Positions 1 through 64,000 of a DNA stretch of 64,000 bases are shown in pieces. The position numbers and the translations under genes were made by a program. The DNA comes from Folioceros fuciformis. Lineage: Eukaryota. The stretch spans positions 1-64,000 of the forward strand of contig JBNGIO010005379.1 of NCBI GenBank assembly GCA_049999805.1, in the 5' to 3' direction. Each line of letters starts with the position of its first letter. Positions within the stretch are counted from its first letter, which is position 1. The notes below the pieces were generated by a model. That model saw only the letters and a list, made by a program, of their open reading frames with translations, was not told the DNA's origin and ran no database searches.

Positions 1-60
1 CGGCCCCAGGTCCCCGCGCTCAATGCGGCCCCAGGTCCCCGCGCTCAATGCGGCCCCAGG
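1..60. repeat. GC-rich 25-bp tandem repeat (2.4 copies; probably continues off the window edge)
   Basis: cggccccaggtccccgcgctcaatg at 1-25 and 26-50, partial copy at 51-60; followed by a short direct repeat gtaggtgaaagc at 61 and 77. Confidence 0.85.
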
Positions 61-798
61 GTAGGTGAAAGCCAAGGTAGGTGAAAGCTATTGAGAGTGT
101 TAGTCCTCCAAAGAGGCAATTGCCACGCCATGGTGGCTTATATATATATGCACATATATGCATACATTAATTTCTTCATGCATATATATGAAGATACATA
201 CATACATACATTGATTTCTTCGTGTAGATTCTGACGGAAGGGCCCACAAATTGTGGAAAAGTAGTTACCACGACTGATGGAGTTCACAAAATTCCGTGTC
301 ATTGGCGGAGTTCACAAAATTCCGAGACACGTCATTGGCACACTGGCGTCTTCCTTCCGCGGCCCCTCCTGTCTCCTCCATGTTTTGAGTCTGCAATCTT
401 CTGTCTTCACGGGCCTCTGAGAGCTCCTCCAAACCTTCAGATTCCGAGTCCACTTATCTTCTAGGTCGCAGCCTCTGCCGTTCCTCGTATCATTTTCTCT
501 CGCGCTCTCCATGATCAGTAACACAGTTTTTTCACTTGACCAATGAACTCCTCCGACCATTTTCTCCCCAGCTGTCATTGGAGCTCCTTCCTTGAACTGT
601 GTTTGCAGCGTCTAATACAAGCGTGCACTCTTACTGGCAGCAACTGCCAGCACAAAGCACACAAGACAGGAGTCAGTACACGCTTTGACCTCCACCTGTC
701 CACCGATGGCAGCTGCCAGCGACGCTAACCTAGAGCACCGCCATTGCTTCTGTCGCCTCCTCTCCCTGATCAAGAGCAGCAGGCTCATGACACTTCGT

Positions 799-3539
799 TT
801 ACTGCAAATCCCCGCACGAACAGACGCCGTTCACGAAACGATGAAGGCGATGAGCGTCCCTCACGATAATCTCCCGTCGTTCAAGCCTGGACATCACCTT
901 TGTCCCACTGTGGCACGCATTGCACATCCTCAAGTTCTTGGTTATCAGCAAGCTCGTGCCATCCGGAGTGTTTAGCAGGCCATAAGCAAGAGCCAGTTTC
1001 TCTGCATGCCCACACAGCCCATCTTCTTCCTTATCTGTCTCAAGTCTCGCACTCGCCCCTTTCTGCCTGGCGAGCGCGTTCACACTCTTCAGCTTGCGGG
1101 ACACGTCATCCTGCTCCTCGCCTACCACGAATGTCTCCACCTTATGATTCACCTCGATCCAGGCCTTTGCAGGTTTCTTGCAAGCACCTGCGAACCTTCG
1201 CAACCTTTCTACCCTGCCTACGTCTTCCCACCTACCAGCATCTGCATATATGGCACCCAAAATTGTGTAAGCCGCAGCATTCTGCGGCTCCGTCCTAACG
1301 ATGTGCTCAAAACATCGACTTCCACGCTCCACATCACTGTGTCTTTTGCAGGCGCTGAGCAAACAAGTCCATGCCACAACGTCGTCCACAAAAGGCATGC
1401 TCACCACCACCTTCTCTGCACCATCTAGTTGACCGGACCGACCTAGTAGGTCAACCATGCACACATAGTGATCGACACCAGGAGCAATGCCATGGTCCTC
1501 CATCATTGCTTGGAAATACAACTGACCCTGGCACAGCAGACCAGCATGACTGCATGCCGCAAGAACGCAAACAAAGGTATTCGCATTCGGCGCCACCCCC
1601 TGCTCCTGCATTTCCTGAAAACAACCCAACGCCATTTCAGCCATGTTATGTTGTCCATACCCATGCATTAGAGCATTCCACGTCACGACGTTCTTTATCG
1701 GCAATCTGTCAAACACCTTCCGAGCATCTTCCAAGTTCCCACATTTGGCATACATGTCCACCAGGCTGCTGCCTACCGCCACCTCCGCCTCTAGTCCAAG
1801 CTCCTTAATCTGGGAATGAACAGTCTTACCTTGCTGCAAAGCTCCTGTGCTGGCACATGCCTTCAGCAAACACACCAACGTCACATGGTTGGCTGGAGCT
1901 AAGCCCTCTCGCTGCATCCTGTCATAAAGACACAGCGCTTCCTGGCAACAATCCTGTTGAGCATAGCCTAAAATCAGGGCAGTCCATGTTATCACGTCTC
2001 TCTCGGGCAATCTGTCAAATACCCCTTGCGCATCTGATATGCTGCCGCATTTTGCATACATGTCCACCAGACTGTTTCCCACTACCACATCACGGTCCAG
2101 CCCTTTTTCCTGAATGTCTGCATGAAGTTGCTTCCCCTCACTTAAAGCTCCAACAAGGGCACACGCTTTCAGCAGGCAAACAAAGGTGACTTGGTCCGCT
2201 GCTAAACTAATACCCTGCTCTCGCATACCTTTGTACAGTGACATAATTTCTTCACCCAGCTCACGCTGGGCATATCCTGCAAGCATGGAGTTCCATGTCA
2301 CCACATCCCTTGTGGGTAACCTGTCAAAAACCCGTCGGGCATCTTCTAAGCTCCCACATTTGGCATACATGTACACCAGGCTGCCACCGACAACCACGTC
2401 TGCTTCCAGTCCCCTTTCCACAATCTGGCAGTGAAGCTGCTTGCCTGCTGACAAAGATCCGATGCTGGCACATGCTTTCAGAAGGCAGACAAATGTGAAA
2501 GGATCAGCGGCATCGCCACCACCGTGTTGCATACTTCCATACAGAGACAGTGCTTCTTGACCAAGGCCATGCTGAGAGTAGCCTGCAATCATCGAATTCC
2601 ATGTTATAGCATCTTTTGTAGGCATTTTATCAAACACCCTGCGTGCCTCCTGTATGGTGCCACATTTGGCATACATGTCTACAAGGCAATTGCCAACAAT
2701 CACATCCGCCTCCAGTTCTCGCTTCTGAATCTCAGCATGAAGCTGCTGGCCGTCATGTAAAGCTCCAACAGCAGCACAAGCTTTCAGCAGACACACGAAC
2801 GTGACAGCATTGGCCTCAGTGCTGCCCTCCTGTTGCATGCGTGCATACAGCGCAAGGGCTTCCTGAGCACACCCATTCTGAGCATACCCTGCAAGCATCA
2901 CATTCCATGTGACGACGTCTCTTGCCTGCAAGCTGTCAAAAACGTTACGGGCATCCTCTAACCTCCTGCATTTTGCGTACATGTCCACCAAGCAATTGCT
3001 GACAAATATATTAGGCGCAACCGAACTTCCCAAGACATTTGCATGAACCTCCTTGCCAGCTGCTAAAGCTGCTTCACTGGCACATGCTTTCAGAACCGCC
3101 ACAAAGACATGATTATCGAGCTTCACACTCACTTGTGGGATTTGTTGATACAGTTCTATGGCCTTCTTAGCGTGTCCATGCTTAGCATATGCCAAGATGA
3201 TGGAAGCCCATGTGAAAGAGTCTGGTGCAGCGACTTGGTGAAACACCTCCGTTGCGTCCTGCAGGCGCCCATGTGAGACGTACATGCGGATGATGTGATT
3301 GGCTAGATACGCGTTCGACGCGTAGCCGCTTGTAAGAGTGAGAGCATGGACACGACAGCCAAGGATTAGATCTTTCTTGGCACAGCAGCCCTTGAAGACA
3401 CGGTAGAACAGAGATGTTGGAATATGGGCTCCTTCCTCCACCAGGAGATTCAATGTGTCAATGGCCTCACCCAGTTGTCCCTCCTCCCATGATCCCCTCT
3501 GACTTCCAGGAGCCTCTGCAGCCACAGGCTCAAGTAGCC
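799..3539 (-). CDS. PLS-class PPR protein with E domains and a DYW:KP deaminase-like domain (ends DLQ); 5' exon(s) not resolved
   Basis: Repeated P-L-S motifs (VVTWNxMxAGY, VTFVCLLKACA, NCLVDMYAKCG); C-terminus KKPAKAWIEV...CGHAEKLALAYGLLNTPDG...KNLRMCNACH...CSCGDLQ. The ORF has no ATG near its start; a candidate acceptor ttgcag|G lies at ~3540. Confidence 0.93.
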
Positions 3540-5357
3540 TGCAAGTTTGATTCAGAATCTATGAGAAACAGAAAGCTTGAGCAGCTACGAAGGACGTAAC
3601 ATCCAAACATCACAGGGCAACGGCCGTGGGCCTTTCATATCCTCGCAATCATGTGACCAAAGATCGCTGCGTATGACCAAAACAGGAAACTCTATTGTGG
3701 AATTCATAAGGAGACATTGGATGGACTGTGCGCTAAGGTGTCCGATGGGATGCCTCTGTTGATGCACACGTTTGCAGGATAAAAATGATTTACAGGTGTT
3801 GACAAGGCTGAGATGGAGGCACTACCTTGTTCCACGAATTGACGGCCACCAGCATCCCTGGCTCCCCTGGAAACCACCTGAACATAAGAGCCTGAAAGCT
3901 TCTCAGCTGCCAAGCAACGACGAAGCAATGTGGCAATAGAAGGAATTTCTTGGACCAGTTGGCAACTCACTGGGCATACTTGGAGACGTGCGTGGATTTG
4001 CCGCGGACCGAAATAGGGATCGATGACCGCACCATTCCCCCAGCGAGGAATGGTGGTTTCGGGGACTCTGGTTGTTTGGCCTAAGCTATGCACACCGCCC
4101 CTCTTCATCAGTGCTAAAATCAGAAACCCGCTCTACACAGAGACATCCTTCTCGGCCTCCTCGGACTGGACAAGTTGCAGTGGTGCTGAAATTCCAGCGC
4201 CAAGCGCTGATGAGACTGTGCCGCTGCTCACGTCTTCCCTGCCCTGGCGGCTGACACACATTCAGGCCGTGTAGAACTGGTGGTTGAGGGGCACACATGA
4301 AAGGAGAAATTACTGATCGGAGACAAAAGGAAGTGCGCAGGTATGCATCTGGTGTCTGAGGAAGGCAAACCGGCCTATTCCCATGCTTCGCAAATTAACA
4401 CCCTGTCATGCCATACGCGTGATTGATGGTAGAAGTAGCGCTCGTGCTCGTTGCTCGCAGTGGCTGTACTTTAAAGCGACTGCAGCTGGAAAACTGTGAA
4501 CATGGGTGAGCTCCTCATCCAGGAAACATTTTCGAGCTCCAACCATGAAGCGAAAGCAGGCTGCTCGCGATCCGCACTCTCCTCAAATCTCAGACCAGTC
4601 ACCACCTTCCACAAGTGCTCACCACTGCATACTGGCATCTCACCAGGTTGGCAGAAGGGTATGTCTCAGATAGTCTGGTGCCTTGCAGATTTGTCTCGAG
4701 CAGCGTGCGTAAGGTTGGGCGCCCCACAGACTCATAAAGGCTGCTTGGGCACTGCCGCAGTGCGTAAGGGCACGGTAGTGGCTGATGCAAAATCGTCCAT
4801 GGAAATTTTAGCGCCTGTGGTCGCGGTGTATGCAATACTCAGCCACCTGATGATGAGGGTGAAAAATTAGATTCGCACCTTGCTACAACTGCCGAATACT
4901 GAAAGGCCTCGCCTGTGGGGACTGCGAATGTGAAGGTTGGGCAGACCTACGACCATCTATGCAGGTTAGGAAGCTTGTGCGATCCCCCTGGTTTGCTGAA
5001 TTAGGGCTGCAGAGAAGGAAGAGTGTTTTGCTTAGCATTACTAAACACTTGAGCCTTCGTCCGTGCGTGATCGTTTAAGGGTGTGCAGGTTTTCGGATAT
5101 GGCTTCAGGTTCCTGTTTTGTGAAACACTGAGAGAGCCTCAGAGCTGCATCGAAAGTCGTGGGCTCACAGGACCTGCTTGTATCCACAACTCCAGCATGT
5201 TGACCTGATGCTCGCACTTCTGCACCGTGCTCTTGTGGTCGTGAATTCTGCACCAGCTTGTTGTGGAAAATGCCGGTGGCAACCAAGAAACGAAACGTTC
5301 CTCACAAAAAACGCGTTTGAATGCGACCCAGGCAGTCCGGGTTTGAAGGCGTCAGGC

Positions 5358-6933
5358 TTAGCTCTCTGCTTCCGGTGCGTCTGGTGAGGCCTGGGGAGGA
5401 GGAGGCGAACGAGCCCTTTCGAGGTCGGCAGCGACGGGGGTGATGATGATCTTCTTTTCATCGAAGTCGATAACACAATGGTCAGGGCCGTCCGGGACGG
5501 TCTCCTCCTCTCCGATCCCGCCTTTGACGCCATGTGTTTTGTAGTATGCGTACAGGGCCAGCTGAACTCCACCTAACACAGTTCCTAGGCCGTTGGGAAG
5601 CTGCAATTTGAGACGGAACAAATGTCAGTTTCGACAAGCGGTGTTTCTCGCCGTCGGCGACTGAATCAAGGCGAGGGTGCATCTTACGATTATAAACACG
5701 TCTGCCGCAAAACATCCATACGCTGTCCACAAGCAACCATTGAGGAAGGAAGCCAAGGACAAGAGAAATGGCATGTACTGCACGCTCCTTGTCTTCACCA
5801 CCAGTTTCTGGTGGAAACAACAAGTACATGCGTCAGGTATGCACGTATTGATCAGTCGGAATAGTAGAGATGGCGTGGGAAGAGAGGGCAAGCAGCTTAC
5901 CATCGCTGCGAGAGGTGAAGCATACATCAAGGTCCCAATAATCACGCAAACGGATCCTACAACTACACCTTGTGAGTGATTAGGCAACGCAAACACCACC
6001 ACCAGAACCAGAATCGCGTAGAATGCAGACACGGCCAGGAGCATGTAGAAGACATGAAGCTGCATACAATGAATCCGGGTGGATGTGTGAGGCTCACTGA
6101 TAATCGCATTTCAACCTGAGACCTGGCACATGCAGTACAGCTAGCCTGACTGAATGTGTCGATTGCGATTTGGTTGGTCGAACAGCACAATGGTCAGTCC
6201 CGACGCTAGTGATTATTCACTGTCTGTGATGAGGCAAAGATGGCGGGAATTTGAACGTGGAGCGGAATATCTTTACCTTGTCTTTTTTGGGAGCAAGAGC
6301 CAAGAAAATGAGCAGATACATCGCCTCCAATACAAGGCCAGCTCCGTTGATGGTAAGAACCAAAGTGAGAGATTTCACCGCCCCGTAGAGCAACCATAGC
6401 AGGCAATTGAGAAGAGTGCAAACATATGGAACAGCCGAGTATTCTCCCGTGCTCTTTGTTTTCAAGATGTTGAAGAATGTGGGCCTGAAAAGTTGAAGTT
6501 GTCATTCTTTGATTCGTTTCTTGGTTTGGATAGAAGCTAACATCCAGTGGTGACAAACAATGAAAGCACGCTATCTTGTTCTCCGACATACACCCTAATC
6601 AATTCCTTTGTTTCGGACCATCTATTAGTTACAAACTTATGTGCTGGAAATACAAGTTGTGAAGGGGCTGGATTGGTTGTTGGTATAGATACGCACGCCG
6701 GTGAGAGAAACAAGAACATGGAAGTGACGTTTCCTGCAACACAAACACATTACAGAAGAAAAGATCTTGAGGCTTGTGAATTCCCTTACAACTTCCACAA
6801 AATTCGTGGACACCAGAAGTCAGTCATCTTTCGCCTTCAAGTTGGCTCCATTATTGGCAAGGGCAAGAGAAGGGTTTGCAACATGCAGAATTGTCATACC
6901 AATCACTCCCAGAACAAACATGGCCAGCATCAT
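5358..6933 (-). CDS. SWEET: SWEET (MtN3/saliva) sugar transporter, 6 exons
   Basis: Exons read MMLAMFVLGVIG / NVTSMFLFLSP / PTFFNILKTKSTGEYSAVPYVCTLLNCLLWLLYG...TINGAG / ...MYASPLAAM / KLVVKTRSVQYMPFLLS / LPNGLGTVLGGVQLALYAYY, joined by GT-AG introns. Confidence 0.93.
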
Positions 6934-8204
6934 CTTGGCAGCGCCGTCGGACGTCCGTCTAGAGCAAGAATTGATTTATGCAGAGGGTGTCGACCGGCTC
7001 CACCCCCGGTCGCTAGCACAGGTCCACCGTGGTCTACGCAAGGATGAAGTGCGAAAGCATGCTCTGCTAAGATGACAGAAGGAGCAGAGAAGGACAGACA
7101 GGCGCTAACTTCCAAGGACACATTACAACAGACGGCGTAGCAGCCAGGGCACGGTGACAGTCGCGCGATGGAGGAGGGACGGATGGAAGCAACCAAGGAA
7201 TACACGGAAAGAACAACAAGGAAGTCCGCGGGGGAGGAGTCTGCAGCCGTTGTGAGCCTGCTGCCTCCCGGAGCCACGTCCGCAAATGGATAAGCTTACT
7301 CGGAGTCCGTGCGAGACGGAAGTAGTACATACATACATGTATGTAGGTGGGTTAGGGCTTAGGGANNNNNNNNNNNNNNNNNNNNNNNNNNNNNNNNNNN
7401 NNNNNNNNNNNNNNNNNNNNNNNNNNNNNNNNNNNNNNNNNNNNNNNNNNNNNNNNNNNNNNNNNTGTACATGTACCGTAGAGCACATTCTCGTTTCCAT
7501 CAAAGTATGAGGGGTAGGATTAAACAACTTTTTTTTTCAAAATATTTTATATATAAATTAAATAAAAAAACTTTAAATAGAGATTAAAAAATTTTAAGAT
7601 TGATAATGATATAAGTGAAATTAGGTAAAAAAAACAAAAAAAAATAGTAGAAAAAAAATGATGAAATCTTATGTAAAGCTACATAACAAATCATATTGCC
7701 CTGTGGAACAAACATGTGTTACATTCCATCCACCCTAATGGAACAAGCATGTGCTACATTTTTAACATAGCAACTCCTAAAAAAGGTGGAGTTGTAGTAG
7801 CCATTGATAGTTTGTAAGTTGAGTGGTGTGCATGGTTTCTAGTGTAGCATTTCCCTAGTTGCACGAGATAAAAGACTAAGGCAAGAGACTTTAAGAACAC
7901 TCATTCCTTAAGAGGGAGCTCTATTGTAAGTTTACTTTGGAGAGCAAGAGTCTTAAAAAAAGTTAAGGGTAGTAGCCAATTAGATGTAGATTGCCAAAAT
8001 TTTGCTGTAAGTATTTTTAAATAAAGAGCAGCATCTCGAGGAGGTGATTTGTAAGCTATTTGAGTAGGTGGTTTATACCTTGTGAGTGGACAGAGAAAGG
8101 AAATTTATAAGGTGGACAAATGGAAGCAGTTTATAAGGTGGACAAATGGAGGTAGTTTATATGGCATAAGTGGTCAATGGGCTACTTGTAGTCTTCTGTT
8201 ATGT

Positions 8205-9812
8205 CTTGAAAGTTGAGTATGATTAGGGTTGAGCACTATACTCTTGTGCAAGTAGCTTAGGTTATGTGGTCAAAGTCGAATTCTATTACAGTTGAGTGTT
8301 GTACTTTGTACAAGTAGTCTAGGCTATGTCGGGAAAATTAAGTACGATTAGACTTGAGCAAGTAGCCTAGTGCTATGTCATGAAAGTTGAGTACCATTAG
8401 AGTTGAGCACTGTAATCTTATGCAAGCTCATAGCCTAGGCTTTGTTGTGAAAGTTGAGTATGACTAGAGTTGAGCATTGTAATCTTATACAAGCTTGTAG
8501 CCTAGGTTATGTCGAGAAAGTTGAGTTCGATTAGAGTTGAGCATTGCAATCTTACCTAAGTGTGTAGTCTAGCTTGTGTCGTGAAAGTTGAATGCGATTA
8601 GAGTTTATTACTGTTCTCCTGTACAGGGTTGTGAAAGTTGAGTATCATTAAAGTTGAGCATTGTACTCTTGTGTAATGTCGTAAAGTATAGTTCAGTACA
8701 ATTAGAGTTGAATGCATCACTCTTATGCAAGGAGCCTAGTGATGTGCCATAAACATTGAATAAGATTAGAGTTGAGCATTATTCAATACTCTTGTGCAAG
8801 TAGCCTCGTGCTATGTCATAAAAGTTGAGTACGATTAAAGTTGAGCGTTGTTCTTTTGTGTAGTGTTGTGAAAGTTAAGTATGATTGAAGTTGAGCACTG
8901 TATTCTTATGCATGTAATCTAGTGATGTGTTGTAAAAGTTGAGTGTGATTAGAGTTAAGCATTGTTCTTTTGTGTAGTGTTGTGAAAGTTTAGTATGATT
9001 GAAGTTGAGCGATGTACTCTTGTGGAAGTAGCTTAGTGATATGTCATAAAATTTGAGTTCGATTATGAAAGTTGAAATTAGTACTATTGTGCAGTGTCGT
9101 TAAACTTGAGGAAGATTAGGGCACATTACTCTTGTACAAGTAGCCTAATGATATGTCTTGAAAGTTGATTACGATTAGATTCTTATACAAACAATGTTGT
9201 GAAAGTTGAGTACGATAAGAGTTGAGCTTTAGACTCTTATACNNNNNNNNNNNNNNNNNNNNNNNNNNNNNNNNNNNNNNNNNNNNNNNNNNNNNNNNNN
9301 NNNNNNNNNNNNNNNNNNNNNNNNNNNNNNNNNNNNNNNNNNCTCTTATACAATGTTGTGAAAGTTGAGTACAATTAGAGTTGCATGTTATACTCTTGTG
9401 TAAGTAGCCTAGAGTTGTGTTATGAAAATTGAGTGCCATGACAGTTGAGTGCTTTACTCATGTGTAAGAGCCTAGTGTTGTGTTATGAAAGTTAAGTACG
9501 ATTACAATTGAGTGCTTTACTCTTGTGCAAGAGCCTAGTGTTGTGTTATGAAAGTTAAGTACGATTACAATGAAGTAGTTTACTCTTGTGCAAGTAGCCT
9601 AGTGTTGTGTTATGAAAATTGAGTGCGATTATAGTTCAGTTGTTTATTTTTTGTACAAGTAGTCTAGTATTATGTTATGAAAATTGAGTGTGATTATAGT
9701 TCAGTTGTTTATTTTTTGTACAAGTAGTCTAGTATTATATTATGAAAATTGAGTGTTATTATAGTTCAGTAGTTTACTCTTTGTACAAGTAGCCTAATAT
9801 TGTATCATGAAA
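8205..9812. repeat. Degenerate ~50-64 bp tandem satellite array, interrupted by a gap at 9243-9342
   Basis: Approximate consensus gaaagttgagtacgattagagttgagcattgtactcttgtgcaagtagcctagtgttgtgttat, repeated roughly 20-25 times; AT-rich; no ORF. Confidence 0.9.
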
Positions 9813-10174
9813 GAAATTAATCCATAGGAAGAAAATTAACCCCCACCAAGTACACCTGAAAGCAATAGTTGCAGCACTAAAAATATTATTACTGCTGCAA
9901 GTGGGCATCTCGACATGTACAAGGATGTGGGCAGCCGCTTAATTAAATATAATAACGCAAGTGTAGATCTTTTGTTATTAAATGTAATTATCGGCCACCT
10001 TAGGAGCATTACTGCAGACGCGGTTTCTTGAGCTGAAGGCGTCCCTACCTCCACGTGACACAGTAGGAATATACGTGCGCACGCGCTTTCGTGGAGTGAG
10101 CTCTACTCTATGGAATCAGGAAAGAAAAGCAGGGACGACGCAAAGTGAGAGCTACCTGTGCAGCTGAGAAGAAC

Positions 10175-11293
10175 ATGGATTCCAGAGCCAGCAGAGGCAA
10201 AGGTGAAGGCAAAGGCAGGACGGATCTGGGAGTGGAGGTTGAGGACGGCGACACCCTGCGGATCGGGGAAGTGACCATCAACTTCAAACGGACCTTACGA
10301 ATCCCCGATGACAAGGAGACATACCCGCTCCCGCCAGACCTGGGCTCCTTCCCCATACGAAGAGTGACGGATTATGCCGACAAGGTGCCGGAGAGCTGGC
10401 GCAAGCATGGCGGGGTTTTCCTCCCCATGTACCAGCGGGAGGCCATGTGGCTCAGTTTCGGCGGCCAGTCCTGGAGGCCTAATGCCTTGAAATTGGCTGT
10501 GGGCAAGGTGTGCGCCATCACGGGGAAGCCGTGGTCGGAGGAGCTGCATAAGGAGCCGCAGGACTACGTTGTGGTTCCCTCGCAGCCCTGGCTGGACGGC
10601 ATCAACTCTGGCCACGACACCATCAGCCAGTTCATTGCCATGCCACTAGGGATGGGGTACACGGTTGAAGGTCAGGTGACTGGCGAGGAGAAACATGGCG
10701 GTCTCCAGATTTGTGTGTTCGAGCCTACCGAAGGATTCTTCCCGGAGTATACCCCTAGCAGCAGGAGGACTTCGTATGCCAGGTACGAAAGCGACGGAGT
10801 AGGTCACACGAGTACGCCTGCATCAGCAATGCTAGACTACCACGTTGCCGAAGGATCAAAACCATTAGCACACAGGGTTAAGGCAGGCGGGACGGAAATG
10901 GGGATGGGAGCGGGAGGCAAGATGCGCCAAAAAATTTACGCGGACGAACACGGGCTGGAAGCGTGGGATCAAACCTCATACGCCAGGGTTTTCGTGCACC
11001 TGTGCAATTCAGCAATGTGGCGGGACATCACGGGAGAAGCTCCTCCGCAATCTCCAGTGTCGGCCCAGACATATGCGACATACGGTTTGCCGTGGTTTGA
11101 TCTGTACGATGAAAGGCGGACGGGATTGGATGCTTCTCCGTCGCTGGCCGCAATCAGGAGCGTGAAGGAGATGGACAAGGCTAAGGGCTTCGGATCTCAG
11201 CAAGACGACTCGTCTGTAGCCATTCCACCCCACCTCGTGCATACCAGCGTACCACCACCCTTGGCAAAGAAATGGCACGACGGAGAATGGTGA
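10175..11293 (+). CDS. Intronless 372-aa protein of a conserved, uncharacterised microbial-type family (RTLRIPDD..YPLPP.LG.FP / QPWLDG / QF.AMPLG.GYT)
   Basis: Single long globular ORF, ATG at 10175. Motifs INFKRTLRIPDDKETYPLPPDLGSFP, GGVFLPMYQREAMWLSF, PQDYVVVPSQPWLDG, QFIAMPLGMGYTVEGQVTG, MGMGAGGKMRQKIYAD, YGLPWFDLYDE. Confidence 0.85.
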   Translation: MDSRASRGKGEGKGRTDLGVEVEDGDTLRIGEVTINFKRTLRIPDDKETYPLPPDLGSFPIRRVTDYADKVPESWRKHGGVFLPMYQREAMWLSFGGQSWRPNALKLAVGKVCAITGKPWSEELHKEPQDYVVVPSQPWLDGINSGHDTISQFIAMPLGMGYTVEGQVTGEEKHGGLQICVFEPTEGFFPEYTPSSRRTSYARYESDGVGHTSTPASAMLDYHVAEGSKPLAHRVKAGGTEMGMGAGGKMRQKIYADEHGLEAWDQTSYARVFVHLCNSAMWRDITGEAPPQSPVSAQTYATYGLPWFDLYDERRTGLDASPSLAAIRSVKEMDKAKGFGSQQDDSSVAIPPHLVHTSVPPPLAKKWHDGEW

Positions 11294-12021
11294 CGCAGCT
11301 ACAGATATATCTACCTACACAGGACCTAGTTCTTTGGAGTTGAAGTCGGAGTCGGAGTCTAACATGTCCCTGCGTGGACACATGCCTGCTCAAATACTGC
11401 AGGGGAGGGACCCTTGTATCTCAACCTGTAATGAGGTAGCTATATATAGTTATGCAAGTATGTTAGCCCAAGGAAGTAGCCTCGAATGCTATCCCCTTGG
11501 GTTTTTTCCTTGTTTCTTGACATAATGCAAATATGTGAGCATGTCAGCCCTACGAAGAAGCCTCGAATGCAACCCCCCAAGGAACTGCCTCGAGTGCGCA
11601 ATCTCTTGGTTGCTACCTCACTTCTCGCTATGATTTGTTATAGCTTATTAACCAATATATATCTATCCTTTCATTGGAAAAATGCGAATAAAAGTATTTG
11701 AGTTGTGGTCAATAAATTCTCTTCCCTCTCCCGCAGCCCTGACAGGGACCTAGAACTGGGGGACGAGGAATGGAACGGGCTCGTGAAGCCAGAAGCCCAA
11801 GCACTACTTGTCGAGGAACGTGTACAGCATTTTCATACCCGGAAACCTGAAGCTCGAGAACATTTGTCTTCACGACTCGGCAACAAGCCACTACCACCGT
11901 CGCTGGGAGAGCGCTCCACATCCAACCAGGACGCGACCTTACGCTTGCCGACCAGCTCAAATTACGTATGGCACGGCACGGCATGGCAGGCAAGGCCAGG
12001 CCACGCCAAGCCACGCCACTA

Positions 12022-15000
12022 TCAAAATCCGAATTCCTCCTCAGCTTCCACTGCGAACTCCCCTGATTCTACCAACTCCTGAAGACCTCTTGCAACAGCT
12101 TCATCAATTTGGAGAAGCTCTCGGAGCCGAGATATCTTGGCTTCCGTCTCGGAGCTTTTCAGGAAGATGCAAAACAAGTCTGATAACTCCTCCCTCTGGG
12201 ACCACGACAACGGCTGCGACGGCACGGCCAAGTCACATGCTAGAAGGTTGTTCAGTGATGAAACCTGCACGTACGGACACAACATGAGCCAGCGTTTTGG
12301 GACATACTCATCCCAACCCGTGCCTCCACAACTATCTCCTTAAGGCCCTTCCGAAACCAAACCACAACACTCGCTGCTACTTACCACGCCGGCAGGATTC
12401 TTCTGCCGAAGCAAGGCCACGGCCTGAACCAGAGAGTTGGATAGCCTCTCTCGTGCGAGATCTTGCACAAGTTTCTTGGCGTTCTTCACATCCAAACCAA
12501 GTGCTGTTGGGATACTATCATATACATCTGCTTCAGAAAATTCGCCCTTGCCTGAAGAGAATATCCCATCCACGATCTTCTTGAACAGCTTCAGCCGCAC
12601 ATCTTTTGAGATTGTGGACTGAATGTCAAATCCAGCTTCTTTCAGCTCCTTCACTTCCTCCAAGCTCAATGTGCCCTGGTTGATAGCGGTCTCTATGGCC
12701 CCTGACATTCTCGTGGTTGTTATGCTCTGGATCACCTTCTGCGCAGCCTCTGCAGGCAATCCCAGCTGCTGCTGAAGCCCCTTAAGTTGCTCCATCCTTG
12801 CCTTTGAAAGCTGGCCATCTGCCAGTATTAGCTGCGCCTGTTTTCGGAATGCTTGCTCTGCCAGACCTTTGTGGATGTTTGCTACCTCAAGATTGCTCAG
12901 ACCCAAAATTCTTCCCAGTTGACCAAGCTTGAGAAACTCTGACTTGTCTTGCTGCACCACAATTTGAGTGCCCATAGGCATGCCAGTTGTCTCTCCGGTG
13001 AGGCAGTGTATCAAGAACCTTTGGTACAAGTCTGACCTCTCCCTAAACTCGAGCTCGTCTCGGAGAGTTATGGTCACTGGAGCTTCCACTTCTTTGTTAT
13101 CTGGTCTAGTCTTTCGCAATGTTTGAAGCTCCTCCAATTCATCCTCATCTTCACCCTCAGACTTCTTCTCCTGAACCACAGTCTCTTCCGTCTTCACAGG
13201 TGGCGGAACGTATGATTCCCCTTTGATGTCGGAAATCAGGTTGGCCACAACAAGGTTGTAGAAGCTTATCATTTTTCTCAATTCCCTTACTGCTTCGCTT
13301 CCGCTGCCAGCACTGCGGGACCTCTTGATGTATGTCACGAGGATTGCCTTCACCTGCACATACCCATGACACAAACAACACGGCTCCTTCATTGTTCACC
13401 TTTGGAAGCAAAACAGGAAGCTGCAGAGCTTTCACAGCAAGACACTCACCGCCTTGGTTGCAATAGACAACGCTGCATCCACACTTATTCGTAGACCAGT
13501 CACTGCATTTCGTACAGCTTCTTTCATGTCAGCATCATAACCATCCACGCCGGCACCAATCGCATCATCCACCACCTGCAAATTTCAGGGACTCAACATT
13601 TTGAGAATTGAGCCCAAGATTTCCCTGTAAAAGTCCAAGATATCTGGAATGTGAGACCAGCAGGAACGTGAGATTCTCACCTTGGCAAAAAGGCGGCCAC
13701 AAATGCTGGCATGTGCTTCATCCACCTTCTCCTGTGGAATGCACAACAAGACTCGTAACCGAAGAAGGGCAGCAACATCTGCGTCACTCAGCTTTCCACC
13801 AGCCACACATTGCTCAAGCTTTTGCCTGTATATGTCTGCAAGAACAACCCTGACGACAGTAAGATTCTTGCACTCAAGGCAATTCACACGACTGTAACAG
13901 CAAGGGTTTCATGGGGCAAGGCAAAACCTTCATGCACAGCTTGCGCTTTCAGGGGATCCAACTGGAGGGTGTCGCACAAATTCTGCAGATAAACTGCCTT
14001 GCTGGGTGCTGCATCCAAATCACCACCTTTGACAGCTTGTGACAGCTTCTGCCGATATACTTTGATAGTAACATCCTGTAAAATGTCGTCTGCTTGCCGG
14101 TTCCCCAGTCCAAAGACATTCTTCAGTTGATTCAGAGCCGATATCTGCAAGATGAAATGGACCAATTTTGACCAGTCACCCAACGTCACGTATGTAGCCT
14201 GACCACCGCAGAACACGTTGCAGTCAGGAAGAAGACAACCCACCTTGTGCTCTTCCAGTCGACCCGCTGAAAACGCATCAGTCAAATAGGTTGTGTAAAG
14301 CTGCTTTAGGTCATCCACATGCTTGTCGGAGTCATACTGTCCCCCTGATAACCATCATTTCCAGTCTGCAGAAATTAGAACAGACAGTAAGGAAGCTAAA
14401 AGAGGTTCTAACGGATGACAACACGATCTTCGAGTGACAGACGTACCTAGAAGGGAAGCGGGTCCCAGCCCAGGTAAGCTGGAAGGGCCCAATTTCTCAG
14501 CCAAGGCACTCAATGACGCATTGTAGTTCAGGACCTTGTCCAACTCAGCCGTTACCTTCGTCAAGTCTCTGCAGCCCAACAAGTTTTAGGTTCTACAGAG
14601 TGCATGCATGAACAAAATTAACCCAGAAAGTAAGCATAAAGGGCGGAGCATTGCTTCGGCCACGCACGTCACCAAGCTGACGCTGACACAGGACCAGGTC
14701 CGCATATGCGACATTTTCTTACTTGAGTCTTGAGGAGCGGGCTCTGGATGCTTGCAGTGCAGAAGTTACATACTCCTCGATCTGCTTACGTGCATGAGCC
14801 CTGAACAGGTCCGCTGTCACCTGAAAGTGACATGAGGAGTTTCAGTCACTGCGAAGACAGAACTGGCAGCCCTGAAATTTGAGTGTCACGTTTCAATTCA
14901 ACTTACCTCGTCAGTGAGCTTGAATCTGAGTTGGGCTTCCCGCAAGTTCACGATGCCTTGACTCTGGATATCTATTGAAGACATAAGAGTGTAAGAGCAA

Positions 15001-16586
15001 GAAGTAGAGAAATACAGGATCCCCCGAGGGGCTACTTGATTGGCGCATCCAAACAGGGACATACCACTAGAGATGGAATCCAGCTTGGCAAGGAAGAGCC
15101 GTTGGGCATTATCCCGTACTGCCACGTCCACCTGTTTGGTGTACAAAACAGGTGAGAGAAGGTTCAGAGGAGGCGCATGAAAATAACCGATGCACTAAGA
15201 GGCAGGATAACGCAAGATGCGATACCTGGGCATCAGTTATTTTGAAGACTCGCTTCCATGGTAGCAAGAATTTAGACGCCTCCCCAAACACAAGGGTCGA
15301 GACATACACCAGCTTTTGGAAGGCCTGCAGAGAAAGCAATGCAAAGCCAGGCCAAGCAGGAATTTCAGCATAAGAGAAGGTAAGAAAAGAAGCAGGAGAG
15401 CGAGTGAGTGTTGGGACATCCAGCCTACCCTACCCTGCGTTCTTCAACTGCCGCTTCTCGGTCTCCAGTCTCCAGGCGTTGGCGAAACAGGCGCCTGCCG
15501 ACCTGAAAAGGAAGGGAGGAGACTCGCTCAAGCTTGGCAAGCGTAGGAGTTATTAGAGCGATAAGACAGAAGACGGTGTAGTAATGGCAGCACACCTCAA
15601 TATGCACGGACGCTGCGTCAGGATCCTCCAATCCCAGAGCATTTTTGAAATCAACAATTTGGTCTGCCTCATCTCCCTTGAGCTCCTCGTTTCCTGGAGG
15701 GATGATTCCAGTAACAAATCTGCGACAAGTGGACAGACAGTAGTGTGGTCGTGGCGTCAGAGGAGAGTGGATGTGCAATGCAGGAGGAAGTGGGAAGGGG
15801 GCCGTGAAGTGTACCGGTCATAGAGGGTCCTAAGCTCAGCAGCGATGGCCTCGTCTTGCCTGCTCACTCCAAACCTGAGTGTGGCAAACGCAAAAGAGAG
15901 ATATATGGTTAGCAGACAACACGAAAAAGGATGGATGGAGAAGGGAAGGAACGAGAGCAAAAGCCGAGCGCGCACTTGAGGAGGACGGAATCAACATGAT
16001 CTCTGGTGAGCGCCTCGGGGTCGCCCAAATTGACCAACGCGTTGTGCAAATGGGTGGCAGCAACACGCGGAGCTGCCGCATTGAGCGCGAAGGCGATGGC
16101 CCCGCCAGCAGTTCCCAGCGCCACGGCGCCTCCCACGGCTGCAGCGGGAGTGCCATTGCCCGCTCGGGCCCCGACAGCATAGCCGGCGGCCAGGGCGGCC
16201 GCCACGATCACAGCGCAGGTGGTGTAGCGTGCCGAGGCGGGTAGGTCGCCCAGGAACTTGTGCGGGCCTGAGAGAGGCAGCTCAGACCCGAACATGCTCC
16301 TGCTGCTGCTGCTTGCCGCTTCATCCGCTGCGGCTGCTTGGCAGGAGATGGTCCGGCGGCCGACCCTGCTGCTGCTGGTCAGCCTCCTGCTGCTGCTGGT
16401 CAGCCTCCTGCTGCTCTTGGTCAGAATCCTGCTGCTGCTGGGTCGCAGCCAACATAGCGAAGACGTGGAGCTGGTTGCGGGAAGCAGGGTGGGGAGGGGT
16501 GGGCTGCCGCGGGGACAGGGGCAGGGGCAGAGGCAGCAGGGCCCGCTGCTGCTGCTGCCTGACACTGCCACCGCCAGCCGCAACAT
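12022..16586 (-). CDS. TIC110: Chloroplast inner-envelope translocon component TIC110, multi-exon
   Basis: Ser/Arg-rich transit peptide, two N-terminal TM helices, then PPGNEELKGDEADQIVDFKNALGLEDPDAASVHIE, RLETGDRE, AFQKLVYVSTLVFGEASKFLLPWKRVFK, LAEQAFRKQAQLILADGQLSKAR; ends AEEEFGF*. Confidence 0.95.
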
Positions 16587-17125
16587 GTTGTTGCTGCTGA
16601 TGCCCGGAACCTGTTGCTGGCCGACCCACCGCTCCCTGCCTGCCTGCCTCCCTGTTGCTGCTCTATCTGCTTCTGATGATACGAATCTGCCACCATGAGA
16701 CGAATCACGACGCTAATCCGCCACCCAACAGCACAACCACAAGCATCGTTGCAGCTCTATCCTCTTCGTGCAGAAAGCCCGCCCGTCTTTGCGTACATAT
16801 CTAGACTACACGGACGGACATGACGACACGATTATACATGACCGCATTTATATATGTACGCATTTTGAGGCCATGCCAGGAAACCGGATAAACTGTGTAC
16901 ATACACTACGTACATCATACATACATATATACTCCTAAAGGCGAAGGACGGGGTGCTGTCTGTGTGTGCAAGGACAGACTTGTAATTGCATCTGAAGGCT
17001 GGGAGGCTCCACGCTTGCTGTTGCAAGCAAGGAGCAGGGAAAGAGGCAACAGTGCGTTCTGGTAGACATGACACGATTTTCGAACAGTAAGTCAAACGAG
17101 AACGTTGCAACGCCATGGCCTTGCG

Positions 17126-18496
17126 ATGCTCTCATTTTCCATGCTTACAGACGAGAAGGTATGGGGGTGGCTGGCTTTGGCAGAGGCTATTCTGCAGGAG
17201 GTTGCGAGAGGCACTGCAATCTTCGAGCTTGTTGCCGACGGTGAGGAGTGCCAGCAGCAGCAGCAGCAAAAGGGAGGAGGAGCAAGGGCACTGCTGTCGC
17301 TGCTGCTGTCTCCATTTGTGGGCAGTCCTGATACGACATCGGAACCTCTTCCACATTCCTTGTGCTTCGCCAAAATTAGCACAAGAGGAGGAGCATTGCC
17401 AGCCAGGTAAGGGACATGGCATGTCATGGGCCCATCGTTGCTGCGGCGGCTGCTGCGGACTGAAACAAATCTGCTGCGAATGCTGTTTACAGGTCCACGA
17501 CGTCACAGGCAATCAAGAAGGTGGAGCACTACACGGTGCACAGGGTTGTGGGAGATGGCCGCTGCATGTTTCGAGCCCTGGTGAGTCCTGTGCAGTGCAG
17601 TTCAATGTGGCAATGGAATCACATCGTGGAGAACGTTGTCCAAGGCTGCGTCTGTCGTGTGGCGGCCAGGTCCTGGGCATGGCTGCTAACAAGGGCCTAC
17701 GACTGGACGACGTCGAGGAAACGCAGGAAGCAGGTCAGGTCCGTGACAGATCCTTCCTCCCTTGCTTGGGGGTTCTCGTGCATGGAATTCATGCTCGATC
17801 CAGAATTTGAAGCCGCTCTTGCTGCTCTCCTCAGATCAACTTCGATTGGCCGTCATGGATGCGCTCTGCAGGAGCGATAAGCGCAGGCGCTTGTACGAGG
17901 AAGCTCTGATAGCCATCACAGTGGAAGAGTCTCTGAAGCGGTATGCAATTTTTGTCGTGCCGTTGCTTCCGCACTTCTAAACCCTAAACCCTACTCGGAC
18001 CGTGCTCTTGTGGTGGGCAGATATTGCCAGAGGATACCCAGCCCAAATTTTTGGGGAGGCGAGTCGGAGCTCCTGGTACCGATATCCATCTCGCATTCCC
18101 GTGGGGAATAACCTACTATATCGTTACTCAAGGCTTGCTTGCTTGCCGCTGCTTTTCAGCTGATGACGGAGGGATTGGGATGTTTTCTGGCCGCCTGCCT
18201 TTCCACCTACAGGTACTTTCAAGAATGTGCTCACAGCCCATAGTGGTGTACATTCCAGAGTCCGAGGTAAGCATCGCAGCATCCGCTGTATCCAGCAGCT
18301 CTCAAGTTTTCCTCAAGTGCGCTCACGAGTCTTTCCTTATCACTTTCAGGCCAAGGAGGGTGCTAAGTGGGGAACTGGATTCATCCCCATAGCTGAGTAC
18401 GGAAGTGAGTTCACCAAACCGTCCAAGGACAGGAAGGGCCGTAAACCAGTCAGGCTTCTCTATAATGGCAGCAACCACTACGACCTTCTCATTTAA
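17126..18496 (+). CDS. OTU-domain deubiquitinase (OTU3-like), multi-exon; start codon approximate
   Basis: Cys box VHRVVGDGRCMFRAL, LYEEALIAITVEESLKRYC, FWGGESELLV, QPIVVYIPE, GFIPIAEYG, His box VRLLYNGSNHYDLLI*. Confidence 0.9.
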
Positions 18497-18699
18497 AGGC
18501 CCAGGTTCATCATGTACTAGTCTGCAAACAAGCTGAACTGAGAGGGTTTAATCCTCACTAATCGGTAATCTTTAATCTTGACCGGCACTGAGACGGAGGG
18601 TTCTACTCATTAAAGTCTACAGATCATCCATGTAAGCTGAAAATTTGAAATGGAATACAATGATGCGACATTCCTGCTACCCAAAATGGTCAGCGCGTC

Positions 18700-19918
18700 G
18701 CCAGTGTTTCTGAATTGCAACCGGCTGCTGTGACAGTCATTGCACATGCAAAGGTTCTTGGTGACCAACAACGTCGTGCCATCGGGAGTGTTGACAANNN
18801 NNNNNNNACACGTCCACCAGGCTATTCGCGACCAGCAAATCAGCTTGGAGCCCCCTCCTGATGATGTCGGCATGCAAATCTTGTGCCGGAAGCAAAGAGT
18901 CTGGCCCGATGCTGGCACAGGCTCTCAGAAGGCATGCAAAGGTAACCCTGTCCGGTGGACCGACATCCAGCTCGCGCATGGCCGCGTACAGAGACAGAGC
19001 CTCTGGACCCATACCCTGCGCCGCATAGCCATTGATGATGGCAGTCCATGTCACCACATCTGTGGTGGACAAGGCATCGAAAACCCCGCGGGCCTCGTGC
19101 AAGCTCCCGCATTTGGCGTACATGTGCACCAGGCTGTTACCCACGAACACATCGTCTTGCACAACAGTAGCCGCTGCCCGAATATGAGCATGCACCTCCT
19201 TGCCTGCATCCAGGTCCCCTGCAGACGCACAAGCTTTGAGCACTGCCATGAAGACATGGCTGTCCGGCTGCAACCCTGACTCTCGCATCTGTCGATACAG
19301 GGTGATGGCCTGCAAAGGCCGGCCGTGTCGGGCATGAGCCAAGATGATAGAGCACCACATGTGGGCATTCGGGGCAGCGGCGTGGGTAAACACGTGGACT
19401 GCATCCTCCAGTGCGCCATGAGAAGCATACATGGAGATGAACTGATTGGCCAGGAAAGCGTCAGAACCATAGCCACTGCAGAGGGCAAGGCCATGGACGC
19501 GCCTGGCACAACCTAGATCCCTGTGTGCCATGCACCTCCTGAGGAGACGGTAGAGATTGGTGAGGGTGACATGAAACCCTCGCTGCACCAGGACATCCAA
19601 TGAGTCCACAGCGTCTGCTAGCGGAGCCGCCTCGTCCCATTTCCATTGCTCGCTCGGAGTGCGCTGCTGAGTATCCCAGCACGCTGTGAGCCGTGACGAC
19701 TCCTTCTGCTTGGCGCTGCTGTGCCTCAAGACAAGATGGCGGAGACGTTTCTTTTTCGGCCTCGGCCTTGAAACTTGATGAGTACGGGAGAAGCTGGCTG
19801 GGCCATGTAGCTCGCCCTGTGGACAGATGCAGATGTAGGTGCAGCTGCAAGTGCAAGTGCAAGTGCGGAGCACAAATCCATGGCCCACGAGGTGATTCCC
19901 CACCACCATCCCTGGCAT
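18700..19918 (-). CDS. PLS-class PPR gene broken by a 10-N gap, followed by a DYW:KP fragment (incomplete assembly or pseudogene)
   Basis: PPR motifs (NSLVHMYAKCGSL, DVVTWTAIINGY) run to the gap at 18798-18807; beyond it, in another frame, NTPDGTTLLVTKNLCMCNDCHSS, after which similarity stops. Confidence 0.75.
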
Positions 19919-20614
19919 CGATGCCGACTACCCTTGCTCCCATCCTGGTCTCATAGAAGCTTGTCTGGAGCACCAAATCCGGTGGCACACAAGGTTCGGT
20001 AAACCCTGCCTGCTCCAAAGACCCTACCATCGGTGAAGAAGATTGAATGGATGACTCCATTTAATGTAGCTTTGAGTATATCCAGAACCCCAGACTCCAG
20101 ACGGGAGTTTAACCCTACACTACCAGTAACCTTCCCTCCCTCCCTTCCTTCCTTTAGTTCACACAACGTGATTTGATTCTAAAGCTAGCTAGCAACAAGA
20201 CGATGATGAGCAGACTTTATTTTAAAAAACTAGAAATAGAAAAAAAAAACAAGAGAAACCGGCTGGATTCGGAGACATTGATGGCCTGGCAGCTGCGGGA
20301 GGATCGAGTTGGCGGATCTACTCCGCAACGCTCGATGCTCTCTCGACTCTTCCCCTTCTTTGCTGCCGCTTTGGGCCGACTGCGATGCTTCTTTTTGTTG
20401 TGAAACGCGTTTTCTGGGGACCAGCCTGTGCACGGGCTTGAGATTAAGCTACCATTCAGTCGTGAAATTCATGTTCTCTACTGAGACGTCTCAAGTACGG
20501 TTTCCGGTAACGCAGAGGAAACTTTAGCTAGAAGGACTAAAGTGAGCGTCATGTGTGGGTTTACCGTCCGACAGAGTCGTGGCGAGTACAGCCACGAGGA
20601 TATCATGTATGTGA

Positions 20615-20910
20615 CTCACCTCAGGAGGTGCGTGGCATACCAAGGATCTAGGCTCGCCCATGTGGATGACGCTTTCTTGACCAAACCGATATCGGTGGCC
20701 AATCTCCTGAGGACATGAGCTTTTCGTGGCAGACTGGAGGATGCAGGACTCCAGGTGCCTACATGGTGCTCTTCCCTCCCTTTCCGCTCCTGTCCAACAC
20801 GGCCAGCCGTTCCGCCAAGGCCGTGTGCCCAGACGGACGGATGCTCAAAAAAAACTGGACAGGCATGTCATTATGGCAGTGCTCAAAGAGTGTGTGCAGC
20901 ATCTGCAGGC
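20615..20910 (+). pseudogene. Degraded, inverted relic of a PPR N-terminal region
   Basis: ctcaggaggtgcgtggcataccaaggatctaggct resembles the minus-strand ctcaggaggtgcatggcacacagggatctaggtt at ~19510-19543; frameshifted remnants GRLEDA, QHGQP and DRHVIMAVLKEC follow. Confidence 0.65.
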
Positions 20911-21153
20911 AACCCATGTCCAATCCATGAAATCAACGAGAGCTAAGGCTTACAACGGGACCGGAGTCCCAAACGGTACCAAACGAAACCCGGGGGCCAA
21001 GTCACCTCACGTGACGGCTAGGCTTCACAACAGGGCCCCAATAAAAATTGGCGAGCCAATTCAAATCCAATCTACAACAAAAAGCTAGAAGCTAGGACAA
21101 GATTTCGTTTCAGCGAATTCAAGAGCTTCCTCTCTCCCCTAGCCTATCTACTT

Positions 21154-21785
21154 CTACTTTTGAAGATGCGGGAAACACTGGCCCAAGCCATGCTTGGGAT
21201 GTTTTGCCTCGGCGTGCTCTTTGCATTTGGCTTCACTGGTTGTACACATGAATGTCTGCATACAGACCTTGCACTGCGAAGAAGAAACACCACGAAACAT
21301 TTCAACAAAAAACTCGCGCGACTAAGGGAGGGAGGGAGGGGATGGAATGAAAACAAGAACCGCATGACTGAAAACGAGGAGATCATACTTGAATTGTCAT
21401 GGCCTGTTTGTTGCTCTCCAGCTGGCTCCCTGTTGCAGTGCTACAGAAATAAGCCGAGGAATCGTTTTTCAAGGCAGGATGATGCTACAAACATGGCACA
21501 ATTTAATAATACAAACCACCACACGGCGGGGCAGCAACAATCTGTCCCCTGCGGTCCCATCCCATCCCATCCCCTCCCCTTCCCTCCCCTCCCACGCAGC
21601 CCCGCTTGCCCGTGCCACAGAGATTTCAACAATACTCCTGGCTAGGGCCTGGTACCAGGCCAGAGCCACAAACAAAGGTGCAGAGGCAGATGCGACGGGA
21701 TTGGCTAACCTTTTCCAGCGCCCTTCAACTTCTCGGCATTCCTTTCGCGGGCCATTTTGGCCTTCTGGCCATTGCCACCTCCCAT
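21154..21785 (-). CDS. Small 4F5/C2H2 zinc-finger protein (At2g23090/ZNF706-like), 3 exons, ~78 aa
   Basis: Manual splicing gives MGGGNGQKAKMARERNAEKLKGAGK / GSQLESNKQAMTIQ / CKVCMQTFMCTTSEAKCKEHAEAKHPKHGLGQCFPHLQK*, with GT-AG introns. Absent from the ORF track. Confidence 0.92.
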
Positions 21786-22057
21786 AGTCGCCTCTACTGT
21801 GGCCGCCTAGAACCAACGCGCCGATACGACGAGACGACGCCTCGCAGCTGCTCGCTACGGCTTCGAATGTTCGGGCTCCTGCTGCCTTCCAAAGATTTCC
21901 AGCCAACACCACCAGCAGCAACACCCTCCTTCGCCAACAGGGCAGCGACGAATCCTGAGATGAGGAGAGGCCGGGAGGCAGCAAGAGGATGAACAAGGAG
22001 GGAAAATATGTAACACCAAAAACTCAGTAAGCCAAGCCAACACAGGCATCAATACTG

Positions 22058-22067
22058 GAAACCCTAA
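22058..22067. promoter_or_regulatory. Telo-box (AAACCCTA) upstream of the zinc-finger gene
   Basis: gaaaccctaa about 270 bp upstream of the ATG at 21785. The motif is common in plant 5' regions; function here is untested. Confidence 0.4.
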
Positions 22068-24549
22068 CTAGGCCGAAGATAACGATATGATCCCGTTGTT
22101 CCGGTGCATTTATACTCCTGTCCTGCACCCCGTCATTAATGGCCAAGGGTAGAAAAATGGGATAAAGAAGCAAAAAAGCTCCTCCAGCTTGGCTGCCACG
22201 GTGCGAGGAGAGGCCACCCGGGCCGACGGCTGCAAGCCGTTTGGACTCCTTGGGGGGTGGCCCTGGTCCCTGGGGGACTGAAGTGGACTGGACTCATTCA
22301 TCATCCCATTTATATCAAGGGCCTCAAGTGGTGGTCGTTAAATAACAATATTGCCCATATAGTGGCTAACTGATTGATGTCGGTGCGATTATACAAAGAC
22401 AGCGTTCCGTATAAAGATACATTCTGGTTAAGCCTGGGTCCAATATTCTCAGGAGATGCTGCCACTAAGGCTCCTTACTCCCCCGGGGTGCCGTCCAGTG
22501 CCATCGTCACGGCCCCTAGTAGCATGATAGATACCATCTCCAGGAGCTTCGCCTTCCCGGCCTGCTAGCATCATCGTCACTGCCGGGGCCGAGGCTGGGG
22601 CCGGTGCCGGCAGGAGCGCAGAATCACACCGCAGGCGGAGGCGGAGGCGGAGGCGGAGGCTCCGGCGCAGGACTCCGGCGGTGGCCGTGGCCCTCACCAT
22701 GCCTGCTAAAGGGGAATAGAATCCTGTGTATGTTGACCGAGGGCCCGCAGCATGCAGCCAACCCCTGACCGCAAACTGGTGGTCCTCCTTCCATGTCTTG
22801 TTGCTCTCTCTCATTGCTTGCCCGCCGTCGCCGTGGAATGAATGGTGGCATTGTCAAGTATAGTACGAAACAGTGCCCGAGATCACAGCTCTGTGGTCGG
22901 TGAACAAAAGTGTCGAAAGCATGACAGAGGCCATCGCTGTCAGGGTTGGAACTTGGCACGACTGCTCCAGCAGGCCTGCCTGGAGCTGCAACTGGGGGCC
23001 CTGCACGGGTGCACATGGCGAGAGGGAGACGAGGGACCGTCATGATGGATACTGCGCTGCGCATGAACGGACAACGAGAAGGCAGGGAAGAAGCAAAGGG
23101 GAAAGTTGTTGCTTGCAAGTTGCGTCCACGCATGGAGCAGCACATGAAATCCTGCACGCCTTCACCCATTTTTAGGGCCAGATTATGAACCCTGCACGGG
23201 ACGGGTGACATCCTCTGTACCTATCTTTTTCACCCTCCTCACCCTCCCTGAGATTCACCTCCTTCAATCGTCGGGGCATGCTGAAAGCATGCTTTGGACA
23301 TTCACACTGGCTACTGTATACAGATGGCTTCAAAGAGTTACTGTGCTCTCTGCACACGGGTGCACGCAGAATGATACATACGTGCACCTCCCTCCCTTCT
23401 GGTGGTAACCTTGCCAAGTCTGCTAGCCACATCCACCAGTGTCTCAACGGCCAGCCATGCATCACACACGGTTGCAGCTTCTCCAGTACCAACCCGCCGC
23501 TCTACCTGGGACTGCTGTGTCGGCTCATGAAGTTCTAGTACGTGCTAACTTGGTCCATGCTTTTATTTGTGGGCGAGTACCTGCTACTCCTTGTCGTCGT
23601 GTCAGAAGATTGGCGATCTAAGACGTCACTGGAGAATCTTCTACAAAGCCGTGATGGCAAACACGTATCTCGCCCTGTCGGATGTCTTACAAACTTTACC
23701 CTTCTCGGGACACGAAGCCCCCTCTCGGGTGGGATCCGCCATTCTGAATTCATGAAAACGCTCCATTAAGGCCATATGCTTTTCAGCAGCTGAGACAAAT
23801 TGTTGTCACAAGCAAGACACGAGAGATGTCACTGCTTCCTGCGGCATCTCTAAACCCGAGGAGTGCCCGAGCACCATCGGCCAACAACATTTGCCACTCA
23901 ATCCCATCGTTGCTTCGTCAACCCGGCCGGTCACAATACTGTGTGCCACCAAGCACCTGTGAAGCTGCCGCATTCTGCGTGCACGTCCCTCTTGGCACAG
24001 ATACCAGGAAGAATCTGCGGTGCATCTAATAGGCATGATCAGATGAAGACAAGAGCATACAGAGCACCTCGGTTCGTACCACTAAATTTGAACCAGAGAA
24101 GACAGCCACAACGCGTCTTGTTGCCGTATACAGAAAAAGCTGGCAGCGACCTCATATCGTCCGTCGCAGGTGATCCATATGGCGACAAATCCCTCAAGTT
24201 CACTGGCGGAGCTTGAACCATCACAGACCCGTCAATCTCCACTCAGTTTCGATGGACCAACAAGACCAATGTTGAACGGCATTTGAGGCTCCCCTCGTAA
24301 GTGTGCAGACAGACACGCTGATACCGCGCCATTCCGCCGCTCTGACAGCAAATTCTCGGGGTACAAGTATGCGCCACCGCATTTCCCTCTAGATGCACAG
24401 TTAAATCGTTCAACAGTGATGCACCTCCCCTGTCCCTATTTCCACATTCTGATAATGCGGAAAATCACACGACACGAGTAGGGCCCTGCACATAAACAGC
24501 ACACAGACACGAGAGGGGAAGCACCGGGACGTTACAAGTGTAAACTTCA

Positions 24550-27144
24550 TCAATGCCGATCCCCACACGAGCAACAGCCATCCACAAAATGGTGCACCCG
24601 ATGTGCATCTCTGACTATGATCTCCCGCTTTTCAATCCTTGACAATGTCTTGGTTTGGCCATGACAGTCATCACACATGCGGATGTTCTTCGTGACCCGT
24701 AGAGTTGTGCAATCTGGGGTATTCAGCAAACCGTAGGCCACTGCTAGTTTTTCTGCATGTCCACAGAAGGCATCTTCATCCTTTCCATTAGATAAAAACT
24801 GTAGGACTGTCTCCTTGGGGCCTCCGCTGGTTCTTCCTTCCTTCGACTGCACGTTCACACTCTTCAATTTGGATGTGATGTCGTCTCTTTCCTCCCCTAC
24901 TGTAAAGGCATGAACCTTGCTGTTCACCTCGATCCACGCCCTTGCAGGTTTCTTGCAAGCGCCAGCCAATTTCCTTGAGCTTTCTATGCTCACTGCTTCT
25001 CCCTTCCTACCAGCATTGGCATAGATGCTGGACAATAGAATGTAGGCAGCAGCATTTTGAGGATCCATTTTAATAATGGTGTCAAAACATCGCCGTCCAC
25101 GCTCCACATCATCATGCCTTTTGCATGCACTCAGCAAACATGTCCACCCCACCACATTGTCGTGAAACGGCATTGTTTGCAGCACCTTCTCAGCCTCTTC
25201 CAGCCAGCCCGATCGTCCAAAAACATCAACCATGCAGTTGTAGTGATACAGACTGGGGGTGATTCCATGGTCTTCCACCATTGTCTTGAAAAAGTGTTCA
25301 CCCTCTTTCACCAAGCCATCCCGACTGCATGCCGTGAGAAGACCCAGAAAGGTAGCATCATCAGGCTCAACACCATGTTGTTGCATTTCTTCAAAACAGC
25401 GAATCGCCATTTGCCCGTCGCTATGTTGGCCGTAGCCATTGAGTAGGGCATTCCATGTCACCACGTTTTTCGTGGGCATTCTGTCAAACACCTTACGAGC
25501 ATCCTCCAAGCTCCCACATTTAGCATACATGTCCACCAGGCCATTACCCACAACCACATTACCTTCAAGTCCCATCTCCTGAATGTCATAGTGCAGCTGT
25601 TTACCGTGACCTAGAGCTCCGATGCTGGCACAGGCTTTCAAAAGTGACACAAATGTGGTAGCAGTCACTGGAGTGTTGCCCTCCTGCTGCATGGCAGAGT
25701 AAAGAGCGAGAGCCTCTTGACCAAGCCCCTGCTGGGCGTATCCAGCAAGCATGGCATTCCACGCGACCACATCTCTACTCGAGAGGGCATCAAACATGCT
25801 TCGAGCATCCTCCAGGCTTCCACATTTTGCAAAGCCTGCCAGCATTGTAGTCCATGACACAACATTTCTGGCCTGCAGATTCTCAAATGCACTACGAGCA
25901 TCCTCTAGGCTCCCACACTTGGCATACATATCAACCAGGCTGCTACCGACAACCACATCAGCTTCCAGTCCCTGTTCTTGTAGCAGGGAGTGGAGCTCCT
26001 TGCCCTCACGCAGAGCTCCAACACTGGCACAGGCTTTCAGCAGACACACAAATGTAGAACGGTCAGCTGGTGTGATGCCTTCCAGTTGCATACCTGCGTA
26101 GAGTGAAAGGGCCTCTTCACCCAGACCATGCTGGGCATAACCAGCAATCATTGCATTCCAGGTGACCACATCCTTTGTGGGCAATCTGTCAAACACTCTG
26201 CGGGCATCCTCTAGACTCCCACACTTAGCATACATATCCACCAGGCTGTTACCGACAACCGCATCAGCTTCAAGCCCCCTTTCCTGAACCTGGCAATGAA
26301 GCTCCTTACCTAGATTCAGAGCTCCAACAGCGGCACACGCTTTCAGCAGGCATACGAATGTGACATTATCCGCTGGAGTGATGCCCTCAGCATGCATGGA
26401 TGAGAAAAGAGAAAGGGCCTCGCGACCACGTCTATACCTAGCATAGCCCGCAATCATGGCATTCCACGTTACCACATCTTTGGTTGGCAAGGTGTCAAAA
26501 ACTCTGCGAGCATCCTCTAAGCTCCCACACTTAGCATACATGTCTATCAGACAGTTGGCGACAAAAATGTTAGGCTCTTGTACACTGCCCAAAACGTCAG
26601 CATGGACCTGCTTGCCGGAAGGTAAATCTTCTGCGGTGGAACACGCTTTGAGGACTGCCACGAAAATGTGGTTGTCTGGCTTGACAGTGGACTTGGGCAT
26701 TTGCTGATATAACTTGACAGCCTGAGCAGGCTGCCCATTTTCCGCATGCGCCAAAATGATGGAAGCCCACGTGAAGGGGTCTTGGGCAGGCAAACTGGTA
26801 AACACCTGCCTCGCTTGTTGCAGCCTCCCATTGGCAGCATACATCCGTATGAAGTGGTTGGCCAGGAAGGAGTTCGAGTCCTGGCCACATTGTGAAGCGA
26901 GGGCATGGAGATGCGAGCCAGCACTCAAGTCCTTCTCCGCAATGCATCTCATGAGGAGGCCATAGAAGACTGATGTGGGAATGTGAGATCCCCCATGCAC
27001 CAGAAGATCCAACACCTGGATGGCATCACTCAGCGTCCCTGCACCCACGTTGCTCCAGTCCACCCTGCAAAGTTCCGGCCAAGTGTCAAGCAGGAGGCGA
27101 GGAAAGCATGAAAGAAGGAGGGAGCTACGGAGCAGACCTCCCAC
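24550..27144 (-). CDS. PLS-class PPR with DYW:KP domain ending DRH; 5' exon unresolved
   Basis: PLS triplets plus an extra S-type motif (RNVVSWTTMLAGFAKCGSLEDA); KKPARAWIEV...CGHAEKLAVAYGLLNTPD...KNIRMCDDCH...CSCGDRH*. Confidence 0.94.
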   Translation of the reverse strand: MGGLLRSSLLLSCFPRLLLDTWPELCRVDWSNVGAGTLSDAIQVLDLLVHGGSHIPTSVFYGLLMRCIAEKDLSAGSHLHALASQCGQDSNSFLANHFIRMYAANGRLQQARQVFTSLPAQDPFTWASIILAHAENGQPAQAVKLYQQMPKSTVKPDNHIFVAVLKACSTAEDLPSGKQVHADVLGSVQEPNIFVANCLIDMYAKCGSLEDARRVFDTLPTKDVVTWNAMIAGYARYRRGREALSLFSSMHAEGITPADNVTFVCLLKACAAVGALNLGKELHCQVQERGLEADAVVGNSLVDMYAKCGSLEDARRVFDRLPTKDVVTWNAMIAGYAQHGLGEEALSLYAGMQLEGITPADRSTFVCLLKACASVGALREGKELHSLLQEQGLEADVVVGSSLVDMYAKCGSLEDARSAFENLQARNVVSWTTMLAGFAKCGSLEDARSMFDALSSRDVVAWNAMLAGYAQQGLGQEALALYSAMQQEGNTPVTATTFVSLLKACASIGALGHGKQLHYDIQEMGLEGNVVVGNGLVDMYAKCGSLEDARKVFDRMPTKNVVTWNALLNGYGQHSDGQMAIRCFEEMQQHGVEPDDATFLGLLTACSRDGLVKEGEHFFKTMVEDHGITPSLYHYNCMVDVFGRSGWLEEAEKVLQTMPFHDNVVGWTCLLSACKRHDDVERGRRCFDTIIKMDPQNAAAYILLSSIYANAGRKGEAVSIESSRKLAGACKKPARAWIEVNSKVHAFTVGEERDDITSKLKSVNVQSKEGRTSGGPKETVLQFLSNGKDEDAFCGHAEKLAVAYGLLNTPDCTTLRVTKNIRMCDDCHGQTKTLSRIEKREIIVRDAHRVHHFVDGCCSCGDRH

Positions 27145-27784
27145 AGGGTTTGTGATGGCCCAGCGATAGTTGCCCCGAAGTGACTGAGGACGGATGACGA
27201 GATAAGTTCTTCCTCCAAAAGAGCGAGCCCGAGGGCCGCGGGACCAGAGACTTGTGAGGCAGCAACACGTACCTCGATGAAGCCGGCTCTGCTGCAGCAG
27301 ATCAGCTACACATGAGAATTGTCGAGTGGAGAGCAGATGGGTGTGGAGAAGGCAGAGGTAGGGGGCTCACCGGGACCGAGCTGATCTGTAGATGAGACAC
27401 CTGGTCCTGCCCCTGCCCCTGCCCCTGCCCCTTCCCTTAATGATGACAGGCGTCTCCACCAGTCCTCCGCACTGCGTTTGCTCGGGAACAGGCACCCTGC
27501 AGCCAAGTGGGTCCTGGTCTTCAACATGGGGACAGCCGCCTACGCTTGCTTCGCTGACGAAAACGGCGAGCGCGGTCCATCCCTGAACGGTGTGGGACTT
27601 GCCCTGCCTAGCAGAGCACTTGATGCTTTACGCCAATATACAGAACGGTTTTGTGCGCTTCCGTTCACCCATGTGTGGCATGGGGAGCTAGAAGTCCAGG
27701 CACCTTGCGGGGCGTGAAGAGAAGGGGTTGAACATGTAACCTCCTCTCCGAGGGGATGCTGGCAGGGCTTGTGAGCTTGAGGTC

Positions 27785-28991
27785 ATGTTGCCTCGAGCGG
27801 GACTTGGAGCTGCAGAAGCTGATGCAGATGAGGACGACTACATGGGTGATCTGGGACGCTTTCTGGGACCCGAACATCTACAACCGCCTCCGGAACGGTC
27901 ATCGGTTGGTTTGTCTTGGATCTGGTGTGCCGTGTGAAGGCGATGCACGGTCCTTCCCGATGTGACAAGGCTTGCCATTCGGTGTGTGATGAGTGGCAGG
28001 TCGAAAGCAAGAGGAAGTTGAGCCGCAAGGAGAAGAAGAGAGCCAAGGATGAAGAGATGAAGGTTTCTGAGGCTGAGCAACGAAGTGAGGGCCTGAAAGC
28101 CGCCATCCCTTCCTCCAACATCGGCTTCAAAATGTTGCAGCAGATGGGATACACACCCGGGGCCGCTCTCGGAAAGCATGGGCAAGGGTCTCTGGAACCC
28201 ATCAACGTGGAACTGAAAACGTCAAGGACGGGGCTGGGCCGGGATGACTTGCTGAGACGTCAGGAGATGCTGAGACTCAAAGTGGCAGCTTTGGAGGCTG
28301 ACAGCAAAAGGAAGAGAGAGCAGGAGCTGAAAGTGGAGTTCCATGGTCGCAGAAAGGGGTCCTGGCAGAAGAGAAAAATCACGTCTGACTACAGAAAGGC
28401 GTGTGCAACTCTTGGCCAGCTGGAAGAACGGCAAAGCCATGGGAAAGGAGCTGAGCCTAGTTCCGAGGAAAAGGGGTGTGCAAGTCCTGGGAAGCGCAAG
28501 GAAGATGGCAGTGATGAGCAAGCAGACGCAGGCGCAGGCGCAGAAGTCGAAGGGGAAGGGGAAGGAGAAGGAGAAGGAGAGGAGGAAGAGATCAGCGAGG
28601 AGGTTGGAGTTGCCATTGCTTTGTTTGCAACAGCATCAGCTTACCATATGGACATTTTGATGATGAGTGCCCCTCACTTGTGTGCTGTGAATCACGGTGG
28701 TGGCAGCAACTGGAAGAGGTTTTGACGAGACTACGGAGCCAGTTTTGTTATTGCTTGTACTGTGGCCATCAGGTAACACGGTTCTTTCTTGTCCTCTGCA
28801 CCTTGCAAGGTTCGTGTTCTAGAAGGCTACTAGTAGCAGGAGTAGGATAGCAGGGCTGGGGCCCGGGCCAGACATGAGTGTTTTGGCCTCTTGCATGCAT
28901 GATTTTGGGAGTTGGTGTATCGTGTGTGCAGTATGATTCAGCTGAGGCCATGCTTGCAAACTGTCCTGGACTTGAAGAGGAGGCGCATTAG
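27785..28991 (+). CDS. GPATCH11: G-patch domain protein 11 (CCDC75)-like, 4 exons
   Basis: N-terminal DEDDYMGD; G-patch IPSSNIGFKMLQQMGYTPGAALGKHGQGSLEPI...RTGLG; C-terminal LRSQFCYCLYCGHQ / YDSAEAMLANCPG*. Confidence 0.88.
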
Positions 28992-29767
28992 TGAGGTCAT
29001 GGAGAAGCTTGTGTGCTCTCTTGTCTTTGTCCTCTTTCTCTCTCGCTCCCTCCCTCGTGAGCCAAGTTAAGAAGTGGAGAGGACACTGTTCTTGTCCTTG
29101 TTTGGCATGGGTGTGGGTGGCGCCGCCCTGCCTCGCACGTTCAAGCATCAATGCAGCAATGGATTCTAATTTTGAGGAGGTGGCCTCCATATTTTCATTT
29201 CCCAGATGTCGTCGGGCGGGGCGTGGCGTGGCGTCACCTCCTCCATGCTTGCGTGTCGTGTCGGGTTAGCGACAAGGACGCCACGACAGCCCTATCGCTT
29301 CGTTCCATGTCGACCGACGTCAGCTCACGTTTCAGACATTACGTGCGGCAGCTGCGGCCGTCCAAACTGGGAGGGATTCGGGGGACCACTGCTTTTGCCT
29401 TTCTCGTTCCATGCACGCGCTGTCCTCAACTGCCGTGTGACACCGACTCTCCGGCCCTGTCTTGCCTACTGCGTCTGGGCTCTCGGATCCAGGGGAACAC
29501 AATGGGACAAATACGCCCTTTTTAGTGCTCAACACGAGACTGTCGGTGCTATCGGGCCATATACTCGGGAACAAGACCCAAGACTAGCAAGAATCGTTCC
29601 ATGCCCAAAAGAGGGTTAAAAAAGATGTCCACGTGCTTAAACACATCCACACCTTTTTGCGATCCAAGGGGCCAGACACGCCCCAAAAAATTGTGACCTG
29701 CTCCAAGTTACATACATACATACCATACGTAGAACTAGATGCGGTGAACAATAAACAATCTTCTTGG

Positions 29768-31679
<1,912 letters not shown>

Positions 31680-33015
31680 GCCGCCGCCGCCGCCGCAGCA
31701 GCAGCCGTGCGAGATGCCTGCCGGTGAGGCAGCAACAGCAGCAGCAGCCAGAAGGCACAAAGGCGGGACGGGACGACGGGATGGGACAGGAGCAGGAGCA
31801 GGCCGGCAGGCAGTAGTCAGCCAGCCAGCCAGCCAGCCAGCACCCCTTCGACAGGGACTCGCAGGAATATGTATTCCCTCACGCACTGCTCTCTCTCCGC
31901 AAGTCCGATGGTTCGCAAGCCCGCCCTTTTCATCTTCCCTCTCTCAATATCGTTTAGGTAGCTCTACCTACTAGTGTGGTCTAGTATCACGATTAAGCTC
32001 AGCTCGCAGCTCCTTCAAGTCCTATCAAGTCACATACATTGTCGCGGAGCGACGTCCACGCCTCGCCCCTGACCTAAGACACACAAGACAGATCTACACT
32101 CGTTTCACACACGCACACGCGCTAACGTGGGCAGTTCTGGGAACAATCAATAGTCAGGAATGATATTCTGGGGGGCTGGTCCCCTTCCTTTTTGGATTGT
32201 TCACCTTTTGGGTAGATAGGATTTTCCATCTTCTTTTCCATTACTATATACCATTCCTCCCACACACTCTTTTCCACCCAGACGCACACAAAGTCTTTCA
32301 ACCCCTTCACCTTTCTTCAATTCCAGTGAAGTGAGCTGACAAAGAATCCACGATTCCATACAGAATTTCCTAAAGGCAAGAAAGTACTATGGATGACACT
32401 TTATAAAATACATACATGACTTCGTTTCAACCATCCTCTCCGTCTCTCCTCGTCTCCTCGAGCTGGTCCAGTTTCCGATGCTGGCTCACATCACAATGTG
32501 GAAAGGTTTAACAACATCGAGTCTTGCCAGTCATGGATAACCAGTGGCTATGGCTATGGCTCTGTAAGCCGCAAGACACAGTGACTTCAACCTACGACAA
32601 ATGTAAACACCTAGTAATGAAGATACAACACCACCGGGATGTAAAAGCCAGCCACAACACAAGGAGGAAGAGAAGGATGTGTGACCTGCTGAAGCACAAT
32701 CCACAATTCCGGCCCCCGCCGCACCCTCCCTTCCATTCTCGGTCTCTAGCGTGGTGATGCCGGGCTCGAGCGAAACCGGCCCCAGGATCACATTGCTCAA
32801 CCACGGGAACCACGCGCGGATGTCAGCAAACATTCCACATGACAGAGCTGTTGCATGCTGGAGGACATCCGCTTCGTTCGCATCGCCTGCAAAGTGCTGG
32901 AAGTGGGGGCCCTGAATGTTTATTCTAAGGCAAGTCGTCACTCTTGACAGCGCGGCCAAATCTGCATCTCCTCTCCGTACTTTCTGGAGCACACCAGAGC
33001 GCAGCCCAATCCTGA

Positions 33016-35919
33016 TCAATGCCGATCTCTGCACGAGCAAGAGCCATCCAGAAAACGGTGTACCCGATGAGCATCTCTGACGATAATCTCTCGCTGCTCC
33101 AGCCGTGACATGATCTTGGTACTACTGTGACAATCATCGCACATACGAAGATTCTTGGTGACCAGTAGAGAGGAGCCGTCGGGAGTGTTCAGCAGCCCAT
33201 ACGCCAAGGCCAGCTTTTCCGCATGGCCACACAATGCATCTTGCTTTTCCTGCTCGGACATCAACTTGAGCACCAACTCGGTTTGTGGCACATGCCCTCC
33301 TTCTTCCTTCAGCCTCGTATTCACACTCTTCAGCTTGAATGATAGGTCTGACCTCTCTTCCCCAACTGTGAACTCGTGTACCTTCCTCTGCACTTCAATG
33401 TATGCCTTTGCAGGCTTCTTCCAGGCACCTGCGGACTTTCTCAGTCGTTCTGTGTCATCCACATCCTTCCACCTACTGGCATTCGCATAAATGCTCCCCA
33501 ACAACACATAGTAGCTAGCGTTAGCTGGGTCTAAGGAAATGAGACGCTCAAAACATCTTTTCCCACGTTCCGCATCATTATGGTTCTTGCAGGCACTCAG
33601 CAATGATGTCCACCCCACCACATGCTCCGGCAATGGCAAGGTCTGCAGGAGATCTTCTGCCTCGTCAAGACGCCCTGACCGTGCAAGAAGATCCACCATA
33701 CAACCGTAGTGATTATCAGTTGGAACCATGCCATAATCCTCCACCATCAACTTGAACACCTGCTGGCCCTCATCTACCAGGCCTGCGTGGCTGCATGCCA
33801 CAAGAAGGCAGGTGAAGGTAGTCTCATCAGGCTTCACACCTTGCTGGTGCATCTCCTCAAAGCACTTGATGGCCGTTTGTCCGTCACCATGTTCAGCAAA
33901 GCCATTGAGCAAACCACTCCACGTTACCACATCCCTCACAGGCATTTTGTTGAAAACTTGCCGAGCCTCATCCATGCTCCCACACTTAGCATACATGTGG
34001 ACCAGACTGTTGCCAACACACACGTCATTCTCCAACCCTCTCTCCCGAGCCTCTACGTGCAGCTGTTTCCCCTGCTGTAAGGCTCCAATGGTGGAGCAAG
34101 ATTGAAGGAGACACACAATTGTGACATGATTCACCGATGTGACTCCCTGCTGCTGCATTTGTGCATACACAGAGAGGGCTTCTTGAGCGAACCCTTGCTG
34201 TGCGTATCCTGCAATCATGGAAGTCCATGTCACCACATCTTTTGTGGGCAATCGGTCAAACACCCTGCGAGCCTCCTCCAAGCTGCCACATTTTGCATAC
34301 ATGTCAACGAGACAGTTGCCAACTTGCACATTCACTTCCAGGCCCCGTTCACGAATCTGTGCATGAATCTCCTTCCCCTCAACCAGCAGACGCATGCTGG
34401 CACATGCTTGGATCAGGCACACAAACGTCACAGGACTGTCAGGTCTGACGCCTTCCAGTTGCATACGTGAGTGCAGCGCAAGGGCTTCTTGAAAATGTCC
34501 TTGCTGGGCATATCCTGACAACATGGCCGTCCAAGTAACCACGTCTCTTCTGGGCAATCTGTCAAACACTCTCCGTGCATGCTCTAAGCTGCCGCACTTA
34601 GCATACATGTTCACCAGGCTACAACCTACAGAACCATCAGCCTCCAGGCCTCTCTTACGAATCTGTGCATGAAGCTGCTCTCCCTGATGCAGGACTCTCA
34701 TGCTGGCACATGCTTTGAGAAGACACACAAAAGTAACGTTGTCAGCTGGAAACATACCTTCTTTCTCCATGGTTTCATACAAGGCCAGGGCTTCGCCACC
34801 AAGCCCTTGCTCAGCATATGCTGCAATCATGGTTGTCCAGGTCACGATAGTCTTGGTGGGCAAACTATCAAAAACGTTGCGAGCTTCTCCGACGCTTCCA
34901 CATTTTGCGTACATATACACAAGGCTGTTGCCAACAAAAGTATTGGCTTTGACAGCACTGGCCAAGACATCTGCATGGACATCCTTGCCGGACACCAGAT
35001 CCCCAGCAGCCGCACACGCTTTGAGCACGGCCACAAATACATGGTTGTCTGGTTTGACACTAGACTCACGCATCTGTTTATACAGTCTTATGCCTTCTGC
35101 CGGCTGCCCGTGTCGAGCATATGCCAAAATGATAGAAGACCACATGTAAGCGTTTGGTGAAGTGACTTTGGACAAGACCTGTAGTGCATCCTCCAATCGC
35201 TCATGAGAAGCATACATAGCTATGACATGGTTGGCTAGGAAGGCGTTTGTCTCGTACCCACTAGTGACTGCTAGTGCATGTACTCGTCTACCTAGAACGA
35301 GATTTTTTTGCACCGTACACCTCTTCAGGACTCGATAGAAGAGGGAAACGGAAATATTGCATCCTCGATTGACTAGAGCATCCAAGGCATCAACCGCTTG
35401 TATCAGATCTCCCTCGTCACAAATCTGGGTCAAGGCCTGACATGCTGCATCTTCTCGAACCTTGCCCTGGCTGCTAGGGTGAGTGTTTGCAGAGGTAGAC
35501 TCAGTGCATAGGGAGGCCGTAGGAGGCGCGGCTCGCCTCCTCCCAAAATCCCACCTGACCAGTTGCGAGTCCACCCACTCAGGCTTGTCACAGTTGTTTG
35601 GCCATAAGTCCTCCTTGTAACGCTTGTGCCTGGAATCCGGATACAGTGAGCTTTCATTTCGAGCCCTATTGTCCCACCACTGCGTGCGATCCAAGCACTG
35701 ATCTTGCCACAAGACCTGCTGCTCCAAACCTGCCGACCTGGCACCTGCTCGCTTGCCAGGTCGGCAGCAAGACCGACAACTAACATCCCTCATGGGCAAA
35801 CCATCTTTGGCAGAGACCACGTAATGCGCGTGACAGTGCGCAAAGCTTGGTAGCATCACCGAATTCCTTAAATCCGATGTTCCCAAGCCTAGCAACGGCG
35901 CCTGCAGCGGCACAGTCAT
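33016..35919 (-). CDS. Intronless PLS-class PPR with DYW:KP domain ending DRH, 967 aa
   Basis: ATG-initiated ORF with a long N-terminal extension and PLS triplets; WKKPAKAYIEV...GGHVPQ...CGHAEKLALAYGLLNTPDG...KNLRMCDDCH...CSCRDRH*. Confidence 0.95.
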   Translation of the reverse strand: MTVPLQAPLLGLGTSDLRNSVMLPSFAHCHAHYVVSAKDGLPMRDVSCRSCCRPGKRAGARSAGLEQQVLWQDQCLDRTQWWDNRARNESSLYPDSRHKRYKEDLWPNNCDKPEWVDSQLVRWDFGRRRAAPPTASLCTESTSANTHPSSQGKVREDAACQALTQICDEGDLIQAVDALDALVNRGCNISVSLFYRVLKRCTVQKNLVLGRRVHALAVTSGYETNAFLANHVIAMYASHERLEDALQVLSKVTSPNAYMWSSIILAYARHGQPAEGIRLYKQMRESSVKPDNHVFVAVLKACAAAGDLVSGKDVHADVLASAVKANTFVGNSLVYMYAKCGSVGEARNVFDSLPTKTIVTWTTMIAAYAEQGLGGEALALYETMEKEGMFPADNVTFVCLLKACASMRVLHQGEQLHAQIRKRGLEADGSVGCSLVNMYAKCGSLEHARRVFDRLPRRDVVTWTAMLSGYAQQGHFQEALALHSRMQLEGVRPDSPVTFVCLIQACASMRLLVEGKEIHAQIRERGLEVNVQVGNCLVDMYAKCGSLEEARRVFDRLPTKDVVTWTSMIAGYAQQGFAQEALSVYAQMQQQGVTSVNHVTIVCLLQSCSTIGALQQGKQLHVEARERGLENDVCVGNSLVHMYAKCGSMDEARQVFNKMPVRDVVTWSGLLNGFAEHGDGQTAIKCFEEMHQQGVKPDETTFTCLLVACSHAGLVDEGQQVFKLMVEDYGMVPTDNHYGCMVDLLARSGRLDEAEDLLQTLPLPEHVVGWTSLLSACKNHNDAERGKRCFERLISLDPANASYYVLLGSIYANASRWKDVDDTERLRKSAGAWKKPAKAYIEVQRKVHEFTVGEERSDLSFKLKSVNTRLKEEGGHVPQTELVLKLMSEQEKQDALCGHAEKLALAYGLLNTPDGSSLLVTKNLRMCDDCHSSTKIMSRLEQREIIVRDAHRVHRFLDGSCSCRDRH

Positions 35920-35933
35920 ATCTTCCGCTTAAT

Positions 35934-36450
35934 CTAATCCGCAGGGAACGCATCGGCGGCTGGCCGTGGCTTCTTGACCTTCACTTCGGGCTCTGAGATC
36001 GATGCACGGAAACGAGCAGCACCTGAGCAAACCAAGTCCATGGAAAATGAGACCAACAATGGAAGAAAAGTGGCGAAGGGTCTCACTCGTGATGATAGCT
36101 CTGGGCCTGGACTTGAACAGAATCTTGTGTCTGATGATTCCAATGATGTTGAGTTGGGGGGAGCCATCGATTACCATGGCACGGGCATCTGCGTCACCAG
36201 CAGCATCACCAGCAGCAGCAGGCTGGTCCAGCACCAACAGAGGCTTCTTCAGGGCGATCCGGGTGCCTTCCAGCTCATGGTAGCCCACAGTGAAGACAAA
36301 CTTGTCTTTCCCTTTGCGGCAAAGTGAGCCGATGTTCAGATTGTGCAGATCGGCGTTGTTCTGGACTTCCAACGACCCCTGCAGCTCCACGATGGCCCAT
36401 TCCTTGCAAGAATCAGCCGCGCCGCACTCGCATCTCACACGTATCTGCAT
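35934..36450 (-). CDS. CTF8: Chromosome transmission fidelity protein 8 (CTF18-RFC subunit); probable intron 35993-36086
   Basis: MQIRVRCECG...EWAIVELQG...FTVGYHELEGTRIALKKPLLVL...IIGIIRHKILFKSRPRAII, then the spliced tail KPEVKVKK...AD*. Confidence 0.88.
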
Positions 36451-36767
36451 CCTCGGCCGTTGTCTGCAGAGGCTGACGAGAAAGTGTCTAAATCGGAAAG
36501 TGATGGTGGAAGCAACAGCAGTTCACAAACCCCTCTCGGTGGGTGAGACAGGCGACAAGAGCGAGGAGGCGGGCGAGCCACCCCAGGCCCCAGGCGCATG
36601 CATGTAACTACTCCCACCTGCCAGCAAACAGTCACAGCTGACGCAGCCTCAGGATGGCCGTCAAGCTTGTCACCACCTGCACCTCTCCAGCCTTACTTCA
36701 GGCCGCGCTTCGGTAGCTCTAACAACCCCGTCACTACTTCCTTTCTTCCTTCCCTTGCCTTCCAGCC

Positions 36768-38381
36768 ATGGCGTCCAAGTCGGCCCTCGCCCCTGCTGCG
36801 GCAGCTACCGTCAGCGGTGCCGGCCTAGCTGCTTCCGCGTCTTCTCACGTTTCCTCGCTGCGACTGCCTCCCCCGCCGCTGGCTTCTCCAAGTGCGTGTT
36901 TCTGGAACAACCAGTGTTCTCTGCGCTGCTGCTTCTTCTCTGATCCTCGTGCCCAGTCACCTTGCTTGACAGCAGAAAGCACTGGTTTCTTGCTTGCAGG
37001 ATCCGCGAAAATTGCTCTGGTAGTCAAATCTGACGCATCTATCGGTGGATCACCCTCTGTCGGCTTTGCGTCCAAATCTGCTTCCGACTCGTCATCATCA
37101 AGAAGCTTTGCAACAAGAGCTGTCGCTGCTGTGAGTGGTGGCTTGTCTACCAGTGGACATCCTAGCTGGCTGGACGTTTGTTTGGATGTTACAAAGCAGT
37201 GACTGACCTGATTCCTTGTGGCGGTAGGGGAAACTCGAAGCTGCTGCAGGTGCTAAGAGTCAAGCTCCTCCAGGCAAGGCAGGCCCAGGGTGAGCAGTGT
37301 GGATTTCTCAGATGGTTCGTTTGCTGCTGGATTGCACGCATGTGGAACTTTGAACGCATTCGTAGGGTAGGATTTTGAGACTTGTGTGCTTTGTTGCTGC
37401 CGCAACAGCCATGAGCTTCTCATGTTCGAGGCTCTACGGGAAGGTCTCGAAGAGGAAATGGAGAGGGATCCCAAAGTCTTAGTCCTGGGAGAGGATGTAG
37501 GTCATTATGGTGGCTCTTACAAGGTGACCAAGGGCTTCGCTGAAAAGTTTGGTGACTGGCGTGTTCTGGACACTCCCATCGCCGAGAACTCCTTCACTGG
37601 AATGGCCATCGGAGCTGCCATGACTGGATTGAGGCCGGTCATCGAAGGCATGAACATGGGCTTCTTGTTACTGGCATACAACCAGATAGCCAACAACTGT
37701 GGCATGCTGCATTATACTTCAGGGGGACAATTCACCATCCCTGTGGTGATCAGGGGCCCTGGTGGAGTCGGAAGGCAACTCGGAGCAGAGCACTCCCAGC
37801 GGCTGGAGTCGTATTTCCAGTCTGTACCTGGACTTCAAATGGTCGCCTGCTCCACGCCGTACAACGCCAAAGGACTCATGAAGGCCGCTATTCGGAGCGA
37901 GAACCCTGTCATTCTCTTCGAGCATGTGCTGTTGTACAATCTCAAGGAGCGGATTCCGGATGAGGAATACGTGTGCTGCCTTGAGGAGGCGGAGCTGGTG
38001 CGTCCAGGACAGGATATCACCATCTTGACTTACTCTCGGATGAGGCATCACGTGTTGCAGGCTGCCAAGACTCTGGTGAACAAGGGCTATGACCCTGAGA
38101 TCATCGATATCCGCTCCTTGAAGCCGTTTGATCTCCACACCATTGGCAACTCAGTGAAGAAAACTCACAAGGTCCTCATTGTGGAGGAGTGCATGAGAAC
38201 TGGCGGGATTGGTGCGAGTCTGAGGGCTGCTATTATGGAAAACTTTTTCGACTATCTGGATGGACCCATCGGCTGCTTGTCTTCGCAGGATGTGCCAACA
38301 CCATACTCTGGCCCTCTGGAGGAGCTAACGGTGGTGCAGCCCCATCAGATAGTCACGGCCGTAGAGACTTTGTGCCAATAG
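36768..38381 (+). CDS. PDH-E1 beta: Plastid pyruvate dehydrogenase E1 beta subunit; short 5' exons encode a transit peptide, large final exon
   Basis: [87 protein letters not shown]; Ala/Ser-rich N-terminus [13 protein letters not shown]. Confidence 0.95.
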
Positions 38382-38844
38382 CCCGGCACAAACATTTTTT
38401 ATTTCAGAACATTCTTTTTTCAGGACCCTCAGCTGCTATTAGCCAAAATGCATCCTCAGGTCCAGCAACAACCAACAGGATGAAAGAATGTGGTGCCTAC
38501 CTGCATCGTTTGCCAAAGCAGAGTTGAAAAACCCCGTAGTCTGAGTTTGCTTGGAAAACTGCTGTGACAAATGTACGACTTACCTGGACGAACCAAATTC
38601 CCGTGCAGTTGAATCAGGTTGAGAGACTTCCTGGAATGCTGCATTCTGCATTCCAAGGCCATGAACTAATGTAACACATCAACAACACACTCATTCCTGT
38701 CTGTGGAACATGTGTTGGTCAGTGACACACCTCAAGTGCGAAAGTACACCTGTGGGTGCTGTTGCTAGATGGATCATTGCACCACTATCATGTCAGAGCC
38801 TGGAGCAGGTCTCTTGTTGTTCTGTCTGTGGTGGCTAGTCACAT

Positions 38845-41800
38845 TCACTTGGATCCGACCCCTATCCAGCTTGATCTTAGTGCGTTGGCTGTCTCCTTTG
38901 GTGTTCGAGGGACCTGGATGAGAAATACGCGCAGGATGAGTTCAGTAAGAGCAGCATGCCTGTTTGTTGATTGAAACCAAATTGGCTTGGGACACGAGAC
39001 CTGTTGTCGAGTCTTTGCCAGATTGTTCTCCAGGATGCGTGGAAGCCCAAGTTGCTTCACACACTTCCCTGTCATGCACGGGACAGCCTTTCCTTGCGTT
39101 CCCCTGGACGTCATGGGACATTCAGTGAGGGAAAACAAGAGAGACGGGAGCACCGCGTCCAGCATCCGTTTCCCAACACCGTACCTGCCGTACAGGGATG
39201 GACTGCTCGTGCCCTTGCCCTGACCCCTGGTCACTGTAAAGTTGTCCACGCGCCTGATCGTAAGAGTCAGCTCCAGGACTGGCTGCGCTTCCAGGCCTTC
39301 GAGCAAGCATACGAAACACTTTCACAAGCTCCACACCTGCTCCAGCCAGTTTCTTATAAGATGACCCATTCAGCAGGACAAATCTGCAGGCTTCCCATCA
39401 GGCCCCGCTTTACCTAGAGCTGCACACTTGTTCTCAGCGCATGCTGCTCCTTCCAGTGCTGCTTGCACGGCAACGCTCACATGCTCAACTTTCCCATCCA
39501 GCAGCCTGTGAAGAAAGCAGGGGAAAGGGTCACATGGCTGGACGGCCTGTGTCACCAGGCGATCAAGCAAACAGTCCTTTTATCTTGAGACAACGTGGAC
39601 GACCTGAGATTACTGAACGTCGCGGATGCAACACTCTCAAGGCGAGTCTCCAGGTTGGAGATCCTGTTAGACGCACTTATGCCTCCAGAGTTATCAGCGT
39701 GGTCCAGACTGTGTCCATCACCCACATCTCCTTGCAATAGCTCGGCGTGAGAAGTGTCTGTCCGGTCACCGTCCATCCTGAAGGGAACACTAACACTGAT
39801 ACCACCACCTGCGATTGTCGCTGTAAAATGAGCAATCAAGGCTTTGCAGCTCCGACATCTGTTCGATCTACTGTACGGGCATGTCAATCACCTTTGTGTT
39901 GGATGCTGAGAACTTCATGACGGCTGTTGGCATCCCCTCCAGCACCTCTCTTCTCAATGTGCTCCAGTCGTAAAGACACTCCCTCTCCACCACCTACCCC
40001 GAGGCAGTAACATGACACCAACCACAATCAGAAAGGGTGCGCAGAAAGTAAGATGACTAGCCCGACAGAGTCAGCTCGTGTATGCATACCCAATTGCCCA
40101 GTTGAAGCATCCACCGTCTTGTTCTCCAGAACACAAAGACGAAGTGAATCTTCTCTGGTCGTCACATCTTAATCACAAGCAGAAAGAAAACAAGTCAGAG
40201 AATGGAATCAGGGGCGGAATACTGACTTTCTACTATTTAGCTGCTGTCGCTGACCTCGAGTTGGATTCCCAGCCACTCTTTCGGGCTGTGCTGCTGTTAT
40301 TGCCTTCTGAGACTGTTGCGCTCCACTTACTTCATCTATCCTGAACGCCAGTTGCCGCAATTCGTCCTTAATAGCCTCCTGGTCCTGTTCAAGTTTCTGT
40401 GCCATCGAGCACGTTGGATCCTCCTCGGCCGCAGCCGAGGCCGAGGTGACGGCCAGAGTGTTTCTGTTTTCACCTTCCCTAGTACGAGAAAGGGAAGCCA
40501 TGTCCTGTTCCAGCTGCTCGTGCAGCTGAAGGCTCTTTCTCCTCACACCATCAATTTCAGACTGGAACTTCTCAACCTCTTCCTGCAGCTGCATGCTCTT
40601 CCTCCTCGCAGTATCCATTTCGAAATGAAAGTCAGACACTGCTTTACCAGCCATTGCTGCGGTTGACTCGATCTCCTTGGCCGTACCTTTGACCTGCAGG
40701 CACACACACACACACAACAACAACAACAAAGGCTTAGCTCTGACCCTGATGCCAGTGTACCACATAACACAGCAGCCAGTACCACAACAGAGAATAACAT
40801 GACACCGCGTCAGGAATCTGCTTGTACCTTCATGATCTCCTTCTCCAAATTTTCCTGCAGTATTAGGCTCTTCCGCTTGGCCTGACCCATCTCAGTGCTG
40901 AAAGAGCCAACAACCTCTTGTAAGACATTGCCAACCTTCTCCGAAGATGTCCGTGCTTCAGCAACAGCTGCCACAGCTAAGTCCCTTTGCTGTTGCACAT
41001 CCACACTTGCTCTTCTAGCTTCCGCAATCAAGCCTTCCTGAAGCTCGACAGTTTTTCTCCTGGCATTCGCCATCTCGTTGCTGAACGAGCCCATGACTTG
41101 TTCAAGCACCTCGCTGGCACGAGATGCTGCTTGACAGGCTTCAGCCGCAGCTGCTGTTGCCCTATCACGGTCTTTTTCAGTACGTTTCAATGCATTACCT
41201 ACTTCCTCTGCTACTTCCTTCATCAGTCACAACAATTGTTGTCACCAAACAAGGTAGCCGTACGACGAGATATTGAAACACACCCCTCAAATGATTGTCA
41301 TACCTGAACTTCCAACACACCATTCTTGATGCAATCCACGTCACTTTTGAGAGCACAGGTCATGCTGTCTGTCTTGTCCTTCAATCCAGACACCCTTTTC
41401 TGCACTTCAGCCTTCAGAATTCCAGCAACCTCGTGCTTATTGGCCTCACAGATGTCTATCACTTGGCCTCGAATAAGGCTACTCTCCCTCTCCATAAGCC
41501 CTCGCACGTAGCCCCTCTCGGTCTCCACCAACCGTTGTAAGTAAGAGTTGCTGTCCAGATCGCACATCATGCTACCACTGCGCCCTTTGCCATTCTCCTT
41601 CATCTGTTGCCTCACCTCATCCAGCTCCTCCCTAACACAATCACAAAGGCGTTGTTCAGGACCTGCCCTGTCACGGGGGGCATCATTCTGGATGCTGCTA
41701 TCAATCATGGAGACACCTCACCTGAACCGCTCAAGCTCATCCAGCATGAACTTCCTTGGCATTTGCCCCGAACAGGGCATGGTGCTCCCGTCACCCCCCT

Positions 41801-44800
41801 TTTCCAGCAGATGCTGCTTCTGAAAATCACTCCATTGATTCTCCAGAGCATGGATCCGCTCCCGACAACACCTTTTGACACCGTACAGATCCGATCTCAC
41901 TTCCTCCAACCCTCCCAGGTACATCTGTGAAAGAGCCTCAACCCGTTCCATGATGAGCAGTTTTTCACGTGACCCTTCACGTTTACAGCCTCCACTTCTC
42001 TGCCATGCACCAACACCACCCCCACCCACAAAGTAACCATTACTGGCGATGACGATGGGCTATTTTGAATTGCGAGTGAAGGGATGCAGTGCCGAGATGT
42101 GTGACATACCTGCCGAAGCTCAACGTCGTCCACAATTCTCCTGAACTCGTCCATTTCAAGTTTCCGTTTGATGTTATCTTTCTCAAGTCTTGACAAAACT
42201 TTCCTGATTTGTTTGGTCTCTGCCCTGAGGGCGTCCTCAAGCTTCTTCAGTCCTTGCGATTCCAGCTTCACCTCAGATGCTACTCTTCTGATCTGTTGAA
42301 GGTGCTTCCGGAAATAGCCGTTGGGATTGTCGATGGCGTCAGTTATCTTGCCCTCGAGCTTTTCTTCCACCAAGTATTCCAGCTCCTTTTTCAGGTCGGC
42401 TTTGGTCTCAGCAACTTCAGCATGGTGATCTGCATGCATCTCTCGTAACCAAGAACGAATGTGAGACAAGGCCCCCATCTTGCAGGAGGTAGAACCAGCA
42501 GACATCAACATGGAGGCAGGTCTGCGTCTGCTGAAAGTTTTGCCCCACTGGGGCTTTCAAATGCTAGTATGCGGTGACTTGACCGGGAGGGGAGGAGCCA
42601 GAGGAAGGCCCTCTTTGGGAACACAGGCAGGCAACGATACCTGTCAGAAAAGTCTGAACTTCCGACATAAACACCTTCTTGCTTGCATCCCTGACAAAGG
42701 ACCCTATTTCCGATTTAAAGCATCGCATTTCATCCATTAGCCTTTCTCTGCAGCACTCATCTGTCTCAACTTTCTCTGCGACGATCTGATCGATTTTCAG
42801 TCTCAGTTCCCCTGCCAACCTCCTCTTCATATCCACAAGCTCCTCCTCAGTCTCACCTTTCAAGCATTCTATCTCCTTTTCTAAACCCACCACCCTGCCC
42901 CTCCAGCCCTCACCTTCCACATCGATACGAATCCTAAAACCTTCTACGGACCCCTTCAGCTCGCCAACTAGTCTGTTCAAACTGGAGATCTTTTTCTCGT
43001 ACACCTCATTCTGTACACTTTGCAGCTTGTGGGCCACAAACGATACCAGCCGATTGCCGAGGTAATCAGGGTTGTCCTTGTGTGTGCCTACCGCACTGGG
43101 GATGGCGTCCATGTTTTTTATGCAATTCTTCTTTAGCTCTTTCTGCAGCTGGCACCAGGACTGATCTTCTGCATCACCACTTCTTGAGCTGCTAGTCACT
43201 TTCTCGCTCAAGTCAATGAAGAAATAAGATGGTGGAGGCAGCTTTGATTTCGTGGGCTTGCATTTGGTGTCCACAGTGTCGTCCAGACCACAAAAGTCTG
43301 GTAGCTTGCTTGGCTTTGGAGCATTAGGAGAAAGGGAACATCTACCTAAAACCTCCTCAAGCTTCGGCTTCATCTCAGGAGGAGTTGTTGTTTCTGTTTT
43401 ACGTACCCCAAAGCAACTAGTGGTGCTGGATTCTGAAAGAGCAACCCCGCCACCGACGAGACCGGAATCAAGAGTTGAGCGGGGGAAGGTCGTGGGGAGT
43501 GTGATGGGAGTAGAGCAAGGGCTGGACAAATCGGCAGCAGCCAGAGGAGGCCTGTGGAGATCAGCAGGGCGTGCACAAGGATGAGTCCGGCAAGGCCCAC
43601 CGTTATCCCTCTTCTTCTGCGTTTTCTTCTTCTGGCTCAGCTTTCTGGCATAGTGGGACAGAGAAAGAGATGACGTCGAAGCCTCTTTGTCATCATCGGC
43701 ATCGCCATTGCCAGCAGCAGATCCTGAAGTAGAATGAGAAGAAGACGACAGAGATAAAGACGATGAGCAGCAGTCGTTGATTGATTTTGCAGAAGCAGTC
43801 TTCTTCTTGTATATACTCCCCCTGGCAGTGCGCCCTCTGGGTTTGCCAGGAAATGGAGATGTTTCTTTCGCCTTCACGTCGTCCAGTACTCTGCTGCATT
43901 GCAGAAAATTGACCACTTTCTCCCTCTCTGCGGCCAGCTGATTCGGCGACAGAACTGGCTCGTGCAGAACTCCGACAAGAGGAGCAGCATGAGGCGCAGC
44001 GACCGGCTGCGTACTACTTGCGTCGTCGTCCTCCACAACCGAATGGTCACCATCTGGCTGCTTGCCTGTGGCAGGAGGTGCAGCAGAGTGTGTGGACCTC
44101 GAACCCCTTGGAACGGCTTGAGCAGGCAGAAACTTGGATTCTTGCGCCCTGGCCTGCAGTGCCCTCAGTTCTGCCCTAAACCTTTCAAATTCTTCACGCA
44201 CCCATGCATTGTGGTGTGTTGCTGCCGCCGCTTGTTGGACCTGGTGAGCTTTCTTGTCCTCACGTTGGCCAACTTCAGTTCCAATTCCAGTTCCAGCCGG
44301 GGCAAGGAGTTTGGGGCATTGATCCGTGGAGGAGACGCTGGAGCACCTGGGTATAGGCAGCCGTAGCTCTACCCCGAGCCCTTGGCACGTGGAGGGTCGA
44401 GCATCCTCAGAGTCATATTCACCACCTGCCTCGACCTTGGTTTTCCTCTTGTCCAGAAAAGGTTGGCAACGAGGCACCTTGGAGACGTTGAATCCAGAGT
44501 GATCCACTCTGGTTTTCTTACTGCAACTGGGCTTCAATCCGGGGGGGTCTCCTTCCCCGGAGTCCTGGTGGTTGCTGTCTCCAACTGCTATTGCTGCTGC
44601 CGTTGTTGCTGCTGCTGGCTTGAAGGAACCTGAAGGAAGAGGAGGCTTGGAAGCAGCAGCTGCTGATGCTCCTCCTTCACCAGTTCCTTCCTTGTTGTTG
44701 TCGTTGTTACGCGTGTCGGTTGTGGAGCCCCGCCCCGGGCTTCTACTCCTCAGCCTCTTCTCTAAATGTCCCTCCTCTTGGCCTGCCCAGCCTCTTCCCC

Positions 44801-46395
44801 TCTCCCTCTCGTCAACATGGCGTGTGGGTGGAGAATCAGCCTCAGGCTCGGCCTCACCCTCAACCTCAGCCTCAGCCTCAGCCTCAGCCTCAGCCTCAGC
44901 CTCAGCCTCAGCCTCACCCGTCCCTTTGAATGAGGCTGTGTCACTGGATCCCTGGCCCCAGCCACTCACACCTCCTTGCTCCATGTCACACCCACCATCA
45001 TCCACACATGCCACTAATCCCAGAGCTCCTACTCGAGGGACTCCCCTCACAAACCGAGACCTGATCGGTGACACGTCCCCGACGCTGTCCCCTGCCAGAA
45101 ACAAAATCAACGAGATGTTGAGTCAGAACCTAACTAACCCCATCCCCGCCCTTGGGATCGATGTGACTCCCACCATGACACGACACGACACGCTACGACA
45201 AGACCGGACAGACGCAGGAAGGAACAAAGGAAGGGAGTTTCTGTTGTGCAAGGTAACTTCAGTGACACTGACACTGACACTGACCTCACCTGTGAGAGGC
45301 CGCCTGAGAGAAGAAGCTGCGGACTTGAGCGAATCGCCCACAAAGGGGCAGGCACGATCCTCCGGAGCCTCCCACGGGCACGACGGCTTTCGGGCACTGG
45401 GTGTGGACCTGCGAGCAGTGCTGGGCACGGTAGTGCATCTACCTCGCCTGCTGAACGCGTACGGATACCTGCACAGCCCAGAGGGCAAACAGCACTGGTG
45501 TGGGCGTGCAGTCCAGATGCATGGCATTGCGTGTAGCAAAATCTGTGGACATTGGTGGCCCGGCTCCAGCACCTCTGGTGCAGGCTGTTGAGGAAGTCCC
45601 CGGAGCTGCTTGCCAGCTTCTTCTTGCAGCCGGTGGAGGCGCAGGAGCCCGAGGCAGCAGGAGAGTCCAGCCTGCGCTTCGTCCTGGCACGGCCATGGAT
45701 CCTCGGGGTGATGCTACTCTCTGGGCGCAGCAACGCCGCCTTGGCATGCGCAGCAGGGGACTTGGCCTGCACCACCCGGAATTTTCAAATGGCATGGAAC
45801 ATGTTTGCGTGGTTGGTTGGTGACAGTGTGTCCAGGAGCAGGAGCAGGCGCAGGCACAAGAGGAGAAGAGACGGCGGGCAAATGCAGCTCATTCTACCCT
45901 GCTGCAGCTCCGGCGCAAGGGACAGGCGGCGCCGAGCGGCGGGGGATGACACTCCGCCTCCACTTGCGCTTCCCCAGCAGCTGCGTCGGTGGAGGAGCCC
46001 GCTGCCGCAGCCTGCTCCAGCTCTTTCACCCGGCTGCGTACTCCGTCCAGATGCCGCTGTAGCTCCTGAGCCCAGGAAAGCAGCAGGAGCACCAAAGTGA
46101 TGGATTTTTGCGCGCTGCCATGATCGTCTAGCAGCAGGGAAATCAGAAGAGGAAGGAAGAGGCAACGAATGGTCACCTCGCAGGCCTTGTGGTGTCGCGG
46201 CTCCATGTACAGGGGATGGCAGGGCATCACCACGGACACGAGCTTGAGGAACTTGCGCAGATGCGACAGCTCCTGCGCCGGGAGCTGGAACTTGCGCGCC
46301 CCGATGGCCTTCTTCAAGCAAAGCCGCGCATTGCGGCAGTAGAAGGTGAAGGGCAGGATTGTCCCGTCCATGGCTTCCGCCTCCACCTCCGCCAT
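38845..46395 (-). CDS. Large multi-exon protein of unknown function with disordered and coiled-coil regions (boundaries uncertain; may be two genes)
   Basis: Chain of minus-strand ORFs (45889-46407, 45134-45775, 42564-45110, 41897-42511, 41718-42029, 41298-41708, 40810-41223, 40208-40765, 39552-39887) with plausible GT-AG junctions and E/K/R-rich heptad-like segments; no domain recognised. Confidence 0.55.
44855..44916. repeat. Coding hexanucleotide microsatellite (gcctca)n encoding (EA)n
   Basis: Run of gcctca units inside the 42564-45110 ORF. Confidence 0.85.
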
Positions 46396-47475
46396 GTCCG
46401 CTTCCAATTCCGCCTCCGCCTCCGCCTCCGCCGTGAACGTTGCCCCTCCCCTTGCCTTTGCCTTTGCCTACCATAACCGCCACTGTTCCCGGCACCAGGA
46501 CGCAATAGCAACAGCCTTAACAACTGCTGGCCCTCCACCGTTAAAACGCTTCCGCCGTTACGTCTAACGACCAGTCACACACTTTGCCACCATTGCCGAT
46601 TCAAATTACGTACGTTTGGCTGGGGCTGGTGTGAGACCCGAGAATTGTAATTCTCAAACCAGGTCCACTCATTGTTCCACGTTCTAAATACCTATATCCA
46701 CTAGTTTAATCTTTATGTTAATTTAATATTAGTATTTTTCAAATTTGTGAAGCTGGACTCGTTTCGACAATGAGTTTCCATCCCTTGGCATTGGCCCATG
46801 CGGTCTTTATCCCATAGGTAGGTAGGTAGGCCTTTTATTATTTTATTATTATTACTCTTGTCCAAGTCTATTACACCAAAATAGAAGTGAGCTGCTAGCC
46901 TTCCTCTTTCTTACATCCATAGGGTGTTGGCTAATGTATAGGACATCAACAAGCATTGTTGTAAGCAATTCTTTAGCTCTGATGGTAGGTAGGCTATTTT
47001 ACATTCTTGACCACAAGATCTCCGAGTAAGTGGTAATTTCAATAGAGGTGATCATGAAGCTAATCCCTTAGATTAAGTGCCCTTCATTGGGTTGTTGCCC
47101 TTTGTTTTAAGAGTATATGGGTTTTCATCTCTTCTTTTATAGGAGCTACATTGAAGACAAACCTTTCATAACATGAACTCTATAGCTCCTTGGACATGTA
47201 TTCTAAAACATCCTATAGCACGATAAGTCATTTTGGACTAAATAAAGGGCATAACCTGCAAAGATTGTGCTCTTAAAGACTCAATTGGCCCAAATGAAGT
47301 GCCCTTGGCAAGCAGTCTAGCATATTCCCCAACATCTCCAACCAAGAGCATTACTTAAGCTGCACCTCGATAGGGTCCATAGCAGCACAGTCCTTCTTAC
47401 CAACCTTCAACCTAGATCTTATTTTATATCCCATCTCCTCTCACAAAGCTGCCCAATGCCCAACTTGCTTGGTAA

Positions 47476-47650
47476 GCAGCTTAGCATATTCACCAGCACA
47501 GCCCAACAAAACACGCTTAGCATATTTTCAATCACAGCCTAACAAAACATGCTTAGCATATTCCCCATCACACCCTAGCAAAACATGCTTAGCATATTCC
47601 CCATCACACCCTAGCAAAACATGCTTAGCATATTCCCCATCACACCCTAG
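47476..47650. repeat. 36-bp tandem repeat, ~5 copies
   Basis: Unit gcttagcatattccccatcacaccctagcaaaacat; it generates the spurious LAYSPSHPSKTC ORF. Confidence 0.9.
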
Positions 47651-48258
47651 TAAGGCAGGCTTCTTAAACTGTGCCTTAGCAGAGGGTTCATAGTGACCTA
47701 GTCTTCCTTGGCAACCTCTAGTCTAAACATGTTTAGCATATTCCCCATCATAGCCTAGTAAGTCATGCTTCTTAAGCTGTGCCTTTGCATGGTTCATAGT
47801 GACCTAGTCTTCCTTGGCAACCTCTAGCCTAGATCTTATTATGTGCCTCATCTCCTCTTATGAAGCTATTAGTGCCCAACAATTGCTCAGCAATGTCAAG
47901 CATGATTGTGTGCTTATGGCTTAGATGCATCCAAATAGTAATTAGTTAATAATTAACTAATATTAATGAATAGTATTAATAATAATTAATAACTATTTAG
48001 TCAAGTTTATTAAAAATATATGATATAATATAAAGTCAACTAGATACACACAACTAGATGTGTGGATGTGGGTTTAGGGTTTAGGTTGCAGTAGGTCTCA
48101 AGTAGTAGGCATAAAAGTCTAGCTCAATGAGTGTCCGTTGCAGTTGTAAGCTTGTATTGTCTTGCTTTTTGGGAATAAGCTTTCTCTTATGGGAGCATCC
48201 TCTTGTTGCAAATCCGGTTGAGGTGTGCATGTGCGCGGTGTGTAAGATTATGTGACCC

Positions 48259-48419
48259 GATCGAGGATTTGAGAAGCCAAGTTACAGCTCTGAGAAGTGT
48301 GGATGCAAGTAGATCGAGGATTTGAGAAGCCAAGTTACAGCTCTGATAAGTGTGGATACAAGTAGATCGAGGATTTCATAAGCCAAGTTACAGCTCTAAG
48401 AAGTGTGGATGCAAGTAGA
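48259..48419. repeat. 53-bp tandem repeat, 3 copies
   Basis: Unit gatcgaggatttgagaagccaagttacagctctgagaagtgtggatgcaagta. Confidence 0.92.
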
Positions 48420-49747
48420 GGAGATTTTGTGGTGTCTGACAGAAGCAAACCCTTCAACTCTTACAAGCTTACAGCACCCTGTTTAATGTGTGTGTAATGT
48501 GGTGTGGTGTGAGTATTGTTAACTAATGAACCATGCAGGAGGGTGATGTTGAGCGGCACAGCATGACAACAAGCATCCACGCATATTCCCTAACCTAACG
48601 TGTACAACCAAGCAAGACACTCTACGTAAGTTGCACATTAGCAAAGTTCATAGTAACCTAGTCCTCGTCGGCAACCTCTAGCCTAGATCTTATTATGTGC
48701 CTCATCTCCTCTTGCAAAGCTCCCTAGTGCCCAACTCACTTGGCAAGTAGCCTAGCATGCAATTCCTCAACCTTGGCAACCTCTCATACAAAAGCTCCCT
48801 TTACAGAATATAACTTTGGTTGAAAAAAAAATGTGCTAGACCACTTGCTTCACTCCTCCACCCATGCATAATTGATAAGCTTAAGCTCAATGAGAACTTC
48901 ACCTCTAACCAAGATCTATCGATAACTAACTATCAAATACTCTCCCTACACCTTGTTCATAAGCTCAACTCGCATAATGCCTTTGGATGTTTGTTCCAAC
49001 TCTTCAACAATGTTAACCTAGTGCTCACTAGCTCTTCCTATGTCATCTCTCATTTATTAGCTCAAGGGTGGGCCTTGACCACCCGTGTATGGGAGGTTGC
49101 TAAGGTTGAAAAATTATGTACTAGTCTATTGGCTTCTTAGAGCACTCTTCACAAAATATGGCCTTTTACTAAAAATAAAATGTTTTTATTGTAAATATAA
49201 TTCAAATAATTTCTTTGTAAGCTTGTTTTCAATTCTTTTTCGAGCCATAAATGATGATGAGATACAAGCACATGGGATTAGCAATGGGTTAGTGGATTCA
49301 TAGTACTAAGGGTAGGATTTGGGAATTTGTATAATATCATGGCCTGATAGCAATGCTATGGTGCAGTTTACCCAGGGTTGGGGCATGGGCTTGCCTTGGG
49401 CTCAATCAAGTTTAAGTTACATTCTTTTATGCACAATTTAAATTTAATTCTTAATTGATATATGCTTTATTTATTCTGGTATTGATTAATTGATTTATAA
49501 ATCTTCACTTTTGTGGCTCATAAAGCTTTTCTTCGACAGATAGCTTAGTTTGGAACATGGACGAACAGGTGACTCTGGCTCCGTGCAGATTGCCTGATTG
49601 TGCTGGGCTCCCATCTGCCATCCGGTTCGAGAAGGAAAAGGTGCCCATTTCTCAGGGCTTGGATGATGCAGGCATGCTGCCTTGTCTAGGATCGGCTCTC
49701 CATGTGCAAAGCCAGAGACAGGCGGCCCCCGTGACCTCCATGGATTC

Positions 49748-52700
49748 ATGGCTGTCGGGAACGTGGTCATACGTATTCTTGGAAGAGCACCAGCTCAAGT
49801 TCAACCTCAATCTCAAGCTCATGTGCCTTGTAGGAACCAACGCCGACCCCAACTCTTGGCACACAAGCACGCTGCCAGATACAGCAGCACCTGGCCATCA
49901 ACGCCACAGCCGGATGAACCTGGATCTGGTGGCCGGATCCGGTGTGCAGAATACGAAAGGGGAGCCGCCGTTACCCAGCTCTGTGACCAGGGTTATATCA
50001 CCCAAGCTGTCGAGGCTCTTGGAGTTCTGGTGCAGACGCGATGCTGCATTTCCAAATCTCTCTTTTCTGCCGTCCTCAAGAAATGTGCGTTCCGAAAGGA
50101 CCTTGTTCTGGGCCGCCGAGTTCATGCCTTCGCTGTGAGAACGGGGTACCAATCGGACGCTGTCCTGGGCACCAGCATCCTGCGAATGTACGCCTCTCAT
50201 GGCAGGTTGCAAGACGCCATGGATGTGTTTGAGCTGGTTTCAGAACCGGATGCCTTCACCTGGTCTGCCGTAATCTCTGCGCATGCTAAACAAGGCCAAG
50301 ACAAGCTGGCCGTAGAGCTTTATCATCGGATGCGCAGGTCCAGCGTGAAGCCTGATGGCCATGTGTTTGTGGCAGTTCTGCAGGCTTGTGCAAGGGGACA
50401 CGACTTGAAAACGGGGCAGCAGGTGCATGCTCACCTCCTGGCCACAGGCACCCAACCTGATTGTTTCGTGACCACTTGCTTGGTGAACATGTACGCCAAG
50501 TGTGGCCAATTGGAAGATGCTCACACACTCTTTGACGGACTCGGACAGAATCAAAAACATGTCGTGACGTGGACTGCTCTCATCGCAGGGTACTCCCAGC
50601 AGGGTAGGGGGCAGGAAGCCCTTCGCATCTACGGCGCTATGCAACGAGAAGGCCTTACTGTTCCCAATTCCGTTACATTTGTGTGCCTTCTGCAGGCATG
50701 TTCCAGTGTGGGGGCCCCAGCTTTGGACAAGGGGAGGCAGCTTCATGCAGAAATCAGGGACCACGGACATCAGGATGATGTCTTCGTGGCCAACAGCTTG
50801 GTCAACATGTATGCCAAGTGTGGCAGCCTAGAGGATGCTCGCAGAGTATTTCAGGGACTTCGCCACAAGGATGTGGGAACGTGGAATGCATTGATAGCTG
50901 GGCATGCCCACCATGGCAAGGGCCAAGAAGCCCTCCGTCTCTACGATGTCATGAAACACGAATGCAGCACTACACCTGATTCCATGACCTTTGTGTGTCT
51001 CCTGCAGGCATGCGCAGCCGTGGGCACCCCAGCTTTGGAGAAGGGGAGGCAACTTCATGTGCAAATTAGGGAAGGAGGACATGAAGCTGACATGTTTCTG
51101 GCTAACAATTTGGTGAATATGTATGCAAAGTGTGGTAGCATCGAAGACGCTGAGAGAGTGTTCCATGGGCTCCATCAAAGGGATGTGGTCACATGGAATG
51201 CCATGATAGCAGGATATTCGCAGCAAGGCATGGGCTGGGAAGCCCTTCGTGTCTACACTGATATGCAGGAAGAAGCAAGTGCACCACCGAATTCCGTGAC
51301 TTTTGTGTGTCTCCTTCAGGCCTGTGCAAATGTGGGCAGCGCAGGTTTGGAGAAGGGGAGGGAGATTCATGCGCAGATAGCAGAATCTGTACATCAGGCT
51401 GATGAATTTGTAGCCAACAGTTTGGTGAACATGTATGCCAAGTGTGGCAGCTTGGACGATGCTCAGCGTGTGTTTGATGGACTGCGTAGGAAGGATGTGG
51501 TGATGTGGACTGCTCTGATTGCAGGTTATTCCCAACAGGACATGGGCCAGAAAGCGCTCCATCTGTACAGTGCTATGCAAGAAGAAGGAACAGCAGTGCC
51601 CAACTCCTTGACATTTGTAAGTCTCCTGCAGGCATGCGCAAGTGTGGGCACCCAAGCTTTGGACAAGGGGAAGCAGATTCATATGCAAATAAGAGAACAA
51701 GGACATGAAGCTGATCTATTTGTGGCCAACAGTCTGGTGAACATGTACGCAAAGTGTGGCAGCCTGGAAGATGCCCACGCTGTGTTTGACGGACTCACTC
51801 AGAAAGACGTCGTTACTTGGACTGCTCTGATTGCAGGATACTCCCAGCAGAACATGAGCCAGGAGGCGCTCCGTCTTTACGGTGCAATGCAAGAGGACAG
51901 CATGGCTGTACCCAATTCCATGACATTTGGCTATCTCCTCCAGGCTTGTTCAAATTTGGGGACCCCAGCTTTGGACAAGGGGAAGCAGCTTCATGCAGAA
52001 ATTAGAGCACGAGGATATCAGGGTGATTTGTTTGTGGCCAACAGTTTGGTGAACATGTATGTAAAGTGTGGCAGCCTTGAGGACGCCCATAGAGTGTTTG
52101 ATGGCATGGTGGAAAAAGATGTGGTCACTTGGACTGCTCTAATTGCAGGGTACTCCCAGCACGGTATGGGGCAGGAAGCCCTTCGTCATTACATTGCTAT
52201 GCAAGACGAAGGCATCACCGTGCCCGATCCTGTGACGTTTGTGTGCCTCCTGCAGGCGTGTGCAAATGTGGCAGCTTTGCACCTGGGGAGGCAGATACAT
52301 GCACAGATTGAGGAACAAGGGCTTCACCACCAAGCGTTTATAGCGAGCAGTTTGATTAACATGTATGGAAAGGCTGGGAGCATGGTTAACGCGCAGCAGG
52401 TGTTTGATGGCTTGCCGCACAGAGAGACTGTTGCCTGGAGTGCGCTGATTGCTGGCTACGCCTCTCAAGGACACAGTGAAATAGTCTTTGACTTGGTCCA
52501 GAGAATGAGAGACGATGGCGTGCAGCCAGTTGGCGTCACATTCCTTAGTGTATTAACAGTGTGTAGTCATGCTGGTCAAATGGCCAAGGGCATGGAGTTC
52601 TTCGAGGCTATGAGCAGAGAGTATGGCGTCACTCGCACAGTGGAGCACTACACATGCATGGTGGACCTTCTGGGCCGTGCCGGTCAAGTGGATGAAGCAC

Positions 52701-53098
52701 TGAAGTTGGTGAGCAAAATGCCCGTCGTCGCCAACGCTGCTATCTGGCATACTCTATTGAATGCTTGTCGAAAGTGGAGGAACCTGGAGGTGGCGCGACA
52801 CGCTTTCGAAGAAGCAGTGAAGCTAGACGAAAAAGATGCGGCTGCATATGTGCTGATGTTCAATATGTACACCGGTGCCCAGATGTGGGAGCAGGCACAG
52901 ATGGTACAGTTGAGGAGGATGAAGGTCAGGGCATGGAAGCAGCCAGGTCAGAGCTGGTGGACCGACATGAACGGAGAGGTTCATAGTTTTTTGGTTGGGG
53001 ACGACAAGCTCAAACCAGAATCAAACACGTCTTGCGCTGAAAGAAGCCAGGATGTGGACCAGTCACGTGACCGGGAGGCATATCTGATGTTAGGATGA
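49748..53098 (+). CDS. Long PLS-class PPR with E domains and a truncated DYW:WW-type C-terminus (E+-like, no catalytic zinc motifs)
   Basis: First in-frame ATG at 49748; about 7 PLS triplets; ends WKQPGQSWWTDMNGEVHSFLVGDDK then an unrelated tail; no HxE or CxxC. Confidence 0.92.
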   Translation: MAVGNVVIRILGRAPAQVQPQSQAHVPCRNQRRPQLLAHKHAARYSSTWPSTPQPDEPGSGGRIRCAEYERGAAVTQLCDQGYITQAVEALGVLVQTRCCISKSLFSAVLKKCAFRKDLVLGRRVHAFAVRTGYQSDAVLGTSILRMYASHGRLQDAMDVFELVSEPDAFTWSAVISAHAKQGQDKLAVELYHRMRRSSVKPDGHVFVAVLQACARGHDLKTGQQVHAHLLATGTQPDCFVTTCLVNMYAKCGQLEDAHTLFDGLGQNQKHVVTWTALIAGYSQQGRGQEALRIYGAMQREGLTVPNSVTFVCLLQACSSVGAPALDKGRQLHAEIRDHGHQDDVFVANSLVNMYAKCGSLEDARRVFQGLRHKDVGTWNALIAGHAHHGKGQEALRLYDVMKHECSTTPDSMTFVCLLQACAAVGTPALEKGRQLHVQIREGGHEADMFLANNLVNMYAKCGSIEDAERVFHGLHQRDVVTWNAMIAGYSQQGMGWEALRVYTDMQEEASAPPNSVTFVCLLQACANVGSAGLEKGREIHAQIAESVHQADEFVANSLVNMYAKCGSLDDAQRVFDGLRRKDVVMWTALIAGYSQQDMGQKALHLYSAMQEEGTAVPNSLTFVSLLQACASVGTQALDKGKQIHMQIREQGHEADLFVANSLVNMYAKCGSLEDAHAVFDGLTQKDVVTWTALIAGYSQQNMSQEALRLYGAMQEDSMAVPNSMTFGYLLQACSNLGTPALDKGKQLHAEIRARGYQGDLFVANSLVNMYVKCGSLEDAHRVFDGMVEKDVVTWTALIAGYSQHGMGQEALRHYIAMQDEGITVPDPVTFVCLLQACANVAALHLGRQIHAQIEEQGLHHQAFIASSLINMYGKAGSMVNAQQVFDGLPHRETVAWSALIAGYASQGHSEIVFDLVQRMRDDGVQPVGVTFLSVLTVCSHAGQMAKGMEFFEAMSREYGVTRTVEHYTCMVDLLGRAGQVDEALKLVSKMPVVANAAIWHTLLNACRKWRNLEVARHAFEEAVKLDEKDAAAYVLMFNMYTGAQMWEQAQMVQLRRMKVRAWKQPGQSWWTDMNGEVHSFLVGDDKLKPESNTSCAERSQDVDQSRDREAYLMLG

Positions 53099-54349
53099 AA
53101 GACGGGGACAGCACCGAGATGCCCACGTCGTTGAAGAGACATAACTGGACATACGTCCGCAAGTGTTGTGAAGGACTTCCTCCGTGTTTGGTTGTGGCTG
53201 TGTTGTTATGTAGAGGAGAGTCGATGTATCCTCTGAAAGGGTGCAGGGACGGAAGTTGAAGTCGGACAGTTGTGTATGGTACAGGGCACAGCTGAAGGCG
53301 GGGTAGCCCCTCTGGCGCCCAGCAACGGCTGATGACAGACAGTAGAATCTGGAGCCTAACAGGTTGCAACGTCCACTAATCTTTCTATCGACAGCTCCCG
53401 CTCATCGCTCACCTGACCTGAAGGAAGCCACCATTGTGCATGATGGCTGACAACCATGAGCAAGCTGTGTGATCAGGGCCATGGATTTGTCATTTAGGCT
53501 GTTGAGGAGGCTTGGGAACTTTTGGTGCTTCCAAACAAAGCAGCGACCTGTGTTTCCAAATCCGCCTACTTCACTACTGCCTAATATGAATTTATGAGCA
53601 CCGTCGTGAAAAGAAGAGACCAGAAGCGTGTGGGTGTGGGTCACCTTCATGTGGTGCCATTCCATACTTTGGGCTCATGTCAAACAGGCAAGGACAAGTG
53701 GGCCTCATTGCATGCAATGGGTCCGACCAGATGGTCTAGTCTCGTCTGTTGTGGCCACCCCCTTCCGGCATGTGCAGGGGCATTTGTTGCAGCTGAAAAC
53801 TGGCCACGAACAGCTGTACATGCCTGCTTTCGGGGTTCAGACCAGAGTTGATCCCTTTGTGTGTGACTACACTTGCTTGGTGAACACAGTATGCGCCAAA
53901 TGCTCGCACACTGTTTGACAGGCTAGCACGCGAGCATGTCCTGGCTGGATTGCCCTTCTTAATTCTTATTGCAGGTATTCACAGCACGCCATGGATATTT
54001 TTTCCAAGATGCTCGACCACAGTCACGACAATACGGGGATCAGGACAATGCAAGTCACCCTGCGGATCGCACGATGATGAAGACGACACGACCTCGGTCA
54101 TGTCTGAAGTCACGGCCCTGGGAACGGGCCATCCACGGCATCAGCAATGGCGGGGTAGGGAACATGGGCTGTGTATCCGGGGCGAAGCGAGCATCAAGGG
54201 AATGGGACATGGCCTGGTACGGAGTGGGACACGCCTCTCGAGGAAATACGATCCCCCGTCCGACGAGCGGAAGACGTTGCGCTCGGTGATGGAGACATGG
54301 CCTTACCCGCAGCCGTAATAGCCATCGGGTGTCCATGCGAAGACGGTAG

Positions 54350-57300
54350 TCATGCGACAGAAGGCCTGAGCACCGGAGTGTCACCTAACACAGGTAACTC
54401 TTGCGAACTAGAAGGTTTGGTAACATTTTCTGGCTCAGCACCGTCATCTTCTTCTTCCTCTTCACTTTCTGTTTCGGCAAAGTAGTCGATGTTGAACTCG
54501 GGACCATCGCCTTCAGGCATTTCTGGTCCGCATTTGTAGTTCTCATGCCATATCTCAAGACCGGCGTTATCTTTCTCAGTTTTGGCGTCCAAGATCTCGA
54601 AGGCATCCAGTAGGAAAAGTCTCTTATCTACCTCTTTCCTTGTGTCCAAGTGCCGGGCTCTGTCAGCAAGTCGGAGTCCAGCATGCCTGGCCTCCCATGC
54701 TATTCTGTGTCGCCTCCGGTCCACATCCAGCAGTATTTCAGCATGATTTTGCCGAATTTGTTGTCTTCTAGCACGTAGTCTAGCCTCCTTTGCGGCTACC
54801 GTGTTGTCAGTGAGAACTCGCAACGCGGCTCTCCTTTTAGTGGCGTTCAGGTTATCACAGGCCTCACTGAGACTTGCACATACTTGCACTTCTCTTTCGC
54901 TCTCAAGAAAAATCTGTCTTCTTCTCATCCTTTCAGCGGCGGATTTGGCATCAAGGAACGAGTTGAAGGCATGGTTGCATGCGTGGAGCTCCCATTCTGT
55001 GGTCTTGTCTACATATCCAATTTTGGCCTGCAAGAACTGTCTTTTAGCTTCCCTTTCAGCAAGAGCTGCCCTCCTCTTCTGCCTTTGCCTCAATCTGTCG
55101 TTGCACAAGCGAGTTTCTAAATACGGCTCCGCGGGGTCATGCCTGTCCATCAGTTGTCTCTCCTTTTGCCTGGCCAACTGTCGCTTTCTGCAAAGCGTTG
55201 CTTCCTTTATCCTTTCAATGGATCTTTGTAACTCCTCTTCTTGCAAGGCTTTGCTTTCTTCTGCTCTCCCGTCGTCACCAACTTGCGCCTTCGCTCCGTC
55301 ATCTTTTTTCTGCTCATCCGGCTTGTCAGATTGGATGAGCAGCCCTTGATCTTGAGGAGCAGGAGCAAGAGTAGGAGTGGAAGATCCATTTGCGTACACC
55401 TGCTCTTGGGGTGGACCCTGCAAAGCAGACTCCTCCTGCCCCTCGGGACTAGTAAGCGTGGTTGGCTGTACATCCATTTGGCTGTCAGGTCGCGCCATGT
55501 CTTTTGGTTCCGCTGGGTTCGTCGAATCTATTTCTGCTTGACCTTTTGCTTTGCAGGATTGTAATCTCGTCTTCATGCGTTTCAAGCCTTTGCTGATGTA
55601 TTCACAGTTTCTAGGACAACAGTGTGATGTTATGGCTGTCATTTTCCTTTTAATCCTGCCCTCCACAGGGCTTGAAGCTGATGTAGGGTCAGGCCCAGGA
55701 CTGCTGGTGATGGTTGAAGCGTTTTGTACTGTGGGGGTTTTCTCTGTAGATGTGGTCCTACGAGTGTCCATGGGAGCTTGCGCGTTGGCTATAATCTTGT
55801 CATTCTCGCTCTTGAATCTAAAAGCCTCCAACTCAGGTTCATTTCCTGCTTGTGGTATCTCGTTGAATGATGTACTTTCCCCTTGCTCCTGGGTGCCATC
55901 TGCGAGAGACGGTGGTCCACTGTTTTCAGTAAAATCACCTTTGGAGAATCCAATTCCCTCTTGCTCCTGGCTCCCAATGACGGACGAACGTCCACTCTTG
56001 TTCTTGGAGGTTAGATCATCCAAGGCCACTAGAACAAAGCGTGCACGTGAAGTGATTGTCTCCTTGGAACCGTCCGCTCCGACGTCTTCAGTTTTGGTCA
56101 CGGATGCTCTAGCAATCATAATTTCGTTGTCTTGAAGGGCAAAGCTGCTCTTCTGCATTGGGGCATTCTTCTCTTCATTCTGCTCTTGATTTTGCACTGG
56201 GGCGACCTGCTCTTGATTCTGCACTGGGGCACTCTGCTCTCCTTTCTGCGCCGGGGCACCCTGCCCTTCATCTTCTTCCGCACCCTTAGCTCGCGCACCC
56301 TCCAAATGACCTTTCAGGCTAATAGGCAGGCAACAGCTGGATAGTTTGGGTACATGAAGTGACCGACGGGGGCGCTTTGGCTCTTCTTCTAGGCCTTGCA
56401 CCGAAGAGTCCCTTAGGTCATCCCCATGGCTGGAGAATGTCCCAAATGCTGACATGCCTGCCCCTGGGGCAACTTCGTGGGGACCTGCTCCCGGGTCTGC
56501 TTCTTGGGTCCCTGATGTCACAAGTGGACCGTGAGCCTGACCTTTACGGATATTTGCAGAGAGCGTCCCTTGTGCTGTTGTGGCTTTGCTATGTTTGCTG
56601 TCAGGTAGGTTAGACTCGATATGGTTGTCATGCATAGACGTGTCTTCCGTTCTGCCGAGTGCTTTTCTCTTAAACGGGTTACAACATGCTCTTCTATCAT
56701 CCTTTTGAGTGTGAGGCACATCCGCTCCTACACTTGCAGCCGGAGTGTCTGGCGCGTTCGACACAGCAGCTGTCTCAACACCGCTTTGGGTTGGTGGTCC
56801 AGTGGATGACAAACCAGGAAGTGGATCAGGCTGTGCGCCTCCTTCCTTACCATCCTCAGCCTGTTTCGTACCCCGGGGTGCCTTTCTTGTGAAGGGGTTG
56901 AAGTATGCTTCTCCATCGTCTTCCTGAGTTGCAGACATATGTGCTCCTGGACTTGCAGCCTGTGTGTCCAATGCCTTTGACACAGAAGCTTTCTCAAAGC
57001 TGCCCTGGTTTGTCGGCCCAATCGATGACCGACCATGAAGTGGATCAGGTTGTGTACCTCCTGCCGGATCCTGAAAAACGTCACCCACTTTCGTACTCTT
57101 AGATACTTTTCTTGTGAAAGGATTGCAGGATGCTCCTCTCCCGCTGTTATCTTTCTGAGTTCCAGACACATCTACTTCTGGACTCACAGGCTGCATGTCC
57201 AACGAGTTTGACACAACAATTGTCTCGACATTGGCTTCAGTTTCTGGTGTAGAAGAGGGCAAAGTATGAAAGGGATCAAGCTGTGCATCTCTTTCTTCAC

Positions 57301-60300
57301 CACCTTCAATCTCTTTCGTACTCCCAGGTCTTTTTCTTGTGAATGGGTTGCACAATACCCCTCCATCATCTTCCTGAGGTCTGGGCACAATTGCTCCTGG
57401 ACTTGAAGCCTGTGTGTCCAATGCCTTTGACGCAGAAGTTGTCTCAACTCTACTTTGGTTTATTGGCCCAATCGATGACAAGCCATGAAGTGGATCAGGT
57501 TTTGCACCTCGATCCGAATCCTGACCGACTTCACCCGCAGTCGTACTCTCAGATGCTCTTCTTGTGAAAGGGTTGCAGGATGCTGCTCTATCGATGTTAT
57601 CTTTCTGAGTTCCAGACACATCTACTTCTTGACTTGCAGCCTGTATGTTCAACGCGTTTGGCACAACACCTGTCGCAATATTGCCTTGAGTTTCTGGTGT
57701 AGAAGATGGCGAAGTATGAAAGGGATCTGGCTGTGCATCTCTTTCTTCGCCGCCTTTCATCTCTTTCGTACTTCCGGGTGGTTTTCTTGTAAAGGGGTTG
57801 CACCATGCTTTTCCATCATCCCTCTGAGTTCCAAGCACACGTGCTCCTGGACTTGCAGCTTCTGTGTCCAACGCCTTTGACGGTTCACGTGTCTCAGTAC
57901 TGACTAGGTTTGGTCGTCCAGTGGATGAAAAACCAGAAAATGGATGAGGTTGGATGTCTCGTTCTTGACTACCTTCAGCCTCGTTTGTACTCCTCTTTGC
58001 TTTTCTCGTGAAGGGGTTGCACCATACCCACTTATCATCCTCGTGAGTTCCAATGATATGTGCTCCTCGACTTTCAGCCGGTGTGTCCAGTGTGGTTGAC
58101 ACATCGGCGGATTCAGCTGTCTGAGCACTGCCTTGGTTTGGTCGTCCAATCGATGGCAAACTAGGAAGTGGATTAGGTGGTATGTCTCCTTCCTGACTAC
58201 TGATTGTCTCTTGTGTACTCATAGGTGCTTTTCTCGTAAATGGGTTGCACCATGCTCTTTCATCATCCTTATGAATTCCAGACACATCTTCTTCTGGACT
58301 TGCAGCCGGTGTGTCGAACGCGTTTGACAAAGCTTCTGTCTCAACACCGCCTTGATTTGGTGGTCCAGTAGATGACGTACCCGGAAGGAGATTAGGTTTT
58401 GATTCTTCCTCCTGACCACCTTCGGTCTGTTTCATACTCTTGGGTGTCTTTCTCGTGAAGGGGTTGCACCTTGTTACTCTATCATCTTTTTGTGTTTCGA
58501 TCACATCTGTTTCTGGACTTTCAGCCGGTTTGTCCAATGCGTTTGCGAGAATTGTTGTCTCGACACCGCCTTGGTTTGGTCCTCCATCGGATGGCAAATT
58601 AGGAAGTGGATCTCTTTGTATGTTTCCTTCTTGACCACCTTCAGTTGCAAAGGCCGACGATGCAAACATTGGCATCTGATCGGACTGCAAGTTGCTATCG
58701 TGATCTACATCTGATGGTTGCTGCAGGTTGGTGGATGGTTGAGACAGGAGAGGTGGATTAGCCTGTTGGCTATGTGTCACGCCCTGGTTTTTTGGCCACC
58801 CGCTGTTATGCAGATCGCTACCACTCACCTCAGAAGCTGGCAGGTTTGACTTGTATGCACTTGATTCACGTGTGCTGTCTGTAGGTGCCCCTGCTGTTCT
58901 TGCCAAAATGGTTCTCTCCTCTTTCGTTGTCTCAAAATTTTCACTGTCACTGGATTGATGCGTACGTATGTCAGAAACAGTTTGGTTGTCATGCACACAA
59001 ATGTCCTTTATGGTTGTCCTGTGGTCTCTTCTTTTGAAGGGAAAGCAACAGACTTGTTTGTTGACCTCCTGGTGTGGTCGTTCTCCAATCAAAACAGCAA
59101 ATGCCTGTGTGTTGACAGGGGATGCATCCACAGCAGCACCAGTTGCCTTCATTATTGCAAAGTCCGGAATGAGTGGTCCTGTGGATGCTAGAGTGGTAGC
59201 CTCATCTTGTGGTGCTGCATCTCCCGTATCACCTTTCTCAGTCAGAGCGCTATCTTCTCCTCTTGTTGAGGGGTAGCAGCGTGATGCTGTTGCGCTATCT
59301 CCTCTAGGATCCTGATGTTCAAGGATCGGAACACATGCAGCTGAAGATAGTGTTCCTTTGGTGAACACAGGTGGGCTTGTGCCAAGAACCTTGTCGACTT
59401 TGTCAATCTCCTCATTCTTGTCTCCTTGTATGCTACTAGCTGCCATGACGCTTTTATCATGTGTTGGTTCCTCTTCTGTTGCGTCAGTTTCATTTGGCTG
59501 TACGCCAGCATGTAAATTGCTTGATAAGCCAGCAGAGTGAAGGGCACTTGACGCTCTCGAGGTTGAGGCTGCTGGTGATTCTGTTGTCTGAATGATGTCT
59601 CCAGTTGGGTCTACCCTAGTCAATTCTTCTAGAGGTGAAGAGAGGTGATGGATCTGTATTCCATCTGGATCTGCGGAAATTGGGTTGCCATCAGATTTGG
59701 TTTGCATATCTCCAGGGAGCAAAGTCGGAGGTACCTTTTTGTCCACGATAGCTTCCGAGAAAATGGTCGTCGATTTCCTCATCTTAGTAGAATCACTCAC
59801 GTCTTGATCTTCCAGTGGGTAAACAGAGGTTTTGTGGTCTTCGAGAAGAATACTGTGTGATTCAAAGAGTACACCCTGTGGAAGTTTGACATCGGTATTT
59901 GTTGTTGGCTGTGTTGTGGGTGCGATTTGCGATGATCTTCCTCTTCCGTTGAGTTCAATTATGCTTTCTATCATAGTTCCTGAGTTGTCCTCCACATCCA
60001 TGAATATAAAACCTTGCAAGTTGTCATTCTGGTATGTATCTTGCACTGCTGTCGTGGGTCTTCCTTCATCTGTTATTTGAGAGGCATTATCCATTTTTTC
60101 CTTATCAGTACATGGGTCACGTGTACCGTAGCATTCACTCATCTTCGCTTGGCCTTCATTGGAACCTGAAGGTGGTTCGTCCTCAGGAATAATTGGATCT
60201 AAAATGCCCTTAGTTGTTGTTACTTCATTTGATTTCTGTTGCTCCAATTGATTCTGTATGGGGAGCTCAGGTGTGTATAGGACCTGAGCTTGAGGGGGCT

Positions 60301-63300
60301 GGACAGACATGGCAAAGGCTGAATCAAGGGTGCCCAAAGCTCCATCATCAACTGTCTGATTCTCTAGTATCAGTGTGTTAGAAGGGCAAGCTCCATTAGT
60401 ATCTGCTTCATTGATGCTCGGTTTGTCTAGCATTTGCTCAATCTCTGGCACTTGGTTACAAGTGGTTGGGATGTCAGTGGAAGTCCTACTGATCGTGCCC
60501 CCTTGAATGCTTTTAGTAAGCTTCTCCACAAAGCAGAAGGGACAGGGTCCTGGAACTTGACATAAACTTCTGTCTCCCTTCTTGTCTTCGCTTCGTTTAG
60601 CAATGCCATCATTACTCTCTTTGGACGCCTTTCTACAACCATCTCCCTGCTCAGAAGGGGCAACCTCGTTCTGTCCTTTCTCTACGCATGCAAACTCTTG
60701 ACTCTTGATTTCAGTAGCTGTCGTGTTCTCTGTGCTCATATGCGGACTCCCGTCTCCCTGTTCTTGTGAGATGTCGGAGGTCAACACCTGGCATGTGGTT
60801 TGTTCTCCCTGATGGTGGTCTTTGCTTAGGTCGGCTGATTCAATATTGCCAGCTCTTGAAGGCGAGCCTTCGCCAAGGAGATTGCCTCCATGGACCTCTC
60901 TCTCAATCTTAGCAACTTCATCATGCCTCCGCTGTGCCGAGTGCATAGCACAATTTTGACTTTTGGGTTCATCACGTGCCCCATGTGTTGTGCTCGTAGA
61001 ACCCTCGCCAATTCGTGTGTGACTTGCTTTTGAAACTTGTATACGCGACACACGAGCCTCAGTTTGGTCTTCTTGTGTGTTTAGTAATATGCCTTGTTCA
61101 CCTATGTTTTCTGCTGAATGTAAACTCGTACCGATCTCTGCGGGCACCTCTTTTTTTCCGATAGGTTCCAAGTCCTCACTCTTTTCTGGAGCCAGGTTGA
61201 TTGAATGTAGTCTAGTGGGTTCATCAGAACGCAGGTGTGAGCTTCCTTGTACAGGACGACTCGCTGGAATTCCGGTTTGCTTTTTCGGAATGTTTTTAGT
61301 CACTGTATCATTCGCTGGTGAAGCAAACATGGACAAGGTTTTGGTACTATTTCCATGTGGTGAAGGTGTTGATGGCTCTGATGGTGGGACTATGGGTTTT
61401 CCAAGGACTTCTGTGTCCTGTGTAGACTTCTCCTTCTCGTAAGAAGGGGGCGTCGCCATTGCCACTAAAACGAAGTGAGATGTCAGTACGCTGTGAACCA
61501 TATCTGTGGACGTAATTGCTTCTGCTATGATTTTGTCAGCTCCTTCGACCTCGGTAGGCAATTTTGGGTCTCCTGAATCAAATGCCGTGGTTGACGTCGA
61601 AGCTCTGGCAATCATATGTGCCTCATCGTCTTCAATTGCGGCTTCGTTTCTGTACTCGACGAGCGTCTCCTGTCCGTGTTGATTGCGTCCAACTTGATTA
61701 GAGATTGTATCGTGACATGATGAATCTGATTTTTCCTTGTCCGTAGCCAAAGATAGTCTTGAGTGGCGGTCTGCTCCAATTGTTTGAGGGTCCATGTGCT
61801 GAGCACGCTCTATTTCGGACGATTGCTCTCTTTGGTGAGTACTGGGTCTGTCTGGGATACCATGTCTTCCAAAATTCGCTTCCTTGGCTCCATATACCTG
61901 TGGTATGATGTCTATGGACGGCTGATGATCATGATCGCTCTCTCTTTTTTGCTTGGTAGTTATTAGCTCAGCATCGTTGCCAGGCGGTGTGGTCTCTTTG
62001 GTGCCTTGATGATCGCTCCCCCTTACTTCTTGCGTATTTAGCTCGTCCGTGTGGCCAGAATGCTGAGGAGTGCCGGAGTCGGCCTGGGTGATACTTTGTC
62101 TCCCAGTCTTGTAGAAGGAGCTACTCACTTTAAGCAGACCACCCTCAGTGATAGATAGGCCAGAGATAGAGAAACGTGGCTGCATTTCCTTACTATCAAG
62201 CTCAAGAATAGGCATGGGTACTGGACTGGTGCCTGGTTTGCTTTCCCCGGCTTGCTGAGCTCCGAAGGATATCTGGACAATCTCGTCCATGTTCACGTTG
62301 TCACTCTTCTTCTGGTCACTCTTCACGTGGTCTCTGCCTGGCGGTTTTTGTAACATGTGATGGAGAGGAGAAACCTCTGAAACTGCTCTCTCACCTTCAG
62401 AGGCACGTTGGAGAATGGGTTTCTCTTTATCATTGACCCCAGAAAATGCGGTTTCTAATGACTTCGCACGTAGTGCGGGCCTCATCTGCGTGCTAGAACG
62501 CATGATCCTGCTTCCTTGAGAAGAGCCGGCATCCTGCCTTGGTACCGTGCTGCTTTGTTCAACCTCATGCAGTCTGGGCACAATTGCTGCATGCTGCTTC
62601 TCATGTTCTTCACCTGTTGTTGTTTTGTGACTTGCTTGTTCCAAAGTTTTGCACCCTGAGTATGCAATTCGCACACCACTGTGGAAGGCCATGGCAACAT
62701 GATGTCCGCCAGATTCCATCTTCTCAACTAATATTGCGTCGGCCCTTGAGGCAATGCCAGGTTCAGCACCCTGATGCGTCGCAGTGTGACAAGTTAGTTG
62801 CCCAGTTATGCAAGACTCGCTCGTCTTTCTTAATCTTGTTGACGAGTAGTGATTTCCCGAGCTGGCTCTGCTACGCAGGTTACTTGTGTTCATGGTAGAA
62901 GTAATGTGCTCTCTATCGAGATGGTTCATGTCTTGTGTGCTTGCATTATGGTATGCGGACTCGAGTAACTGTGAATCCAGGAGTGTGGATCTTTCTTTTT
63001 TGGGAAATTTAGAGAGAAGACCATCGCTGGGACTTGTCTCGCCATAAGATCCGTCCCGGATGATCCCTCTCGACAAAGTGGGCTCAGTGGATGATATCGA
63101 GCGCTTGCCACCCATGGTCTCTCGCTGGGCTGTCGTGTTCCGTGAAACGGACAATGAAGGTTCCTGGCCTCCTCGCAAGTTAACACTGCGGCCTGCTTGA
63201 CTTGTGCCCTCGGGACCATCTACCTCAGACTTTGAAGACCTCTTTGTACCATTCGATGAAAGGCTAGAGCTGTCGGGATTCAAACTTGGCAACATGGTCC

Positions 63301-64000
63301 CGGATGTTGAAGGTATAGAGGTTCTTCTTCGTCCTTGATGTCCCTGTGTAGGTGAATGATCTGTGATGTATTGACGTGGTTCATCTTGTGTTTCCTCAAC
63401 TAATACGTCCTCAAGCTCCATTTCCTTCATGTTCTTTGGTTTTGGCACGACAATGAGGTATGTTTTTTTTTTGTCGGCATCGTTGAATAGTTGACCTTGT
63501 GAAGATCCGGACCAGGGTGGATCAGTAATTATTTCGTGTACCTTACTCTTCGTTTTTGACGGTGTGGGGTGTGTAACTCGTGATTCTTTGTCTCCTATTG
63601 TTTGACGATGTTTTTCGTCCCGTGGCATCCCGCTCTCCTCTTTCTTCTGGTGCCGTGTATCTTGGGGTGAGATGATGCTGCTCCCAGTTGTAGTAATGGT
63701 TGTCGCGAACAATGTCGTGGTTGAGGCGCTATGATGTGATGCTTCCTCCAAATATTGTGCTCCACTAGTTCCTGTGTGATTGTGCACTGCCAAATTCTCT
63801 GTGCCTATCTGGGATGCTCTCGTCAGACTAACATAGCCTTCAGCGGCATGGACGTCTTTCTTGATGACCTCAGCTACTTCACTAGTGCGTGAAGTGTGAG
63901 CTTCCTCCTGAAGCTTGGAGAACATATTTTGGATCATGTTGATCTCGTAGTGGTTGTGCACTGGTGAGCTGGCGGTTCGTGGTGATGTCACTGTGCTTGT
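54350..64000 (-). CDS. Giant (>3200 aa) intrinsically disordered protein with CNPFTRK repeats and a C-terminal coiled coil; 5' end lies beyond the window
   Basis: Stop-free frame from the window edge to TGA at 54350; S/T/E/D/Q/P/G-rich; repeats at ~56620-58640; R/E/A-rich helical C-terminus. Confidence 0.85.
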   Translation of the reverse strand, partial: TSTVTSPRTASSPVHNHYEINMIQNMFSKLQEEAHTSRTSEVAEVIKKDVHAAEGYVSLTRASQIGTENLAVHNHTGTSGAQYLEEASHHSASTTTLFATTITTTGSSIISPQDTRHQKKEESGMPRDEKHRQTIGDKESRVTHPTPSKTKSKVHEIITDPPWSGSSQGQLFNDADKKKTYLIVVPKPKNMKEMELEDVLVEETQDEPRQYITDHSPTQGHQGRRRTSIPSTSGTMLPSLNPDSSSLSSNGTKRSSKSEVDGPEGTSQAGRSVNLRGGQEPSLSVSRNTTAQRETMGGKRSISSTEPTLSRGIIRDGSYGETSPSDGLLSKFPKKERSTLLDSQLLESAYHNASTQDMNHLDREHITSTMNTSNLRSRASSGNHYSSTRLRKTSESCITGQLTCHTATHQGAEPGIASRADAILVEKMESGGHHVAMAFHSGVRIAYSGCKTLEQASHKTTTGEEHEKQHAAIVPRLHEVEQSSTVPRQDAGSSQGSRIMRSSTQMRPALRAKSLETAFSGVNDKEKPILQRASEGERAVSEVSPLHHMLQKPPGRDHVKSDQKKSDNVNMDEIVQISFGAQQAGESKPGTSPVPMPILELDSKEMQPRFSISGLSITEGGLLKVSSSFYKTGRQSITQADSGTPQHSGHTDELNTQEVRGSDHQGTKETTPPGNDAELITTKQKRESDHDHQPSIDIIPQVYGAKEANFGRHGIPDRPSTHQREQSSEIERAQHMDPQTIGADRHSRLSLATDKEKSDSSCHDTISNQVGRNQHGQETLVEYRNEAAIEDDEAHMIARASTSTTAFDSGDPKLPTEVEGADKIIAEAITSTDMVHSVLTSHFVLVAMATPPSYEKEKSTQDTEVLGKPIVPPSEPSTPSPHGNSTKTLSMFASPANDTVTKNIPKKQTGIPASRPVQGSSHLRSDEPTRLHSINLAPEKSEDLEPIGKKEVPAEIGTSLHSAENIGEQGILLNTQEDQTEARVSRIQVSKASHTRIGEGSTSTTHGARDEPKSQNCAMHSAQRRHDEVAKIEREVHGGNLLGEGSPSRAGNIESADLSKDHHQGEQTTCQVLTSDISQEQGDGSPHMSTENTTATEIKSQEFACVEKGQNEVAPSEQGDGCRKASKESNDGIAKRSEDKKGDRSLCQVPGPCPFCFVEKLTKSIQGGTISRTSTDIPTTCNQVPEIEQMLDKPSINEADTNGACPSNTLILENQTVDDGALGTLDSAFAMSVQPPQAQVLYTPELPIQNQLEQQKSNEVTTTKGILDPIIPEDEPPSGSNEGQAKMSECYGTRDPCTDKEKMDNASQITDEGRPTTAVQDTYQNDNLQGFIFMDVEDNSGTMIESIIELNGRGRSSQIAPTTQPTTNTDVKLPQGVLFESHSILLEDHKTSVYPLEDQDVSDSTKMRKSTTIFSEAIVDKKVPPTLLPGDMQTKSDGNPISADPDGIQIHHLSSPLEELTRVDPTGDIIQTTESPAASTSRASSALHSAGLSSNLHAGVQPNETDATEEEPTHDKSVMAASSIQGDKNEEIDKVDKVLGTSPPVFTKGTLSSAACVPILEHQDPRGDSATASRCYPSTRGEDSALTEKGDTGDAAPQDEATTLASTGPLIPDFAIMKATGAAVDASPVNTQAFAVLIGERPHQEVNKQVCCFPFKRRDHRTTIKDICVHDNQTVSDIRTHQSSDSENFETTKEERTILARTAGAPTDSTRESSAYKSNLPASEVSGSDLHNSGWPKNQGVTHSQQANPPLLSQPSTNLQQPSDVDHDSNLQSDQMPMFASSAFATEGGQEGNIQRDPLPNLPSDGGPNQGGVETTILANALDKPAESPETDVIETQKDDRVTRCNPFTRKTPKSMKQTEGGQEEESKPNLLPGTSSTGPPNQGGVETEALSNAFDTPAASPEEDVSGIHKDDERAWCNPFTRKAPMSTQETISSQEGDIPPNPLPSLPSIGRPNQGSAQTAESADVSTTLDTPAESRGAHIIGTHEDDKWVWCNPFTRKAKRSTNEAEGSQERDIQPHPFSGFSSTGRPNLVSTETREPSKALDTEAASPGARVLGTQRDDGKAWCNPFTRKPPGSTKEMKGGEERDAQPDPFHTSPSSTPETQGNIATGVVPNALNIQAASQEVDVSGTQKDNIDRAASCNPFTRRASESTTAGEVGQDSDRGAKPDPLHGLSSIGPINQSRVETTSASKALDTQASSPGAIVPRPQEDDGGVLCNPFTRKRPGSTKEIEGGEERDAQLDPFHTLPSSTPETEANVETIVVSNSLDMQPVSPEVDVSGTQKDNSGRGASCNPFTRKVSKSTKVGDVFQDPAGGTQPDPLHGRSSIGPTNQGSFEKASVSKALDTQAASPGAHMSATQEDDGEAYFNPFTRKAPRGTKQAEDGKEGGAQPDPLPGLSSTGPPTQSGVETAAVSNAPDTPAASVGADVPHTQKDDRRACCNPFKRKALGRTEDTSMHDNHIESNLPDSKHSKATTAQGTLSANIRKGQAHGPLVTSGTQEADPGAGPHEVAPGAGMSAFGTFSSHGDDLRDSSVQGLEEEPKRPRRSLHVPKLSSCCLPISLKGHLEGARAKGAEEDEGQGAPAQKGEQSAPVQNQEQVAPVQNQEQNEEKNAPMQKSSFALQDNEIMIARASVTKTEDVGADGSKETITSRARFVLVALDDLTSKNKSGRSSVIGSQEQEGIGFSKGDFTENSGPPSLADGTQEQGESTSFNEIPQAGNEPELEAFRFKSENDKIIANAQAPMDTRRTTSTEKTPTVQNASTITSSPGPDPTSASSPVEGRIKRKMTAITSHCCPRNCEYISKGLKRMKTRLQSCKAKGQAEIDSTNPAEPKDMARPDSQMDVQPTTLTSPEGQEESALQGPPQEQVYANGSSTPTLAPAPQDQGLLIQSDKPDEQKKDDGAKAQVGDDGRAEESKALQEEELQRSIERIKEATLCRKRQLARQKERQLMDRHDPAEPYLETRLCNDRLRQRQKRRAALAEREAKRQFLQAKIGYVDKTTEWELHACNHAFNSFLDAKSAAERMRRRQIFLESEREVQVCASLSEACDNLNATKRRAALRVLTDNTVAAKEARLRARRQQIRQNHAEILLDVDRRRHRIAWEARHAGLRLADRARHLDTRKEVDKRLFLLDAFEILDAKTEKDNAGLEIWHENYKCGPEMPEGDGPEFNIDYFAETESEEEEEDDGAEPENVTKPSSSQELPVLGDTPVLRPSVA
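56620..58640 (-). repeat. Coding tandem repeat, nine units of 219-228 bp (73-76 aa)
   Basis: NPF codons at about 58460, 58243, 58015, 57796, 57571, 57346, 57121, 56896 and 56677; the reading frame is preserved throughout. Confidence 0.92.

Follow-up and report, generated by a model that had tools for sequence, protein, structure and literature searches.

A Ninefold NPF-Containing Motif under Purifying Selection in a Predicted Giant Disordered Protein of Folioceros fuciformis

Results

A Nine-Unit Array with a Selected Core

A seven-residue motif, CNPFTRK in its commonest form, is repeated nine times in a giant open reading frame of Folioceros fuciformis. The core is under strong purifying selection at the protein level and the frame is maintained, while the spacers drift neutrally. 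We tentatively read the array, with a probability of roughly 0.4, as a nine-valent NPF ligand for the two AtEH/Pan1-type EH proteins of the genome, which S-acylated cysteines may keep at the membrane. In favour of this reading, the core is selected, the NPF is kept in the one unit that lacks the cysteine (unit 8), and candidate receptors are present in the genome. The window, that is, the whole stretch of 64,000 nucleotides analysed, contained the following features of the array:

56657..58660, minus strand: nine tandem units of 73-76 aa (219-228 nt)
58448..58468, minus strand: core 1, (R)CNPFTRK
58229..58249, minus strand: core 2, (W)CNPFTRK
58001..58021, minus strand: core 3, (W)CNPFTRK
57782..57802, minus strand: core 4, (W)CNPFTRK
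57557..57577, minus strand: core 5, (S)CNPFTRR
57332..57352, minus strand: core 6, (L)CNPFTRK
57107..57127, minus strand: core 7, (S)CNPFTRK
56882..56902, minus strand: core 8, (Y)FNPFTRK, the only unit with Cys lost and NPF kept
56663..56683, minus strand: core 9, (C)CNPFKRK

All nine cores listed in the earlier note were found with the same order and letters, on the minus strand from 56663 to 58468. The core-to-core spacings were 73, 76, 73, 75, 75, 75, 75 and 73 aa. Every NPF tripeptide of the in-window protein (9/9, with 0.17 expected from composition) fell in the array. The units shared 62-86% DNA identity with one another, so the array is not a product of recent homogenisation. The closest pairs were units 5 and 7 (86% nt) and units 6 and 8 (79%), which are the trace of a later two-unit duplication. 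N, P and F were invariant in 9/9 units, with synonymous changes, and the Arg at +2 after Phe was likewise invariant. Cys was present in 8/9 cores, and its lone substitute, in unit 8, was the hydrophobic Phe. The acidic KDD, EDD or KDN patch that had been described before each core was recovered in part: KDD and EDD occurred three times each and KDN twice, but the unlisted RDD also occurred once, and the first Asp alone was invariant. The acidity was modest, as the 13 residues preceding the core were net negative in just 5/9 units. The 11 residues starting at the Cys position were net positive in 9/9.

Conservation of core and spacer was compared among the nine units in a test set beforehand. 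The core had pN/pS of 0.04/0.62 and dN/dS of 0.031, and the spacer had pN/pS of 0.33/0.33 and dN/dS of 1.02, so the claim that the core is conserved over the spacer withstood the attempt to refute it. Distinct codon variants were 8 synonymous to 3 non-synonymous in the core versus 50 to 159 in the spacer (Fisher p=0.0013). The best 7-codon window reached an identity of 0.905, a value found in 0/1,800 neutral simulations (maximum 0.84). Per residue, the probabilities under neutrality (4,000 simulations) were 0.014 for F, 0.024 for N, 0.033 for R and 0.047 for P, and Cys was less constrained than these four (P=0.080). Neutral drift over the tree of the array predicts about 15 stop codons, and a stop-free outcome was obtained in 0/4,000 simulations. 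The dN/dS contrast and the simulations together indicate that the motif is a selected protein-level signal on a neutral spacer.

The Giant Open Frame and Its Product

The array lies within a single open frame:

54350..64000, minus strand: giant open frame, 3,216 codons within the window

In the contig this frame extends from stop to stop over 3,265 codons and reaches contig position 64147; a frame of that length has a log10 P of about -72 by chance. The first in-frame ATG, at 64078 just past the window, would give a protein of 3,242 aa and about 350 kDa. Its composition is rich in S, T, E, A, G, P and D, with a net charge of -124 for the in-window part, and aromatic residues are scarce (F 2.0%, W 0.3%, Y 0.8%). 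Transmembrane segments were looked for in the protein and none was found. FoldIndex scored 89% of the 51-residue windows in the array as disordered, and AlphaFold2 predicted no secondary structure for a single unit (mean pLDDT 57).

Upstream of the giant frame there is a 64-codon frame in the same phase, cut off by one TAA. A candidate 5' intron (GT at about 64377, AG at about 64112) can be proposed there from the sequence alone; no such joint was present in assembled read contigs, which drop rare forms. Contigs of run X1, whose RNA origin is a guess, span contig positions 55201-64496 in four pieces without a joint. Beyond 64496, X1 gave no cover and two DNA runs gave cover (a single study, not counted as evidence).

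No relatives of the array were recovered. No Pfam family passed the cut-off with the whole protein, the array, the C-terminus, a paralogue of the C-terminus or the neighbour of that paralogue. Word-indexed protein searches found no relatives of the C-terminus among proteins of 462-2000 aa or of the array among proteins of 30-468 aa, and a two-sequence alignment query found none among proteins of 150-478 aa. PDB sequences gave one match, which was not credible (E 0.076), and pattern matches in viral and metagenome contigs were confirmed in 0/54, 0/187 and 0/64 cases. When the genome was queried with a two-unit protein, the giant gene alone was matched (6 matches). The pattern C-x-P-F-[T/K/N]-R/S-[K/R/S] had 24 matches genome-wide, nine of them in the giant gene; the frames around the other 15 never exceeded 90 codons, and some of them may be short exons. 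A loose CNPF pattern was set aside as uninformative (385 matches vs 257 in the control). A search of freely accessible papers found none with CNPFTRK, NPFTRK or WCNPF and none on such a protein. The product is probably a lineage-restricted, largely disordered scaffold of an unrecognised family with many binding sites, most likely ones for proteins of membrane traffic; the earlier description of a giant, mostly disordered protein of no recognised family was supported.

Candidate EH Receptors

Three PF12763 matches were found in the genome, in two AtEH/Pan1-like genes on contigs C6303 and C4930. A Trp was invariant across the three aligned EH sequences, and its position suggests equivalence to AtEH1 W49. 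The EH1.1 domain of AtEH1 binds NPF via a conserved Trp (PMC8144573). AtEH1 is also described as a condensate scaffold that is nucleated on anionic lipids (bioRxiv 2022.03.17.484738). A lone NPF binds its EH domain weakly, and avidity rises with the number of copies (PMC8927860); a non-binding NPF gained EPS15 binding once it was tripled (PMC12808100). EH proteins with the pocket Trp are encoded in the genome, but non-EH NPF receptors also exist (PMC12808100), and the step from NPF to an EH domain is weaker than the earlier note implied.

On the EH-ligand reading, each NPF would fold into an Asn-Pro turn and make a weak contact with the Trp pocket of one EH domain. With nine such motifs on flexible linkers of ~75 residues, the chain could bind with avidity to the tandem EH domains in the genome's two AtEH/Pan1 (TPLATE-complex) proteins, and this engagement would cross-link or nucleate endocytic assemblies. 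Less securely, S-acylation and charge may hold the chain on anionic membrane at the site where AtEH/Pan1 proteins work, by way of the Cys that precedes NPF, the R/K tail and the di-cysteines beyond the array. The long C-terminal helix might supply self-association or filament attachment.

Several observations argue against this reading. Binding of SCAMP5 requires two NPFs around a short acidic stretch, and it could no longer be measured once one of the two was lost (PMC8144573). The SCAMP of this genome has such a double NPF (NPF-DEDEV-NPF, 8 aa apart), but the NPFs of the array are 73-76 aa apart and are followed by basic residues. Outside the array, CCFPF and CCLPI lack the Asn. Other endocytic motifs in the giant protein were sparse (2 DPF, 2 YxxPhi and 1 clathrin-box-like LFLLD, the last inside the C-terminal helix), and the existence of non-EH NPF receptors weighs in the same direction. 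LC8 TQT, FFAT, FxDxF and WxxF motifs were searched for in the giant protein and none was present. Furthermore, the invariant Arg at +2 after Phe means that EH binding alone is an insufficient explanation.

Cysteine Motifs and Membrane Anchoring

Three cysteine motifs were located outside the array:

59027..59050, minus strand: CCFPFKRR, upstream of the array, CC-x-PF-basic kept without Asn
56312..56335, minus strand: CCLPISLK, downstream of the array, a second CC-x-P-hydrophobic motif without Asn
55604..55621, minus strand: CCPRNC, a fourth di-cysteine, followed by a basic stretch

The upstream relative CCFPFKRR, which had been reported before, is present 193 aa upstream of unit 1, and its region resembles unit DNA only weakly (nhmmer E 0.09). 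The downstream CC-x-P-hydrophobic motif had been overlooked. Three CC pairs occur outside the array versus 0.40 expected (P=0.006). Two copies of CC-x-P-hydrophobic lie there, against a shuffle mean of 0.004, and 0/20,000 shuffles reached two, for a pattern that was picked after its sighting (post hoc).

This excess without Asn is an argument for a repeated lipid anchor in place of a protein ligand, which is rather unlikely but the most probable of the alternatives. Each (C)C-x-P-F-x-R-K would be S-acylated and inserted in an anionic bilayer; the acylated Cys, the Phe and the upstream Trp, Tyr or Leu would enter the membrane, and Asn-Pro would merely set the turn. The 350-kDa chain would thus be fastened about every 75 residues, either to a single membrane or as a bridge from one membrane to another. 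The hydrophobic substitute for Cys, the net positive charge from Cys onward and the lack of a transmembrane segment are consistent with such an anchor, as is the placement of Cys beside hydrophobic and basic residues, which is an S-acylation context and no more. In plants, RIN4 is S-acylated on clustered Cys (PMC12236689). However, N, P, F and R are each under tighter constraint than Cys, which unit 8 lacks. Plant S-acylation has no clear consensus, so the invariant Asn and Arg are not required by acylation.

A composite of the two, in which the seven-residue element serves at once as an S-acylated membrane staple and as an NPF ligand of the EH type, nine times at a pitch of ~75 residues, is considered unlikely. 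If it held, reversible acylation would switch a nine-site docking rail onto the membrane, and this rail might tether two membranes or seed condensates of TPLATE/AtEH, at a site peculiar to hornworts such as sperm, the sporophyte meristem or the cyanobacterial cavity.

The C-Terminal Helix and Other Receptors

The end of the giant frame encodes a domain of a different kind, which the earlier note had overlooked together with its paralogue:

54536..55276, minus strand: E/R/A-rich C-terminal domain, predicted as a single helix of ~250 aa

The predicted helices spanned residues 6-50 and 54-252 (pLDDT 80, pTM 0.27), and the sequence showed a non-heptad period of ~30 residues. The domain shared 31% identity with a paralogue on contig C4038. 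A phmmer search with the C-terminus against 1.84 billion representatives returned one match, a short fragment from another source (P0002), in which 32/57 residues were identical to the end of the domain; this fragment is apparently C-to-T-converted. Foldseek returned 0 rows. VIA-align gave generic unrelated long helices only (Z 7.4-9.0), and its top row was non-specific (Z 9.0, rmsd 12.2, 257 aligned). The best ESM Atlas scores, 0.76 and 0.80, are leads only. If the composite of staple and ligand were true, this helix with its ~30-residue period would define a new small family.

Such a helix would suit some other periodic or multimeric receptor, a doubtful explanation that ranks just after the lipid anchor. 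The reader could be a non-EH NPF receptor (SEC23/24, Aurora kinase, POLE2/DPB2). It could also be a lattice of the cytoskeleton, for example the microtubules of the sperm flagellar apparatus, with the ~250-aa helix lying along the polymer. Several unrelated, flank-dependent NPF receptors exist, and NPF is also bound by POLE2, SEC23/24, AURKA, SSBP2/LDB1 and SHD1. The invariant Arg and the basic tail might suit an acidic surface. A likely SPEF2/CPC1 flagellar gene is present in the genome (two sub-threshold PF22946 matches on contig C3075), and the Atlas score of 0.76 was a weak SPEF2_D5 lead. However, a third of the time shuffled sequences attain a level above this score, the paralogue gave no such lead, and PF22946 matched C3075 only, which is a different locus. 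The giant protein itself had no PF22946 (SPEF2_D5) match at E<=1, and a SPEF2/CPC1 reading was rated low.

Condensation or cross-linking of the protein by itself, through homotypic aromatic, cation-pi or disulfide stickers, is improbable. The sticker-and-spacer layout, the Phe/Trp, Arg/Lys and Cys of each core and the disorder of the array would allow it, but aromatic density is very low and the letter-exact N-P-F-x-R suggests a shaped pocket over compositional stickiness.

A role as a pyrenoid linker that condenses Rubisco, in the manner of EPYC1 or CsLinker, is very improbable, although the array does carry repeated stickers with disordered spacers between them. Pyrenoids occur in hornworts, and the linkers of algae are disordered chains in which 4-6 stickers follow one another at about 50 residues (PMC13655443). 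In Anthoceros agrestis, the same paper describes Rubisco as condensed via RbcS-STAR with no separate linker, which argues against this role here. The N-terminus from the first ATG (a provisional start codon) is acidic by eye and does not resemble a transit peptide for the plastid.

That the array is a tandem expansion without function, or a pseudogene, whose cores are alike by accident is hardly credible: the array lacks homologues in the searches and the TAA after the upstream 64-codon frame could be an early lesion, but the array is stop-free against about 15 stops expected, 3,265 codons are open and change in the core is mostly synonymous.

Discussion

A single gene here isolates a short linear motif and shows directly which residues are important (N, P, F, R, then C and K). 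The double NPF of SCAMP is the only characterised plant EH NPF ligand in the literature consulted. If the array is an EH ligand, its nine copies and their unlike flanks would broaden the EH code of plants, and the array would be a ready reagent on how valency and spacing drive the condensation of TPLATE/AtEH. If some other receptor is involved, the motif is a bait for a new plant NPF reader. The apparently narrow distribution of the gene limits this significance.

Several known systems resemble the giant protein in part. Like the multi-NPF EH ligands synaptojanin 1, SCAMP1, epsin, AGFG1 and NUMB, it has several NPFs in disorder that could act by avidity (PMC12808100 and PMC8927860). Unlike them, it has nine exact tandem units (Cys at -1, Arg at +2) in a protein of about 350 kDa, and searches for ENTH, ArfGAP, phosphatase and transmembrane domains found none. 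The likeness to Arabidopsis SCAMP5 lies in an NPF with acidic residues somewhat upstream, and this genome encodes a SCAMP with a double NPF as well as receptors of the AtEH/Pan1 family. However, SCAMP carries its NPF pair on an integral membrane protein, whereas the giant protein has single NPFs with basic tails and no transmembrane segment.

S-acylated proteins with Cys clusters of the RIN4 type are alike in having an acidic disordered chain with short Cys/aromatic/basic islands, but the giant protein has up to a dozen internal islands and no sequence similarity was detected. Disordered scaffolds such as GAP-43, MARCKS-like and AKAP12-like proteins may be alike in the same way. The predicted long E/R-rich C-terminal helix recalls SPEF2/CPC1 D5 and other long-helix axonemal or coiled-coil proteins, with no sequence match. 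EPYC1, CsLinker and PYCO1 differ from the array in that its spacers are longer, the protein is far larger and no transit peptide is evident, but they likewise place conserved short stickers on regular disordered spacers (PMC13655443).

Genomic setting

The window was the start of contig C5379 (67,517 bases), from an assembly of 87 Mb in 7,240 contigs. Genes were densely packed and PLS-type PPR frames abundant, with at least five long ones in 64 kb:

799-3558: PLS-type PPR frame
18737-19927: PLS-type PPR frame
24550-27366: PLS-type PPR frame, C-terminal DRH
33016-35928: PLS-type PPR frame, C-terminal DRH
49667-53098: PLS-type PPR frame

One window PPR frame ended in DLQ. DRH marks a hornwort subgroup of DYW:KP proteins linked to U-to-C editing (PMC9478123), which makes a hornwort the most probable source of the DNA. 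Two other frames gave no match in the Pfam search:

10100-11293, +: 397-codon frame without introns, among intron-containing plant genes
42564-45122, -: 852-codon low-complexity frame that resembles a coiled coil at its end; long antisense frames overlap it

Among 130 candidate stretches in bacterial genomes, 91 matched the 397-codon frame, and 80 loci were kept at 38-57% identity, mostly across most of its length. Many were from Myxococcota/Deltaproteobacteria, with others from Planctomycetota, Chloroflexota and Solirubrobacterales. Compared with bacterial genomes, this frame is a candidate for horizontal transfer.

The giant frame

On the minus strand, no stop interrupted the giant frame between the end of the window and 54350, a stretch of 3,216 codons. 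The whole frame spanned 3,265 codons from stop to stop in the contig, and the first in-frame ATG, at contig position 64078, gave a protein of 3,242 aa. The probability of a frame this long by chance was about 10^-72. Contigs from two DNA runs, and from a third run whose RNA nature is a guess, covered the frame without a joint, which supports its sequence, and there was no sign of an intron. At window positions 60270-60281, two runs from different studies departed from the assembly across about 12 bases; the frame was preserved there because one base was out and one was in, and the discrepancy would be either an allelic difference or a mistake in the assembly at this spot. Directly upstream and in frame lay a further ATG-started frame:

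C5379 64148-64354 (L003 4148-4354), -: 64-codon frame

It held another NPF (HANPFHP) and was parted from the giant ORF by a single TAA; it may represent a uORF, an N-terminal extension since lost, or an exon that an unseen splice joins to the giant ORF.

As the earlier note had described, the protein was largely disordered: FoldIndex was negative in 77% of its 51-residue windows and in 89% of those inside the array, and AlphaFold2 found no secondary structure in the nine-unit alignment (pLDDT 57). It has no transmembrane segment, since its most hydrophobic 19-mer reached only 1.16. The note had recognised no protein family, and by sequence the protein belonged to none of those tested. The core motif words occurred in none of the openly accessible paper texts searched.

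Selection on the core motif

56657-58660, -: array of nine units, 73-76 aa each

Re-examination returned the same nine cores in the same order, and the array comprised exactly nine full units in profile searches of both protein and DNA, which also matched CCFPFKRR weakly. All nine NPFs of the in-window protein lay inside array cores (0.17 expected). Units were 62-86% identical in DNA, the closest pairs being 5/7 and 6/8, in agreement with a 450-bp period. By a scaling law, a coil of 73-76 residues would span about 6 nm, or 27 nm stretched.

Rates in core and spacer were compared, as the earlier note had proposed. Across all 36 unit pairs, the seven core codons gave pN 0.04, pS 0.62 and dN/dS 0.031, while the 66 spacer columns gave 0.33, 0.33 and 1.02; the best 7-column window not overlapping the core had pN 0.198. 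Because the pairs are non-independent and the core was picked by eye, two further tests were made. In neutral simulations on the units' tree, scored by the best 7-codon window at any position, none of 1,800 attained the 0.905 seen in the array (mean 0.62, max 0.84); mean identity in the simulations, 0.45 +/- 0.025, agreed with the spacer's 0.43. Distinct variants per column numbered 8 synonymous and 3 non-synonymous in the core versus 50 and 159 in the spacer (p=0.0013). Per-residue neutral probabilities were 0.014 (F), 0.024 (N), 0.033 (R), 0.047 (P), 0.080 (C), 0.12 (K) and 0.18 (T). Neutrality predicted about 15 stops, and 0 of 4,000 runs were stop-free. The core motif is under strong selection, on unusually clean motif evidence. 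The core-versus-spacer and per-residue tests thus define the functional unit as N-P-F-x-R, preceded by Cys and followed by Lys, and show a spacer that is free to vary in sequence.

Di-cysteines and the C-terminal helix

Beyond the array, the protein carried CCFPFKRR, CCLPISLK and CCPRNC. CC pairs outside the array numbered 3 (0.40 expected, P=0.006), and two CC-x-P-hydrophobic motifs there, a pattern picked after seeing it, were reached in 0 of 20,000 shuffles. In the N-terminal half, a stretch richer in Cys included a Cys/Phe cluster:

about 60560-60530, - (aa 1147-1157): CQVPGPCPFCF, a possible further acylation or metal site

Within the last 300 or so residues lay a domain predicted as a single long helix with a non-heptad period of about 30 residues, clearest in a paralogue (autocorrelation peaks 60, 31, 29) on contig C4038:

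L004 3897-6275, +: 792-codon frame, paralogue of the helix
L004 6310-8424, +: 704-codon frame, 35 bp past the paralogue

The paralogue was 31% identical to the helix domain (E 2.9e-10; reciprocal 1.2e-14), and BLAST with the whole giant protein showed no array in it. Its first Met starts MGARVTVC, possibly an N-myristoylation and Cys context, which would suit lipid anchoring as a family habit. The 704-codon frame starts MAWKSWLCTSR, ends in W/E/R-rich repeats (FEASLCADRER-like) and had no match in the Pfam search; its faint similarity to the helix (BLAST E 0.056) suggests that it is possibly a third, diverged member of the family. The sole outside match to the helix (E 6e-8) was P0002, a fragment of 57 aa from a single Logan contig, with 32 of 57 residues identical to the protein's end. 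P, A, T, H and Q were absent from P0002 versus 10 in the window counterpart; 8 of its 25 differences were reachable via C-to-T alone and 17 were not. We infer that P0002 comes from a diverged relative whose DNA had been bisulfite-converted, so that the C-terminal domain probably extends beyond this genome.

Function of the array

NPF is the main EH-domain ligand, its Asn-Pro turn sitting in a Trp-lined pocket, and binding is weak singly and gains avidity in multiples (PMC8927860); tripling a non-binding NPF gained EPS15 binding (PMC12808100). In this genome, two genes code for AtEH/Pan1-like proteins that carry tandem EH domains and the pocket Trp. Arabidopsis AtEH1 binds NPF via this Trp (PMC8144573) and serves as a scaffold for endocytic condensates nucleated by lipids (bioRxiv 2022.03.17.484738). 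On these grounds, we give a probability of roughly 0.40 that the array would be a nine-valent EH ligand, possibly held at the membrane through S-acylation, with a partner that we infer. However, the plant EH ligand described, SCAMP, needs two close NPFs and an acidic gap (PMC8144573), which the genome's own SCAMP has and the array lacks; the protein has few other endocytic motifs, outlying motif copies drop the Asn, and at least five other receptor types bind NPF.

That the cores are instead lipid anchors is a weaker possibility, which accounts for the di-cysteines and basic tails but does not explain the longer persistence of Asn and Arg than of Cys; no clear consensus is described for acylation sites in plants (PMC12236689). 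Slightly less likely still is a partner that is another receptor or a cytoskeletal lattice: the long C-terminal helix suits it, but the SPEF2 lead is weak and that family maps to another locus. Homotypic stickers are unlikely, a pyrenoid linker (PMC13655443) is very unlikely and a non-functional array more so.

Compared with known systems, the array lacks the SCAMP double-NPF feature, and the giant protein putatively works like multi-NPF endocytic accessory proteins or like acylated disordered scaffolds.
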